Below are positions 1 to 64,000 of a DNA stretch of 64,000 nucleotides, in pieces. The translations under genes were made by a program, and so were the position numbers. Below the pieces are notes generated by a model, which was not told where the DNA came from, searched no databases, and worked only from the letters and a program-made list of their open reading frames with translations. Origin of the DNA: Nitrospirota bacterium (GTDB lineage Bacteria; Nitrospirota; Thermodesulfovibrionia; Thermodesulfovibrionales; Dissulfurispiraceae). The stretch spans positions 928,001 to 992,000 of the forward strand of contig CAWBMP010000004.1 of NCBI GenBank assembly GCA_963790025.1, written 5' to 3'. Every line of letters starts with the position of its first letter. Within the stretch, counting starts at the first letter, position 1.

Positions 1-992
1 CTATGCCTGCGATAGCCATGCTTTCTTTCCTGCTGGCCCGGTTGACCCGGCTGGCCTGGTTGACCCAGCTGGCCCGGTTGACCCTGCTGGCCCGGCTGAC
101 CCTGCTGGCCTGGTTGACCCTGCTGGCCCGGCTGACCCTGCTGGCTTGGCTGACCCTGCTGCCTGACGGCCGCATTCCTGTCACCTGAGTGTTGGCCCCA
201 GTGCTTCCTTTCCCTGCGCTGCTGCGAGGGCCTCTCACTGGAAGTCGTCTTTGGGGACTCTTCAGCTTTCGGGGCGATCGTCGATATTTTATCTTCAATA
301 ATAGCAATGGGAACATCTTCTACGCCGATGGGAATTTCATCATCAGAGGCAATAGTTTTCAGGTCACCTTCATATTCGTATCTCAAACAACACATAAGCC
401 TGCTGCACAACCCGGAAAGCTTGCCGACATTCAGCACCAACTCCTGCCGCTTGGCCATTTTTATTGATACGGGGTCGAAAGAGGACAGGAAAGTGTTGCA
501 GCATAATTCCCGTCCGCAAATCCCCACCCCTCCAACAAGCTTAGCCTCGTCCCTGACTCCGATCTGCCTCATTTCTATCCGGGTCTTGAATTTGGCGGCA
601 AGGTCCTTTACAAGTTCTCTGAAATCTATTCTGCCATCAGCAGTAAAATAAAAAATAATCCTTTTTCTGTCGAGGGTTGATTCGGCGCCGACAAGCTTCA
701 TGGGTAGCCCCCTAGCCATGACCCTTTCAGCGCAGAAGGCGCGAGCTTCTTTCTCAAGCCTCTCGTTTTCCTCCCTGGCCCTGAAATCCTCCTCGCTTGC
801 CGGTCTAAGAATTTTTTTCAGTTCCCTTTCCGGAGCGTTGACAGAACGCTTTCCTCTAACCACTGTCCCTATGCTGAGACCGAAATCGGATTCAACAATC
901 ACCGAATCTCCCTCTTTCACCTCTGATCCATCGATCTCGAAATCGTAAACTTTCCCGCAACGTTTGAATTTTATCCCAACCACTTCAGGCAT
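1..992 (-). CDS. PSP1-domain / RicT (YaaT)-family protein, 3' end runs off the window
   Basis: Own translation from ATG at 992: [18 protein letters not shown]...[19 protein letters not shown]...[24 protein letters not shown]...[16 protein letters not shown]; typical position after holB; absent from ORF track because no stop in window. Confidence 0.9.
30..162. repeat. 9/18-bp tandem repeat encoding (GQQ-GQP)n in the PSP1 C-terminal tail
   Basis: Repeated units such as tgaccctgctggcccggc; minus-strand translation [20 protein letters not shown]... Confidence 0.9.
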
Positions 993-1938
993 CCCTGTGT
1001 CCTCCGCATCCCCTAATTAAGGCTGATACATAATTCCATGTTATTGACTTGTTGAGATTAAAATCAAGCAGACCTCTCAGCTTATGGAGAGACTGATAAG
1101 TATCAAAAATTATCTTAACATCTGTTTTTCTGCTGAAATTTATACTTTCTTTTCCGTAGAGCAGGTCCGACTCGTTTCCGGTTGTTTTATATATAACTAA
1201 ATCTCTCAAAAAAATAAACGCCATGTCAAGCCAGGTCCGTATCGCCTCTTTATCAGCCCACGCCTCTTTTGACTCCTTATGTACCATGCTCCCGAGCAGG
1301 CCTCTGAACCACTCCAGATCTTTCACAAAATCGCGGGACAATGCAAGGCCGGGCCTGCCCATTGACAATTTGCTTACAAAACCTATTCGCTCTTGTCCCA
1401 CCGAGTGAGAAACCGTCTTTCTGAATGCTTCCCCAGGCAGGGGATAGAACCGTATCGCTATGCAGCGGGACCGTATAGTATCAGGCAGGCTGTCCGGATT
1501 CGACGATACAAGTATGATAAGACTATCCTGCGGGGGCTCTTCAAGTGTCTTTAAAAAGGCATTTACCGCATTTATGTTCATCGTATCTGCATCATCGATG
1601 ATGGCAATCTTCTTGCCGGCCTCAAGCGGCTTTAGGAAAAGCGTTTCCTCCAGCTTTCTGATCGCGTCAATTTTGATTTCGTCCTTTTCGGGAAAGGTGA
1701 ACGTAATGTCAGGGTGCGTTCCGGCATCGATCTTTTTGCATGAGCTGCAGATATCACAGCAATCAAAAGCAGCCGGCTTCAGACAGTTGACTGCCTTTGC
1801 AAAACCGACGGCAGCCAGCCTCTTGCCGATACCCGTGTCGCCGGAGAACAGCATAGCTGAAGGGACCCTGTCCCTCTTCAGCATGCCGAACAAAATTCTC
1901 AACGCTCTTTCCTGACCCGCTATATCGTTAAGTGCCAT
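985..1938 (-). CDS. holB: DNA polymerase III delta' subunit
   Basis: LFSGDTGIGK, zinc Cys cluster, THPD, NAFLKTLEEP, TIRSRC motifs; tmk-holB-PSP1 order. Confidence 0.93.
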   Translation of the reverse strand: MALNDIAGQERALRILFGMLKRDRVPSAMLFSGDTGIGKRLAAVGFAKAVNCLKPAAFDCCDICSSCKKIDAGTHPDITFTFPEKDEIKIDAIRKLEETLFLKPLEAGKKIAIIDDADTMNINAVNAFLKTLEEPPQDSLIILVSSNPDSLPDTIRSRCIAIRFYPLPGEAFRKTVSHSVGQERIGFVSKLSMGRPGLALSRDFVKDLEWFRGLLGSMVHKESKEAWADKEAIRTWLDMAFIFLRDLVIYKTTGNESDLLYGKESINFSRKTDVKIIFDTYQSLHKLRGLLDFNLNKSITWNYVSALIRGCGGHRDA

Positions 1939-1952
1939 AAAATAAACCCTGG

Positions 1953-2585
1953 CTAAAGGCCCTTCTCCTTCAGCCTGTTATTGACGATTTCCCATACCTT
2001 TGCATGGACCTCATCTGGGGGCAACGAGGCATCCACTATGCTGACTCTACCCGGATCCGCCTTTGCAATCTCAAGATACCCCTCACGGACCCTCCGGTGA
2101 AATATGATATCTTCCAGTTCGAGTCTGTCCGTTTTATTTGCGCCCCTGTTTCTCTCGAGCCCTGCCTCAACATCAAGATCAAGAAGGACTGTAAGGTCCG
2201 GCAGCAGCCCGCCGGTCGCCAAGCGGTCGAGAGACATGATGAGAGCCCTGTCCAGACCCCGCCCGCAGCACTGATAAGCTACTGTCGAGTCGCTGAACCG
2301 GTCGGTAATGATTATTCTACCTTCATTAATTGCCGGCAATATCTTTTCCGCCAGATGCTGTGCCCGGGCGGCATTATAGAGCAGAAGCTCTGTAACTGCG
2401 GACATCTCCTGGTGTTCTGGAAGAAGGAGTATCTCCCTTATCTTGCTGCCGATAACGGTCCCCCCCGGCTCAAAAGTCAGGAACACCTCATGTCCCTCAC
2501 CTGAAAGCCGTTCGGAAAGAAGCCTCGCCTGGGTAGTTTTCCCCGTTCCGTCTATTCCCTCAAAGGAGAGGAAGAAACCGTTCAT
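1953..2585 (-). CDS. tmk: Thymidylate kinase
   Basis: FEGIDGTGKTTQ P-loop, EPGGT, TDRFSDSTVAYQ. Confidence 0.95.
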   Translation of the reverse strand: MNGFFLSFEGIDGTGKTTQARLLSERLSGEGHEVFLTFEPGGTVIGSKIREILLLPEHQEMSAVTELLLYNAARAQHLAEKILPAINEGRIIITDRFSDSTVAYQCCGRGLDRALIMSLDRLATGGLLPDLTVLLDLDVEAGLERNRGANKTDRLELEDIIFHRRVREGYLEIAKADPGRVSIVDASLPPDEVHAKVWEIVNNRLKEKGL

Positions 2586-3595
2586 CCCAATGCTTCTTTA
2601 AGCCGCATAAGCAGTTGACATATCTTCGTGGTTTCCTCAATGCTCCTTAAAGCTGTGCCGCACGAGGGGGTAATAAGAATATTCTCCTGCACCAGTCCTG
2701 CAGGCAGGTGCTTGTAAAGTTCCTCAAAATGAGCACGCATTAATTCCATCAATTGCACGTCGTCCACTGTTTCAATGACATGCGAGGTCGGCACAATCCC
2801 CCACGCAAGATAGCCCCCGCCGCTCAAGAACTCCTTCAGGTCTTTGTGGTAGATTGCGAGTGTATCAAAATAATCAAATGCGTCAAAATTGATAATTTGT
2901 GCACCGGTCTCCATAACTATTGGCCAGTCAGCCCTTCCACAGCAATGGACGCCCGATATGCCGCCCGCATCTCTGACAGCTGACACCATATCCTTTAGCA
3001 ATCTGAACGCCTCGTCAGTATCCACGCCGATGTAGGATGAACCGCCCAAAGCCGAAAGTATCGGCTCATCGATAAAAATAATGACCTCTTCAGCGTGCTG
3101 TTTCAACGCGTCTATTTGCCATCGCATCTTTGCCTTCAGGAGCATCGCGGCTATTTCACGCAACTCCTCATCAAAGAAAATAAGTTTGCCGTCCTCGTCC
3201 TTGAGACCGAGAGTAAACGTGACAGGTCCGGTAACATGCCCCTTAAGAACCTTGAACCTCCTGCCCTTTACCTTCTTCAGGAATGCATGGAGACCGGCTG
3301 CATAATCTTCAGAAATAGAAATCCTGGAGGAGTCGGTACAGGACTCGTAAAACCGCTCAAGTTCGTCGCTTTCATCTCTCCTGACCCATGTTTTCCCTTC
3401 ACGCTCTTCAAATTTCATATAAGGCATGCCTTCTGTATACTGGGCGATCATCGACTCTCTGAAAGATTTATTGGGCAACTGCGGCCAGAAGGGGATATCG
3501 AAAGTCCTGAGCACAAGCTCGCAGGCGTCCCCGGCATTTCTATGGGGAAGACTGCCAATACCTGTTGTAGAAAAAGGTTTGATACGAAAAGACAT
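2582..3595 (-). CDS. Core (single-barrel) methionine synthase-like protein, MesB-like
   Basis: TTGIGSLPH, IPFWPQLP, GPVT, IDEP, GVHCC, WGIVP and TPSCG motifs of the MetE C-terminal/UROD fold. Confidence 0.65.
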   Translation of the reverse strand: MSFRIKPFSTTGIGSLPHRNAGDACELVLRTFDIPFWPQLPNKSFRESMIAQYTEGMPYMKFEEREGKTWVRRDESDELERFYESCTDSSRISISEDYAAGLHAFLKKVKGRRFKVLKGHVTGPVTFTLGLKDEDGKLIFFDEELREIAAMLLKAKMRWQIDALKQHAEEVIIFIDEPILSALGGSSYIGVDTDEAFRLLKDMVSAVRDAGGISGVHCCGRADWPIVMETGAQIINFDAFDYFDTLAIYHKDLKEFLSGGGYLAWGIVPTSHVIETVDDVQLMELMRAHFEELYKHLPAGLVQENILITPSCGTALRSIEETTKICQLLMRLKEALG

Positions 3596-3639
3596 ATCGT
3601 ATTATAGCAAATGGCAAAACGAAAAATGTAAAATAAGGA

Positions 3640-4401
3640 GTGTTGAAAAACTCCGGCTTTGTTCATTGTTTTCTTTTCGCCATTATGATATTCATGTTTT
3701 CCGGCACGGCCTTCGCGCTTTCAGACGAGAAAGTGGCGGGACTTCAAAATACCCTGAAAGGCAGACCGACCGGTGAGCGGATCGCTCTTTTTGCGGAACA
3801 ATTTGTGGGTACTCCCTATGACCCCGACCCCCTCGGGAGGTATGTCACACAATCTGTGATTGTGGCGGACGAAAAAGTCGACTGTATGTATTTGGTCTTC
3901 AGGGTGGTTGAACTTGCCTTAAGCTCGACACCGGAGGAGGCGGTCAATACAGCATTGGAGAGACGCTTCCGCTCAAAAGGGATTGTAAGCAACGGTAAGG
4001 TAATCAATTATGAAGACCGGTTCGCTTATGGTGAAGACATGGTCTCCAGCGGCAAATGGGGGAAAGAGATAACGGCGGAAATCGGCAAGACGGTGTCGAT
4101 ACAGGGACGAATTTCAGGGGAGAGTATCGATATGCTCCCACCGTATGAATTGCTCAAACATACAGAAAAGCTCAAGAGCGGCGATCTCCTGTTTTTCATA
4201 AAACCTCCCTATAAAATGGCCTCGGACGAAATCGTGGGACATTTAGGTATTATTGAAAGGGCCCAATCCATGGGCGGGGACATCTACCTGATTCACGCGA
4301 GTGGCAGGAAAGGCAAAGGCGGTATAGTAAAGAAAACAGTATTGAGAGATTATATAAAAACTATGCCATTTATAGGAGCCAAAATCACGCGGTTCCCTTA
4401 G
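3640..4401 (+). CDS. DUF1460 / NlpC-P60-like exported amidase
   Basis: Signal peptide, FVGTPY, VDCM, HLGI and IHAS motifs. Confidence 0.7.
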   Translation: MLKNSGFVHCFLFAIMIFMFSGTAFALSDEKVAGLQNTLKGRPTGERIALFAEQFVGTPYDPDPLGRYVTQSVIVADEKVDCMYLVFRVVELALSSTPEEAVNTALERRFRSKGIVSNGKVINYEDRFAYGEDMVSSGKWGKEITAEIGKTVSIQGRISGESIDMLPPYELLKHTEKLKSGDLLFFIKPPYKMASDEIVGHLGIIERAQSMGGDIYLIHASGRKGKGGIVKKTVLRDYIKTMPFIGAKITRFP

Positions 4402-4451
4402 GCCCTAAAGGCCTTCTGCAATACTATATTATCTTTCAAGGAAAGCACCTT

Positions 4452-4544
4452 TTATCTTCTCCTTGATGCCTTTGTTTGTTTTAGAAGTTTTTTATGTTTA
4501 TGCTTGCGCATCTTCTTCTTGCGCCATTTTACAACGTTACCCAC
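4452..4544 (-). CDS. Small basic protein, AURKAIP1/COX24 (bS22-like ribosomal protein), 30 aa
   Basis: Own translation MGNVVKWRKKKMRKHKHKKLLKQTKASRRR*; GTG start with GGAGGT RBS at 4551-4556; below ORF-track size cutoff. Confidence 0.85.
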   Translation of the reverse strand: MGNVVKWRKKKMRKHKHKKLLKQTKASRRR

Positions 4545-4651
4545 ACACTCACCTCCTTCTTATCAAGAAAAAAGTACAAAGTGAGAAGTAAAAAGTTAAA
4601 GGAATAAAAGAAAACGTAATCTATTTGCCCTTACTTTTTACTTTTAACTTT

Positions 4652-7600
4652 TTACTTCTTGCCTGTCTTTTCCGTTATCGTCTGCATAAATGCCTCAACC
4701 TGAAGTACTAAAGCATGCGACTCAGTGCCGTCATAAGGAATGCTGATACTCGCAATGCCGGATTTTCTGCTTACGGCTTTTAATAATGAAGTAACTATGG
4801 TCCCAGGCATACAACCAAACGGCATCGCATTAATAATGCCTTCTGCGCCTTTTGCAGCCAGGTTGATTACCTTTCCAATGCTTAATACCGTTTCCCCCTC
4901 GAATGAATCAGAAACGAAGGGTGATGCATTGTCCAATATCTCACTCGTCACCGGTTCCTCAAGCGTCTTCAAAAACCCCCTGAAGCAGCGGCCATATCTG
5001 TGTTCTATTCGCTTCTGGAGAAACCTTTTCAGAGAGATATTCATCATATCAGACCAGCGCCTTTTAATCAAGGCCTTTCTAAACGTCATAGCATTGACAT
5101 AATATATCCATTCTTCGACCGGGGCCAGCCATACTTCTCCGCCGAGGGACTCGATCTTACGTACCAGGTCCTCGTTGGAGAACTTATGCGTTCTGACGAA
5201 AATCTCACCTACAACACCGATGAGAGGACGCTGCTCTCTGCGGCGCGGGACCGATCTGAAATCAGCGCGCATGGCCCTTAAGAGGTGTTCCATGTCCCCG
5301 TTGCCGTTCTGACCCAGGGCCCGGTATATCTTGTCCCGATACCCCTCGTAAAGCTGCCCGGCGTCCCCAGCTTCACGCTCATAGGGCCTTGTCTCATGCA
5401 AACACTTGATCAGCAACTCATAAGCGACAATCCCTTTCCACGCCGTCATCGAAAAATCGCGTCCGGCCATACTGAGTTCACGGTAAAACGTCACATCCTG
5501 TGAAGGTGCAAATATGGGCACATCGTCGAATCCCAGTTTTTCGAGCAAAAGTTTATGTGAGATGTTGTATTGTCCGAACCTGCAGGGACCGGTCCCCGAA
5601 GGCATAAAAAAAGCCGACTTCCCGGGTTCGAAATCAGGGGAGAATACCTTCCTGAGCATATCTCCGGTCGTAACCAGGTAAGGATAACATTCCTTTCCCG
5701 ATACATACTTCCTGCCCACGTCTATAGTTGTTTTATCCGATTCCGGCAAAACCTCGGCCGGTATGCCGCACCGTTCAAATGCAGCTTTTATTGCAAAGGA
5801 GTGATCAGACATCTTCGGTATATAAACAGTTCGTTTCCTAGAAAAGATGGCGGCAGGCCGCAGGCCGCGGGCACGTTCCTTTTTGCTTGCTCCGAACTGC
5901 CTGCTATTCTGCTGTTGTATGCTGTCCAAAAAGGCCTCGCACCGGGTTATCGCTCCGGCGTCCGCACTGTGCTCGTCTATCTCTATGTGCAGGAATGGCT
6001 TGCCGGCCATTTCCTCCTTAAAATATTTGAGTATATACGAATCAGGACCGCAGGAAAAGTTTCCGATATAAATAGCGTAAAGATTAGGGGTATTTCTGAT
6101 AATACGGGCCGCCTTCAGTATTCTTTGTCCCGATCTCCAGTACATGTCCGGCCATGCATCCCGCATATCGACCTCTTCGAGCGGCAACATATCCATAGGG
6201 ATGGACATAGTGTCGATAGCAGCGAGTTTCCCCGGGATCCCCAAATTGACCTCGGGATCAAACGCATTATAAGCACGTCCTATTATCACTACTATTGGCT
6301 GGGTCCCTGAAGCATACTGTGCCAATAGTTCTTTGCCTTTCTGTCCTATTGCAGCTGAAAACGCTGCCTGCGACGTCGTGCCATGGCGGATAGCCCGGTC
6401 GATGTCCTTTTTTCCGACACCAAACTGCTTAAGGCACCTGAGTAGTTCTCTCTTCAGGTGCTCCATGCCCCTGCTGAAATCCACAATGGGCGTGATAGGC
6501 CGTATGCCCCTGATAGCAGCTTTAGATACATACGGAATGGTCTGAGTATGAGGACATGCTACCCCGTTAGGGTAGTCCTGTTCACTTTGATTAACGTCAA
6601 TGAAGCTTGGGATGAAGAGAGCATCAATCCCTGCATCGACCAGAAATTTAATATGCCCGTGTGCTACCTTTACAGGAAAACAGGCCTCGGAAAGAACATT
6701 CTCAACGCCCAGATGTATGATTTCCTTATTAGTCTTCGGGGATACGATCACCTCAAAACCGAGTTCCCGCAGAAAAGCCGACCAAAAGGGCAGATAATCA
6801 TGAAAAAAGAAAATATAGGGGATCCCTATTTTAACAAGGGCACGTTGACCGGAAGGCAGGAAATGATCGCGCCATAGCATCTCCTGCCTGAAAGCAAAAA
6901 GGTCCGGCAATGTCAGGTTCCTGGACCGCCTTACATCATAGCGTTCGCACCTGCCTCCAAAAAAAAGATGCCCATCTTCACCTTGTATTTTCACCTTGTT
7001 TATCTCACATACATTGGAACACCCTTTGCATTCAAACGAAGCAATATCATACGTAAGCTCCGACAGTGAAAAACCTTTGAATTTGGTCTTCCGTTCAGCC
7101 ACAGGCATCTGTTTAATGTGTCTCATTGCAATAAGGGCCATACCGATGGCACCGGTAACGTCATGATTGGGGGGTACTGTAATACCGGTGCCGAGGTAGT
7201 TCTCAAAAGCAGCTACCACAGCACTGTTGAAGGCCACTCCACCCTGAAAGAAAATATTCTTGCCGATAGGTTTTCCTGCAATGACCCTGTTCACGTAATT
7301 CTGCACAATTGAGTAAGAAAGGCCTGCCAGGAGATCGTCTTTTGCGGCCCCTTTCTGCAGGTTAGCCATGAGCGAATTTTCCATAAAAACTGTGCACCGT
7401 TCGCCAAGCCTGCAAGGCCGTCTCGAACGGAATGCGAGCGCCGCAAATTCATCCTTTACCGGAATGCCCAGTTTTTCAGCCTGTTCCTCCAAAAATGAGC
7501 CTGTTCCCGCCGCACACGCCTTGTTCATTTCAAAGTCAACGATAATGCCATCTATTATCGAAATATATTTAGAGTCCTGCCCGCCGATCTCAAAGATTGT

Positions 7601-8842
7601 ATCAACGGCGGGATTAATAAAAATCGCGGCTGTCGCCTGTGCCGTGATCTCGTTCTTCACAATATCGGCGCCCACGAAATCAGCGATCATGTATCGCCCT
7701 GAGCCGGTAGTGCCCACGCCAAGGATTTTAATGCTGTCCCCCACTTCCGCATAAAGCTCTCTGAGACCCTGTCTGACTGCATCAATAGGCCTTCCGGCAG
7801 TCATAAGATACCGCTTGGCAATAAGAACACCATGCTCGTCGACCAGTGCAAGGTTCGTGCTTATCGAGCCTATGTCGATACCCAAATATGCAGAACGCGG
7901 ATGGCAAAAAAATGTTTGAGGTTTGAGGTTGGAGGTTGGAGACTCAGACCTCAAACCTCCAACCTCAAACCTCCTTCCTCCCTCCTCCTTCAAACAGAGT
8001 GGTTCATGACCCTGATCATCGAACCTGGCTGATGCGAGGAAAGATTCGAGGCCATCGGGATCGTAATCGTTGACAGTGCCCTCATCCATGTCCTTGAGCG
8101 CGGCGCCGAGGGCTCCCATAAAGACAAAGTCACCTGGGACGAATAGTTCCTCGAGCCCAAAAACCTCTTTATAGGCCCGGACCATGCCCTCATTTGCCGC
8201 TACGCCGCCCTGGAATGAAACAGGCATTTTAAGTTCCCGGCCTTTCACTATACTGCTCTTGAAATTCCGGGCCACAGCAAAACATAAACCCGCTACAATG
8301 TCCTCCATCGGCGTCGCAATTTGCTGAAGATGTATCATGTCCGATTTTGCAAAAACACTGCATCGTCCCGCTATTTTTGAGGGTCTTGCCGATAGCACCG
8401 CCATTTCGCTGAATTCCTCTATATTCAATCTCAAACGTTCGGCCTGCTGTTCGAGGAACGAGCCCGTCCCTGCCGCACAGACAGAGTTCATGGAAAAATC
8501 CCTGATATGTCCGCCCTCCAGCAAAATAAGCTTCGAGTCCTCCCCGCCCATCTCTATAATGGTATTGATGTGGGGGAATAATTTCCTGACAGAATATGCT
8601 TGCGAGACTATCTCGTTGAGGTGCTTTATTTTTAACACGGAAGCGATCACCTTGGCCGATGAACCGGTAAGGGAAAGTCCGCTTCGGGGATACAGTTTTT
8701 TTGCCTCTCTCAAGAGGGTCAAAGCAGTGCTCAAGACATGGCCGTAATGCTTTATATACAGTCCACTGAGCTTATTGCCGTGCGCATCGAGGACGACGAG
8801 TTTAACAGTGACAGATCCCGCATCAAGACCGATGAAATACAT
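4652..8842 (-). CDS. 2-hydroxyacyl-CoA dehydratase activase-like multidomain protein (two BadF/BcrAD ATPase domains plus DUF2229)
   Basis: Two G(L/I)DxGS and two CAAGTGSFLE motifs, CFPVK, NFSCGPD, MPFGCMPG. Confidence 0.85.
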   Translation of the reverse strand: MYFIGLDAGSVTVKLVVLDAHGNKLSGLYIKHYGHVLSTALTLLREAKKLYPRSGLSLTGSSAKVIASVLKIKHLNEIVSQAYSVRKLFPHINTIIEMGGEDSKLILLEGGHIRDFSMNSVCAAGTGSFLEQQAERLRLNIEEFSEMAVLSARPSKIAGRCSVFAKSDMIHLQQIATPMEDIVAGLCFAVARNFKSSIVKGRELKMPVSFQGGVAANEGMVRAYKEVFGLEELFVPGDFVFMGALGAALKDMDEGTVNDYDPDGLESFLASARFDDQGHEPLCLKEEGGRRFEVGGLRSESPTSNLKPQTFFCHPRSAYLGIDIGSISTNLALVDEHGVLIAKRYLMTAGRPIDAVRQGLRELYAEVGDSIKILGVGTTGSGRYMIADFVGADIVKNEITAQATAAIFINPAVDTIFEIGGQDSKYISIIDGIIVDFEMNKACAAGTGSFLEEQAEKLGIPVKDEFAALAFRSRRPCRLGERCTVFMENSLMANLQKGAAKDDLLAGLSYSIVQNYVNRVIAGKPIGKNIFFQGGVAFNSAVVAAFENYLGTGITVPPNHDVTGAIGMALIAMRHIKQMPVAERKTKFKGFSLSELTYDIASFECKGCSNVCEINKVKIQGEDGHLFFGGRCERYDVRRSRNLTLPDLFAFRQEMLWRDHFLPSGQRALVKIGIPYIFFFHDYLPFWSAFLRELGFEVIVSPKTNKEIIHLGVENVLSEACFPVKVAHGHIKFLVDAGIDALFIPSFIDVNQSEQDYPNGVACPHTQTIPYVSKAAIRGIRPITPIVDFSRGMEHLKRELLRCLKQFGVGKKDIDRAIRHGTTSQAAFSAAIGQKGKELLAQYASGTQPIVVIIGRAYNAFDPEVNLGIPGKLAAIDTMSIPMDMLPLEEVDMRDAWPDMYWRSGQRILKAARIIRNTPNLYAIYIGNFSCGPDSYILKYFKEEMAGKPFLHIEIDEHSADAGAITRCEAFLDSIQQQNSRQFGASKKERARGLRPAAIFSRKRTVYIPKMSDHSFAIKAAFERCGIPAEVLPESDKTTIDVGRKYVSGKECYPYLVTTGDMLRKVFSPDFEPGKSAFFMPSGTGPCRFGQYNISHKLLLEKLGFDDVPIFAPSQDVTFYRELSMAGRDFSMTAWKGIVAYELLIKCLHETRPYEREAGDAGQLYEGYRDKIYRALGQNGNGDMEHLLRAMRADFRSVPRRREQRPLIGVVGEIFVRTHKFSNEDLVRKIESLGGEVWLAPVEEWIYYVNAMTFRKALIKRRWSDMMNISLKRFLQKRIEHRYGRCFRGFLKTLEEPVTSEILDNASPFVSDSFEGETVLSIGKVINLAAKGAEGIINAMPFGCMPGTIVTSLLKAVSRKSGIASISIPYDGTESHALVLQVEAFMQTITEKTGKK
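7914..7973. repeat. Heptamer-periodic inverted repeat inside the activase CDS
   Basis: gaggtttgaggttggaggttggag ... ctcaaacctccaacctcaaacctc (23/24 complementary). Confidence 0.85.
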
Positions 8843-8939
8843 AGTTCTCCTACGGCACCTGGAAATAACTGAAAGGTTTCTACAAGATGCTTACTTAATT
8901 AAATATACCACACTATACTGCGACATGCACTCATCGCGG

Positions 8940-10235
8940 TCATATTTTTTTCCTTGCGGCGGCAATAAGCCTGACGATATCTGCAAACTTTCTTTTTGTC
9001 GCCACGCTCAACGCGGTCTCGCCGCTGTCATCCTCCGCATCAGGGGTAACTCCCTCCTTGCGGAGCAGCATTTTAACAATGTCCGTGTATCCTTTATCTG
9101 CGGCAATAATCAGGGGAGTCCTGCCGTTTTCGTCAGCAACATTTGTATCGGCCTTCTTACTCAAAAGGAGTTTGACAATATCGATGTTATTCCCTTCAAC
9201 GGCAACGGTCAGGGGCGTCCTGTCGATAATGTCGGTATCATTGACGGGCGCCCCTTTCTTTATCAACAGAGTTGCAACTTCCGTATTGCCCTTGACGACG
9301 GCCAGCAGAAGCGGAGTCACCCCGTCATCGTCCCCGGCCTCCAGATGTACACCCTTGCGGAGCAGCTTCTTCACCACATCGGTATTGCCTTTATCAATTG
9401 CCAGAAGAAGCACGGTAGTGCCGTTATCATCGGCAGCATTGATGTCTGCCCCCTTATCAATCAAAAAACCGGCCAGATCGGTGCCGATATCTTCGGCAGC
9501 GCTGCTATACATCAAGGACCCAGCCATTTTATTCTGGCCGCCTGCCTCTGCCGTCATAAGGACCGTTACGCCATTGTTATCCGCACTGTTCACTGAAGCT
9601 CCACGACTGATCATCGTCTTTGCCAGTTCTGCGTAACCATAACTGACAGCAACAGTAAGAGCTGTCCTCCCCATCTTGTCCTTTATATCCAGAGCGGCGC
9701 CCTTTTCAATGAGCAGCCGGGCTACAGCCAGGCGTAACTTTACTTCAGTGTCAGCCCTATCTTTATCCGCTATATGCCTGCGATCGGGTTGTTTTACAGG
9801 AATATCAAGTACTCGTACCAGAACAGTTCTATCAGCATTGTCAAGGGCGTTTATATACGCTCCTCTGTCGAGCAGTATACTTATACTCTCAATATTTCCC
9901 TTGTCCGCCGCAAGCATCAGCGCCGTGTTGCCGTTCTTATCAATATCGTTGATCCCGGCGCCCCGCTCCAACAATAATTTTAGTGCCTCTGTGCGATTAA
10001 ATGAGGCCGCAACCATCATGGGGCTCATGCCATTTAGGCACATCTTAAGATCAAGATCGGCACCCTTGTCCAAAAGACTTTTCAACTGTGATACATTTCC
10101 ATTAAGTGCCTCATCGCAAATCCTCGGATTGATGACAGTGCCGGCAACACAAGGCAAAAGGTTAAAGGCTAAAAACAAAAGGTTAAAAAAGATACAACTA
10201 ATAGAAAAAAAGACCCTATGTTTTATTCTGGTCAC
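8940..10235 (-). CDS. Exported ankyrin-repeat protein
   Basis: Multiple GxTPL/TAL..AA..G..D(I/V)V.LL..GADIN repeats; hydrophobic N-terminus. Confidence 0.9.
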   Translation of the reverse strand: MTRIKHRVFFSISCIFFNLLFLAFNLLPCVAGTVINPRICDEALNGNVSQLKSLLDKGADLDLKMCLNGMSPMMVAASFNRTEALKLLLERGAGINDIDKNGNTALMLAADKGNIESISILLDRGAYINALDNADRTVLVRVLDIPVKQPDRRHIADKDRADTEVKLRLAVARLLIEKGAALDIKDKMGRTALTVAVSYGYAELAKTMISRGASVNSADNNGVTVLMTAEAGGQNKMAGSLMYSSAAEDIGTDLAGFLIDKGADINAADDNGTTVLLLAIDKGNTDVVKKLLRKGVHLEAGDDDGVTPLLLAVVKGNTEVATLLIKKGAPVNDTDIIDRTPLTVAVEGNNIDIVKLLLSKKADTNVADENGRTPLIIAADKGYTDIVKMLLRKEGVTPDAEDDSGETALSVATKRKFADIVRLIAAARKKI

Positions 10236-10286
10236 GGTAACTAGCTTTTAACCTTCTGTCTCGTAGAGCGGCAACGTAAAGGCGAA

Positions 10287-10505
10287 TTATTTGTTTTTCC
10301 ACTCCTGCCGGTTATAATCATTGACAATCTTCAATATTTCCTTTGCTTCCTTGTGTATGCCCCGGGACCTTTCGCCGCGCTTGTATTCCCCTTCGTACAC
10401 GTCCCAGTTGCCATGCTGGTTTGCCACGTATTTGATTCCATCGACCTCATAGCATGTTACCAGGACATCGTTGTAAAATGATTTTACATGTGTCTTTTTA
10501 ATCAC
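10287..10505 (-). CDS. Hypothetical protein, 72 aa
   Basis: ORF with upstream GGAG-like RBS, co-oriented with purL and ankyrin gene; no recognised motif. Confidence 0.55.
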   Translation of the reverse strand: MIKKTHVKSFYNDVLVTCYEVDGIKYVANQHGNWDVYEGEYKRGERSRGIHKEAKEILKIVNDYNRQEWKNK

Positions 10506-10627
10506 TCTCCGGCTCCTTTACTTTTGGCTCTCTATAAAGTACTTATTGCATTATATGTTATTGAAAATACATCTGTAAACAAGTCAAACCACCTTTACCC
10601 TTATCCCCATCCACTCATTCACACTTT

Positions 10628-13600
10628 TCACTTCCCATCGCACCACTTACGGGCATTGAGGAACAGCTTCAGCCATGGGGAGGCTTTAAGCATCTTCTTC
10701 ATTTGCTCCGGCATCCAGGGCCATTGCCATGTGAGAAAGGTCCTTTCAGGATGGGGCATTAGAGCAAGATGCCTGCCGTCGGCAGTGCAAAGGGCTGCAA
10801 TGCCCGACGGAGACCCGTTTGGATTGAAGGGATATGTTTCAGTTATTTTACCGTTGTCATCTATGTACCTTATAGGTGCAAGATTTTTTCTCAGAACTTC
10901 ATCGTATATTTTTCTGTCGGGGAAGTGGGTCTGCCCTTCGCCATGTGAAACCCATATGCCGAGTGCAGAGCCTTCCATGCCCTTCAGCATCACTGCAGGG
11001 CTCTTCAAAATCCTGACTGTAACAAAACGTGATTCAAATCTTCCGGACCTGTTCTGGATGAACCTCGGCTGTAACCTATCGGAAATCCCCTGCCAGGGGA
11101 CCCAACCCAACAGTGCAGCAAGCTGGCATCCGTTACATACGCTGAGACTGAATGTGTCCCGCCTATGATAAAAATTATTGAACTGATCATAGAGTTTCTT
11201 ACTGAACCGTATAGTGCCGGCCTGTCCCTTCCCCGAATCCAGGACATCCGCATAACTGAACCCACCGACAAAAGCTATCCCCTTGAACCGCGATAGAGTT
11301 ATCCTGTCGCAGAGCAGGTCGGTCATAGCTACATCCCAGGGCTCAAAGCCCGCCTGATAAAAGGCGGAAGCCATCTCGCGGTCACCGTTGCTTCCTTCCT
11401 CCCTGATAACTGCGACTGCCGGTTTTGTTTTCTTTTTGATGAAAACAGCTGGGGTCTGCTTAGGGGCAAAGGATAGATGGTATGAGGGGCCGGGCCTGTC
11501 ATAAATTGCAGCCTTCTCTTCAAGAACACACTCAGGGTTTGCCTGAAGCATATCCAGCCGATGGCTGGTCTCTTCCCAGACTGACCTGAGTTCCTGCATG
11601 TTTTTATCAAGTATCAGCTCTCCGTCAAGACTTATCCTGATGTTATTTTCCGCCAGGCTGCGGCCTATGATCTGGTAAGGCACTTTATTCTTTAGCAATA
11701 TAGTGGTAATCTCCTTCTCCGCCTTTTTCTCATATTCAATGACCAGCCCCAGTTCCTCGGAGAAAAAGACCTGCATGGCATTATTCAAACGACCACAGGA
11801 AAGGTTGACTTCCAGCCCGCAATTGCCGGCAAAGGCCATTTCAAGCAATGTAGTGATAAGCCCCCCGTCGCTCCTGTCATGGCCTGCCAGCAACAAGCCC
11901 CGTTCTATCAGTATTTGAACCGCGTTAAAGGAGTCCTCCAGCACCCGGCTGTTTTCCACATCAGGCGCTTCGGTCCCCACCTGCTTATAGCACTGGGCAA
12001 GCGCCGAGCCTCCCAGCCTGTTTTTCCCCGATCCGATATCAATATAGATAAGTCTGCTTTTGCCGGGGGCTTTCAGGTCGGGGGTCACCACCTTTGTAAT
12101 GTCAGGGCACGGCGCATACGCCGATATCACCAGCGCGCCCGGGGACTTTACCATTTCAGTTTCGCCGGTGGGATATTTTACAATTGAAGCCATCGAGAGA
12201 CTGTCCTTGCCCCCATCGATTGCAATGCCCAGTTCCAGCATTATGTCCCTCATGGCTATAGCTGCATCGTAAAGCCGCGCGCCTTCACCCGGAAGTTTTG
12301 GCGCCCACATCCAGTTCGCTGAGCACTTGATATCACTGAGTGCGCTTATACGGGCCCAAACAATATTGGTTAAAGCTTCTCCGACAGACATCCTCGCCAT
12401 AGCTGAGGGATTGATGAGCCCTTTGACAGGCTGCTCACCTATAGCTATAGCTGCTCCCGTCAAACCAAGATGGCTCTGTGCAATGACCGCTACATCAGAG
12501 ACAGTCAACTGCAGCGGACCGGCGCATTGCTGCCTGGCGATGAGACCGGTAACCGACCGGTCCACCTTGTTTGTCAGGAACCTCTTTGACCCTACAGATA
12601 CCAGCCTGAGCACCCGGTCGAGCGCATCTCCAAGTGTAATGCCCTCAGGCAAATCAAGCGGTTGAGTATGACTCGGAACACGTTCCATTCTGAACACTTT
12701 CCTCGGCATATCACCCAGCACCTTATCGAGACTCAACTGCTCTGCAACGCTACCGTCAATGCCGTCATAAACAACAATTTCTCCGTCGCCTGTTATTTCG
12801 CCTATTACCGCAACGGGTACCTTTTCTCTGCCGCTCAGCATTCGGAACATTTCGATTTTTTCAGGGCTTATGAGAAGGGCATCCTGTTCCTGGTATTCTG
12901 CGCCCCATATTTCAAGCACGGACAATGTATGATCACCGACAATTACCTTCCGTATGTCGATTTTTGCGCCCGCAGGATGGACGATTTCCTTAACCACGTT
13001 GCAATTGCCCCCCGCCCCCTGGTCATGAATGCTTACAATCGGATTGTCAGCCCCGAGTTCAACGCAAGCCCTGATTACCCTGTTGAGCTTTTGCTCCATT
13101 TCCGCATCACCGCGCTGCACTGCATTGAAATCGAGTTCCTGTATGTTTTCCCCTTGTATCATACTCGAAGCAGCGCCGCCTCCCATGCCTATACGGTATG
13201 CAGGACCGCCGATCTTCACTACTGCCATTCCCCGTTTCGGCTCTCTTTTCTCCGTGTGGCGCTCATCAATCTGCCCTACCCCGCCGGTAAACATAATAGG
13301 TTTAATCCATTCACTCCTCTCGCCGGCAGGGAGTCTCAGCCCGAACGACCTGGTAAAGCCCTGAATGACCGGTTCGCCAAACTTGTTCCCGTAATCCGAT
13401 GCTCCGTTGCTTGCCTGAATTTCGATTTGGAGCGGAGAGGCCAGGTTGCCAGGATAGCTGAACGAACCGTGCTCCCATGGGAGTGGGTATCCAGGTATTT
13501 GCAGGTTACCCACACAGTAAGCTGCCGTTCCGGCAACAAAAAGACTTCCCCTCCCGGTTGCGTGCACATCCCTTATCCTGCCGCCTGTGCCCGTTTCAGC

Positions 13601-14581
13601 ACCGGGAAACGGCGCAACTCCTGAGGGGAAATTATGCGTTTCCGCCGTGAAGATAATATGATAAACACATTTATTCTTCCTGAACAAGGAAGGGGCCAGC
13701 GGGTTTTCAGGCATAACAGACGAGATTTCATACCCCCTGATGGCACTGGAGTTATCTCTGAATGCAATAATGCTGTTGTTGGGGTTTCTCTTGTAAGGCT
13801 CCTTGACAATCTGCATCAGGCTCTCGGGCATTGCCTTGCCGTCAATAACCAGCCTGCCCCTGAAAAACCAGTGACGCGAATGTTCGCTGTTCGATTGGCT
13901 CAGATCGAAACACTCCACATCGGTCGGGTCCCTTCCAATCTCATCTTTAAACAACCTGTAATAAAAATCGATGTCCCATGCATCAAAGCCAAGTCCCAGT
14001 TCTCTGTTGATCCTCGCCAGCGCCTCTTCTCCCTCTTCCATTACAGGAACGATCCTGACCCGCTGCGGCCTGGTTCCCGTCTCAAAAGTAAGGAGCTGTT
14101 CAGGATAGAGGCATTCCGTCATCCGGTCATGAATCAACTCCAAAAAAGGCTGGGCAAGCGAGCCGGCTTTTGCCTTTTGCCTTCCGATTAACTTATATCT
14201 TCTTGAGCGCTCTATGCGCCGTACTTTCAGCAGACCACACGAGTGACAAATCGAAACTGCATTGGCAGACCAGGCAGTAGTAAAGCTCAAACGCGGGCCC
14301 ACCTCAAAGATATTGCAATGCTTAATGCGTGATACGTTACGTGTTAAAAAACTTTCGGAAGAAAAGTTTCGAGGTTCGAAAGTTTCGGCCAGCAGCCACC
14401 GGAGCACTCTCAGTTCTCTCTCAGTGAAGGGTTCCGAAGCATCTATGTTAAAGCAGAATTCTGTTTCGATTTCTGCGATATCAGGCCAAATCCTGTCTTT
14501 TACCGTGTTAAGGAGAACATTCCGCTTATATGGCGAGAGAGCAGGGGTGCGATAGAAATGAAGAAGTTTTTTATCTGACAT
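10628..14581 (-). CDS. purL: Phosphoribosylformylglycinamidine synthase, large single-chain form
   Basis: QSNSEHSRH, AETHNFP, HDQGAGG, GGKDSLSM, GGFSYADVL, SVCNGCQ, MPHPER; start at 14581 chosen for AGGAG RBS. Confidence 0.96.
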   Translation of the reverse strand: MSDKKLLHFYRTPALSPYKRNVLLNTVKDRIWPDIAEIETEFCFNIDASEPFTERELRVLRWLLAETFEPRNFSSESFLTRNVSRIKHCNIFEVGPRLSFTTAWSANAVSICHSCGLLKVRRIERSRRYKLIGRQKAKAGSLAQPFLELIHDRMTECLYPEQLLTFETGTRPQRVRIVPVMEEGEEALARINRELGLGFDAWDIDFYYRLFKDEIGRDPTDVECFDLSQSNSEHSRHWFFRGRLVIDGKAMPESLMQIVKEPYKRNPNNSIIAFRDNSSAIRGYEISSVMPENPLAPSLFRKNKCVYHIIFTAETHNFPSGVAPFPGAETGTGGRIRDVHATGRGSLFVAGTAAYCVGNLQIPGYPLPWEHGSFSYPGNLASPLQIEIQASNGASDYGNKFGEPVIQGFTRSFGLRLPAGERSEWIKPIMFTGGVGQIDERHTEKREPKRGMAVVKIGGPAYRIGMGGGAASSMIQGENIQELDFNAVQRGDAEMEQKLNRVIRACVELGADNPIVSIHDQGAGGNCNVVKEIVHPAGAKIDIRKVIVGDHTLSVLEIWGAEYQEQDALLISPEKIEMFRMLSGREKVPVAVIGEITGDGEIVVYDGIDGSVAEQLSLDKVLGDMPRKVFRMERVPSHTQPLDLPEGITLGDALDRVLRLVSVGSKRFLTNKVDRSVTGLIARQQCAGPLQLTVSDVAVIAQSHLGLTGAAIAIGEQPVKGLINPSAMARMSVGEALTNIVWARISALSDIKCSANWMWAPKLPGEGARLYDAAIAMRDIMLELGIAIDGGKDSLSMASIVKYPTGETEMVKSPGALVISAYAPCPDITKVVTPDLKAPGKSRLIYIDIGSGKNRLGGSALAQCYKQVGTEAPDVENSRVLEDSFNAVQILIERGLLLAGHDRSDGGLITTLLEMAFAGNCGLEVNLSCGRLNNAMQVFFSEELGLVIEYEKKAEKEITTILLKNKVPYQIIGRSLAENNIRISLDGELILDKNMQELRSVWEETSHRLDMLQANPECVLEEKAAIYDRPGPSYHLSFAPKQTPAVFIKKKTKPAVAVIREEGSNGDREMASAFYQAGFEPWDVAMTDLLCDRITLSRFKGIAFVGGFSYADVLDSGKGQAGTIRFSKKLYDQFNNFYHRRDTFSLSVCNGCQLAALLGWVPWQGISDRLQPRFIQNRSGRFESRFVTVRILKSPAVMLKGMEGSALGIWVSHGEGQTHFPDRKIYDEVLRKNLAPIRYIDDNGKITETYPFNPNGSPSGIAALCTADGRHLALMPHPERTFLTWQWPWMPEQMKKMLKASPWLKLFLNARKWCDGK

Positions 14582-14633
14582 TTCTTCTCCTTTATTACTT
14601 ATGCTGTTTGTCATTTTACCATAACATACGACA

Positions 14634-14724
14634 GAAGTTGGAATTTAGAGGTTTGAGAGTAGAGGTTAGAGGCAACAACAAAGCACTTTTTTTGCTTTTG
14701 CCTCAGACCTCTAACCTCCAACCT
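14634..14724. repeat. Heptamer-periodic inverted repeat in purL/RACo divergent intergenic region
   Basis: agaggtttgagagtagaggttagaggc ... gcctcagacctctaacctccaacc; same GAGGTTx unit as 7914-7973. Confidence 0.75.
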
Positions 14725-14770
14725 TTTATTATATATGTGGTAAAATACCCCGTTAATTAAGATTTTCGGG

Positions 14771-16663
14771 GTGTGGTTGATGGAATTGCGTTTGACTTCA
14801 GATGAAGTGGTGCAAACTAATGAGGGAGAAAGCCTTTACACTGCTCTGAAAAAAGCCGGCATTTACCTTGTCGCTTCCTGCGGAGGGAAAGGCGTCTGCG
14901 GAAAATGCAAAATAAAGGTCCTGGACGGGCCCAGCGAGTCTGTCTCTCACACGAAACTGACGGCGCAAGAGCTTGAGGAGGGCATGGCACTTGCGTGCCA
15001 GACCTTCCCCAAAGGCGATCTGCTTCTTGATATACCGAAAGAGTCAAAACTTGTCATCGGAGACAAGATTGCGCTTGCCAAAACAAAAAACCTTGCCTCA
15101 TATCTTGAGTCTTATGGAGTTGTCATCAATCTTCCCATTAAAAGAATCCACCTTCAACTGCCGCCGCCGACAATCAGCGATAACATAAGCGATCTTGAGC
15201 GTTTGAAGAGGGCACTCCATGAAAGAGGCCTAAGGGACATGCGTTTCTCTCACGGGTTCGTATCCACAATGGGCACTATTCTGAGAGATGCGAAGTGGAT
15301 TGTTGACCTTATCTATGTGCCTGGAGACGCAATGAGCAGCGAAGCCATTTATCTGGCTTCTCCGGGATATTGCAGCAGGCGATACGGCCTTGCCATAGAC
15401 ATCGGCACCACAACTGTTGTGGTATATCTAGTAAATCTATTAGATGGATCAATCGTGGACATCGGTTCCACCTATAACTCCCAGATACGTTTCGGAGATG
15501 ATGTCATAACAAGGATAGTCCATGCAACTGAAGGCGGGGGACTCAATGAGCTCAGAAATGCCGTAGTCGCGGATATCAACACAATCACCTCCTCGTTCAT
15601 CGAGCGCCATGATATTCACTCTTGCGAAATAGATTCCGCGACTGTCGCGGGTAATACAACAATGTCACATATCTTCTGGGGAATGAATCCGGGCTCTATC
15701 AGGGAAGAACCTTACATTCCCACGCTCAACTTCTTCCCCCTCTGGAAGGGCGGCTCCGCGAAACTATGCATTAATGCGCAAGCGCCGGTTTATACTGTCC
15801 CGTCCATAGCCAGTTATGTCGGAGGCGATATTGTTGCAGGGGTGCTTGCCTCAAAAATGCACCGCCATACCGAAATTGCCCTTTTTATGGACATAGGCAC
15901 CAACGGCGAAATCGTTGTCGGCAACAATGAGTGGCTTATGACAGCCGCCTGCTCTGCAGGGCCCTGTTTCGAGGGCAGCGGGATACGCTGCGGAATGCGC
16001 GCCACATCAGGGGCAATCGAGGCGATCAAAATCGACAAAGAAACTTTCAAACCTGAAATATCTGTCATAGGCGGCGGCACGCCGATGGGGATATGCGGAT
16101 CGGGAATGATCGATGCAGTATCTGAAATGTTCCTTACTGGAATTCTCGACCTGAAGGGCAAGTTTATTTCAGACAAAACAGACAGGGTCCGGAACGGCGA
16201 GGAAGGCCTGGAATACGTGTTCTTCTCCGGTAGTGCTCACCGCAGGGACATTGTACTTACGGAGGCCGATATCGAAAACCTGCTCCGGGCCAAGGCCGCA
16301 ATCTATGCCGGAGTTACGACGCTCCTCGGCGAAGTCGGCCTGACCATTGATTCAATTGAACGGATATATATAGCGGGAGGTTTCGGCAATTACATCAATG
16401 TCGAGAGGGCGATCACACTGGGCATGCTCCCCGATGCGCCCTTGGAGCGGTTTATATTTATGGGCAACACTTCCATCACCGGTGCATACCTCTGCCTGCT
16501 TTCAGAAGAATTAAGAAACGAGGCGGAAAAAATAGCTTCGCAAATGACTTACGTCGAACTGTCCGTTTCCCACAGCTTTATGGACCAGTATATGTCCGCA
16601 CTTTTCCTGCCTCACACAGATATCAACCAGTTTCCCACAGTTGCAGCGATGTTGCATAAATAG
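14771..16663 (+). CDS. ASKHA-domain ATP-dependent corrinoid reductive activator (RACo/AcsV family) with N-terminal 2Fe-2S domain
   Basis: [10 protein letters not shown]...[44 protein letters not shown]; start may be ATG 14780. Confidence 0.9.
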
Positions 16664-16667
16664 GATT

Positions 16668-18803
16668 ATGGGCTTTTTGCATGCCATAAAGCGGGATTTT
16701 GATGTTGTTTTCGAGCGCGATCCTGCCGCAAGGAATTATGTCGAGGTACTGTTGACCTATCCCGGACTCCATGCCATTTTCATGCACCGCATAAGCCATG
16801 CCCTTTGGGACCTGCGAATCCCCGTGTTGCCGAGGTTCCTTTCCCATGTAGCACGCTTACTGACCGGGATCGAAATCCATCCTGCGGCAAGCATAGGGAC
16901 CGGTTTCTTTATCGATCACGGCATGGGAGTCGTTGTCGGGGAGACCACCGATATAGGAAATGATTGCCTCTTGTACCAAGGTGTGACACTTGGAGGCACA
17001 GGGAAAGAAAAGGGGAAACGCCACCCCACATTGGGAAATAATGTAGTAGTAGGCGCGGGCGCAAAGATACTCGGCCCGATACTCATAGGCGATTATGTTA
17101 AAATAGGCGCTAATTCCGTTGTCTTGAAACCTGTCCCTGATTATTCCATTGTAGTGGGTGTGCCGGGCAGAATCATAAAAAAAGAAGTGGTGCGGATGGC
17201 TGCGGAAGGGCCTGTTGAGGCCCTCGATCATGTGAGACTTCCGGACCCTGTTGATGAAACACTGCATGAGTTCGCCGAACATCTTGCAAGAATTGAAGCG
17301 AGGATCGATAAAATGGAAGGTAAAAAAGCGGGCATGAAACTATTTAATACTATGACAGGAAAAAAAGAAGCTTTTATTCCTATCGAGAGGGACAAAGTGG
17401 CCATCTATGCCTGCGGGGTTACCGTGTACGACTATTCACATATAGGCCATGCCCGGAGTGCCGTGGTTTTTGACGTCATCAGACGGTATTTCAAATACAA
17501 GGGCCTTGCAGTCAAATACGTCAGGAACTTTACCGATATCGACGATAAAATAATTAATAGGGCACATCAGGACGGTATTGCGTGGGACGAGGTAGCGCGA
17601 AAGTATATAGCCGAATATTATGCGGATATGGACAGGCTCGGCGTTGCACGGGCCGATGTGGAGCCGAAAGCAACCGACCATATACAGGAAATGATCGGGG
17701 TGATAAAAGGGCTTATTGATAAAGGGCACGCCTATGTCTCGGAGGGAAGCGTGTATTTTGGCGTCGATACATTCTCGGACTACGGCAAACTCTCGAAGAA
17801 AGAGCAAAAAGACCTCCTTGCAGGCGCGCGCGTCAATATAGAAGAAAAGAAGAGGAACCCGTCCGATTTTGCACTCTGGAAGGCCTCAAAGGAAGGCGAG
17901 CCGTGGTGGGAGAGTCCCTGGGGCAAGGGAAGGCCGGGATGGCATATTGAATGCACGGCGATGGTAATCCGGCATCTCGGTGAATCCATCGACATTCACG
18001 GTGGCGGAGCTGATCTTATCTTCCCCCACCATGAGAATGAGATCGCCCAGTCCGAGGCGTTTACCGGTAAGCCCTTTGCAAAATATTGGGTGCATAACGG
18101 TTTCATTACTATCGATAAAGAAAAAATGTCAAAATCCCTGGGGAACTTCTTCACCATCCGTGAAATCCTCGATAAGTACGATCCCGAGGTCATCAGGCTC
18201 TTCCTGCTCTCAAGCCATTATCGCAGCCCCATCGAGTTTTCCAACGAACAGTTGCACGATGCGGAATCTTCTTTGGACAGGTATTACAGCACCGTTGCAC
18301 GGATCGAGGAATTTTTAACAGGCGTCGGGACAACTTCTTCGAAGACACCTAAGAATGCGAACACAGTGTCAGATGAACTTACCGCTGTGCTCGCTTCATT
18401 TCAGGGGCGCTTCGAAGAAGCAATGGATGACGATGTTAACACTGCACTCGCCACCGGGCATGTTTTTGAGCTTGTCAGAATAATCAATAAATACCTCGAT
18501 GCAAAACCCTCCGGTGAGTATGCCTATAAAATGATCGGGCAGGCTCTGGATGCCCTGCACATGGCAGGCAGCGTCCTTAATCTCTTTCAAAGGACGCCGG
18601 CAAAGTGGAACGTCGGTCTGTTGGCTACCAGGAAGATTCCCCTTACCGAGGTCGAGATAGAACAGAAGATAGAGCACCGGCAGAAAGCGAGACAGAACAA
18701 AGATTGGGCGCTGGCCGATTCAATCAGGAAAGAACTTGAGGACAAGGGTATACTGCTTGAAGACAGAAAAGACGGGAGCGGGTGGAAGGTGAAGATAGTT
18801 TAG
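16668..18803 (+). CDS. cysE-cysS: Fused serine O-acetyltransferase / cysteine--tRNA ligase
   Basis: N-part [34 protein letters not shown]-part [24 protein letters not shown]; no stop between them. Confidence 0.9.
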
Positions 18804-18850
18804 CTGTTGCTCCATCATTATGTGTTGGCGGATTACGGGCTTGAGCTGAC

Positions 18851-20642
18851 TCACTCCATCAAAGAGGGAAACAACGGGTCTTTTTTCAGGAGATCATGAA
18901 ATTCTTGGGTGCTTAAAGGCTTGCTGAAGTAATAGCCTTGTACCTCATCGCACTTGTTTGAGCACAGGAACTCGAACTGTTTCAGCGTTTCGACGCCTTC
19001 GGCCACGACTTTGTAGTTGAGTCCATGAGCTAATGCTATTATTGTTTCTACAACTTTGCAATTGTCGGGTCTTTCCAGGCCTGAGATGAAAGATTGATCT
19101 ATCTTGAGTTCGTCTACGGAGAATTGGTTCAGGTAATTCAGGGATGAGTAACCGGTTCCGAAATCATCTATGGAAATGCCTACGCCGGCATCTCTTAGAT
19201 TATTCAGCATAATTATGGTGCCAGGAATGTCCTCGATAAGAGTGGATTCGGTTACCTCCAGCATCAAACAACTGGGATCAAGGTGGGTTTCAGCGAGAAT
19301 ATCCTTAACGACCTGCAAGAAATCGTGATTACGGAACTGCCTGACCGACAGGTTAACCGAGAATCTGCAAAGGTCTGAGTCCCCTGTCCTGCCATTCCTT
19401 ATTCTGTCGGCAGGCCTCTTTCAGGACCCATTCTCCAAGTTGAATGATCAGTCCTGTCTCCTCGGCAAGCGGGATGAAAAGAGCCGGTCTAACCTGGCCC
19501 TGATCGGGATGATACCAGCGTAACAGTGTCTCAATTCCGGCAATACGTCTCGTCTTTATGTCTATCTTTGGCTGGTAATTCAGATGAAACTCCAGTTTGT
19601 CGAGGGCTTTTCTGAACCGCGTTTCAAGAACAAAGCGTTCTACGGTGCTTTTGTTTATATCTTCAGTAAAAAACTTGAAATTATTTTTACCCTGGGCCTT
19701 GGCGTGGTACATGGCGGTGTCGGCATTCTTCAATAAAACGTCCGGGTCATTGCCATCATCGGGGAACATAGTAATGCCGATACTTGCCGAGATATGAAGC
19801 TCGTGACCTGACAGTGAGAACGGATTGGCAAGCAGAGAGTTGAATTTATAGGCTAAATGGGCGGCGCTGTTGGCACTACCTACATCGGGCAGTATAACTA
19901 AGAATTCATCGCCACCCAACCGGGCCACAGTATCGCTTTTGCGAACCACCGATAAAAGCCTCGCGGATGTTTCAACTAGAAGCTGGTCGCCTACGTGATG
20001 GCCGAGCGTGTCATTGATATCTTTGAAGCGGTCAAGGTCAATGAGCATAACGGCTATCAAGTGGCGATACCGAATTCCCAATGCAACTGCCTGTCTCAGT
20101 CGGTCAAACATTAGAGAACGATTCGGAAGTTTTGTGAGCATGTCAAAATGAGCCATGTGCTGCAGCGTCTTTTCGGCATCTTTAAATTTTGTGATATCCC
20201 GAAAAGTTGCAGCATATCCTTTTATTTTGCCGTTTTTATCTTTAAACGCCTCGATTGCAAACCAGGCCACAAAGAATTTATTGCCTTTCTTGCGACACAT
20301 GACCTCACCCTGCCAGATTCCGTCTTTGTTTATGGCATTCCTAATTTTTTCTATTTCGCTTTCCCCCTCTGCATCCAGGAGAAGATCGAACAAGCCAAAT
20401 TTCAGCGTCTCCTTCTTTGAATATCCGGTAAGATTTGAAAATATTTTGTTGAGGGCGGTTATACGCCAAGCGGCGTCCATGCCGGTATAGGCTATTCCGG
20501 CCAACTGAATTGCCCGAAATTCATTTTTGTGGCGGGTTGCTAATTGCTTGAACGCATCAAGTCGGAGCTGCAATTTCAAAAGAAGATTCAGGAGTTCCGA
20601 TTTATTAAGTTTTTTGTATCTGTTGTTAACAGCATCTTTCAT
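18851..20642 (-). pseudogene. PAS-GGDEF-EAL c-di-GMP enzyme split by a one-base frameshift near 19360
   Basis: RLGGDEF and ETLLRW in first ORF, IDDFGTGYSSL and VVAEGVE in second; removing one base gives continuous ...LQISVNLSVRQFRNHDFLQVV. Confidence 0.8.
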
Positions 20643-20826
20643 AGATTGCCTATATTAACATGTTTGATTAAGCCAACATAACAGTTAAATGATCAGCACA
20701 GTTAAATGATCAGCGAAGGAACTATTCCCTTGAAGAAGACTGGGCCAGGCATCTCCGGAGCCACTTATAATTCCCGCAATAACTGTAACATTAATATTTC
20801 TTCATCAAAATGGAGTAATATAAATT

Positions 20827-21618
20827 ATGAGGTCAGGTGTTGCTTTTATAGTTTTGTTGGGGCTTGCAATAGTGACTGCTATGCTGGTCATTCTTGGAGG
20901 AGGTAAAAATATGTCTATGCGACATAATTATACTGAAGCAGGCATTGGTCTGCCACCATCAGACCGTCTTATTTCAGGCAAATCCGAAACAGCTACCTTT
21001 GCCCTAGGCTGATTCTGGGGGCCGGACTCCCAGTTTGGGAGCTTGCCAGGAGTTATCCGGACCAGGGTGGGATACGCCGGTGGCACTACGAAGAATCCAA
21101 GTTATCACGATCTTGGAGATCACTCTGAGTCAATCCAGGTTGATTTTGACCCCTCTCGCATCTCGTATAGGGAATTGTTGGATATTTTCTGGAAGAGTCA
21201 CGATCCGACAAGAAATTCATGGTCCCGCCAGTATAGGGCGGCAATATTCTATCACAACGAAGAACAAAGGCTTGCTGCAATGGAAACTAGAGGTCACTTT
21301 GCTTCTGAAACCAAAGGAAAAGTTGCTACTGCCATAGAACCGTATTCAGGATTCAATATTGCCGAAGATTATCACCAAAAGCATAGTTTAAGATTGTATC
21401 CCGAAATAATTAAGGAGTTCACGGCGCGATTTCCTGACGTAAAGAGTCTGATCAATTCAACGGCTGTGACACGTGTCAACGGTTACATCGGCGGATACGG
21501 CTCGTGCGAGTCTCTAAAAAAAGAGATAGAGGAGTTCGGACTTTCACACAGCGCGACGGACCTATTGACCTCTGTAGTTTGCGGTCGCAAAACACCAATT
21601 GTTTGTCCGGTTCGCTAA
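20827..21618 (+). CDS. msrA: Peptide-methionine (S)-S-oxide reductase, selenocysteine-containing (UGA at 21010-21012)
   Basis: ATFALG-UGA-FWGPDSQFGSLPGVIRTRVGYAGG: UGA sits at the catalytic Cys of GCFWG; AEDYHQK downstream; the two track ORFs are in one frame; alternative start ATG 20911 has GGAGGT RBS. Confidence 0.88.
21013..21051 (+). promoter_or_regulatory. Putative bacterial SECIS hairpin
   Basis: Upper stem CTCCCA-GTT-TGGGAG with loop G about 21 nt after UGA, lower pairing TTCTGG/CCAGGA. Confidence 0.65.
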
Positions 21619-21623
21619 AGGAA

Positions 21624-21869
21624 TTACCCTTTGTCAACATTTAACAGCTCCTTTTGGTCAGGCATTTGCTCCTGCGCCTTCCTGAGAAGCTCAACAAGGT
21701 CCTCAATTTTGTTAGGTGAAATTGCAATGCCCTTTTTTGTTGGCACCCACTCCCCCATGTCATCCTTATAGTGCGCCCGCACGTCAAGAAAGCAGACGCC
21801 CTTGTATGTCTCCCATCTGATCCGTATTTTCTCCTTCGAGTTTTTATCAATCTCCCCGACTAACGTCAT
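21624..21869 (-). CDS. PC4/YdbC-family (transcriptional coactivator p15-like) ssDNA-binding protein
   Basis: EKIRI..ETYKG..FLDVR.HY.D..GEWVPTKKGI. Confidence 0.8.
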   Translation of the reverse strand: MTLVGEIDKNSKEKIRIRWETYKGVCFLDVRAHYKDDMGEWVPTKKGIAISPNKIEDLVELLRKAQEQMPDQKELLNVDKG

Positions 21870-21904
21870 TCCTCAACCTCCCCATTGTACGAAGTATAAT
21901 GAAA

Positions 21905-21999
21905 GTTAAACCTATACCGGCGGTTTTATCAATCAGAAAAATAGAAGCATGAAATCAGGAAATTCCCGATACAGACAATTGATGGTCTGAAATGTGTCG
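21905..21999 (-). promoter_or_regulatory. Duplicated promoter element copy A (upstream of PC4 gene) with TCGGGAATTTCCTGA near-palindrome
   Basis: Reverse complement aligns by eye over about 95 bp with 25143-25240. Confidence 0.7.
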
Positions 22000-22020
22000 C
22001 CAACAGTAGTTCGACGGGTA

Positions 22021-22671
22021 TTAAAGCGAGGTTAGTCCCTCTTTTATGGCATATCTGGTAAGTTCGGCCACGCTGTGAACGTTAAGTTTGTTGAAAATAT
22101 TCTGCCGTTGTGTCTCAATGGTCTTCGGGCTCACCTGCAGAAGTGCTGCAATCTCCTTTATGGACTTCCCTTCCGAAATAAGCTGTAATACTTCGCGCTC
22201 CCTGTTTGTAAGAATGGAAAAGGCCGAGGGCGGAGTTTCCTCCCCGGATTGCTGGAGAAAGTCTTTCATGAAAAAGGTTGCCACAATGGGGCTTAAATAT
22301 ACCTGATCTTTTAAAACCGCATGAATGGCATAAACCAGCTCTTCCGAAGCGCAATCCTTGATGATATAGGCTGAGGACCCTGCATTGAACATTTCGGTCG
22401 CAAAATTCTTATTGGAAAGCATTGACAGCGCAATAACCTTAGTGTGAGGATTATTGGCGATGATCATTCTCGTTGCTTCTATTCCATTTAATTCAGGCAT
22501 ACTTACATCCATGATCACTATGTCCGGAGAGAGTTCTTGAGAGAGCCCTACAGCTGTCCTTCCGTCACCCGCCTCGGCAACAACTTCAAAGTCATCTTGC
22601 TTCTCAAGCAGTGCGCGAAGGCCCTCACGCATGATCCTGTGGTCATCGGCAATTAGAATTTTTGTAATCAT
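22021..22671 (-). CDS. NarL/LuxR-family response regulator
   Basis: ADDH, MDVSMP receiver; LTNREREVLQLISEGKS..EIA..L.VSPKT HTH. Confidence 0.92.
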   Translation of the reverse strand: MITKILIADDHRIMREGLRALLEKQDDFEVVAEAGDGRTAVGLSQELSPDIVIMDVSMPELNGIEATRMIIANNPHTKVIALSMLSNKNFATEMFNAGSSAYIIKDCASEELVYAIHAVLKDQVYLSPIVATFFMKDFLQQSGEETPPSAFSILTNREREVLQLISEGKSIKEIAALLQVSPKTIETQRQNIFNKLNVHSVAELTRYAIKEGLTSL

Positions 22672-22683
22672 ACCATCTCTCTT

Positions 22684-23763
22684 TCATAAAGGAACGACTA
22701 CGGTGCAACAGGTCCCACATTCAGGTTCAGAAACTATCTCAAACTTACCTCTGAGATAATTTATTCGCTCCTGTATGATAAATAATCCAAGGCTTCCTTT
22801 TCTACTATAATTATCATTCGAGGTATCCATACCGACTCCCTCGTCTTTGACCTCGATTCGCAGGCTGTTGCCATCGCTTGTCATAGTGATTCGAGCCATC
22901 CGTGTATTCGCATGTTTGACAATATTTATTAACAGCTCATGTATCGTTTTGAAAAGAAGAATACTTGTTTCACTGTCCAACTGCCTGTGTATTTTATCGC
23001 AGGTAAATTCAATCACGGTCCCATGCTTTTCTTTAAAATGTTCGCAGAGCCAGTTTATGGCCGCAATCAAACCCAATTTATGCAGGATGGGAGAACTGAG
23101 CTCAAAAGATAATGATCTTGTAAATTGTATCGACTGCTCAATCAACTCTCTGATCTCGTTCAATTCATTGGAGATATGGACGCCGGAAGTGGATTGTTGC
23201 AGCGAAATTAGTTTGATTTTTGACAGAGCTAGGGTTTGGCCGATATTATCGTGCAGTTCCTCGGATATTTGTTTTCTTTTTTGTTCTTCCAGTAATGATA
23301 ATCTTTGCATAAGCATTTGGAGGCTTTTTTGATACGTGAGAATTTTTTCCTCGACCAGTTTGCGTTCGTTCACTTCCGCAATTAAAGCGGTAGTTCTCTC
23401 TTCTATCTTTTCTTCCAGATGTTCGTTGAGCATTTTGACATTTGAAAGAAGAAAGACAATACTAATAAAAACGCTCAATTTAAGCACTGCATTTAGATAG
23501 GGGATACCGGGGCTTGAATAGTGTACGTTCCACAGTAACTCGGCGCAAAGCCATGTAAGTGTGCCGGCAACGGCTATTAATATCCCGGCCCTTTTCCCAA
23601 CAAACCAGACCGCAAAGGCAACGGGCAGCATATAAAAAACTGCTAAACTAATCTCTGTGCCTGTTATGTAATCAATGAAGCCGATGAAAAAAACCCAAAC
23701 TAATGACAGAAACGTGAGAAATGCAGCGCTTTGTCTGATGAGATATTTTAATAAACGTTTCAT
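22684..23763 (-). CDS. Membrane sensor histidine kinase, HisKA_3 (NarX/ComP-like)
   Basis: N-terminal TM helices, ISEELHDNIGQ H-box, ELLINIVKHA, DEGVGM, LGL. Confidence 0.9.
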   Translation of the reverse strand: MKRLLKYLIRQSAAFLTFLSLVWVFFIGFIDYITGTEISLAVFYMLPVAFAVWFVGKRAGILIAVAGTLTWLCAELLWNVHYSSPGIPYLNAVLKLSVFISIVFLLSNVKMLNEHLEEKIEERTTALIAEVNERKLVEEKILTYQKSLQMLMQRLSLLEEQKRKQISEELHDNIGQTLALSKIKLISLQQSTSGVHISNELNEIRELIEQSIQFTRSLSFELSSPILHKLGLIAAINWLCEHFKEKHGTVIEFTCDKIHRQLDSETSILLFKTIHELLINIVKHANTRMARITMTSDGNSLRIEVKDEGVGMDTSNDNYSRKGSLGLFIIQERINYLRGKFEIVSEPECGTCCTVVVPL

Positions 23764-23924
23764 AAGAAATTAGTCGGTATATCGCACTTATCTCTTAGTA
23801 TCATGCTACTTTATAATACTACAAATCCGGCCCTTTCTCCTGCACGACCTTATTCACACTTCGAATTATCAATTGACCAAAGCATTGCTAGCCCCTGTTT
23901 TGTTACAATGACAAAGCAGGATAG

Positions 23925-24671
23925 ATGAGAGGCATGGAGACTAAATACGATTGGATATACGGCGTTAATCCCGTTACGGAAGCGATTAAATCGGGGCGGA
24001 AGATCGATATGTTATATGTCCAGCTTCAGAGTCAGAAGCACCTCAGCACTATCATTGAGGCGGCAAAATCTAAAGGCACTCCGGTGAAGCTCGAAACAAA
24101 AGAGTTTTTCGATGGCAGATTTCAAAAAGGCCATCAGGGTATCGCCGTCATAACGCGCAGGAAGGAAAAACTGCACATTGAGGAATTATTGGACATCCCC
24201 GGCAAAAAAGGCGAAGTACCCTTTTTTATCATCCTTGACACGATAGAGGACCCGAGGAATTTCGGTGCGATACTCAGGGTTGCGGATGCAGCGGGGGCAC
24301 ATGGGATTGTTTTTCAGTCGCGCAGGTCAGCGAGCATTACCCCTGTGGTGGCAAAGGCTTCGGCAGGAGCGATTGAACACGTAAACCTCGCTGAGACAGT
24401 CAACATAAAGCATGCCATGGAAAAAATGAGAAAGGCCGGCATCGTTTTAATCGGTGCAGAAGCTGGGGCAGGCAGAGCGCCCTGGGTCATAGATATGCGG
24501 GTCCCGCTGGCCCTTATTGTCGGCTCTGAAGGAGAAGGCTTGCGGCGTACTGTGCGTGAGATGTGCGATATGACGGTCAGCCTCCCCCTGAAAGGCACAG
24601 TCAACTCACTTAATGTATCGGTTGCTACGGGCATCCTCGCCTATGAGGTTATGCGTCAAAGGAAAGCCTGA
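23925..24671 (+). CDS. rlmB: 23S rRNA (Gm2251) methyltransferase, TrmH family
   Basis: IYGVNPV, HQGI, DPRNFGAILR, GSEGEG, SLNVSVA. Confidence 0.92.
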   Translation: MRGMETKYDWIYGVNPVTEAIKSGRKIDMLYVQLQSQKHLSTIIEAAKSKGTPVKLETKEFFDGRFQKGHQGIAVITRRKEKLHIEELLDIPGKKGEVPFFIILDTIEDPRNFGAILRVADAAGAHGIVFQSRRSASITPVVAKASAGAIEHVNLAETVNIKHAMEKMRKAGIVLIGAEAGAGRAPWVIDMRVPLALIVGSEGEGLRRTVREMCDMTVSLPLKGTVNSLNVSVATGILAYEVMRQRKA

Positions 24672-24685
24672 GAGGAGGTTTATAC

Positions 24686-25033
24686 ATGTCTGTGGAATAT
24701 TATATTCACCGCGTACCCGGCAGGTTAAGAATACGGACGCCTTTGTTGCACGGCAATCCGCAAAAGACCGATGAGTTTACAAAAAACATGAAGAATGTAA
24801 GTGGTATTCTGTCCCTTAAGATCAATCCTCTCACGGGCAGCGCCCTTTTGCTGTATGATGAAAAGACAATAAACTGCGAACAGCTCATCGGCATTCTTGA
24901 AAAATACGGCTACTTTGATCTCGCCAAATCTACGACCAGCGATCAACTTGTCGAGCACATTTCGGAAAAAGCGCTCGGAGTAGCGGAAGAAATAATAGTC
25001 ACGGTCATGGATGGCGGCGTTCCCGAGGGATAA
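24686..25033 (+). CDS. HMA2-domain small protein
   Basis: YIHRVPGRLRIR and NPLTGS.LL.YD motifs; GAGGAGG RBS. Confidence 0.75.
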   Translation: MSVEYYIHRVPGRLRIRTPLLHGNPQKTDEFTKNMKNVSGILSLKINPLTGSALLLYDEKTINCEQLIGILEKYGYFDLAKSTTSDQLVEHISEKALGVAEEIIVTVMDGGVPEG

Positions 25034-25142
25034 GTTCGATATGCCGACAAATTTATTATGAAAAGTTTAATAAAATATATCAATAGACGAAACGCTGCAT
25101 TTCTCACGTATCTGTAATTAGTTTGAGCTAATGTATCATTTC

Positions 25143-25240
25143 CGACACACTTCAGGCCTATCAATTATCTGTATCGGGAATTTCCTGATCTCAGGCTTCT
25201 GTTTTCCTGATTGATACCTGCCCCGGAATAGTTTTATTTT
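25143..25240 (+). promoter_or_regulatory. Duplicated promoter element copy B (upstream of 25310 gene)
   Basis: cgacacacttcaggcctatcaattatctgtatcgggaatttcctgatctcaggcttctgttttcctgattgata; TTGATA may be a -35. Confidence 0.7.
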
Positions 25241-25309
25241 AAAATTTTACGTCTCATGATCAAAAAGATATTATTAATGCCGCATAAAATACGATTTGGG
25301 GAATAAGGC

Positions 25310-26218
25310 ATGGGAATAACAAGAGGCGCGTCAAAATTACTGGCAATAACGCTTAGAGACAAGGTTTTGTCCGGCAGTGTTATTACCTTAGGAGTTCTTG
25401 GCATCCAAAACACATATGACGAACTTGTAAAGACTTTTAGTGCAACAAATTTTAATTATACGGCGCTGAGACCGGATGAGATTATAGCTGACAATCTCAC
25501 ACAATGGAAAGATACCGTCCATCAGAGTGTTTTTTTTAAAATGCTGGGGTTCAATAACATTGACAGCATCGACTATTTTCCCGATGAAAATCCAACCTTT
25601 GTGTATGATCTGAACAAACCCTTGCCTCCGGAATTATACGGCAAATACGATTTGGTATACGATGGCGGAACAACCGAACACTGTTTTGATGTAAAGCAGG
25701 TCTTGACCAATGCCGTCAATTTGGCGAAAGTGGGTGGAATGATCATACATCATTTGCCCATGAACAAGTCGATAGATCATGGTTTTTATCAGTTTTCACC
25801 CACATGGTTTTTTGATTTTTATGGAACTAATGGTTTTACTGACATGGAAATGAAGATACACTTCCAGAATTCGGCAAAGGAGCTTTATTTCACCTATGAC
25901 CCGCGAAAAGACAGGGCGCTTCCTTTTTCATTTGGCTATGACGCTGTTTATGCATTCTTCAGCGCCAGGAAAAAATCTGACCAGCCGGTCATTAATCCAA
26001 TACAAAGTACCTACAGGAAAGCGTTTGGTGATCTAAAACCTGTTACGACTGGAAAAGAGATCAAAAAGTCCCCCTGGAAGAGACTTAAGTATCAGGTCTT
26101 AAAGGCGATATTCGCTGAAAATCATGTCGCAATAAAAAAGAAAATAGACTATTGGGTGGACAAAAGAAGGCTGCGCCGAAGAGTTGCAAGGATCAAACGG
26201 AATGCCATACCCCTTTAA
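25310..26218 (+). CDS. Hypothetical class I SAM-methyltransferase-like protein
   Basis: DLNKPLP...YDLVYDGGTTEHCFD...KVGGMIIHH...DHGFYQFSP; AT-rich. Confidence 0.6.
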   Translation: MGITRGASKLLAITLRDKVLSGSVITLGVLGIQNTYDELVKTFSATNFNYTALRPDEIIADNLTQWKDTVHQSVFFKMLGFNNIDSIDYFPDENPTFVYDLNKPLPPELYGKYDLVYDGGTTEHCFDVKQVLTNAVNLAKVGGMIIHHLPMNKSIDHGFYQFSPTWFFDFYGTNGFTDMEMKIHFQNSAKELYFTYDPRKDRALPFSFGYDAVYAFFSARKKSDQPVINPIQSTYRKAFGDLKPVTTGKEIKKSPWKRLKYQVLKAIFAENHVAIKKKIDYWVDKRRLRRRVARIKRNAIPL

Positions 26219-26223
26219 AACGC

Positions 26224-27369
26224 TCAGCGGCAGAGCGTTGCCAGTGACAAAAATGCGACCGCAATAGAAGCAAAACATGCGACCAGTACTCCCGGCCAGC
26301 CGTAAGCATCCCATAAAAAACCCGGCAAAAGGGCCCCGGCGCTTCCTCCGATGTAGTATGAAAACAGGTACAGCGACGTGGCCGAGCCCTTGCTCGACGT
26401 TGCATTGTCGCCTATGAAAGCGCCGGCAGCGGGTTGTATGGAAAACAGGCCCGCACATAGCAGCAGCAGACCGAAAATGATTACCGGCAGGGAATGGATT
26501 ATGGTAAGGGAAATGCCCAGCGCAGCTATAAACAACCCGGACCCCATAACCGCCCTCCGGCCGAATCGCCCGGAGAGCGAGCCGGCAACAGGTGAAAGTA
26601 CTCCCGAAACATATACGGTGAAAATGAGCCCGAGGGCAACCGTTGAGAGATTGAATGGCGGAGCGCTGAGATAAAACGTGACGTAAGTAAAGGCACCCGT
26701 AAATGTGAAGAACAACATAAAGGCTATTATAAAGGCCCCTGTCAATCTCCTGTTTTTGAAATGTTTGAACATTTCCCTATAGGCGTTATGCAGACCGGCA
26801 CTGCGTTTGAAGTTTTTGGATGCCGGCAGAAAACGAAACAGCAGCCATGATCCCAGTAAATTCAATATACCGAATACAATGAAGGTAATTCTCCAGTTGA
26901 AAATCCCTGCCAGCACGCCGCTCAGTACCCTTCCCAAAAAACCTGCTGTAACCATGCCACTGACATACACTCCCATCATTCTGCCCACTATTGCCGACGA
27001 AAATTCTTCATTTATATAGGCCATTGCAATGGCAGCTATTCCGGCCACGAAGAGTCCCTGTATGGTCCGCAGCAATAAAAAAGCAGTAAAATCATGGGTA
27101 AATGCAATTGCTAGTGTAGGGACCACCAGCAAAAAGCCGGTTGCAACCATTACAGGTTTACGTCCAACATAGTCGGAAGCGGGGCCATAGACGAGCAATG
27201 CAAGAGCGAGTGCAAGGATGTTGAGAGATACCGCCAGACTCGCAACGGTGTGACTCACGCCAAAACTGACGCTTAAAAGCGGCAGAATAGGCTGGGCGAC
27301 ATATATATCGGATATAATCGCCACAGTTGCAAACCAGAGCGTAGCGATCGCCACCTTGCCTTGATTCAC
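26224..27369 (-). CDS. MFS transporter, YnfM-like
   Basis: QPILP, GPASDYVGRK, AMAYINEE, SLYLFSYYIGGS; about 12 TM segments. Confidence 0.88.
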   Translation of the reverse strand: MNQGKVAIATLWFATVAIISDIYVAQPILPLLSVSFGVSHTVASLAVSLNILALALALLVYGPASDYVGRKPVMVATGFLLVVPTLAIAFTHDFTAFLLLRTIQGLFVAGIAAIAMAYINEEFSSAIVGRMMGVYVSGMVTAGFLGRVLSGVLAGIFNWRITFIVFGILNLLGSWLLFRFLPASKNFKRSAGLHNAYREMFKHFKNRRLTGAFIIAFMLFFTFTGAFTYVTFYLSAPPFNLSTVALGLIFTVYVSGVLSPVAGSLSGRFGRRAVMGSGLFIAALGISLTIIHSLPVIIFGLLLLCAGLFSIQPAAGAFIGDNATSSKGSATSLYLFSYYIGGSAGALLPGFLWDAYGWPGVLVACFASIAVAFLSLATLCR

Positions 27370-27478
27370 ATCATTTATATTCAGCGGTGTATCACAGCAA
27401 GTTTATTGTTCATTTTATTACTGTGTCCTTTTTGATCTGCAGAATGCTTCGCACCCTTATTATAACCAATCTAAGTAC

Positions 27479-27652
27479 TGCAGAACATGGCATGTCCGTT
27501 TTTCGGCAAAATATCACGGGTCTATTGTAACGGGGACGAGTAACGCCGAGTCCCAACACCTGCATTACTGCTCATTAGTCTGCAATAAAATTATTTGGAT
27601 TGGAAGGATGGTAGTTTTATTTTGCTGAAAAACTGACATGCCATGTTCTGCA
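27479..27652. mobile_element. MITE-like element, 174 bp, with 35-bp terminal inverted repeats
   Basis: TGCAGAACATGGCATGTCCGTTTTTCGGCAAAATA (27479-27513) vs reverse complement of 27618-27652, 2 mismatches; non-coding interior; no clear target duplication. Confidence 0.55.
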
Positions 27653-27751
27653 CCACCCCTGACGTAACATTGTCTATATTAATACTATTTTGTTAGTTTT
27701 AATTCATTATTGTCGTTAAGCCAAAAAGCCTCTCTTATTTTTTTCTCTTAA

Positions 27752-27786
27752 TTTCAAGCAGTATCGCTGCTGGCATGGTGATTGCT
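27752..27786 (+). promoter_or_regulatory. sigma54 promoter of nifH with IHF-like site
   Basis: TGGCATGGTGATTGCT at 27771-27786; TTTCAAGCAGTAT 19 bp upstream. Confidence 0.85.
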
Positions 27787-27806
27787 TCTATGGGAATCAA
27801 TTGTAA

Positions 27807-28667
<861 letters not shown>

Positions 28668-28676
28668 GGAGGAACT

Positions 28677-30137
28677 ATGAGCTCGGCAATTAAAGATACA
28701 CAGAAAATGATAGAGGAAATTCTGGATGCCTATCCGGAGAAAGCGAAAAAGGACAGGGCGAAGCATCTGGCTGCCAACGATCCGACCGGCCAGTGCAGCA
28801 CCTGCCAGGTCAAGTCGAACGTAAAATCGAGACCGGGCGTCATGACAGTCAGAGGATGCGCTTTCGCGGGCGCGAAAGGTGTGGTCTGGGGTCCGGTAAA
28901 AGACCAGATCACTATCAGCCACGGCCCCATCGGCTGCGGACAGTACAGTTGGTGGGCCAGGAGAAACTACTATAACGGACAGACCGGCGTAGACACCTTC
29001 GGCACTATGCATATCACTACGGACTTCCAGGAAAAAGACATAGTGTACGGTGGAGATAAAGGACTCGACGGTGCACTCCATGAGCTGAAAGAGCTTTTTC
29101 CCCTTGCCAAGGGGATAGGTATCCTCTCCGAATGTCCTGTAGGCCTCATCGGTGACGATATTGAATCGGTCGCAAAAAAGGTGCAAAAGGAATTCAAGAT
29201 ACCTATTGTGCCGGTGAGATGTGAGGGATTCAGAGGGGTAAGCCAGTCACTCGGTCATCACATTGCCAACGATACTATAAGAGACCACGTGCTCGGCAAA
29301 GGCCGCCTGGAAAAGAAAACGCCCTACGATGTGGCGCTGATCGGCGACTACAACATAGGAGGCGACGCGTGGGCATCACGGAAGATGCTGGAAGAGATGG
29401 GGTTGAGGGTAATCGCGCAGTGGACAGGCGATGCATCTGTCAATGAGATGGGTATAGCACACATGTCAAAACTTAACCTTATCCACTGCTACCGTTCCAT
29501 GAACTACATATGCAGGCACATGGAAGAGCAGTACGGCACCCCGTGGGCCGAGTTCAACTTCTTCGGCCCGACCAAGATATACCAGAGCCTGAGGAAGATC
29601 GCCTCTTATTTTGATGATACGATCAAGGAAAATGCGGAGAAAATGATCGCTAAATACAAACCTATTATGGATAAGGTCATCGAGCAATTCAAGCCGAAGC
29701 TCGAAGGCAAAAAAGTAATGCTTTATGTAGGGGGCTTGCGGCCGAGACACACGATCGGCGCCTATGAAGACCTCGGCATGGAGGTCATTGCCTCGGGATA
29801 TGAATTCGGGCACAATGATGATTACAAAAGGACCTATCCCGATCTGAAGGAGGGCGCCGTAATAATGGATGACGCTACACTTTATGAAATGGAGGAATTC
29901 ACCAGAAGACTCAAACCCGATATGGTCGGTTCCGGAATAAAGGAGAAATACTCTTACCATAAGCTGGGAGTACCATTCAGGCAGATGCACTCCTGGGATT
30001 ACTCGGGACCCTATCACGGCTTTGACGGCTTTCCGGTTTTCGCCCGGGACATGGACATGACGGTGAACAGTCCGACATGGAAATTAATAAGAAAACGCGG
30101 GGTCCCCAGGAAGTCCGGGGACTTAGTGGGGAGGTAG
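28677..30137 (+). CDS. nifD: Nitrogenase MoFe protein alpha chain
   Basis: [28 protein letters not shown] (FeMo-co Cys), [15 protein letters not shown] (His ligand). Confidence 0.98.
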
Positions 30138-30142
30138 TTAAA

Positions 30143-31657
30143 ATGAAAGCACTAAAAATACTTGACCATAACGAACTCTTTCGGGACAAGGAGTACCAGG
30201 AACAGTTCGACCGCAAGAAAGAGTTTGAGGATTCCTGGCCCGCGGAAAGAGTGAAAGAGGTGGCAGAATGGACAAAGACGGAGGACTATAAGGAAAAGAA
30301 CTTTGCCCGGAAGAACATAAAGATCAATCCTGTAAAGGCTTGTCAGCCCCTCGGAGCGCTTTTATGTTCCTCCGGTTTCGCGGATACCATGCCCTTTGTT
30401 CAGGGGGCCCAGGGCTGTGTTGCCTATTTCAGAAGTCATCTGAACCGGCATTTCAAGGAGCCGCTGGCCGCCATCTCCACGTCCATGACCGAAGATGCAG
30501 CGGTCTTCGGCGGGCTTAACAACATGCTGGAAGGGCTGGAAAATGCATATTCGCTGTACAAGCCGAAGATGCTGGCCGTCTTCACCACCTGCATTGCCGA
30601 AGTTATCGGCGACGATCTGAATGCTTATGTAAAGACGGCACGGGAAAAAGGCCTCATCCCCGCTGACCTTCCCGTACCGCAGGCACATACGCCGAGCTTC
30701 GTAGGCTCACAGATAACCGGGTACGATAACGAGCTGAAGGCAATACTTTCGACTATCACAACTGGAAAAAAAAGCACACCGAACGGCAAGGTGAATATGG
30801 TTCCCGGCTTTGACACCTATACGGGGAATTACCGGGAGTTGAAAAGAGTCCTTGACATCATGGGAGTTGAACATACCATCCTGGCCGATGTGACCAACAC
30901 ATTCGATTCGCCCAATACGGGTGAGTATAAGCTTTATCCCGGTGGCACTCCGCTTGCCGATGCAGCGGATTCGATCAATGCAATGGCCACCGTCGCTCTC
31001 CAGAGGTATTCAACTTTAAAGACCCTGGAGTATATAGAAAAAGAATGGGGGCAGAAGACAGCAGTGCTGCCGCCTCTCGGCATCAAGAATACCGATGCCT
31101 TCTTTGAGGAAATAAGCAGGATAACCGGAAAACCCATTCCCCAGGAGATCGAGGATGAGCGGGGCAGACTTGTTGATGCGCTGGTAGACTCCCATCCGTA
31201 TGTCCACGGAAAGAGATTTGCATTGACCGGAGACCCGGATCTCCTGCTCGGCCTTGTAAGTTTCATTATGGAAATGGGGGGCATACCGGTGCATATAGTC
31301 TGCACCAACGGCGACAAGAAGTTCGAAGAGGAAATGAATGCAGTCTTGAGCGAGAGCACCTTCGGCTCCGAGGGTAAAGTGTATATCAACAGGGACATGT
31401 GGCATCTGAGGTCATTGTTGTTCACCAATCCGGTTGATCTGCTAATCGGGAATTCCTATGCAAAATTCCTCTGGAGGGACACCGGGACCCCATTAATACG
31501 TATTGGGTTTCCCCTGTTCGACAGGCACCACCTCCACCGGTATCCCATTATCGGATATCAGGGGGCACTCAATATGTTTACGCAGATAGTAAACACGGTA
31601 CTTGATGAGATGGACAGAAAGACAATAGACACAACAAGCTTCGACGTAATAAGGTAG
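30143..31657 (+). CDS. nifK: Nitrogenase MoFe protein beta chain
   Basis: NPVKACQPLGA, QGAQGC, TTCIAEVIGDD, TPSFVGS, GFPLFDRHH; start 30143 after GGAGGT. Confidence 0.97.
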   Translation: MKALKILDHNELFRDKEYQEQFDRKKEFEDSWPAERVKEVAEWTKTEDYKEKNFARKNIKINPVKACQPLGALLCSSGFADTMPFVQGAQGCVAYFRSHLNRHFKEPLAAISTSMTEDAAVFGGLNNMLEGLENAYSLYKPKMLAVFTTCIAEVIGDDLNAYVKTAREKGLIPADLPVPQAHTPSFVGSQITGYDNELKAILSTITTGKKSTPNGKVNMVPGFDTYTGNYRELKRVLDIMGVEHTILADVTNTFDSPNTGEYKLYPGGTPLADAADSINAMATVALQRYSTLKTLEYIEKEWGQKTAVLPPLGIKNTDAFFEEISRITGKPIPQEIEDERGRLVDALVDSHPYVHGKRFALTGDPDLLLGLVSFIMEMGGIPVHIVCTNGDKKFEEEMNAVLSESTFGSEGKVYINRDMWHLRSLLFTNPVDLLIGNSYAKFLWRDTGTPLIRIGFPLFDRHHLHRYPIIGYQGALNMFTQIVNTVLDEMDRKTIDTTSFDVIR

Positions 31658-31678
31658 TCCGTTTATAGGAGGATTACA

Positions 31679-34357
31679 ATGATAACAAACATGGACAAAT
31701 TAACAGAGATCGGCTGCGCCTCAGAAAAGAAAGACAAGGTCTGCCGCTCCCGGGGCGGTGAATCATGCGCCTTTGACGGCGCCATGATAGTGCTCCAGCC
31801 TATAGCGGATGCAGCGCATATTGTCCATGGCCCTATTGCATGTTGCGGTAACACATGGGAGGGAAGAGGCACCCTCTCCACAAATGGGGCCCTTCATAAA
31901 ATGGGGTTCACTACCGATATGAGCGAGATCGATATAGTGTACGGTTCTGAGGAAAAGCTGTACAACGCCATTGTGAAGACCTGTGAAACAGTCAGGCCGA
32001 AAGCCGTTTTTGTTTATGCCACCTGCGTAAGCGGGCTCATTGGTGAAGATATAGAGTCGGTTTGTAAAAGGGCTGAAAACAAGCTCGGGGTCCGGGTCAT
32101 CCCGGTCAATGCCCCCGGCTTTGTCGGGCCCAAAAACCTGGGCAACAGAATCGCAGGTGAGGTGCTGCTCGACTCCGTGATAGGAAGGGCAGAGCCAGCT
32201 TTGACCACTGACTTTGATATCAACCTTATCGGCGAATATAACATTGCTGGTGACATGTGGTTTGTCGAGCCCGTGCTTAAAGCTGCGGGAATCAGGGTCC
32301 TGTCCAGGATCACAGGCAATGCCACCTTCGAAGAGATAACCCATGCACACAGGGCAAAACTTAATGTAGTGGTATGCAGTCGCGCATTGATCAATGTGGC
32401 GCGGACGATGGATACAAAATACGGGATCCCTTATGTCGAGGTCTCTTTCTTCGGCAGGACTGAGATGGCAAAGGCCTTGCGCGCAATTGCGGAAAATCTG
32501 CAGGGCGCGGAAAGGGCACAGCTTCCAGGCTTGAATGAAAAGGTTGAGGCGGTCATTGCAGAAGAGGAACGACGACTCGAAGAGGGCTTAAAAAAGTTTG
32601 AGCATCTCAGGGGGAAAAAGGCGGTACTTTATACAGGCGGCGTCAAAAGCTGGTCTTTTATCTCGGCCCTTATGGACCTGGGGATAGGCATTGTCGCTGT
32701 GGGGACAAAGAAGAGCACCGTCGAAGATGAGGAGAAGATGATATCTCTGCTGGGAGAGAATGCGCCGCTGGTGGAAGACGTGGCCCCAAAAAAACTTCTG
32801 GGCCTGATGATCGAAAGGAAGGCGGACATCCTTGTAGCGGGTGGAAGAAATCAGTATCTTGCAATAAAAGAGGGATTCCCCTTTGTGGATGTGAACCAGG
32901 AGAGACATACGGCGTATGCAGGATATGAAGGTCTCCTGAATTTGGCGCAGGATATTAGTAATAGTATTGAATTCTATGACAATGGTAAAAGGCAAAAGGT
33001 AAAAAGCGAAAGGCATAAAAAAGAAATCGGATCACATACGCCGGAAGACAGCGGGCTTGCAGCCTTTAACCCTTCACCTTTAACCATTAACCCTCTGAAA
33101 CATTCTCAGACCATAGGCGCTGCTATCGCTATGCAGGGGGTTGATGAGGCGCTGCCGGTGATCCATGGCGCACAGGGCTGCACATTTCTTGCAAAGGTGC
33201 TTCTGACAAAGCATTTCAGGGAGCCCATCGCCCTTGCCGGCACAAAGCAATTTGCCGAAGATATCATCATGGGAAGCGAGGAAAGCATCATCGGCGTGGT
33301 CGAGGGATTTATCGAAAAACAAAGCCCCGCAGTGGTTGGGGTCCTTTCCTCCGGACTATCAGAGGTGAAAGGTGATGATATAGGCTCAGCGATAAAGAAT
33401 ATCAGTTCTCCCCATGGCCCCTCCGGACCGGCATCGAAGGTGATAGCCATTACGACCCCTGATTACGAAGGGGGATTGGAAACAGGTTACACAGCTGCAG
33501 TGGAGGCCCTTACAGGCCTGGCCGCCAGGGGCACTCAAATGACAAAAGGTAGTATCAATGTTCTGGCCGGTTCACACCTGACACCCGCCGACTTCTCTGA
33601 GTTGAGGGAGATAATCGAAACGTTTGGCTTGCATCCTGTAATTCTCCCTGACCTCTCAGCCCTGGACGGCAGCAGACAGGGATTTTCCGCACTCGCAACC
33701 GGAGGAACAGAACTGGATGAGATCGAAACCATGGGCAGCGCCGAATTCACCCTTGCGATTGGAATGAGCATGGAGTCCCCGGCAAGGCGATTAAAGGAGC
33801 GGTTCGGCATTGAATACAAAGTGCTTGAGAGCATTGCAGGTCTGGGTGATACAGATCTATTGATGGAGACGCTTTCCCTGCTTAGCGGCAACGATGTACC
33901 GCTAAAGAACTTGAGACAGCGGCGCATTTTGGTTGACGGGATGAGAGATGCTCATTTTTACTTCGGCAAGAAAAAAGTGAGTTTGGCACTCGAACCTGAC
34001 CTTTCGGTGCAGACCTCGCGATGGCTCTCGGAAATGGGCGCTGAGGTAGTGCTTTCAGTCATTCCTCACGCTGCAGTGTCGGAAAAAAGTATCCAGGCAC
34101 GGAAGGTAATTATTGGAGGCCTGTGGAACATCAGGGATGACATAAAGGGACACAAAAGCGACCGTGGCAATGACTGTGATCTCCTGATCTCGAATTCTCA
34201 CGCGGAGGACACTGCCATGTGCTGCGGCATACCTCTTTACCAGTTGGGTTTTCCCCTCTATAAAATATTGAGTGGAAATTCCAGGATAACCATCGGGTAC
34301 AGGGGAACGCTCGGACTTATTAACGATGTGGCGACAATTTTTGCAGGAAAACACTAA
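31679..34357 (+). CDS. nifEN: Fused FeMo-co scaffold NifE-NifN
   Basis: CAFDGA, HGPIAC, GEYNIAG, GGVKSWS, DVNQERH (NifE); INPLKHSQTIGA, HGAQGC, LGFP (NifN). Confidence 0.95.
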   Translation: MITNMDKLTEIGCASEKKDKVCRSRGGESCAFDGAMIVLQPIADAAHIVHGPIACCGNTWEGRGTLSTNGALHKMGFTTDMSEIDIVYGSEEKLYNAIVKTCETVRPKAVFVYATCVSGLIGEDIESVCKRAENKLGVRVIPVNAPGFVGPKNLGNRIAGEVLLDSVIGRAEPALTTDFDINLIGEYNIAGDMWFVEPVLKAAGIRVLSRITGNATFEEITHAHRAKLNVVVCSRALINVARTMDTKYGIPYVEVSFFGRTEMAKALRAIAENLQGAERAQLPGLNEKVEAVIAEEERRLEEGLKKFEHLRGKKAVLYTGGVKSWSFISALMDLGIGIVAVGTKKSTVEDEEKMISLLGENAPLVEDVAPKKLLGLMIERKADILVAGGRNQYLAIKEGFPFVDVNQERHTAYAGYEGLLNLAQDISNSIEFYDNGKRQKVKSERHKKEIGSHTPEDSGLAAFNPSPLTINPLKHSQTIGAAIAMQGVDEALPVIHGAQGCTFLAKVLLTKHFREPIALAGTKQFAEDIIMGSEESIIGVVEGFIEKQSPAVVGVLSSGLSEVKGDDIGSAIKNISSPHGPSGPASKVIAITTPDYEGGLETGYTAAVEALTGLAARGTQMTKGSINVLAGSHLTPADFSELREIIETFGLHPVILPDLSALDGSRQGFSALATGGTELDEIETMGSAEFTLAIGMSMESPARRLKERFGIEYKVLESIAGLGDTDLLMETLSLLSGNDVPLKNLRQRRILVDGMRDAHFYFGKKKVSLALEPDLSVQTSRWLSEMGAEVVLSVIPHAAVSEKSIQARKVIIGGLWNIRDDIKGHKSDRGNDCDLLISNSHAEDTAMCCGIPLYQLGFPLYKILSGNSRITIGYRGTLGLINDVATIFAGKH

Positions 34358-34418
34358 ACAAACAGGTTTAGGCAAAGGTAAAGGCAGAGAATCTGCCTGA
34401 CAATAAGGAGGTGCGGAC

Positions 34419-34817
34419 ATGAAGGTAGCATTTGCCACAACCGATGGAATTAATGTTGATGAGCATTTCGGCAGGGCGGGGCAGTTCGCAGTATATGAGT
34501 TGACCGATAAGGAGTACCGGTTTGTCGAAATAAGGAAATTCGCGGAAGGCAGGGACACCGAAATAGAGGCGACAAGGGACATGGGGGCTGAACATGAAAG
34601 CAAGGTGGAGAAAAAGGTCGGCAAATTGGCGGACTGCAAGATTATTTACCTCACCGAAATCGGGGGCCCCTCTGCGGCACGGCTCGTTAAGAAAGGCATC
34701 ATGCCGATAAAGGTAAAAGAGATTGCTTCCATAAAGGAATCACTTGAGAAACTGCTTGCCACAGCGCGGACATCACCGCCGCCGTGGTTTAAGAAGGCTC
34801 TTAATGACACGCGGTAA
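34419..34817 (+). CDS. nifX: FeMo-co precursor carrier NifX
   Basis: MKVAFAT.DG..VDEHFGRA, EIGGPSAARLV, PPPW. Confidence 0.9.
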   Translation: MKVAFATTDGINVDEHFGRAGQFAVYELTDKEYRFVEIRKFAEGRDTEIEATRDMGAEHESKVEKKVGKLADCKIIYLTEIGGPSAARLVKKGIMPIKVKEIASIKESLEKLLATARTSPPPWFKKALNDTR

Positions 34818-34870
34818 CAAGCCCGCTTGCAAGCTTGTAAGCCAAAAAATTTAAAGGAGAGAAAAAAACT

Positions 34871-35188
34871 ATGAAAATGATACGAGCATTTATACGGCCT
34901 GAAAAAGAGCAAGAGGTAGTTCTGGCACTTGAGGGGTCGGGTTTCCCGTCGCTGTCCAAGATGCCGGTCTTCGGAAGGGGGAAACAGAAAGGCCTCACAG
35001 TTGGCCCCGTGCATTACGACGAACTTCCCAAAACACTTCTCATGATGGTTGTCGAAGACCAGGATGTGGCCAAAGTAATAGGCATAATCAATGACAAGGC
35101 ACGGACAGGGTTCATAGGGGATGGAAAGATATTCACAAGCCCCGTAGACGGTGCTTACACTGTAAGAACAGGGGAGGCTGTATTATGA
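34871..35188 (+). CDS. nifI1: Nitrogenase-regulatory PII protein NifI1
   Basis: MIRAFIRPEK, V.GRGKQKG, YDELPK, GDGKIF; short T-loop. Confidence 0.85.
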   Translation: MKMIRAFIRPEKEQEVVLALEGSGFPSLSKMPVFGRGKQKGLTVGPVHYDELPKTLLMMVVEDQDVAKVIGIINDKARTGFIGDGKIFTSPVDGAYTVRTGEAVL

Positions 35189-35604
35189 AGGAGATTACCG
35201 CAATCATCAGGAGAGACAAGCTCCCTGAGACAAAGAAGGTCCTTGACGAGCTGGGATACCCCTCTGTCAGTATTCAGAGCATTGACGGAAGAGGGAAACA
35301 AAGGGGAGCAGTATGCGATAACGACCTCGATCCCGAACTGCCGGACAAATATTGCATGTCGGTAAAATTAAAACCAACACCTTCGACATACGCAATAGAG
35401 CATACACTGCCCAAAGTTGCTCTTTTCGTGCCGAAAAGAATGCTGACAATGATTGTACCCGATGATGTAGTAAGCAAGATCGTGAAATCGCTCATCAGGG
35501 TCAACCAGACAGGCAAGACAGGAGACGGCAAGATATTTGTCTCACCAATAGAAAACGCCTTACGGGTGAGGACAGGCGAAAAAGACGGAGAGGCAATAGC
35601 GTAA
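35185..35604 (+). CDS. nifI2: Nitrogenase-regulatory PII protein NifI2
   Basis: MKEITAIIR, GRGKQRG, long T-loop, FVPKRML, NQTG..GDGKIFV. Confidence 0.85.
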   Translation: MKEITAIIRRDKLPETKKVLDELGYPSVSIQSIDGRGKQRGAVCDNDLDPELPDKYCMSVKLKPTPSTYAIEHTLPKVALFVPKRMLTMIVPDDVVSKIVKSLIRVNQTGKTGDGKIFVSPIENALRVRTGEKDGEAIA

Positions 35605-35637
35605 TAAAACATAATTCTTTGATCAAGAGGTGATACT

Positions 35638-35913
35638 ATGAGCATTGTCGGATATACAAGGGGCGGTGACACATGGACGCCGCAATTTATAGAATCTATC
35701 GATGTCGAAAAATGCATTGGCTGCGGTCGCTGCTACAAGGTCTGCAGCAGGGACGTGCTGGAGCTTATCGAAAAACCCTTCGAGGGTGAAGATGAATACG
35801 GTGACGACATGGGCAACAAAGTGATGTCCATTGCCAATCCCGAGAACTGTATCGGATGCGAGGCGTGCAGGCGTGCCTGTACAAAAAAATGCCATGTGCA
35901 TATCGCACTGTAA
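35638..35913 (+). CDS. fdxB: nif-specific ferredoxin III (2x4Fe-4S)
   Basis: TRGG..WTP.F, CIGCGRCYKVC, CIGCEACRRAC. Confidence 0.88.
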   Translation: MSIVGYTRGGDTWTPQFIESIDVEKCIGCGRCYKVCSRDVLELIEKPFEGEDEYGDDMGNKVMSIANPENCIGCEACRRACTKKCHVHIAL

Positions 35914-35930
35914 CTACACCCTTCACTGAA

Positions 35931-35955
35931 TCCCCTCCCTTCTAGGGAGGGGAGG
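35931..35955. terminator. GC-rich hairpin after fdxB (terminator or REP-like)
   Basis: tcccctccct-tct-agggagggga; no strong U-tract. Confidence 0.5.
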
Positions 35956-36035
35956 ACACAAAAGTAGTATAGATATAACTATTTTGTAGTATATGATACA
36001 TTTTGAGTTCTAACCAAAAATTAAGTTCTTCCGCT

Positions 36036-36069
36036 TACCAATGACTTATATGATGGCACGCCGCTTGCT
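36036..36069 (+). promoter_or_regulatory. sigma54 promoter of nifB with IHF-like site
   Basis: TGGCACGCCGCTTGCT at 36054-36069; TACCAATGACTTA 18 bp upstream. Confidence 0.88.
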
Positions 36070-36118
36070 ATTTAATGTCTGTTCATAAACAGACACTAAA
36101 TATTCAGGAGGTACTCCG

Positions 36119-37012
36119 GTGATACCACTTAGAGTGAGCAAGAAAGGAAGTATATTGGAGCAGCATCCATGCTTTTCGGAGAGCGCCCATCATAAATTTG
36201 GACGCATACATCTTCCGGTGGCCCCGGCGTGCAATATCCAGTGCAAATACTGCATAAGGAAATTCGATTGCGCAAACGAATCCAGGCCCGGGATTACCAG
36301 CAAGGTACTTACCGTTGACGAATCGCTGGAAAGAGTCCGGACCCTTGTGGACCGGAGCGAAAAACTCAGCGTTGTGGGAATAGCAGGGCCCGGCGACCCT
36401 CTGGCCAACAGCTCAACGTTCGATGTGATGAGTGCAGTGCATAGAGAATTCCCAGAACTTATTTTGTGTATATCTACAAACGGTCTCCTCATCCCCGACA
36501 GGCTTGAGACCTTGCTAAAGACGGGAGTGAGGAGTTTAACCATAACTATAAATGCCGTAAGCCCGGAGACCGCAGAAAAAATCTATGCCTGGATCATTTA
36601 TGAGGGGAAACGCTATGAAGGCAGGGAGGCGGCCGAACGCCTGTTATATGCCCAATGGAGGGGGCTAAATAATGCTATTGACGCGGGTTTCATCGTAAAG
36701 ATCAATACCGTCTATATCCCGGGGACCAACGACACGGACATACCTCTGATCGCCAGGAAAGCCGGAGAATGGGGCGCTGATATTATGAATATTCTGCCGC
36801 TTATTCCCCAGGCTTCGTTCGGGCATTTGGCGCGGCCATCAAGGGAAATGATTGCAAAAATGCGCGGGGAGTGCATAAAGTACATACCACAGATGACCCA
36901 CTGCAAACAATGCAGGGCTGATGCATGTGGAATTCTCGGTGAAGACAAAGATATGGAGCTTGAGATGCTGAACGCACAAATCGGAGAGGAGTACTGTGAA
37001 AGCGTCTTTTGA
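36119..37012 (+). CDS. nifB: NifB radical SAM protein, SAM domain only (no NifX domain)
   Basis: HPC, CNIQCKYC, ESRPG, AGPGD, CKQCRADA fingerprints; AGGAGGT RBS. Confidence 0.93.
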   Translation: MIPLRVSKKGSILEQHPCFSESAHHKFGRIHLPVAPACNIQCKYCIRKFDCANESRPGITSKVLTVDESLERVRTLVDRSEKLSVVGIAGPGDPLANSSTFDVMSAVHREFPELILCISTNGLLIPDRLETLLKTGVRSLTITINAVSPETAEKIYAWIIYEGKRYEGREAAERLLYAQWRGLNNAIDAGFIVKINTVYIPGTNDTDIPLIARKAGEWGADIMNILPLIPQASFGHLARPSREMIAKMRGECIKYIPQMTHCKQCRADACGILGEDKDMELEMLNAQIGEEYCESVF

Positions 37013-37694
37013 AAGGTATCGAAGGCAATTAATGCTCGGCGGCTTTACCCCGGCCCATCAGCAGAAGCTTAAGGATTCCACTGTGCTTGTCGCCGGGATC
37101 GGCGGGCTCGGCGGAACTGCCGCGCTCTATCTCGCTGTTGCGGGTATCGGGAAAATGATTTTTGCCCACTCAGGCAACCTGACCCTTTCCAATATGAACA
37201 GGCAGTTATTGATGAGAGATGCCTGGATAGGAAAAAGCAGGGTTGTTCAGGGGATGAAGAGCATTGAAGAGATAAACCCGGAAGTAGAGGTTGAAATATA
37301 TGACGAAAGGACTTCTGAAGATAATATTGATAAACCCACTTTTCGCGAGCGGAGAGTGCTGAATAAGGCATGTGTAAAAAAGGGGATACCTCTGGTCGAA
37401 GCGGCAATGAATGGAATGGAAGGATACATTTTCAATATCATACCGGGGCAAACGCCGTGTCTTAATTGCCTGTATCCGGTCGATGATCCTGGATGGGAGG
37501 AACTCGGATTCCCGGTCCTCGGTGCGGTATCAGGCGTATTGGGATGCATAATGAGTATAGAGGCGATAAAGCTCCTTACAGGCTATGGAAAACCGCTGCG
37601 TTCGCAAATGCTCATGTTCAATACGATCGATATGGAATTTAAAAAATTCAATACCAGGAAAGACGCAAACTGTAATGTGTGTGGACATTCATGA
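36996..37694 (+). CDS. hesA: HesA/MoeB/ThiF-family protein
   Basis: ERYRRQ, GIGGLG, SNMNRQ, TPCLNC, FPVLGAV, C-terminal CNVC; nif context. Confidence 0.82.
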   Translation: MKASFERYRRQLMLGGFTPAHQQKLKDSTVLVAGIGGLGGTAALYLAVAGIGKMIFAHSGNLTLSNMNRQLLMRDAWIGKSRVVQGMKSIEEINPEVEVEIYDERTSEDNIDKPTFRERRVLNKACVKKGIPLVEAAMNGMEGYIFNIIPGQTPCLNCLYPVDDPGWEELGFPVLGAVSGVLGCIMSIEAIKLLTGYGKPLRSQMLMFNTIDMEFKKFNTRKDANCNVCGHS

Positions 37695-37815
37695 GCCTGT
37701 TTCATTAAAGCCATGAATTTTATTGAGTTGACCGTGAGTTTTTTTTAGTTTACCTTATTAATAAGATAGTCCTGAAAAATTTAAGAAGAAAGAAATTCAG
37801 GTAGGGGGTTATGCT

Positions 37816-38241
37816 ATGAAAATCAGCGCGAGAAATATTTTGGAAGGTACGGTCAGCGACGTTAAAAAGGGTCAGGTGATGGCTGTCATCAAAATCACAT
37901 TGCCATCGGGGACCGGGATTTCCTCGATTATCACCAATGAGAGCGCCGACCGTTTGGGTTTGAAAAATGGCGTCAAGGCGGAAGCCATTATCAAGGCCAG
38001 TTCGGTGATATTGGGGAAAGAAGTGGCCGGCATAAACATAAGTGCAAGAAACATTATTAAGGGCACGGTGCAAAAAGTAAAGGAGGGCATGGTGATGGCC
38101 GAGATAGTGCTGGATATCGGAGGAGGGAACCCCATTACCTCAACCATTTCCGATGAAAGCGTGAAACGCATGGAGGTTAAAGTTGGAGATGAGGCATACG
38201 CAATCATCAAAGCAACGAGTGTGATGATAGGAGTCGCCTGA
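37816..38241 (+). CDS. Di-TOBE molbindin (Mop/ModG-like)
   Basis: Two ISARN...G.V...A.IKA(S/T)SV repeats. Confidence 0.9.
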   Translation: MKISARNILEGTVSDVKKGQVMAVIKITLPSGTGISSIITNESADRLGLKNGVKAEAIIKASSVILGKEVAGINISARNIIKGTVQKVKEGMVMAEIVLDIGGGNPITSTISDESVKRMEVKVGDEAYAIIKATSVMIGVA

Positions 38242-38268
38242 CAATAATTCGGAGGAGGAACCCTGCTG

Positions 38269-39042
38269 ATGTTAAAAAAAATACTCTTTATACTGATTTC
38301 TGCGGTAGTTTTTTCGGCACCGTCGCTTGCTTTCGCAGAGGGCCAGAAGGAGATAATCGTTTCGGCTGCCATAAGCCTGAAAAACGCCTTTGAAGACATC
38401 GGGAAGCTCTATGAAACAAGAAATGCGGGAACAAAAATAACATTCAATTTCGGCGCTTCCGGAGACCTTATGAAGCAGATCGAGGGCGGCGCGCCTGTCG
38501 ATGTCTTTGCCTCTGCGGCCCAAAAGGACATGGATGACGCCGAGAAGAAGGGATTAATAGCGGTCGTATCCAGGGTCAACTTTGCCGCCAACAGCATTGT
38601 ACTTGTAATCCCTGTCAATACGAAGGTCGTGATAAAGTCCTTTGGCGATCTGAAATCCGGAAGCATCCGGAAAATCGCCGTGGGCAATCCGAGGACCGTG
38701 CCTGCCGGAAGGTATGCGGAAGAAGTCTTTACTTACTATAAGATGCTTAATGAGATAAAGGACAAATTGGTCTTCACCGAAAATGTGCGCCAGGCGCTTG
38801 ATTACGTGGTTAGGAACGAGGTTGATGCAGGAGTCGTGTATTCGACCGATGCGATGGTCAGGATAAGGGAATTGACCATTGCGGCAACAGCACCGGAGTC
38901 GAGCCACAAGCCGGTCGTATATCCTATTGCCGTGGTAAAAACGTCCAAGAACAGCGACGTTGCCAAAGCATTCATTTCCCTTGTCACTTCAGAGGAAGGG
39001 AAAAAGATATTGGCGAAATACGGATTTAAAGCTGGGAAATAA
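38269..39042 (+). CDS. modA: Molybdate ABC transporter substrate-binding protein
   Basis: SAAISL, FGASG.L..QIE.GAP.DVFASA, VPAGRYA, ENVRQAL, VYSTDA. Confidence 0.95.
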   Translation: MLKKILFILISAVVFSAPSLAFAEGQKEIIVSAAISLKNAFEDIGKLYETRNAGTKITFNFGASGDLMKQIEGGAPVDVFASAAQKDMDDAEKKGLIAVVSRVNFAANSIVLVIPVNTKVVIKSFGDLKSGSIRKIAVGNPRTVPAGRYAEEVFTYYKMLNEIKDKLVFTENVRQALDYVVRNEVDAGVVYSTDAMVRIRELTIAATAPESSHKPVVYPIAVVKTSKNSDVAKAFISLVTSEEGKKILAKYGFKAGK

Positions 39043-39066
39043 ATATGAAATTGACACAGTGTAAAA

Positions 39067-39732
39067 ATGGATAGTTCAGTACTCTTTTCAATGAGACTCT
39101 CTTTGCAGGTAGCGACCACGGCGACGGTCTTCATCGTGGTTATCGGGGTCGCCGCTGCCTATCTGCTTGCTCGAAAGGACTTCAGGGGCAAGGAAGTATT
39201 GGACATAGCCATTACCTTGCCTCTCGTGCTTCCCCCAACTGTCACGGGCTATTACCTGATAGTGCTCTTCGGCAGAAACGGATTGATCGGCAGATTCATT
39301 TACGAGTGGACAGGCTGGTCTATCATGTTCACATGGTATGCTGCCGTTCTAGCCTCATTTGTTGTGGCCCTGCCCCTCATGGTAAAAACAACGCGGGCGG
39401 CCATTGAATCAGTGGACAAGAACCTCATCAATGCCTCCTTCACGCTGGGCCATTCCGAATTCGAGACCGCGCTTAAGGTCATCCTGCCCCTCGCAAGGAA
39501 AGGCATAGTGGCTGGGACTGTGCTCTCTTTTGCACGGGCCCTCGGCGAGTTCGGAGCTACCCTGATGCTGGCAGGGGACTTGCCAGGCAAGACGGATACC
39601 ATGCCCATCGCCATTTATTCTCTTGCCGGAAGCGGAGATTGGTCGAAAGCCAATGGGATGGTCATTCTGTTGACTTTGATGTCAGGGGCCTTTCTATATT
39701 TAGCAAACAGGTACAGTAAAAGGATTATCTGA
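39067..39732 (+). CDS. modB: Molybdate ABC transporter permease
   Basis: LPLVLPPTVTGYYL, SFARALGEFGATLM. Confidence 0.95.
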   Translation: MDSSVLFSMRLSLQVATTATVFIVVIGVAAAYLLARKDFRGKEVLDIAITLPLVLPPTVTGYYLIVLFGRNGLIGRFIYEWTGWSIMFTWYAAVLASFVVALPLMVKTTRAAIESVDKNLINASFTLGHSEFETALKVILPLARKGIVAGTVLSFARALGEFGATLMLAGDLPGKTDTMPIAIYSLAGSGDWSKANGMVILLTLMSGAFLYLANRYSKRII

Positions 39733-40463
39733 TGGGTCTCGCGATAAAACTCAAGAAAAAGCTCAACGGCTTCAGCCTCGATGTCGAATGGGAGATAGGC
39801 AATGAGCTTGCTGTTCTTTTCGGCTATTCCGGTGCAGGGAAGTCGATAACTCTGCAGATGATTGCAGGGCTCATGACTGCCGACGAGGGATCGATTCGCA
39901 TAGATTCTGCAACAATATTTGACAGCCTGTCCAGGGTCAATGTGCCTGCTCAGCATCGTCATTTGGGTTATGTATTTCAAGACCTGGCGCTTTTTCCGCA
40001 TATGACAGTGTCCGAAAATATTGAATATGGTGCCAATGGCATGGCGAAAGGTGAAAAGCCGGGCAAGATAAAGCAGATGGTCGACATCTTTCATCTTCAG
40101 GGACTTGAACACAAATACCCTTCGGAGATATCGGGAGGACAGAAGCAGAGGGTCGCCTTTGCGCGTGCCCTCATTCGCAAACCGCCTCTGCTCCTGCTTG
40201 ATGAACCGTTTTCCGCGCTCGACAATCCTCTCCGGATCGAGATGCGGCAATTTCTGAACGATGTGAGAAAAACGTTCAATGTCCCTGTTGTCCTTGTCAC
40301 ACACGATACTGTTGAAGCCCACTCCATGGCGGACACCATCATTGTCTACGTAAACGGCAAGGTCGCCCAATCGGGACCTCCCTCCGAGGTATTCAACAAT
40401 CCCGTAAACGAAGAAGTTCAAGCGCTGGTGGACACCGGGCGTTACGGCTTTATAGCGTCGTGA
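39732..40463 (+). CDS. modC: Molybdate ABC transporter ATPase (no C-terminal TOBE)
   Basis: GYSGAGKS, FQDLALFPHM, SGGQKQR, LLLDEPF. Confidence 0.9.
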   Translation: MGLAIKLKKKLNGFSLDVEWEIGNELAVLFGYSGAGKSITLQMIAGLMTADEGSIRIDSATIFDSLSRVNVPAQHRHLGYVFQDLALFPHMTVSENIEYGANGMAKGEKPGKIKQMVDIFHLQGLEHKYPSEISGGQKQRVAFARALIRKPPLLLLDEPFSALDNPLRIEMRQFLNDVRKTFNVPVVLVTHDTVEAHSMADTIIVYVNGKVAQSGPPSEVFNNPVNEEVQALVDTGRYGFIAS

Positions 40464-40527
40464 GTTATCGGGTTATTTGTCTTTTGCGCTGTTATGCACA
40501 AAGCTAAGCCCAAATGATGGAGTAAAA

Positions 40528-40989
40528 ATGATAATAGAACCTATTGGCGTAATTCATTCGCCATACGAAGAAAAAAACGAATGTCCCATCCAACCCCTAT
40601 ACGCGCCTGATGCAATAGGCTTTGTCGAGGTATTTGAAAAATACTGTGCAGGATTAAAAGATGTAGAGACCTTTTCTCATATATATCTGCTCTATCATTT
40701 TGACAGGGCTGGAGAAATAAAACTAATAAGGCCACCTTTCCTGGATGATGAATCCCACGGATTATTTGCGACGAGGCACCCGTGCAGACCAAATGGGATT
40801 GGAATGTCCATAGTAAAATTAAAGAAGATAGAAAATAATGTTCTGATAGTGGAAGGCATTGATGTGTTAAACATGACCCCATTGCTCGACATAAAGCCAT
40901 ACATACCGCGTTTCGATCACATCGAAACAGCGAATGAAGGGTGGACGGCCAACAAACAATGGAGGCCAAAGCCAAAGGGAAGAGAGTAA
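40528..40989 (+). CDS. tsaA: TsaA/TrmO-family SAM-binding protein (short form)
   Basis: PIGVIHSP, FSHIYLLYHF, GLFATRHPCRPNGIG, TPLLDIKPY; GGAG RBS before ATG 40528. Confidence 0.85.
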   Translation: MIIEPIGVIHSPYEEKNECPIQPLYAPDAIGFVEVFEKYCAGLKDVETFSHIYLLYHFDRAGEIKLIRPPFLDDESHGLFATRHPCRPNGIGMSIVKLKKIENNVLIVEGIDVLNMTPLLDIKPYIPRFDHIETANEGWTANKQWRPKPKGRE

Positions 40990-41045
40990 AGAAGTACTAA
41001 CAACACCCACTCATTCTTCTACCCCATTTTTGTAGCATTATGCCT

Positions 41046-41136
41046 ACAAAGTTGTAGCGACTCACAATTTTGTCATAGCACTTCCATTGAGGTTAATTTA
41101 CAAATCAAACAGTTACAGGTTGGCACGGTTTTGGCT
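41046..41136 (+). promoter_or_regulatory. sigma54 promoter with IHF site and two ACA-N4-TGT boxes
   Basis: TGGCACGGTTTTGGCT 41121-41136; AATCAAACAGTTA 41103-41115; ACAAAGTTGT 41046, ACAATTTTGT 41064. Confidence 0.85.
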
Positions 41137-41158
41137 ATTCTTTTGACGAGGTGATGAG

Positions 41159-41371
41159 ATGAGCGCTATGTCTACATTAAAAGAAAAAGTGAAGGAAATG
41201 GAAAGAGAGGCCATTGTCGATGCCCTCGTGGAGTGCAGCTGGATAATGGCCAAGGCAGCCCGGAAACTGGGCATTACTGAAAGGATGATCGGGTACAAGA
41301 TCAAAAAATATGGAATAAAGAGAGGTGAGGAAAGACAGGAAAGCAGCAAAGACATTCATGTGATGCAGTAA
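41159..41371 (+). CDS. Stand-alone Fis-type HTH resembling the NifA C-terminal DNA-binding domain
   Basis: EREAIVDAL...WIMAKAARKLGITERMIGYKIKKYGI; GAGGTG RBS. Confidence 0.82.
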   Translation: MSAMSTLKEKVKEMEREAIVDALVECSWIMAKAARKLGITERMIGYKIKKYGIKRGEERQESSKDIHVMQ

Positions 41372-41418
41372 ATAGAAGAACAGGCTTGAGCCTGTAAAAC
41401 ATCACCAGGGAGGATACA

Positions 41419-42342
41419 GTGAAAAGAATCAGCAATTTTACCAGTGCTATTATCGTTTTAGCTTTAATCGCTTCAGTATCAGCCGGCGAAGTGTATGCAG
41501 AAGATCAAAAGCCTGCAACCGAGGTGCCGGCGGCAACTGCTCCGGCTGCAGCGCCTGCGGCAGCGGCGGCCCCTGCTCCACCGGCGGTCACCGGCAGCGC
41601 TTCACTCGCTGTTCTTAACCACTATATGTTCCGCGGCTATGAACTCAACAACGGCAGCGTCGTCATCCAGCCGACCGCTACTATCAATTACTCGGGCTTC
41701 TCGGCAACGTTCTGGAGCAACATCGATTCAAGAGAGAAAGCAACACAGTCTTTTACACCTGACAGACCGGGCAAGACAAGCTACAATGAAACCGATTTGA
41801 CCCTGAACTATACATACAATATCGACAAGCTTGCCCTTACCGGCGGCTATACCTATTATGGGATCAAGTATAACAACAATGCGGAGACACAGGAACTCTA
41901 CCTGAGCGCTGCGTATGACATGATTGCCCACCCGACTCTGGCGGTCTACAGGGACATCGACAATTTCCCCGGCACCTATTTAAACCTCTCTTTCTCGCAA
42001 TCGCTCCCTGTGTTTAAGATGGCCAGTGGCGACGCCACAGTCGATCTGGGTGCGGGGTTCGGATACGAGGCAGGGGACAGCAATGTCTGGAAGACATATG
42101 TTGCCAACAGAGGCTATGTCGGCAGCAACTACAGCGCGTTTCATGACGGCCATGTGCAGGTCGGCTTTACAGCACCTTTGACATCCAAGTTCTCTGTACA
42201 GCCCATTGTACAATACTGGTTCCCGCTTTCGGGTGACGCAAGCAAGACGATAACGGACAGGACCGGAGTTCACGACTTTAACCCTGATGGCCATCTTGCC
42301 GATAAATTTGTCTATGGCCTTAACCTGAATTTTAACTTTTAA
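41419..42342 (+). CDS. Exported outer-membrane beta-barrel, TorF/TIGR02001-like putative porin
   Basis: Signal peptide, YMFRG..., QP, ETDL.L.Y, amphipathic strands, C-terminal Phe. Confidence 0.7.
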   Translation: MKRISNFTSAIIVLALIASVSAGEVYAEDQKPATEVPAATAPAAAPAAAAAPAPPAVTGSASLAVLNHYMFRGYELNNGSVVIQPTATINYSGFSATFWSNIDSREKATQSFTPDRPGKTSYNETDLTLNYTYNIDKLALTGGYTYYGIKYNNNAETQELYLSAAYDMIAHPTLAVYRDIDNFPGTYLNLSFSQSLPVFKMASGDATVDLGAGFGYEAGDSNVWKTYVANRGYVGSNYSAFHDGHVQVGFTAPLTSKFSVQPIVQYWFPLSGDASKTITDRTGVHDFNPDGHLADKFVYGLNLNFNF

Positions 42343-42365
42343 ATAGCAAGAAAAGGAGTATCACT

Positions 42366-44276
42366 ATGGCAAACGAACAAAAAACAGCTCCTCCCGCCAC
42401 AAGGGGAACATTAGGCCTCACAGGCCTTACAATGAACGCAATGGCCCTGATTGCTCCCGGAGCGTTCCTGTGGTTGACTTTTCAGATGCAAGCTCTTTAC
42501 GGCGCCCCGATGGCCGGCATTTCCATGTGGGCCGGCATTCTCTTCGCACTGCTGCTTTGCTTCGCTACTGCAATCAGCTACTCGGAATTGGCGAAGCTGT
42601 TTCCTGGTCCCGGTTCTTCGTACCTGTATGCGGAGCAGGCATACCTCTCGAAAACACATGCATACAAGTTCGCCCGTGTAGCGAAGTTCATCACAGGATG
42701 GGCTAGCCACCTTTATTACTGGGTATATCCGGGAGTCATGGTCGGAGTCACAGCGATCCTGGGCGGATGGCTGGCGAACCAGTTCTGGCCGGACACCTTC
42801 AGCGGCACCTATAACAGCCCCCTGTTCATGTGGATTTTCTGCATCGTGTTTGCTCTCGGAGTTGCATACATTGCTTATCGGGGCGTGACAGGCACGACTG
42901 CAGTCAATGTGGTGATTAATATAATCCAGATTTCTGCGCTCCTCGTTTTCTCGGTTATCGCCATAGGCTACCGCGTCCAGCATCCGCAAGGTTCGACCGG
43001 GTACCATCTGTCCAGCGGAATTGCCGTAAACTATCAGGTAGCCCAGGTGGTACAGAAGGACGATAAGGGCAATCCGGTTCCTATGCTCGATCCAGCCGGC
43101 AAGCCGACCGTAGACAAGGACGGCAACCCCGTATTTAACATGGTGGACGCGGCCGATGAGAAGACAGGTACGCCTGTGATGGCCGACAAGGACGGCAAGC
43201 CTGTAACCGATCCCAAGCTGGCCGCTCCGTTCACCATCGACTATACGGATGGAGCTATGACCAAGGACGATAAAGGCAACCCGGTGTTCAACTACCACAA
43301 AGACGCCACATCCGTTATCGCCCCGCATGGGTTCAACTTTGTCTTTATTCAGGCGGCCATTGCGATTTTGATCCTGGTAGGCTTCGAGTCAGTGACTGCT
43401 ATGGGCGAGGAGGCAAAACGTCCGAAGAAAGACATTCCCCGGGCAGTGCTCCTTTCGCTGGCGATCCAAGGCGCATTCTGTTATCTGATCGAGTATTTCG
43501 GCGCCAACTACCTACTGCACAACGGCTACACCCTGGCCAATGCAGGCGCTTCCGGCGCACCAATCGGCGATATGATGGTCATCGTCGGCACCTGGCTGTT
43601 CGGCAGTTACACGGCAGGCAAGGCGTTCATGCTGGTCCAGGCATTCACGGTGTTCCTGGCCCTGATTGGCACAACGTTGTCCTGTCTCAGTACCGGCGCA
43701 CGTGTCACCTATGCAATGGGCCGCGATGAGGAAGTGCCGTCGCATTTCGGGCTTTTGCACGGCAAACATATGTCGCCCCACAAGGCGATATGGACACTGG
43801 CCTATCTTTCCATTATCATCGGCATCATAACTGTAACGCTGTACATGGGCGGCCAGGCGACTGATCCCGCGGCCTTGGACAAGCACAACTTCTGGTACAG
43901 CATAGGGATCTTTTCACCTCATACATACGTTACGATGCCCAATACGCTGCTTATCGTGACACTGGTCAGCAATTTCGGGACATTCCTGCTTTACATGATC
44001 ACGTGCTGGATAGCGATGGTGGCCTTCAAAGAGCACCACAGCTTCAGCGGGATCAAGCACGTAGTCATACCCGTTCTCGGATTGCTGGCAAACCTTGCGA
44101 TTATGATCTTCTACCTGGTCGGACCGTTTACTGTCGCAGGCATGAGCTGGAAGGAACCGTATATAGCGCTGGGTTTCTGCGCGGTCTGGGGAATATACGG
44201 AGCTATCTATTTCGCGAAAAGCAGCAAGGCCAAAGGCAAGGAAGTGCTTCTCACCAGCAAACCTGCGGCCTCGTAA
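42366..44276 (+). CDS. APC-family amino acid/amine permease with periplasmic repeat insertion
   Basis: IAPGAF, YSELAK.FP..GSSY.Y, LVGFES....GEEAK.P..DIPRA, ARVTYAMGRD. Confidence 0.85.
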   Translation: MANEQKTAPPATRGTLGLTGLTMNAMALIAPGAFLWLTFQMQALYGAPMAGISMWAGILFALLLCFATAISYSELAKLFPGPGSSYLYAEQAYLSKTHAYKFARVAKFITGWASHLYYWVYPGVMVGVTAILGGWLANQFWPDTFSGTYNSPLFMWIFCIVFALGVAYIAYRGVTGTTAVNVVINIIQISALLVFSVIAIGYRVQHPQGSTGYHLSSGIAVNYQVAQVVQKDDKGNPVPMLDPAGKPTVDKDGNPVFNMVDAADEKTGTPVMADKDGKPVTDPKLAAPFTIDYTDGAMTKDDKGNPVFNYHKDATSVIAPHGFNFVFIQAAIAILILVGFESVTAMGEEAKRPKKDIPRAVLLSLAIQGAFCYLIEYFGANYLLHNGYTLANAGASGAPIGDMMVIVGTWLFGSYTAGKAFMLVQAFTVFLALIGTTLSCLSTGARVTYAMGRDEEVPSHFGLLHGKHMSPHKAIWTLAYLSIIIGIITVTLYMGGQATDPAALDKHNFWYSIGIFSPHTYVTMPNTLLIVTLVSNFGTFLLYMITCWIAMVAFKEHHSFSGIKHVVIPVLGLLANLAIMIFYLVGPFTVAGMSWKEPYIALGFCAVWGIYGAIYFAKSSKAKGKEVLLTSKPAAS

Positions 44277-44308
44277 TTAATGTCGAACTCTCCCAAAAGG
44301 AGCACGTC

Positions 44309-44343
44309 AGGGCGGTCACCTGTTAGGGTGGCCGTCCTTTTTT
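44309..44343 (+). terminator. Rho-independent terminator after APC permease
   Basis: agggcggtcacct-gtt-agggtggccgtcct followed by T run. Confidence 0.75.
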
Positions 44344-44392
44344 GCACCATACTCTTTCAATATCTTAAAATAAATGGTAAAGTGCTTTAACT

Positions 44393-46192
44393 ATGGAACT
44401 GACCTACTATGAACTATCTTCACCCGGACCTGCCCGCGATAACAACGAGGATTTCGTGGGTTTCTGGCAGCCGGAAACCCTGGAAGAGAAGCGGGACCGC
44501 GGTGCGGTCGCAGTACTGGCCGACGGCGTCGGCGGGTTGCACCGTGGAGAAGTGGCCAGCCGACTGGCCGTGGAGACCGCGCTAAAAACGTTTCACGAGG
44601 CCCCGGAGGGAAAAACTCCGCAGCAATTGCTCACGCAGATGTTCAACGAGGCCAATCTTGCCGTATACGATAAAGGCATGGAAGACCACGGCAAGTCCCG
44701 GATGGCGACAACCCTGGCCATCGTCGTGCTTCGCAACGACGAAATCGTAGTTGGCAATGTGGGAGATTCGCGAGTCTATTTGGTCCATAAGGCCGAGATC
44801 AGGCAATTGTCCACAGACCATACCTACGTCGGCATGCAGCAAAAGTTCGGATTGATCTCGGAGCAGGACGCCAAGACCAGTGAAAACCGTTCCGTCCTGA
44901 CCCGCAGCGTCGGGAACGAGCCGGTGATCCGTCTTGACGTGGAGAGCACTACAGTGTTCAAGGGCGACCACGTCGTGCTTTGTTCCGACGGCTTGTATGC
45001 GCATGTCACAGACAGCGAGATCGCCGACATCGTGTCCAGGCTTTCTCCGGCCCAGGCTTGCCGTCAGCTCATCTCCTTGGCCGAGCAGCGCGGGACCGAC
45101 GACAATCTGTCCGTGCAGGTTCTGCAAATTAACGATGTCGAGAAAATGTCGTATTATCGTGGCGTTCCTCTGTATCAGGAGCCGGCAGAGACTACGATTT
45201 CTTATGAGCTCCAGCCGGGGAAGACCCTTGACAACCGTTTCTTCATCACAGAGACCATCACCCGCAGTGGTATGGCTACCATATTCAAGGCGACAGACCT
45301 CACAACCAAGGAAACAGTGGCTGTGAAGGTGCCTTTCATGGAGTTCGAGAGCGATCCAGGCTTTTATTCACGTTTTCAACGCGAAGAAGAGATAGGGCGC
45401 CTGTTGGACCATCCCTATATCCTGAAATTCATCCCTGTGGAGGAACAGCGCAGCCGTCCATACATCGTTACCGAATATCTTCGTGGCTATACGCTCTCGC
45501 ACCTGCTCAACAGCGTCCGTCCGATGCCCGAGAAAGACGCCGTAAAACTGGCCGGCGACATTTGCGAAGCATTGGCTTATATGCACGAGCACGGTGTAAT
45601 TCACCGGGACCTCAAGCCTCAGAACATCATGATCTGTTACGACGGTACGATCCGGATCATGGACTTCGGCATCGCCAAGGCTGCTGAGGGCAGAAGAATC
45701 ACATTTACCGGTTTCACACCGGCGGTCGGCACCCCCGATTACATGGCCCCCGAGCAGGTCAAGGGAAAGCGCGGGGACGAGCGTACCGACATTTACAGCC
45801 TCGGCGCAATGCTCTACGAAATGGTGGTCGGCATGACGCCGTTCGATAGCGAGAATGAAAACCCGTTCGTGATCATGAACGCCCGAGTCACCGGCGACCC
45901 CGTGGCCCCCCGAAAACGCAATCCAAAAATCATGCCTCAAGTCGAGGAGATCATACTTCACGCCATGGAGCGCGATCCCGGGAAGCGTTATCAAACAGCC
46001 GCCGCAATGAAAGCGGATTTGGACAATCCTGAAGCGGTGCATTTGACCGGACGATGCGACCGGCTTCAGACACCGACTCCCTGGAAGCGCGGATGGAAAA
46101 AAGCATTGTGGATTGCGCTGGGCATATCGGGCGCGCTCGCTATCCTGCTCCTGCTGGTCCTACTGATCATCCACCGCGGCACCGCACACTAA
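44393..46192 (+). CDS. Bifunctional PP2C phosphatase / Hanks Ser-Thr kinase with C-terminal TM anchor
   Basis: RDNNED, ADGVGG, NVGDSR, LCSDGL, DDNLS; AVK, HRDLKPQN, DFG, GTPDYMAPEQ. Confidence 0.92.
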   Translation: MELTYYELSSPGPARDNNEDFVGFWQPETLEEKRDRGAVAVLADGVGGLHRGEVASRLAVETALKTFHEAPEGKTPQQLLTQMFNEANLAVYDKGMEDHGKSRMATTLAIVVLRNDEIVVGNVGDSRVYLVHKAEIRQLSTDHTYVGMQQKFGLISEQDAKTSENRSVLTRSVGNEPVIRLDVESTTVFKGDHVVLCSDGLYAHVTDSEIADIVSRLSPAQACRQLISLAEQRGTDDNLSVQVLQINDVEKMSYYRGVPLYQEPAETTISYELQPGKTLDNRFFITETITRSGMATIFKATDLTTKETVAVKVPFMEFESDPGFYSRFQREEEIGRLLDHPYILKFIPVEEQRSRPYIVTEYLRGYTLSHLLNSVRPMPEKDAVKLAGDICEALAYMHEHGVIHRDLKPQNIMICYDGTIRIMDFGIAKAAEGRRITFTGFTPAVGTPDYMAPEQVKGKRGDERTDIYSLGAMLYEMVVGMTPFDSENENPFVIMNARVTGDPVAPRKRNPKIMPQVEEIILHAMERDPGKRYQTAAAMKADLDNPEAVHLTGRCDRLQTPTPWKRGWKKALWIALGISGALAILLLLVLLIIHRGTAH

Positions 46193-46271
46193 GAACATAC
46201 AATGTGCTGCGTTCAGCTTTATAGCGCCAAGGCCAGTACGCTGGACTCTTTACGCAGAACGCGCTTAACCT

Positions 46272-46362
46272 ACAATGTTGTAGTGTCATACAATTTTGTC
46301 GTAAGACTCCCAGAAAAGTCCATTTAAAAATCAAGCAGTTGCCGGCTGGCATGGTTTTGGCT
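46272..46362 (+). promoter_or_regulatory. sigma54 promoter with IHF site and two ACA-N4-TGT boxes
   Basis: TGGCATGGTTTTGGCT 46347-46362; AATCAAGCAGTTG 46329-46341; ACAATGTTGT 46272, ACAATTTTGT 46290. Confidence 0.85.
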
Positions 46363-46418
46363 ATTATTCAGCGAAGTGCCCAGTATTCATAAATAGAGGG
46401 AACACTGGAGGATTGCAG

Positions 46419-46742
46419 ATGACTTTTATGGCCTGGTTTATTTTCATTTGTGCGGCAATTCTGGAGGTCGGCGGTGATGCGGTTGTTCGCAGAGGACTGC
46501 GCGGGAACAATCTAATGATAATTATGACTGGATTCGTCGTACTCGGTTCTTATGGCGTAGTTGTAAATATGGTTAAATGGGATTTTTCAAAACTACTCGG
46601 TGTATATGTCGCAGTCTTTGCGCTGATAAGCATTTTATTCGGTAAGTTCGTCTTTCAAGAAAACATACCGAATTCGACGTGGATCGGATTGGCAGTTATT
46701 ATTTGCGGCGGGATGATAATCCAATTTGGGAATAAAATATAA
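46419..46742 (+). CDS. Small 4-TM DMT/SMR-like (YnfA-like) membrane protein
   Basis: AAILEVGGD in TM1, G.YVAVF, four hydrophobic helices; GGAGG RBS before ATG 46419. Confidence 0.7.
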   Translation: MTFMAWFIFICAAILEVGGDAVVRRGLRGNNLMIIMTGFVVLGSYGVVVNMVKWDFSKLLGVYVAVFALISILFGKFVFQENIPNSTWIGLAVIICGGMIIQFGNKI

Positions 46743-46780
46743 AAACCAGGTGTAGGCATAGACATAGAATGGAGGCTGAA

Positions 46781-48415
46781 ATGAAGAAGGTATTGATGTT
46801 CTTATTATTAATAGTATTGTTGAGCGGGCTCACAATGCCGGTGGTGCGGGCATATGCGGATGAACAGTCGCACCCTGGAGCTGCTGCTCCTCCTGCAGCG
46901 GCACCGTGCCCGGCGACTGAACTTCCTAAGCCTGATCCGTCCGGCGCCAATACAGGCGGAGCCGCCGATGTTGTGGGAGCCTCAGCCAATGCCCCTACTG
47001 CTGAAGAAATGAAAAAACTGGCTACCAATGAGCCGCTTGCTATGAAACTGGCGGATGTCGTAGGCCATAACAGAATCGCAATTAATTTTGTATGGACGTT
47101 GATCTGCGGCTATCTTGTCTTTTTCATGCAGACGGGCTTTGCCATGGTGGAGACCGGTTTTACGAGGGCAAAGAATGCAGCTCATACCATGGCGATGAAC
47201 ATGATGGTGTTTGTTTTCGGGGTGCTCGGTTACTGGATTTGCGGCTATGCTTTTCAGATGGGTGGCGTAGGCCCCGGGCCTCTGAGCGGCGGAACGGCAT
47301 TGTTGACTAATGAATACACCCTGAATCTTTTCGGAAAGGACTTCGGCATCTTCGGCACAACGGGATTTTTCCTTTCAGGCGTGAGCTATGATGCCTCGAT
47401 CGTCACGCTCTTTCTGTTCCAGGTGGTCTTCATGGATACCGCGGCTACAATACCTACCGGAGCTATGGCTGAACGCTGGACGTTTAAATCATTCATGGTT
47501 TTCGGGTTCTTTATCGCTATGTTCACATACCCTATTTATGCAAATTGGGTATGGGGCGGCGGGTGGCTGTCACAACTCGGCAAGAACTTCGGGCTTGGCC
47601 ATGGGGTCCTCGATTTCGCGGGCTCATCAGTAGTGCATATGGTCGGCGGCGTTTCGGCGCTGGCAGGAGCGATAGCCCTTGGCCCCCGCATCGGAAAATT
47701 CAGGCCTGATGGAACTCCCAATGCAATACCGGGACACCACATTCCCATGGCTATAATCGGGTGCTTAATACTTTTCTTCGGTTGGTTCGGATTCAATCCC
47801 GGCTCGACCCTGGCCGGCGGTGATTTGAGGATCGGGATAATAGCTGTAAATACCATGCTCGCATCCTGCGCAGGCTCCTTCTCGGCAATGGCGTACATGT
47901 GGATCTTTTATGGCAAGCCGGACCTTTCCCTGTCAGCTAACGGACTCCTTGCAGGACTTGTTGCCATAACAGCGCCGTGCGCATTCGTAAGTACGGTTGG
48001 AGCAGTGATTATAGGGCTTATTGCAGGCGTGCTTTGCTGCATGAGCATCTTCTTTGTTGAAAGGACACTAAAAGTTGACGACCCTGTGGGCGCAATATCC
48101 GTTCACGGCACATGCGGGGCCTGGGGCCTTATCGGGCTCGGACTTTTCGCTGACGGGACATACGGCGACGGCCTGAACAACGTCGCCGGTACCGTAAAAG
48201 GACTTTTTTATGGCGGCTCTTCACAATTCGTGGCTGAGGTCATTGGTGTTTGCGTTAATTTCATCTTTGTTTTTGTGGTAATGTTCGTATTCTTCAAGGT
48301 GCTTGATAAAATAATTCCCCTGCGGGTATCGCCTGAAATAGAGATCGAAGGACTCGACTTGAACGAAGTCAATGTTACCGCATATCCAAACTTCAACCTT
48401 AAGACCCACAGGTAG
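46781..48415 (+). CDS. amt: Ammonium transporter 1 with long N-terminal extension
   Basis: FMQTGFAMVE, GAMAER, DFAGSSVVH, GWFGFN, DDPVGAISVH. Confidence 0.95.
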   Translation: MKKVLMFLLLIVLLSGLTMPVVRAYADEQSHPGAAAPPAAAPCPATELPKPDPSGANTGGAADVVGASANAPTAEEMKKLATNEPLAMKLADVVGHNRIAINFVWTLICGYLVFFMQTGFAMVETGFTRAKNAAHTMAMNMMVFVFGVLGYWICGYAFQMGGVGPGPLSGGTALLTNEYTLNLFGKDFGIFGTTGFFLSGVSYDASIVTLFLFQVVFMDTAATIPTGAMAERWTFKSFMVFGFFIAMFTYPIYANWVWGGGWLSQLGKNFGLGHGVLDFAGSSVVHMVGGVSALAGAIALGPRIGKFRPDGTPNAIPGHHIPMAIIGCLILFFGWFGFNPGSTLAGGDLRIGIIAVNTMLASCAGSFSAMAYMWIFYGKPDLSLSANGLLAGLVAITAPCAFVSTVGAVIIGLIAGVLCCMSIFFVERTLKVDDPVGAISVHGTCGAWGLIGLGLFADGTYGDGLNNVAGTVKGLFYGGSSQFVAEVIGVCVNFIFVFVVMFVFFKVLDKIIPLRVSPEIEIEGLDLNEVNVTAYPNFNLKTHR

Positions 48416-48427
48416 CGTTGTGCATAA

Positions 48428-48465
48428 GGCGTTCAGCGTACTGGCTTTTTTGACGCTGAACGCCG
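48428..48465 (+). terminator. Hairpin after amt1
   Basis: ggcgttcagcgt ... acgctgaacgcc. Confidence 0.6.
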
Positions 48466-48521
48466 TGCGCTTTGCATTTTATCTTCCAAACTCTTTTATC
48501 ACTTTTGGTATAATTAACTGA

Positions 48522-48767
48522 ATGACTCCAAAACTAAAAAACCAGAGAAAATTTTCCCCTATTGCGAGAGCGGCAGTTGAGACGTGTTTTATAATATTTC
48601 TCTTTTATTCCAATCTTCTGATGGGAGAATTTACTAATACAAACGGACATGGAAAGAGCTTGCTCTTTGCTGTTCAGGATATTTTTACAGCTGCTAATTT
48701 TGCAGTTGCCGTTATCACTGCCCTGATTGGTTATGGAGTTTTTGAATATCTTCGAAAGAAACTTTAA
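48522..48767 (+). CDS. Small 2-TM hypothetical membrane protein
   Basis: 81-aa ORF with two hydrophobic helices, IIFLFYSNLLMGEF. Confidence 0.6.
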   Translation: MTPKLKNQRKFSPIARAAVETCFIIFLFYSNLLMGEFTNTNGHGKSLLFAVQDIFTAANFAVAVITALIGYGVFEYLRKKL

Positions 48768-48790
48768 TGACCCGTAGTTTCTTTGAATGA

Positions 48791-49249
48791 TTACAAATTA
48801 CCAATTCTTCTCTCCGATAAAATTTCTCTTTGCCTCACAAAAATATACCTTTCAATATGAGACTCGGTTTCTTTCTCTAAATCTACAAACATTACACTTA
48901 TCTTGTGGTCCTGGGAATTCTCGATCCGCTCGACCCTGAGGACCCTGGCATTTACCGTAACGGGCTCAAAAAGAGGATATGTCCTCCTGAAATGTAAAGT
49001 TATCTCTATATGAGTATTGACATGATAATGCCGCCGGGATAAAAACTGGAGGCCGTTTGCACTGATGTCAACCGTATAGTGCTCGCCAAGCACTCCGGTT
49101 TTTTCCGTCGTTATATCACCTGTGAGATTGTCCTCTTCAGACTCCTTTATTGCCTTGACTTTGATTCGCAGGCGTTCGTGTAGTCTAAAAAACTGACGCT
49201 TGTTACTAACTTTTCCTCCATGTTTGTTATCGTTGGGTTCCGCAACCAT
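48791..49249 (-). CDS. PilZ-domain protein
   Basis: RQFFR (RxxxR) and DISANG (D/NxSxxG) c-di-GMP motifs. Confidence 0.85.
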   Translation of the reverse strand: MVAEPNDNKHGGKVSNKRQFFRLHERLRIKVKAIKESEEDNLTGDITTEKTGVLGEHYTVDISANGLQFLSRRHYHVNTHIEITLHFRRTYPLFEPVTVNARVLRVERIENSQDHKISVMFVDLEKETESHIERYIFVRQREILSERRIGNL

Positions 49250-49404
49250 ATGCGATTACTCTATAATATTTGTCATAAAAAAGTTAAGAAGTTTTTGCAG
49301 CTATGAATTCTTAATGAACCAACTCTTAGTTTACCCAGGCAATATGTAACAATGGTTAAAAAGCAAAATACTCAGTAAATCAAGGATAGCTGAGATAAAT
49401 CCAG

Positions 49405-49509
49405 ACAATTTTGTTAATACAAAATTGTCATAATAACAAAATTGTAGCACCGTAAAATCTAGTCTCTCTAATAAAATCAAATGGTTATATGCCTGGCACA
49501 GTTTTAGCT
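49405..49509 (+). promoter_or_regulatory. sigma54 promoter of glnA copy 1 with IHF site and three ACA-N4-TGT boxes
   Basis: TGGCACAGTTTTAGCT 49494-49509; AATCAAATGGTTA 49475-49487; boxes at 49405, 49419, 49436. Confidence 0.82.
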
Positions 49510-49578
49510 CTCATATTTGATACGTGAGTAATGCGATAAAGACAGGCATACGCTTGCACTAAAAATAAAGGAGGGAAT

Positions 49579-50991
49579 ATGACACCAAAAGATGTACTGA
49601 AGATGGCGCAGGAAAACAAGGCTGTAATGGCAAACTTCAAGTTTCTTGATTATCCCGGGATATGGCAGCACTTTGGAGCACCAATCTCGGAATTAACGGA
49701 GGATGTATTTGAGAGCGGACTGGGTTTTGACGGCTCCTCGATAAGGGGCTGGCAGGCTATACATACGTCTGATATGCTGATAATTCCGGACCCATCCACG
49801 GCCTTTATCGACCCCTTCATGGAATACCCGACCATAAGCCTCATCTGCAATATCATGGACCCGATCACCAAAGAGTTTTATACAAGAGACCCCCGCTATA
49901 TTGCTCAAAAGGCGGAGGCCTATTTGAAATCTACCGGGATTGGTGATACGGCGTATTTCGGTCCTGAGGCAGAGTTCTTTATTTTTGACGACATCATGTT
50001 CGACCAGAACTCACACAGCGGCTATTATTTCATCGATTCAGTTGAAGGTATCTGGAATTCGGGCCGTGATGAAAAGCCGAACCTCGGCTATAAGCCAAGG
50101 CATAAAGAAGGCTATTTCCCTGTTCCTCCAACCGACAGTCTCGTCAACCTGAGAACAGAGATGGTCATGGAAATGCTGAAATGCGGCATCTATGTGGAAA
50201 AAGAACACCATGAAGTGGCCACTGCGGGGCAGGCCGAGATAGATATGAGATTTGAGTCCCTGCTCAAGATGGCGGACAATCTCATGCTCTTCAAATACAT
50301 AATCAAGAATGTCGCAAAGAGGCATAACAAGACAGTTACATTCATGCCGAAGCCCCTTTTCGGCGACAACGGTTCGGGGATGCATACACACCAGAGCATA
50401 TGGAAAAACGGAAAGCCTGTTTTTGCAGGCAATGGCTATGCAGGCCTTAGCGAAACAGCACTCTACTACATCGGCGGCATACTGAAGCACGCAAAATCCC
50501 TGGCAGCCATTACCAATCCAACAACCAATTCATACAAAAGATTGACCCCGGGCTTTGAAGCGCCGGTGAACCTTGCCTACTCTGCAAGAAACCGTTCGGC
50601 TGGAGTCAGGATACCAACTTACTCTCCAAGCCCGAAAGCAAAGAGGGCAGAAGTAAGGTTCCCTGACCCCTCATGTAATGGCTATCTTGCCTTTGCAGCC
50701 ATGCTGATGGCAGGACTTGACGGCATCGAAAATAAGATACATCCGGGCGAGCCGCTCGATAAAGATATTTACGAACTCGGCCCCGAAGAGCTTGCATCGG
50801 TGCCGACCATGCCTGGAAGCCTCGAGGAGGCCCTCGGCAACCTTGAAGAAGACCACGATTACCTGAGGAAAGGCGATGTCTTTACCGAAGACGCACTGGA
50901 AACGTGGATAAGCTACAAGAGGTCAAAAGAAGTGGATGCCCTACGACTGAGGCCGCACCCTTATGAGTTTTTCCTGTATTACGATATTTAA
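49579..50991 (+). CDS. glnA: Glutamine synthetase type I, copy 1
   Basis: [38 protein letters not shown], adenylylation-site DIYEL. Confidence 0.98.
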
Positions 50992-51011
50992 GATACTCTT
51001 TACATAATGAC

Positions 51012-51046
51012 AAAAAAAGGGGGACCCTGTAGAGTCCCCTTTTTTT
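51012..51046 (+). terminator. Bidirectional terminator after glnA1
   Basis: aaaaaaagggggac-cctgtaga-gtccccttttttt. Confidence 0.8.
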
Positions 51047-51098
51047 ACTTTTGTATTATTCCAGACCGCAATATAGCCGTTTCTTCAAAAACGTACAA

Positions 51099-51202
51099 AC
51101 AATAATGTAGCGACAATTTTGTTATATATACAAAATTGTACCATCGTGAAAAGGCAACATTCTCATAAAATCAATATGTTATACATTGGCATGGTTCTGG
51201 CA
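51099..51202 (+). promoter_or_regulatory. sigma54 promoter of amt2-glnK with IHF site and three ACA-N4-TGT boxes
   Basis: TGGCATGGTTCTGGCA 51187-51202; AATCAATATGTTA 51169-51181; boxes at 51099, 51113, 51130. Confidence 0.82.
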
Positions 51203-51269
51203 ACAAAAAAGTAGCTTGGCTGTTGCAGTCCGGGCATTCTCATGCACATTTTATGGTTTGGAGGAAGTA

Positions 51270-52628
51270 ATGAAAACAATGAAGGGCATTACATTTGTTG
51301 TCGTAGTAATAATGGCTCTGCTTTCTTTCTCGGCAGTCTTGCTCTATGCTGAAGATCAGAAACCGGCCGGCGCTCAGGCACCAGCTGCGCAACAGGCGCC
51401 GGCACCGGCACCGAAGATTGATACAGGGGACACTGCCTGGATGATCGTGGCTACGGCATTAGTTATGCTTATGACGATACCGGGCCTGGCCTTGTTCTAT
51501 GGCGGCATGGCGAAAGGTAAAAACGTACTGAATACTCTGGCAATGTCTTTTGCCACATTCGCCATCGTCAGCGTTCTCTGGGTAATTTATGGTTATACTT
51601 TTGCGTTCGGCACCGATGTAGGAGGCTTTATCGGCAGAGCCGAGAAACTGTTACTCTCGGGAGTAGGCGTAAATAGTATCAGCGACCTGGCAAAGACAAT
51701 ACCCGAGTTTATATTCATCGCATACCAGCTGACCTTTGCGGCGATCACGGTTGCGCTGGCGAGCGGCTCATATGTGGAAAGGATGAAGTTCTCGGCCTGG
51801 GTGCTGTTCTCAATACTCTGGTTAACCATTACCTATCTGCCGATAGCCCATTGGGTATGGGGCAACGGCTTTCTCATGAAGATGGGAGCCCTCGATTTTG
51901 CGGGTGGCACTGTCGTTCATATCAATGCCGGTGTCGCTGGACTCGTAGGTGCGATAATGCTTGGAAAAAGGAAGGACCCCACCTATAAACCAAACAACCT
52001 TCCTTTTGTAGTCATTGGCGCAGGACTCTTGTGGTTCGGCTGGTTCGGATTCAACGCCGGGTCTGCTCTTGCAGCCAACGGCCTTGCAGGGGCCGCCTTT
52101 CTTAATACAAATACAGCCACCGCGATGGCGACAGTGGCGTGGATGGTAACTGAATGGATACATGGCGGGAAGCCTACCGTCCTGGGTCTGGCTTCAGGGG
52201 CCGTCGCAGGACTTGTCACGATCACACCCGCTGCCGGTTTCGTAAATATTACCGGGGCCATAGTAATTGGGACAGCGGCGGGGATAATTCCCTTTTTCTG
52301 TGTTGCGAAACTCAAACCCTTGCTCGGCTACGACGACGCCCTCGACGCCTTCGGTGTTCACGCAATAGGCGGTACGATTGGAGCGCTTCTTACCGGTATA
52401 TTTGCCGATCCTGCCATCAATGACGCGGGCAAGGGTCTTCTTTATGGAAATCCGGGTCAGTTACTCATACAGCTTAAAGCTGTGGGAGTAACAATAGCGT
52501 ATACCGCGATAACAACCGCAATCATTTTTATGATAATCAAGGCAGTGACTGGTATCAGGGTCGATGCTGAGGAAGAGATGACAGGGCTCGACGAAAGTGC
52601 ACACGGCGAAAGGGCATATAACCTGTAA
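51270..52628 (+). CDS. amtB: Ammonium transporter 2 (AmtB type)
   Basis: GDTAW, PGLALFYGG, DFAGGTVVH, WFGWFGFN, DDALDAFGVH; GGAGG RBS before ATG 51270. Confidence 0.96.
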   Translation: MKTMKGITFVVVVIMALLSFSAVLLYAEDQKPAGAQAPAAQQAPAPAPKIDTGDTAWMIVATALVMLMTIPGLALFYGGMAKGKNVLNTLAMSFATFAIVSVLWVIYGYTFAFGTDVGGFIGRAEKLLLSGVGVNSISDLAKTIPEFIFIAYQLTFAAITVALASGSYVERMKFSAWVLFSILWLTITYLPIAHWVWGNGFLMKMGALDFAGGTVVHINAGVAGLVGAIMLGKRKDPTYKPNNLPFVVIGAGLLWFGWFGFNAGSALAANGLAGAAFLNTNTATAMATVAWMVTEWIHGGKPTVLGLASGAVAGLVTITPAAGFVNITGAIVIGTAAGIIPFFCVAKLKPLLGYDDALDAFGVHAIGGTIGALLTGIFADPAINDAGKGLLYGNPGQLLIQLKAVGVTIAYTAITTAIIFMIIKAVTGIRVDAEEEMTGLDESAHGERAYNL

Positions 52629-52707
52629 AGACAGTGCCAGTTTGTAGTGTCAGTAAACAGGGTCCTCCACTGACACTGAATACTGACGCTAAACATAAAG
52701 GAGATAA

Positions 52708-53049
<342 letters not shown>

Positions 53050-53137
53050 AGAGCTTGATTTTCCCACATTTTTGTAGAAGGTACATTTTTGTAGGAATCG
53101 CGCTATGCTCTTGTTTTGAAGAATTAAAACTTCGCTT

Positions 53138-53179
53138 GTTCCCTGAAAATCCTACATTTTTGTAGGATTTTCAGGGAAC
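53138..53179. repeat. Perfect 19-bp-arm palindrome centred on an ACA-N4-TGT box
   Basis: GTTCCCTGAAAATCCTACA-TTTT-TGTAGGATTTTCAGGGAAC. Confidence 0.9.
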
Positions 53180-53201
53180 TTATCTTATTATTATCCTTAA
53201 A

Positions 53202-53235
53202 TATCAATTAGTTAATAAGTGGCATGGTTCTGGCA
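53202..53235 (+). promoter_or_regulatory. sigma54 promoter of amt3 with IHF site
   Basis: TGGCATGGTTCTGGCA 53220-53235; TATCAATTAGTTA 53202-53214; ACATTTTTGT at 53066, 53083, 53154. Confidence 0.82.
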
Positions 53236-53285
53236 ATTCAAAAAAGTTTGTAATCATAGTTTTTTTGACTAAAAGGAGCCAGATC

Positions 53286-54599
53286 ATGAAGTTCAAAAAA
53301 ATTCTTCCTTATTTTTCAATATTTTTTTTGTTATTCCCTCTGAATACGTTTGCCCAAATCTCCGGTGAATCTTCCGGTAAAATAGACTCAGGGGATACCG
53401 CTTTTCTGCTTTTGTCTGCAGCGCTGGTCATGCTGATGACGCCTGCACTTGCGATCTTTTATGGTGGTATGGTGAGGAGAAAAAACGTCCTCGGAACAAT
53501 AATGCAAAGCTTTGTTGCCATTGCAATCATAAGTATACAATGGATTCTGTATGGTTATAGTCTCTCTTTTGGGCCCGATGTGCATGGAATAATAGGCAAT
53601 CTTGACTGGATAGGACTGAGAGGTGTGGGAGTTGCGCCTAACCCGGGTTATGCACCGACAGTACCTCATATAGCTTTCATGATATACCAGTGTATGTTTT
53701 CCGTCATTACCCCTGCGTTGATTACAGGTGCATTTGCAGAGCGTATGAAATTTTCTGCTTTTTTAGCTTTCGCCATCCTGTGGTCGACGTTAGTATATGA
53801 TCCAATCTGCCACTGGATATGGGCCAACGGCGGCTGGCTCAAAAATATGGGCGCTCTCGATTTTGCCGGAGGGATGGTAGTGCACATCACGTCAGGCATA
53901 TCAGCCCTGGCTGCTGCTCTCATTATTGGTAAAAGAAAGGGACATGCACACGACTTTACGCCTCACGACCTCCCTTTAACCGTTCTCGGCGCCGGACTTT
54001 TATGGTTCGGATGGTTTGGGTTTAATGCTGGAAGCGCCCTTTCCTCAGGCGCACTGAGCGCAATGACCTTCGCTGTTACGCATATTTCAGCGGTGGGGGC
54101 TACACTCATATGGGTTGTTATAGAGTGGCTTCACAGAGGGAAGCCCACCATGTTCGGGGCCGCAACAGGCGCCATCGCAGGACTCGCAACAATTACCCCT
54201 GCATCAGGATTTGTGGGACCCATGTCCGCCTTGATCATTGGATTATGTGCCGGGACCATTTGCTACCTGGCGCTGAACATGAAAAGCCGTTTCGGTTACG
54301 ATGACTCGCTGGATGCCTTCGGGGTGCATGGAATCGGCGGTATAATCGGCACCCTCGCCACCGGACTTTTTGCTCAAAAACTAATAAATCCGGCTGGGGC
54401 CGACGGCCTGTTCTTCGGCAATTCAGGAGTCTTTGTAACCCAGGTTATCAGTATATCCATAACAATTGTCTACTCATTCTGCGTTACCGCCCTGATCCTG
54501 AAAGTTCTGGATAGACTTATAGGATTAAGAGTCGACGACGAATCAGAAGTTCTCGGACTTGATTTATCTCAGCACGGCGAGAGCGGATACACATTGTAA
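53286..54599 (+). CDS. amtB: Ammonium transporter 3 (AmtB type)
   Basis: GDTAF, FYGGMVR.KN, GAFAER, DFAGG.VVH, DDSLDAFGVH; AGGAG RBS. Confidence 0.96.
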   Translation: MKFKKILPYFSIFFLLFPLNTFAQISGESSGKIDSGDTAFLLLSAALVMLMTPALAIFYGGMVRRKNVLGTIMQSFVAIAIISIQWILYGYSLSFGPDVHGIIGNLDWIGLRGVGVAPNPGYAPTVPHIAFMIYQCMFSVITPALITGAFAERMKFSAFLAFAILWSTLVYDPICHWIWANGGWLKNMGALDFAGGMVVHITSGISALAAALIIGKRKGHAHDFTPHDLPLTVLGAGLLWFGWFGFNAGSALSSGALSAMTFAVTHISAVGATLIWVVIEWLHRGKPTMFGAATGAIAGLATITPASGFVGPMSALIIGLCAGTICYLALNMKSRFGYDDSLDAFGVHGIGGIIGTLATGLFAQKLINPAGADGLFFGNSGVFVTQVISISITIVYSFCVTALILKVLDRLIGLRVDDESEVLGLDLSQHGESGYTL

Positions 54600-54724
54600 T
54601 CGATTGCCTGAAATGTTGGCGGTAGCGGCCTTTTATTCGGGCAATTGCTGATGACTTTTGTTGCCGAACTCTCTGTTTTTAATCATTGCTATTCTGCCAC
54701 ATCACTTGCTATCATATTGTCCAT

Positions 54725-55429
54725 ATGTCCGTAATGATCTGCAAGAATATGGAAAACGAGGGCCCAGGCACTATTGAGGATTTTCTCAAGAAAGAGAATA
54801 TCGCTTATACTGTTTTGGAGATGCCGGGGACCGAAAATATCCCCAGTCCTGACGATTTCGATACTCTTCTGATGATGGGCGGCCCGATGAGTGTCAATGA
54901 GGATGATCTCTATCCCTATATTAATAAAGAGGAAGCGCTTGTAAAGGATTTTATTGCTAAAAGCAAACGCGTGCTCGGTGTATGTCTTGGAGCGCAGATA
55001 ATGGCAAAGGCACTCGGATCGCGAGTTTACAAAGGCGCTGAACAAGAGATAGGCTGGTATGATATAAACATTACCGGGGAGGGTTTGAGTGATGGACGCA
55101 TATTGCGTCTTGCCACTCATCCTCAGGATGGAAACATTTGTACGAAATTCAAAGTCTTCCACTGGCATGGTGAGACGTTCGATGTCCCTGACGGTGCTGT
55201 CGGGCTTGCAAGTTCGGCACTTTATCCGAATCAGGCATTCAGGTACGGCAAAAATGCATATGCATTTCAGTTCCATATTGAAGTAAAAAAGGGTATGATA
55301 TACGAGTGGCTGAAAAATGAGACAGTCGATCTTGAAAAAATAAGGGCTGAAACAGAAAGGCTTTATGATGTCTATACTGCCCGGGCACATAAGTTTTACG
55401 AAGCATTTTTTGGCCCATATAAAACATAA
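54725..55429 (+). CDS. Stand-alone class I glutamine amidotransferase
   Basis: EGPGTI, MGGPMSV, LGVCLGAQ, WHGETF, QFHIE catalytic triad; start uncertain (54686 or 54725). Confidence 0.88.
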   Translation: MSVMICKNMENEGPGTIEDFLKKENIAYTVLEMPGTENIPSPDDFDTLLMMGGPMSVNEDDLYPYINKEEALVKDFIAKSKRVLGVCLGAQIMAKALGSRVYKGAEQEIGWYDINITGEGLSDGRILRLATHPQDGNICTKFKVFHWHGETFDVPDGAVGLASSALYPNQAFRYGKNAYAFQFHIEVKKGMIYEWLKNETVDLEKIRAETERLYDVYTARAHKFYEAFFGPYKT

Positions 55430-55509
55430 ATCCACAGCATTCCATTGTGTTTTGGCTTAGGGCCTCTACTTTTTTTGCTGTGGTTAAGATTTGACACTAC
55501 AGGAGGTGA

Positions 55510-55851
<342 letters not shown>

Positions 55852-55956
55852 AAGAGTAAATGGGTAAATGGGCGAATGGGTATATGAGTTAAAGACATCA
55901 TATACTCATGCACTCATATACTCATCAAATCATTTACTAAAAATAAAGGAGGGAAT

Positions 55957-57369
55957 ATGACACCAAAAGATGTACTGAAGATGGCGCAGGAAAACAAGGC
56001 TGTAATGGCAAACTTCAAGTTTCTTGATTATCCCGGGATATGGCAGCACTTTGGAGCACCAATCTCGGAATTAACGGAGGATGTATTTGAGAGCGGACTG
56101 GGTTTTGACGGCTCCTCGATAAGGGGCTGGCAGGCTATACATACGTCTGATATGCTGATAATTCCGGACCCATCCACGGCCTTTATCGACCCCTTCATGG
56201 AATACCCGACCATAAGCCTCATCTGCAATATCATGGACCCGATCACCAAAGAGTTTTATACAAGAGACCCCCGCTATATTGCTCAAAAGGCGGAGGCCTA
56301 TTTGAAATCTACCGGGATTGGTGATACGGCGTATTTCGGTCCTGAGGCAGAGTTCTTTATTTTTGACGACATCATGTTCGACCAGAACTCACACAGCGGC
56401 TATTATTTCATCGATTCAGTTGAAGGTATCTGGAATTCGGGCCGTGATGAAAAGCCGAACCTCGGCTATAAGCCAAGGCATAAAGAAGGCTATTTCCCTG
56501 TTCCTCCAACCGACAGTCTCGTCAACCTGAGAACAGAGATGGTCATGGAAATGCTGAAATGCGGCATCTATGTGGAAAAAGAACACCATGAAGTGGCCAC
56601 TGCGGGGCAGGCCGAGATAGATATGAGATTTGAGTCCCTGCTCAAGATGGCGGACAATCTCATGCTCTTCAAATACATAATCAAGAATGTCGCAAAGAGG
56701 CATAACAAGACAGTTACATTCATGCCGAAGCCCCTTTTCGGCGACAACGGTTCGGGGATGCATACACACCAGAGCATATGGAAAAACGGAAAGCCTGTTT
56801 TTGCAGGCAATGGCTATGCAGGCCTTAGCGAAACAGCACTCTACTACATCGGCGGCATACTGAAGCACGCAAAATCCCTGGCAGCCATTACCAATCCAAC
56901 AACCAATTCATACAAAAGATTGACCCCGGGCTTTGAAGCGCCGGTGAACCTTGCCTACTCTGCAAGAAACCGTTCGGCTGGAGTCAGGATACCAACTTAC
57001 TCTCCAAGCCCGAAAGCAAAGAGGGCAGAAGTAAGGTTCCCTGACCCCTCATGTAATGGCTATCTTGCCTTTGCAGCCATGCTGATGGCAGGACTTGACG
57101 GCATCGAAAATAAGATACATCCGGGCGAGCCGCTCGATAAAGATATTTACGAACTCGGCCCCGAAGAGCTTGCATCGGTGCCGACCATGCCTGGAAGCCT
57201 CGAGGAGGCCCTCGGCAACCTCGAAGAAGACCACGATTACCTGAGGAAAGGCGATGTCTTTACCGAAGACGCACTGGAAACGTGGATAAGCTACAAGAGG
57301 TCAAAAGAAGTGGATGCCCTACGACTGAGGCCGCACCCTTATGAGTTTTTCCTGTATTACGATATTTAA
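55957..57369 (+). CDS. glnA: Glutamine synthetase type I, copy 2 (protein identical to copy 1)
   Basis: Identical 470-aa translation in ORF track. Confidence 0.97.
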
Positions 57370-57389
57370 GATACTCTTTACATAATGAC

Positions 57390-57426
57390 AAAAAAAGGGG
57401 GACTCTACAGAGCCCCCCTTTTTTTT
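57390..57426. terminator. Bidirectional terminator after glnA2
   Basis: aaaaaaagggggactctacagagcccccctttttttt. Confidence 0.8.
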
Positions 57427-57430
57427 CGTT

Positions 57431-57868
57431 CTACCCATATCTTTCAGTGATACATGTTTCGAGTGTACGTATGGTGACCTCCTGGTCGGAAATAATTTCA
57501 TTAACCACGTCCCCTATAGTTATAATGCCTACAACTAGATCACTGTCGATGACGGGTAAACAACGGATTTTTTTTGCCGAAATCAGGGCCATGCATTCAG
57601 CCATCGTATTCCCCGGGTTAACATAAAACACCTGTTGTGTCATCACTTCGCTGACACACGTATCCTTTGAAGACTTTCCCTGAAGGATGACTTTTCTAGC
57701 GTAATCACGTTCCGAAAAAATCCCGACAAGTTTGCAGTTATCAATGACTAATACGGTCCCGATATCCTTTGCGGCCATCAATTCAAGGGCCGCGAATGCA
57801 GTTAACTCGGGAGAAACCGACCAGACATTTCGGCTATGGGTCTTCAAGAACTCCCTAACGTTTTTCAT
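57431..57868 (-). CDS. CBS-domain pair protein
   Basis: LVGIFSERDYARKV, V.EVMT, LPVI...VGIITIGD. Confidence 0.9.
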   Translation of the reverse strand: MKNVREFLKTHSRNVWSVSPELTAFAALELMAAKDIGTVLVIDNCKLVGIFSERDYARKVILQGKSSKDTCVSEVMTQQVFYVNPGNTMAECMALISAKKIRCLPVIDSDLVVGIITIGDVVNEIISDQEVTIRTLETCITERYG

Positions 57869-57904
57869 GTGACATTCTCTCCATGTCCATAGATACTGAT
57901 TTGC

Positions 57905-58432
57905 TTATTTATTTCCGATAGCTTTTGTCGTGGACTGAATCATTGCCGTATCTTCAGCCCTGCCGAGAAGCATGTCCATATCGAGCAATATAATAAGCCG
58001 CTCATCCAGCTTGGCGATCCCTTTTATGAACTCGGCCCTTATATTGGATGCCATAGGCGGTGTAGGCTCAACTGTCGAAGAGGGAATTCTAAGCACTTCA
58101 GATACCGAATCGACGACAAGGCCCATTGTTATACCCTGCACATCCATTATCATTATGCGAGTATGCTCGTCATTCTCCCTTTCGGCAAGGCCAAACTTTC
58201 GTCTGATATTCACTACCGGTATCACCTTGCCCCTAAGGTTAATCACACCCTCAACATAAGGCGGGGAGTTAGGCACCCGTGTAATTTCTTTCATCCGGTT
58301 AATTTCCTGCACCTTGAGAATAGCTACGGCGTATTCCTCGCTGCCAAGATTAAAGGTAACAAGTTGGAGAAGTTCGTCACTCCCCGCTGTCTTTATTGCT
58401 TCTGAGGAATCTGTTGATACCATTTCGCCCAT
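57905..58432 (-). CDS. cheW: Chemotaxis coupling protein CheW
   Basis: QLVTF.L..EEYA..I..VQEI, VEGVINLRGKVIPV, GLVVDSVSEV. Confidence 0.93.
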   Translation of the reverse strand: MGEMVSTDSSEAIKTAGSDELLQLVTFNLGSEEYAVAILKVQEINRMKEITRVPNSPPYVEGVINLRGKVIPVVNIRRKFGLAERENDEHTRIMIMDVQGITMGLVVDSVSEVLRIPSSTVEPTPPMASNIRAEFIKGIAKLDERLIILLDMDMLLGRAEDTAMIQSTTKAIGNK

Positions 58433-58602
58433 GCGACACCTCCAGCTATAAAAAATTATAAATGCTGAATGCAGGATGTTGCCTTAATGAGAAAACCATC
58501 CATGCAACATTTAACCTTTAAAACTCAGCATTGCTTCTCTCTTTAATTGGTTTTATTATACTGAATTGCTTAGTTTTTTTCATTACGCATCCCTTGTGAC
58601 TG

Positions 58603-61419
58603 CTAAGCTATGTGGTCCCACATGCCGCTGACCAGGGCCTTTCTCCCGCGCAGTGTCACCAGGAGTTCCTCGTCGCTCATACCACCGAGATCAGCCATAC
58701 CATGCAGGACAGATCCCTTGTCTTTCAATACCGCTTCATTTTTCAGACGCAGCATTGTTTCGATATTGCGGTAAAAGACATAGCTATCGCTGAGCATGCG
58801 CGAATCGTCTTCCATAAGAATACCCGCCCTACAAATGCGCCTTATTGCTTCAAAGGTATGCTGTACCAACAGTTCAGGGTGGTCCCTGCAGTGCTTCATT
58901 TGCAGATACTGTATCATAAATTCAAGCTCGATAAGCCCCCCTTCACCCCGCTTTATATCATATAATCCGGAGCTTATCGATTCCTTCGAAAGTTCCTTGC
59001 CGATTCTTTCGAGCATTCTTTTTATTTCCGCTACAGTTACGTCGCTGCCTTTGGCAAGCAATACTTCCCTTCTCATCGCCATGAAAGACCTGTTCGTATT
59101 TTTGTCGCCGGTTATAGGGCGCGCCTTCAAAAGGGCCTGCAATTCCCACAGCCCGGCGGAGCGGCGATAGTAAGCAGCAAGCCCGTCGATCGAGCTTACA
59201 AGCGGACCCTTATTGCCGTCGGGACGCAGCCGCGTATCCATTTTATAGGCAATGCCATCTTTTGTATGCAACATGGCAATTTTCAGTATATGCTCTGCTG
59301 CTTTTATGTCATCAATTGACGGCTCATAACGTGTCAAAAATACTATGTCGAGATCTGAATTAAACGTAATTTCGCGCCCGCCCAGCTTGCCGTAACTTAT
59401 GATTGAGAGTGCCGATGTTTCGGAACTGTGCTCCTGTACCAATAGTGCCGCTACAGCCTCCGCGACATTGCTCAGCGATTTCATAAGCTGCAGTATATTC
59501 AGCTGCCTGCCCAAAAACAGAATTCCCAGCCTGACCTCCTCAAGCCTTCTAAATAGCCGGACAGCCGTAGCTGCCCCGTGCAGTCCGGCAAGCATTGCGA
59601 GTTCTTTCTTCAGTCCATCGAGTCTCTTTACTCTTACTTCACCTTCCACAAGGGAGTCCAGGTATGCAGTATTGCTCATGAGTATCTTTGAGAGGTACTC
59701 GCTATGGGAGAAGACAAAAATGAGAAGAGATATTAATTCTCTCCGCCCGGCAATTGTTTCCAGATATGATTCCTTTGTAGACATAAGAGCGGCGAAATCC
59801 ACGAGTTGGAGCAGCGCGAGATCCGTGTCAAAGCTTTGCAGTGCCTCTTCAATAAATTGCGGCATGATATCTTCCAGCAGCCTTCTGCCCCTTATCGTCT
59901 GGAAAAAGTTGACCGTATTCCTGAGCTTCATTAAATAGTGAATCGCTCTCCTGGTATCTTTAACCCCCTTTTTCGCAAGCTCTTCGGCCATAAGTTCCTC
60001 AACAGGCATATCGATATCCCAGAACTCGGCGCTCATAATGCCAAGATAGGTTGACCTGTGAATATCTCCGTTTTTCACGAAAAGCAAAGAATCATATATT
60101 GACCGAACCTTGTGCCTTCTGTTTGACAGTTCCTGCAAAAAGGCTGTCCCGCTTCCGAATCCCATACGCCTGCCGACTATCTCAAACTCCTTATCGCCAA
60201 CCGGAATCGTGTGGGTCTGAAGGTCATTCATCTGCTGGAGGCGGTGTTCGAGCGTCCTCAAAAAAACATAGTTGTCAGTCAGATGGCGAAAATCCTCATA
60301 GCCGATCAGTCTCTTCTGCATAAGCCGGTCGAGAATAAGAAAAGTGCTCCTTTCCCTCAGAAATACTTCTTTTCCCCCGTAAATCAGTTGGAAAATCTGT
60401 ATAAAAAATTCTATTTCACGTATACCGCCGTAGCCCCTCTTTATGTCTCTGCCGAGAGTGCCGGACTTAATCTGTTCGACCTGGGACTTCATACGTCTTA
60501 TTTCGTCGATGGCGTCGAAGTCAAGGTATTTCCTGTAGACAAAAGGCCTCACCATCTGAAGGAATTCTTTCCCCAGTGCCGGATTGCCGGCCACAACACG
60601 GGCCCGGAGAAGCGCTGCCCGCTCCCACAGCTGTCCCCATGACTCATAATAGTCCTCGTGCCCCCTCAGCGACAGGGCCAGACTGCCAAGTTGCCCCTGC
60701 GGTCTAAGCCGTAAATCGACACGGTAAGCAAAACCATCACTGGTATTAGCGGAAAGGAAACGTGCATACTCTTCCACAAGTTTGGAGTAATATTCGGCAG
60801 CAGTAATCTTGTTTATCGTTACGCCGCGACTCATCTTCAATCCTGTCGTTTCACCTTCATCTTTATATACAAAGATGATGTCTACATCCGAACTGTAATT
60901 GAGTTCTTGCGCCCCCAGTTTCCCGAGACCTATGACGACCAGAGCGTTGTTCCTGGGCCGCCCATACCGTTGTTCAATAAAAGACTCTATAAAAATCAGG
61001 GATTCATCCAATACCGTATCGGCAAGATTGCTTATATCGAGCATCGATGATTGAAGGTCCGCCAGCTTGAGAATGTCCTTGAGGGTGACAGTGAGCATTT
61101 CCTGTTTTCTGAAGTGCCGCAGTGCTCTCATGCCTTCATCTATCGAGGCACATGTACTGAACATGCTCTTCAGCTTTTTCCGCAGATATGCCTTTTCAAA
61201 AGAAAGACCGAGGCTATTGATCGCATGGAATAAAACATCCGGGTATTGTATTGAGTAATTCGCAAGGAACTGACTGTAAGAAAACAGCATGGATACCCGG
61301 TACAGATTTTGTTCCAGTTTATCCGCGTACCCTGGGTTTTGCGAGAGAAAGGCCTCTATATTATTGCCGGCGCGTTCGGGATCGGGGCAGAAAGACAAAT
61401 CAAAACCGGTGACCCTCAT
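58603..61419 (-). CDS. glnE: Glutamine synthetase adenylyltransferase/removase
   Basis: Two GKLG..E..(Y/F).SD.D and D.RLRP.G motifs, WERAAL/WELQAL, DIKRG.GG..E.EF. Confidence 0.93.
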   Translation of the reverse strand: MRVTGFDLSFCPDPERAGNNIEAFLSQNPGYADKLEQNLYRVSMLFSYSQFLANYSIQYPDVLFHAINSLGLSFEKAYLRKKLKSMFSTCASIDEGMRALRHFRKQEMLTVTLKDILKLADLQSSMLDISNLADTVLDESLIFIESFIEQRYGRPRNNALVVIGLGKLGAQELNYSSDVDIIFVYKDEGETTGLKMSRGVTINKITAAEYYSKLVEEYARFLSANTSDGFAYRVDLRLRPQGQLGSLALSLRGHEDYYESWGQLWERAALLRARVVAGNPALGKEFLQMVRPFVYRKYLDFDAIDEIRRMKSQVEQIKSGTLGRDIKRGYGGIREIEFFIQIFQLIYGGKEVFLRERSTFLILDRLMQKRLIGYEDFRHLTDNYVFLRTLEHRLQQMNDLQTHTIPVGDKEFEIVGRRMGFGSGTAFLQELSNRRHKVRSIYDSLLFVKNGDIHRSTYLGIMSAEFWDIDMPVEELMAEELAKKGVKDTRRAIHYLMKLRNTVNFFQTIRGRRLLEDIMPQFIEEALQSFDTDLALLQLVDFAALMSTKESYLETIAGRRELISLLIFVFSHSEYLSKILMSNTAYLDSLVEGEVRVKRLDGLKKELAMLAGLHGAATAVRLFRRLEEVRLGILFLGRQLNILQLMKSLSNVAEAVAALLVQEHSSETSALSIISYGKLGGREITFNSDLDIVFLTRYEPSIDDIKAAEHILKIAMLHTKDGIAYKMDTRLRPDGNKGPLVSSIDGLAAYYRRSAGLWELQALLKARPITGDKNTNRSFMAMRREVLLAKGSDVTVAEIKRMLERIGKELSKESISSGLYDIKRGEGGLIELEFMIQYLQMKHCRDHPELLVQHTFEAIRRICRAGILMEDDSRMLSDSYVFYRNIETMLRLKNEAVLKDKGSVLHGMADLGGMSDEELLVTLRGRKALVSGMWDHIA

Positions 61420-62252
61420 TCACGCCACAACCGCGGGTCGAGCGCGTCGCGTAATCCTTCCCCGACAAGATTATAACTCAGCACCGTAATAAGAATGGCA
61501 AAGCCCGGGAAAAGCGAAAGCCACCACGCAACAGTAATATTATCCTTTCCCGATGTAAGGATATTCCCCCAGCTCGGTTCAGGCGGCTGTACGCCAAGCC
61601 CCAGGAATGACAGGGCCGATTCGGTCAGTATCGCCCCGGCAATACCAAACGTAGCGGCCACAAACACGGGAGAAAGGGCATTTGGGATGATGTGCCTGAA
61701 AATAATTCTGGGATTGCTCGCGCCGATTGCCCTTGCAGCCGAAACGAAGTCGCGCTCTTTGAGTGTCAAAAATTCCGCCCTGACAAGCCGGGAAACGTCC
61801 ATCCAACCAGTAAGCCCAATAATAATCATTATCGTGGAAATGCTCGGCTCGACAATCGCAATGACTGCCAGTATCAGGAAGAATGTTGGAAAGCAAAGCA
61901 TTATATCGACAAACCGCATAAGCAGAGAATCTATTATGCCTCCGTAATATCCCGCCATAGCGCCGAGGACAGTTCCTATCGTTATTGCAATGCCTACGGC
62001 GATAAAACCAACTTTCAGGGATGAGCGGCTGCCCCATATCATTCGCGACAAAACATCCCTGCCCAATTCATCGGTCCCGAACGGATGGGCCGCATTGGGA
62101 GTTGACAGGACATCGTAAACGTTAATAGCGGTCGGACTGTAAGGAGCGATAATGGGAGCAAACAGCGCGACCATGGCAAGGAGCAGAATAATAATCGCCC
62201 CTGTCACAGAGAGTGGATTCTTCTTGAACCTGTTCCAGATTATACGAAGCAT
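61416..62252 (-). CDS. Peptide/nickel ABC transporter permease (OppC/DppC)
   Basis: HPFGTDELGRD, FV.AARAIGA...I.FRHI.PN, GLRDALDP. Confidence 0.92.
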   Translation of the reverse strand: MLRIIWNRFKKNPLSVTGAIIILLLAMVALFAPIIAPYSPTAINVYDVLSTPNAAHPFGTDELGRDVLSRMIWGSRSSLKVGFIAVGIAITIGTVLGAMAGYYGGIIDSLLMRFVDIMLCFPTFFLILAVIAIVEPSISTIMIIIGLTGWMDVSRLVRAEFLTLKERDFVSAARAIGASNPRIIFRHIIPNALSPVFVAATFGIAGAILTESALSFLGLGVQPPEPSWGNILTSGKDNITVAWWLSLFPGFAILITVLSYNLVGEGLRDALDPRLWRE

Positions 62253-63223
62253 TACTTCACCCGGATCCTCGGGTCTACAAGGGAATAGGATATGTCGGCA
62301 ATCAAATTGCCGAAGAGAGTCAGTATAGCGCCAATGACCAATATGCCCATGATAGTGGGATAATCTCTTGACATGGTAGAGGCGTAAAAGAGTTGCCCCA
62401 TTCCCGGTATGGCAAAAATTGTTTCGAATATAACCGAACCGCCGATAAGGCCCGGAACCGAGAGGCCGAGGATAGTGACGATGGGCAAAAGGGCGTTCCT
62501 CACCGCATGCCGGACAATGACCTCCGACTCCTTCAGGCCCTTTGCCCTTGCAGTCCTTATATAGTCCTGTCTGATCACCTCAAGCACGCTCGAACGGCTG
62601 TATCTGCTGAATCCAGCAATGCCCCCAAAGGCGCTCAAACTTACCGGCAGAACGAGGTGACGGGCCCAATCCCCCAACCTTCCCAATGGTCCCATGCCTG
62701 AAACATCTATATTCTGTATTCCCGAAATAGGCAATAGTCCCAGATCGACTCCGAATATGATCATCAAGATCAACGCGAGCCAGAAAGTAGGCGTGGAAAA
62801 TCCCAGGAACACAAATACCGTAGTCAGCTTATCAAAAACCGAGTACTGCTTCACCGCAGACAGTACGCCTATTGGGATGGCCGTAACAATAATCAGCAGC
62901 AGCGAAAGAAGATTGATAACCAGTGTAACCCGAATCCGTTCCTTTATTTTATCGGTGACCTTCTTACCGTCGACAAAAGAAGTTCCGAAGTCCAGTTTCA
63001 CAAACCTATTGAGCCATTCAAAATACTGGACGTGCAGCGGTTTATCGAGACCATAAAGCCTCTTGAGGTTCTCTCTTGCCTGGGCAGATGACTTGAGGGA
63101 CATTTCGGTTTCAACCTCAACAGGTCCGCCAGGCGCCAGATGTATGACAGCAAAGGTGATCAGCGTAATCCCGAAAATGAGCGGGACCATTAACAGAAGG
63201 CGTTTAAAGATATATACCGACAT
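62252..63223 (-). CDS. Peptide/nickel ABC transporter permease (OppB/DppB)
   Basis: [29 protein letters not shown]. Confidence 0.92.
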
Positions 63224-63420
63224 ATCAACTTACCCGTTTCAGCTCCTTTTCATTTACCCGCGTCGAGCGACACAGTTTCTCAACTCCGACAATTCTTATT
63301 ATACTATAGCTGCGGCGGTTGCAGATCACAAAACCCGGCAATTGTAGATTGTGGGAATATCCACTATACTACATTTAACACGGCGACAAATGAAACCAAA
63401 AAGCCAAAAGGAGAAATATT

Positions 63421-64000
63421 ATGCGTTATCGTCTGTTTGGCAGGACAGGTCTGTACGTTTCCGAACTTTGTCTTGGAACCATGACATTCGCCGGGCAGGG
63501 AGGATTCTGGGGTCTTATAGGCAAGCTTTCTGCGCAAGAGGCCGAAGCGCTCATCGGAACGGCACTTGATGCCGGCGTAAACTTAATTGACACTGCTGAC
63601 GTCTATTCCGAAGGGGAGTCGGAGAAGTTCGTAGGTTCGGCGCTTGCTTCTCTTGGGCGGCCCCGCGATCAGGTCCTCGTTGCCACCAAGGTCCACTTTC
63701 GTATGGGCGCGGGGCCGAATCAGGTGGGCCTATCGCGCGCACATATTTTTGCTGCTGTCGAGGCCAGCCTGCGCCGCCTGAAGCTGGACTTCATCGACCT
63801 CTATCAGATCCATGGGTGCGACCTCGACACGCCTATAGAAGAGACGGTGCGGGCACTCGATGACTTGGTCCGCGCAGGCAGGGTGCGCTATACCGGTTTC
63901 TGCAATCTGCCGGCCTGGTTGGCGATGAAGGCCCTCGGACATGCCGACGCGAATGGTCTTTCACGCTTTGTCAGCGCACAGATGTACTACTCCATCGCAG
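63421..64000 (+). CDS. Aldo/keto reductase, truncated by window end
   Basis: Own translation MRYRLFGRTGLYVSELCLGTMTF...IDTADVYSEG.SE...ATKV...SLRRLKLDFIDLYQIH; AGGAG RBS. Confidence 0.92.
   Translation, partial: MRYRLFGRTGLYVSELCLGTMTFAGQGGFWGLIGKLSAQEAEALIGTALDAGVNLIDTADVYSEGESEKFVGSALASLGRPRDQVLVATKVHFRMGAGPNQVGLSRAHIFAAVEASLRRLKLDFIDLYQIHGCDLDTPIEETVRALDDLVRAGRVRYTGFCNLPAWLAMKALGHADANGLSRFVSAQMYYSIA

Follow-up and report, generated by a model that had tools for sequence, protein, structure and literature searches.

The window analysed here is a stretch of 64,000 nt (positions 928,001 to 992,000 of the forward strand of contig CAWBMP010000004.1, assembly GCA_963790025.1) from an uncultured Nitrospirota bacterium of the Dissulfurispiraceae. 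Seven genes, all on the plus strand, occupy positions 41159-48767 of the window. On their 5' side lie modABC and then trmO, and on their 3' side a PilZ gene on the minus strand followed by glnA. In order, they encode an HTH_8 protein of 70 aa (41159-41371), a putative outer-membrane barrel of 307 aa (41419-42342), an APC permease of 636 aa (42366-44276), a 599-aa fusion of a PP2C phosphatase and a protein kinase (44393-46192), a YnfA/UPF0060-like protein of 109 aa with four transmembrane (TM) segments (46413-46742), the 548-aa Amt-family protein Amt1 (46769-48415) and a 2-TM protein of 81 aa (48522-48767). A sequence-only reading of the window had already placed seven such co-oriented genes between modABC and glnA, and family and TM analysis confirmed all of them. 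The order HTH-porin-APC-kinase-ynfA-amt1 is the same in 7/7 genus-mate loci. Our literature search found no published description of this module, and nothing relevant on PP2C-kinase fusions beside nitrate-assimilation transporters, which the reading had listed as known.

The two sigma54-type promoters claimed in that reading are present. P1 (41031-41136, plus strand) is composed of TTGTAG/CTACAA upstream repeats (ACAA-N2-TTGT; 41031-41075), an IHF-like site (41103-41115) and the -24/-12 element TGGCACGGTTTTGGCT (41121-41136). P2 (46270-46362, plus strand) is a near-copy of P1, with upstream repeats, an IHF-like site and the -24/-12 element TGGCATGGTTTTGGCT at 46347-46362. The sequence TGGCAYNNTTTTRGCT occurs three times in the window, at 41121, 46347 and 49494, the last copy being 5' of glnA; 0.08 copies are expected, and none of 100 shuffles gave three. 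Genome-wide there are just six such -24/-12 sites, five of which precede HTH, ynfA, glnA, amtB and the third amt. In seven genus-mates, the element is kept upstream of both HTH and ynfA (7/7 each, 14/14 regions) and the upstream repeats in 13/14 of these regions; the element also precedes most of the HTH-porin-amtB cassettes in relatives. Note that a stricter TGGC-N8-TGC scan gave no site in the module, since the -12 element there is GGC. The predicted P1 and P2 thus show the GG-N10-GC core, upstream activator sites, IHF site and conservation of sigma54-type promoters. Judged from sequence, their architecture is that of the glnA and amtB promoters of the same genome, with which they share the IHF-like site and the ACAA-N2-TTGT repeats. 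The resemblance to nifH that had also been claimed was only partial, since the nifH promoter shares with P1, P2 and glnA just the IHF-like site and the -24/-12 element.

The product of the first gene (PF02954, 43 bits) is a stand-alone Fis-type HTH_8 protein, most like the DNA-binding end of NifA (TIGR01817 positions 487-530). It shares 48% identity with the C-terminal end of the genome's own NifA and 67% with a second copy located after kdpC in the same genome. In addition to a signal peptide, the barrel protein has a linker rich in Ala and Pro, and its Gcw_chp/TorF matches stay below the cut-offs (21.5 vs 24 bits and 18.4 vs 47 bits). Its AF2 model is a beta-barrel (pLDDT 70), for which the best Foldseek matches were the outer-membrane barrels PcoB, NanC, OmpG and Tsx (prob 1.00). 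A porin copy that is 99% identical accompanies the second HTH copy after kdpABC, and among 30 porin loci from relatives the gene follows kdpC in 7 and adjoins an Amt gene in 14-15. HTH and porin are an order-wide sigma54 cassette, normally heading amtB or following kdpC, and the porin may be an outer-membrane channel for small cations that the Amt and Kdp systems share with the module. The earlier proposal had united all the genes in one module; this held for the APC, PP2C and kinase genes, which are linked across phyla (see below), but not for the HTH-porin pair.

The permease belongs to the APC superfamily (PF13520, 76 bits; PF00324, 58 bits), with 10 hydrophobic segments in a crude scan and a periplasmic loop (about residues 205-300) that varies between sequences. 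It reached no subfamily or equivalog cut-off in NCBIfam. Among solved structures, GkApcT and CAT1/CAT4 come closest to it (E about 1e-8), and the same search up to E = 1 gave no K+ transporter. Its identity across phyla is 47-71%, and we flag this uncharacterised, highly conserved APC subfamily for direct testing. Between the permease and kinase genes lies a 13-bp hairpin with 8 G-C pairs, followed by a T-tract (44309-44338 or 44309-44345, plus strand), which resembles an intrinsic terminator. A hairpin with a different stem sequence occupies the same position in 6/6 genus-mates examined. The sequence-only reading makes no mention of this terminator. No Shine-Dalgarno sequence is visible 5' of the kinase gene, and together with the terminator this makes expression of the gene uncertain.

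The fusion protein consists of a PP2C domain (about residues 9-246), a Hanks-type Ser/Thr kinase domain (about 276-545) and a single TM segment (574-592) with about 7 residues beyond it, in line with the membrane anchor proposed earlier. The kinase domain scores 175 bits against PF00069 (cut-off 31.7), and the PP2C domain, matched by PF13672 and PF00481, 70.5 bits (cut-off 24). In an alignment of 10 sequences, K312, E331, HRDLKPQN (H404-R405-D406), D424-F425-G426 and A452-P453-E454, which we take to be the beta3 Lys, alphaC Glu, HRD loop, DFG and APE motifs, are invariant or nearly so, and D20, D44, D199 and D237, presumably the metal-binding Asp residues of the phosphatase, are invariant. The best family models, Stk1 kinase (297 bits) and Stp1 PP2C (205 bits), remain under their equivalog cut-offs. 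Assignment to the Stk1/PknB PASTA kinases (NF033483) was rejected, as the score is 297 vs 450 bits, the match covers the kinase domain alone and only about 7 residues follow the TM segment. Family and TM analysis revealed no sensor, extracytoplasmic or ligand-binding domain. The module kinases form a single clade (support 97/95) apart from generic kinases, with 34-68% identity across phyla; among the 41 relatives searched, the gene is limited to one genus. Relatives that consist of the kinase alone lie inside the kdp operons of three verrucomicrobial loci, in each case with a YnfA-like gene beside them, and nest within the fused-kinase clade, sister to the protein of the window (91/88). In addition, among 25 annotated loci, a KdpD-like sensor kinase with a response regulator adjoins the APC-kinase genes in three (L128, L177 and L182); in L128 a gene for the K+ transporter Kup also lies beside them. 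Such relatives and neighbours point to a kinase lineage that is not confined to nitrogen.

The gene-neighbourhood check called for by the earlier proposal came out in its favour: sampled from both sides, the APC, PP2C and kinase genes were found together, and their linkage spans seven phyla or more. From the kinase side, 80 loci of species genomes contained an APC homologue in 13 cases, all among the 24 best kinase matches, and none of the 56 other loci, which carry generic kinases, had one. This sample represents Verrucomicrobiota, Planctomycetota, Binatota, Myxococcota, Chloroflexota, Acidobacteriota and Nitrospirota. Where both the PP2C and the kinase of this lineage were present, the APC gene was adjacent in 11/13 loci, the exceptions being L030 and L033. 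From the permease side, 80 metagenome loci were sampled, of which 44 were informative, with 2500 bp or more of downstream sequence. All of these but L127, L150 and L155 (41/44) had a PP2C and/or kinase part, which was immediately 3' on the same strand in 34/44; phosphatase and kinase were fused in one chain in 29/44, and an Amt was present in 28/44. In other phyla, the module has PII, glnA or Amt genes as neighbours. A glutamine synthetase gene lies directly 3' of the kinase gene in Chloroflexota, and in genome G002 glnA separates the APC gene from the kinase gene; of 25 loci, only L162 contained an FHA-domain gene. The APC permease, the PP2C and the tail-anchored Hanks kinase are the conserved core triad. 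The adjacency of permease and kinase-phosphatase in many unrelated soil bacteria indicates that they probably work together, and supports the view that the module genes form a real functional unit.

The second operon begins with the YnfA-like gene, whose product passes the PF02694 cut-off (31.4 vs 24.9 bits) and falls short of the NF002586 equivalog (40.9 vs 114 bits). Amt1, which has a signal peptide and an Ala/Pro-rich N-terminal extension, is a member of the Amt/Mep/Rh family (PF00909, 385 bits; TIGR00836, 398 vs 343 bits), and its twin-His pair, H290 and H446, is invariant across 11 Amts. At the position of plant AMT1;1 T460, which we take to be a phospho-control site, Amt1 has Asn and its relatives have Leu. 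The closest solved relatives of Amt1 are the ammonium receptors Ks-Amt5 (6eu6) and Sd-Amt1 (8qj3/8qpf). PMC11152129 gives the receptor N1/N2 signature as QX6EX15NX2D[F/T]X54-60TX2[S/T], of which Amt1 carries six of seven positions (Q121, E128, N144, F148, T227 and T230). Amt1 also has the exit-narrowing Asn (N391), where the other two Amts of the window have the transporter-type Tyr. The signature Asp (D48 in Sd-Amt1) is replaced by V147; six kinase-linked relatives show the same pattern of kept and lost positions, and the whole kinase-linked clade has Val or Ile in place of this Asp. By the signature given in PMC11152129, Amt1 does not belong to the strict ammonium receptor class. From these residues, Amt1 appears to be a receptor-like Amt, unlike the two GlnK-linked Amts of the window.

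As the sequence-only reading had stated, no PII gene adjoins amt1 in the window, so that a classical AmtB-GlnK pair was rejected for Amt1. The genome holds five PII genes, none of them beside amt1; the nearest are at 34871-35580 and 52711-53049, the latter being the glnK that sits between the other two Amt genes in a classical amtB-glnK-amt set. Because GlnD and PII proteins of the classical type are encoded in the genome, GlnK might nevertheless gate Amt1 in trans. In the sampled loci, 18/29 Amt1-type genes have a kinase gene and 5/29 a PII gene within 400 bp, versus 1/7 and 5/7 AmtB-type genes near a kinase and PII, respectively, a contrast that comes from a biased sample because the loci were chosen through these genes themselves.

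Our preferred reading, to which we give a little less than an even chance, is that the locus comprises two sigma54 operons of a nitrogen-limitation scavenging module in which the enzyme pair reversibly switches the co-encoded transporter(s) by phosphorylation. The first operon would provide the small NifA-DBD-like HTH protein, the outer-membrane channel, the APC permease and, past the conserved terminator, the PP2C-kinase, which, because of this position, is probably produced at a low level through read-through. The second would provide the YnfA-like protein, the receptor-like Amt and the 2-TM protein. Held at the inner face of the membrane by its C-terminal helix, the sensor-less enzyme pair would most likely target mainly the permease and probably Amt1. 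That limiting nitrogen induces the module, in which direction signals run and which proteins are phosphorylated is inferred; the permease substrate would be a nitrogenous, probably cationic solute. Control of this kind would be fast and post-translational, like that of GlnK on AmtB or of Npr1 and CIPK23 on Mep2 and AMT1 in fungi and plants.

Control of bacterial ammonium uptake is currently explained by PII/GlnK, and the regulation of Amts and amino-acid permeases by phosphorylation is taken to be a eukaryotic strategy. As with GlnK-AmtB, a co-encoded cytoplasmic regulator would give fast control of an ammonium channel induced by nitrogen starvation; however, the usual neighbour of Amt1-type genes is a Ser/Thr kinase rather than PII, and the control proposed for Amt1 is covalent, whereas GlnK is a protein plug. 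The Ser/Thr kinases Npr1 (yeast; Mep2 and Gap1) and CIPK23 (plant; AMT1), opposed by phosphatases, control Amt-family and APC-family proteins according to nitrogen supply. The module would likewise place an Amt-family protein and an APC-family permease under a Ser/Thr kinase and a phosphatase. The kinases are unrelated beyond their fold; in the module a single membrane-tethered chain, encoded beside the presumed targets, carries both kinase and phosphatase, and, unlike in plant AMT1, the T460-equivalent residue is not conserved. Hanks kinase/PP2C pairs include PknB-PstP and Stk1-Stp1, and PknF, with Rv1747, is a transporter-linked kinase. The module kinase is likewise encoded beside a transporter, here its presumed target; it differs from PknB-PstP and Stk1-Stp1 in having no PASTA or other sensor domain, a C-terminal anchor, fused enzymes, and an APC permease or Amt of the nitrogen regulon as partner. 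Phosphorylation control of Mep2 is described in PMC4852598. A conserved permease-phosphatase-kinase (and Amt) unit, shared by bacteria of soil, peat and sediment from at least seven phyla, would add a second, covalent route of control and give Hanks-type kinases a defined nutritional role.

Alternatively, the transporters could be the sensors, with the APC permease and/or Amt1 reporting flux or NH4+ occupancy to the kinase/phosphatase through membrane contacts, and the enzyme then phosphorylating a soluble target, for instance glutamine synthetase or a regulator; we consider this somewhat unlikely. Transporters with such a role are called trigger transporters or transceptors. The extras of the kinase, limited to a conserved juxtamembrane segment and the TM helix, the receptor relatives of Amt1, its signature positions and exit Asn, and the glutamine synthetase genes of Chloroflexota and G002 are all consistent with sensing. 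In Ks-Amt5 and Sd-Amt1, however, the Amt is fused to a histidine kinase or diguanylate cyclase, so any signalling by Amt1, which has no fused transducer, would run in trans to a separately encoded kinase. Arguing against sensing, the signature Asp is lost throughout the kinase-linked clade, and the neighbourhood holds no conserved candidate for a soluble substrate, the FHA-domain gene being confined to L162. In addition, the receptor-like cluster comprises about 30% of all Amts, proven plant transporters included, according to PMC11152129, so that membership is weak evidence for sensing. The kinase-linked Amts offer a naturally occurring series of receptor-like Amts that lack a fused transducer, and we flag them for testing.

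There are two other explanations. It is quite unlikely that the module serves monovalent-cation balance (NH4+ vs K+), with a porin passing small cations, a permease moving a cation or cationic amine, and a kinase whose lineage coordinates the NH4+ and K+ uptake systems. The porin copies beside kdp and Amt genes, the verrucomicrobial kdp-operon kinases with their YnfA-like partners and the KdpD-like and Kup neighbours point in this direction; yet among solved structures the permease is nearest to amino-acid transporters, and only a minority of the neighbours are Kdp-related, genes for Amt, PII and glnA being commoner. Very improbable, in our judgement, is the absence of any direct coupling, the genes being neighbours through a shared nitrogen regulon or a transferred segment and the kinase having unrelated targets. 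The G+C content of the APC-kinase stretch (0.54-0.55, vs 0.42-0.50 in the flanks) and the restriction of the kinase gene to one genus would fit import as a block, but the adjacency is kept over at least seven phyla at the identities given above, outlasts enzyme fusion and splitting, inversions and changes of flanking genes, and at 41/44 and 11/13 far exceeds what hitch-hiking would keep. An extension of the phospho-switch reading, which we regard as unlikely, is that the transporters and the kinase are a horizontally mobile, cross-phylum unit of signalling, with the receptor-like Amt and the APC permease as receptors or targets of the switch and the sister kinases acting likewise in Kdp operons. 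If true, this would be a PII-independent bacterial counterpart of the eukaryotic Npr1/CIPK23 control of NH4+, K+ and amino-acid uptake.

Finally, the 2-TM protein, whose gene is preceded by a hairpin in the spacer at 48415-48522, is kept in 6/7 genus-mate loci and adjoins amt1 in only three. Look-alike unnamed clusters for this protein occur in Acidobacteriota.

All seven genes claimed by the sequence-only reading were found in the window (G000:C4:928001-992000 of a 3.45 Mb genome), at 41159-48767. By the labels of near-identical proteins, the window belongs to Nitrospirota, Thermodesulfovibrionales, Dissulfurispiraceae. They encode an HTH_8 protein (41159-41371), a signal-peptide beta-barrel or porin (41419-42342), an APC permease (42366-44276), a PP2C-kinase fusion (44393-46192), a YnfA-like 4-TM protein (46413-46742), the ammonium transporter Amt1 (46769-48415) and a 2-TM protein (48522-48767). 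The porin is TorF/Gcw_chp-like in sequence, under both family cut-offs, and its AF2 model (pLDDT 70) matched PcoB, NanC, OmpG and Tsx in Foldseek. The module belongs to a nif/gln island that includes nifHDK, a fused nifEN, nifX, two NifI-like PII genes and nifB, followed by two genes that Pfam assigns to the ThiF family and to TOBE-domain proteins. Next come modABC, trmO and the module region, then a minus-strand PilZ gene, and after it glnA, amtB, glnK, a third amt, a GATase gene, glnB, a second glnA and glnE. An Rfam search of 40400-51300, at E values up to 0.1, returned no match. Note that the two glnA copies (49558-51010 and 55936-57390), one preceded by a sigma54 promoter and the other by glnB, are near-exact duplicates, with an identical block of 1286 nt and about 1.45 kb carrying a single mismatch; this is either a recent duplication or an assembly artefact.

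Our results showed that the promoters of the module are built like those of the nitrogen regulon. The -24/-12 element TGGCAYNNTTTTRGCT, expected 0.08 times, occurs in the window at 41121, 46347 and 49494, the last of these being the glnA site. When the HTH, ynfA, glnA and amtB promoters were aligned, they had in common ACAA-N2-TTGT/TTGTAG repeats, an IHF-like WATCAANNNNTTR site and the -24/-12 element; the nifH promoter shares only the last two. This -24/-12 variant has six occurrences in the whole genome, each with an IHF-like site, and five of the six precede HTH, ynfA, glnA, amtB and the third amt. Moreover, both module promoters are kept in all seven genus-mates examined, with the -24/-12 element in 14 of 14 upstream regions and the upstream repeats in 13 of 14. 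The strict sigma54 pattern TGGC-N8-TGC gave 16 matches versus 11 expected, none of them in the module region. Between the permease and kinase genes lies a strong terminator-like hairpin with a T-tract (44309), and hairpins with other stem sequences occupy the equivalent position in the six genus-mates examined. No Shine-Dalgarno sequence is visible upstream of the kinase gene. The HTH-porin-permease transcript is likely to be abundant, with little read-through into the gene for the kinase, the regulator.

The full-length kinase fusion is present in 7 of the 9 other genomes of the genus, at 81-85% identity; no such gene turned up in the other two, G008 and G009, which are 74% and 84% complete. 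The gene order HTH-porin-APC-kinase fusion-ynfA-amt1 is kept at 7/7 genus loci. In one of the genus-mates (L021, G002:C5), the permease and kinase fusion genes are separated by an inserted glnA (90% identical). In another (L027, G007:C8), the matches to the permease and to the kinase are each broken into 3-5 pieces that lie in different reading frames; the two genes are either pseudogenes or the product of sequencing errors. The 31 genomes from other genera of the order gave just single-domain matches to the fusion (about 30-43% identity). Since the kinase occurs in a single genus of the order, and since the G+C of the APC-kinase stretch (0.54-0.55) is above that of its surroundings, this stretch was likely imported by transfer. 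Geobacteraceae or Oryzomonas MAG labels are attached to several proteins that share 81-83% identity with the kinase fusion, which points to mis-binning or very recent transfer.

Next, we examined the gene neighbourhoods from both sides. On the kinase side, looking beyond the order, a profile of the fusion gave 80 loci from species genomes, which were searched for the permease by tblastn with the window's proteins. The permease is present at 13 of these loci, all among the 24 best kinase matches, and at none of the 56 loci with generic kinases. Where both enzyme halves occur, it adjoins them at 11 of 13 loci, the exceptions being L030 and L033. By Pfam annotation, the APC-PP2C-kinase arrangement, fused or as two adjoining enzyme genes, is found in Limisphaerales and other Verrucomicrobiota, Binataceae and Polyangia, as well as in Tepidisphaerales (divergently oriented), an unclassified deltaproteobacterium and Chloroflexota. 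On the permease side, we took 80 metagenome loci with a permease identity of at least 59%, 44 of which extend 2500 bp or more downstream of the permease. A PP2C and/or kinase part is present at 41 of these 44 (directly downstream on the same strand at 34, as a fused PP2C-kinase at 29), and three loci (L127, L150, L155) have the permease without either enzyme. An Amt gene occurs at 28/44, of Amt1 type at 17, with glnA at 5/44 and a YnfA-like gene at 4/44. Thus, the homologues are co-located in other genomes: the linkage of the enzyme pair to one permease subfamily is tight and ancient, and that to one Amt type is frequent.

Some of these loci have further neighbours. A KdpD-like sensor kinase (DUF4118-GAF-HisKA) and an OmpR-type regulator adjoin the permease-kinase pair at L128, L177 and L182; the L182 kinase gave no GAF match, and a Kup transporter is a further neighbour at L128. 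At five loci, BBP2-type porins are found within the module or next to it, adjoining the permease alone at L150 and the permease-kinase pair elsewhere (L121, L130, L171, L039). An apparent APC-PP2C fusion at L049 (841-aa ORF) was rejected as an ORF-calling artefact, its N-terminal part being out of frame and rich in Arg, Pro and Gly.

The kinase fusion has intact kinase and PP2C motifs. Since its sole hydrophobic segment lies near the C-terminus (residues 574-592 of 599), the two enzyme domains are predicted to be cytoplasmic and tail-anchored, without a sensor domain. A maximum-likelihood tree built from 22 kinase regions placed the 16 module kinases in a single clade (97/95), with six generic kinases outside it. 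Nested among the fused kinases is a clade (98/96) of three kinase-only proteins, sister to the window's protein (91/88). These tail-anchored kinases (L029, L031, L035) are 57-59% identical to its kinase half, and all are encoded inside verrucomicrobial kdp operons, with the kinase and a YnfA-like gene between kdpC and kdpD. The three operons are laid out as KdpB-KdpC-Usp-YnfA-like-kinase, kinase then KdpD, and KdpA-KdpB-x-kinase-YnfA-like-KdpD. Because a YnfA-like 4-TM gene adjoins the kinase in each of the three operons, the YnfA-like protein tracks this kinase subclade, not nitrogen genes. We rejected a role for the enzyme as a PII kinase of the cyanobacterial Ser49 kind: the genome has GlnD (560 bits vs 519), and both PII T-loops read RGAEY, which we take to be Tyr51 and Ala49.

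The permease is 47-71% identical between phyla, and its nearest solved relatives are GkApcT and cationic amino-acid transporters (E ~1e-8). A periplasmic loop of 100 residues is variable, and the Binatota, Chloroflexota and L041 deltaproteobacterial copies lack it. The AF2 model, from a 9-row alignment, had a mean pLDDT of 50, too low for the fold to be of use. Neighbours of the module in Chloroflexota include a GS-like gene, a class-V aminotransferase and GlcD/GlcF, and L187 has urease accessory genes; such genes are too inconsistent to name the substrate of the permease.

The closest solved relatives of Amt1 are the receptor Amts 6eu6 and 8qj3/8qpf, then Af-Amt1 and AmtB. Judged by the N1/N2 receptor signature and exit-narrowing Asn, as defined in PMC11152129, Amt1 has Q121, E128, N144, F148, T227, T230 and N391, with V147 where the signature has Asp. 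Six kinase-linked Amt relatives have the same pattern, including the missing Asp; the window's two GlnK-linked Amts carry the transporter-type Tyr at the Glu position of that same signature. Note that, according to the same source, about 30% of all Amts fall in the receptor-like cluster, proven plant transporters included (PMC11152129). In a sample selected through the kinase or permease, Amt1-type genes lie within 400 bp of a kinase gene in 18/29 cases and of a PII gene in 5/29; for AmtB-type genes (n=7) the counts are 1 and 5.

How would such a module work? The enzyme pair could be a reversible switch acting on or with the permease and Amt transporters, the Ser/Thr phosphorylation that the sequence-only reading had in mind. 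That the kinase-phosphatase controls the transporters is the direction we tentatively favour, at somewhat under an even chance, because the permease is the one constant partner and the neighbourhood holds no conserved soluble target. For these two reasons we prefer it to the reverse direction, in which the transporters would act as sensors for the enzyme pair, and which we consider unlikely. The module might instead serve cation homeostasis, since Kdp, KdpD-like and Kup neighbours recur; we regard this as quite improbable.

In the openly accessible literature searched, we found no description of a bacterial APC/Amt and PP2C/kinase module, nor of an HTH-porin-amtB cassette. In the matching passages of a review of prokaryotic Amts, the Ks-Amt5 histidine kinase is the sole phosphorylation-based signalling mentioned (PMC10433425). 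The parts are ordinary families; their conserved combination and nitrogen-regulon placement are undescribed in the literature searched.

The HTH-porin pair has a wider distribution. In G000 itself, a second HTH gene (67% identical) and porin gene (99% identical) directly follow kdpA-kdpB-kdpC (L108, G000:C4:570000-589000, C4 up to 590000), an operon with its own sigma54-like promoter, TGGCACTAAAAATGCT. From the 3' half of the HTH gene through the porin, the DNA of this copy is nearly identical to window 41290-42342. The porin is present in 26 of 41 related genomes. Among 30 porin loci fetched, 7 are HTH-porin-APC (in the genus, window included), 7 follow kdpC, and 14-15 adjoin an Amt gene, mostly of amtB type. 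Because the pair stands beside amtB or after kdpC in relatives, it appears to serve throughout the order as a front end to systems that take up small cations; in the window's genus, the APC to amt1 block sits between the pair and amtB. HTH-porin followed by an amtB-type gene is the common arrangement in the order (L198-L214), usually with a -24/-12 element some 30-48 bp ahead of HTH. Most non-kdp copies have a -24/-12 element 29-48 bp before the HTH start. Within the genome, the HTH protein has its nearest paralogue in the DNA-binding end of NifA, and a feedback or architectural role at the common upstream sites is possible.

Finally, three other genes of the window deserve mention. A PAS-GGDEF-EAL gene (18851-20642, minus strand) looks split, one ORF ending at position 82 of the EAL profile and the next starting at 105. 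The MsrA ORF (21043-21618) starts at profile position 19 and has a 'selenoprotein MsrA helical domain'; an in-frame TGA (selenocysteine) may lie upstream of the called start. The gene at 16641-18803 encodes a 720-aa cysteinyl-tRNA synthetase that has a hexapeptide-transferase domain at its N-terminus and may be a CysE-like/CysS fusion.
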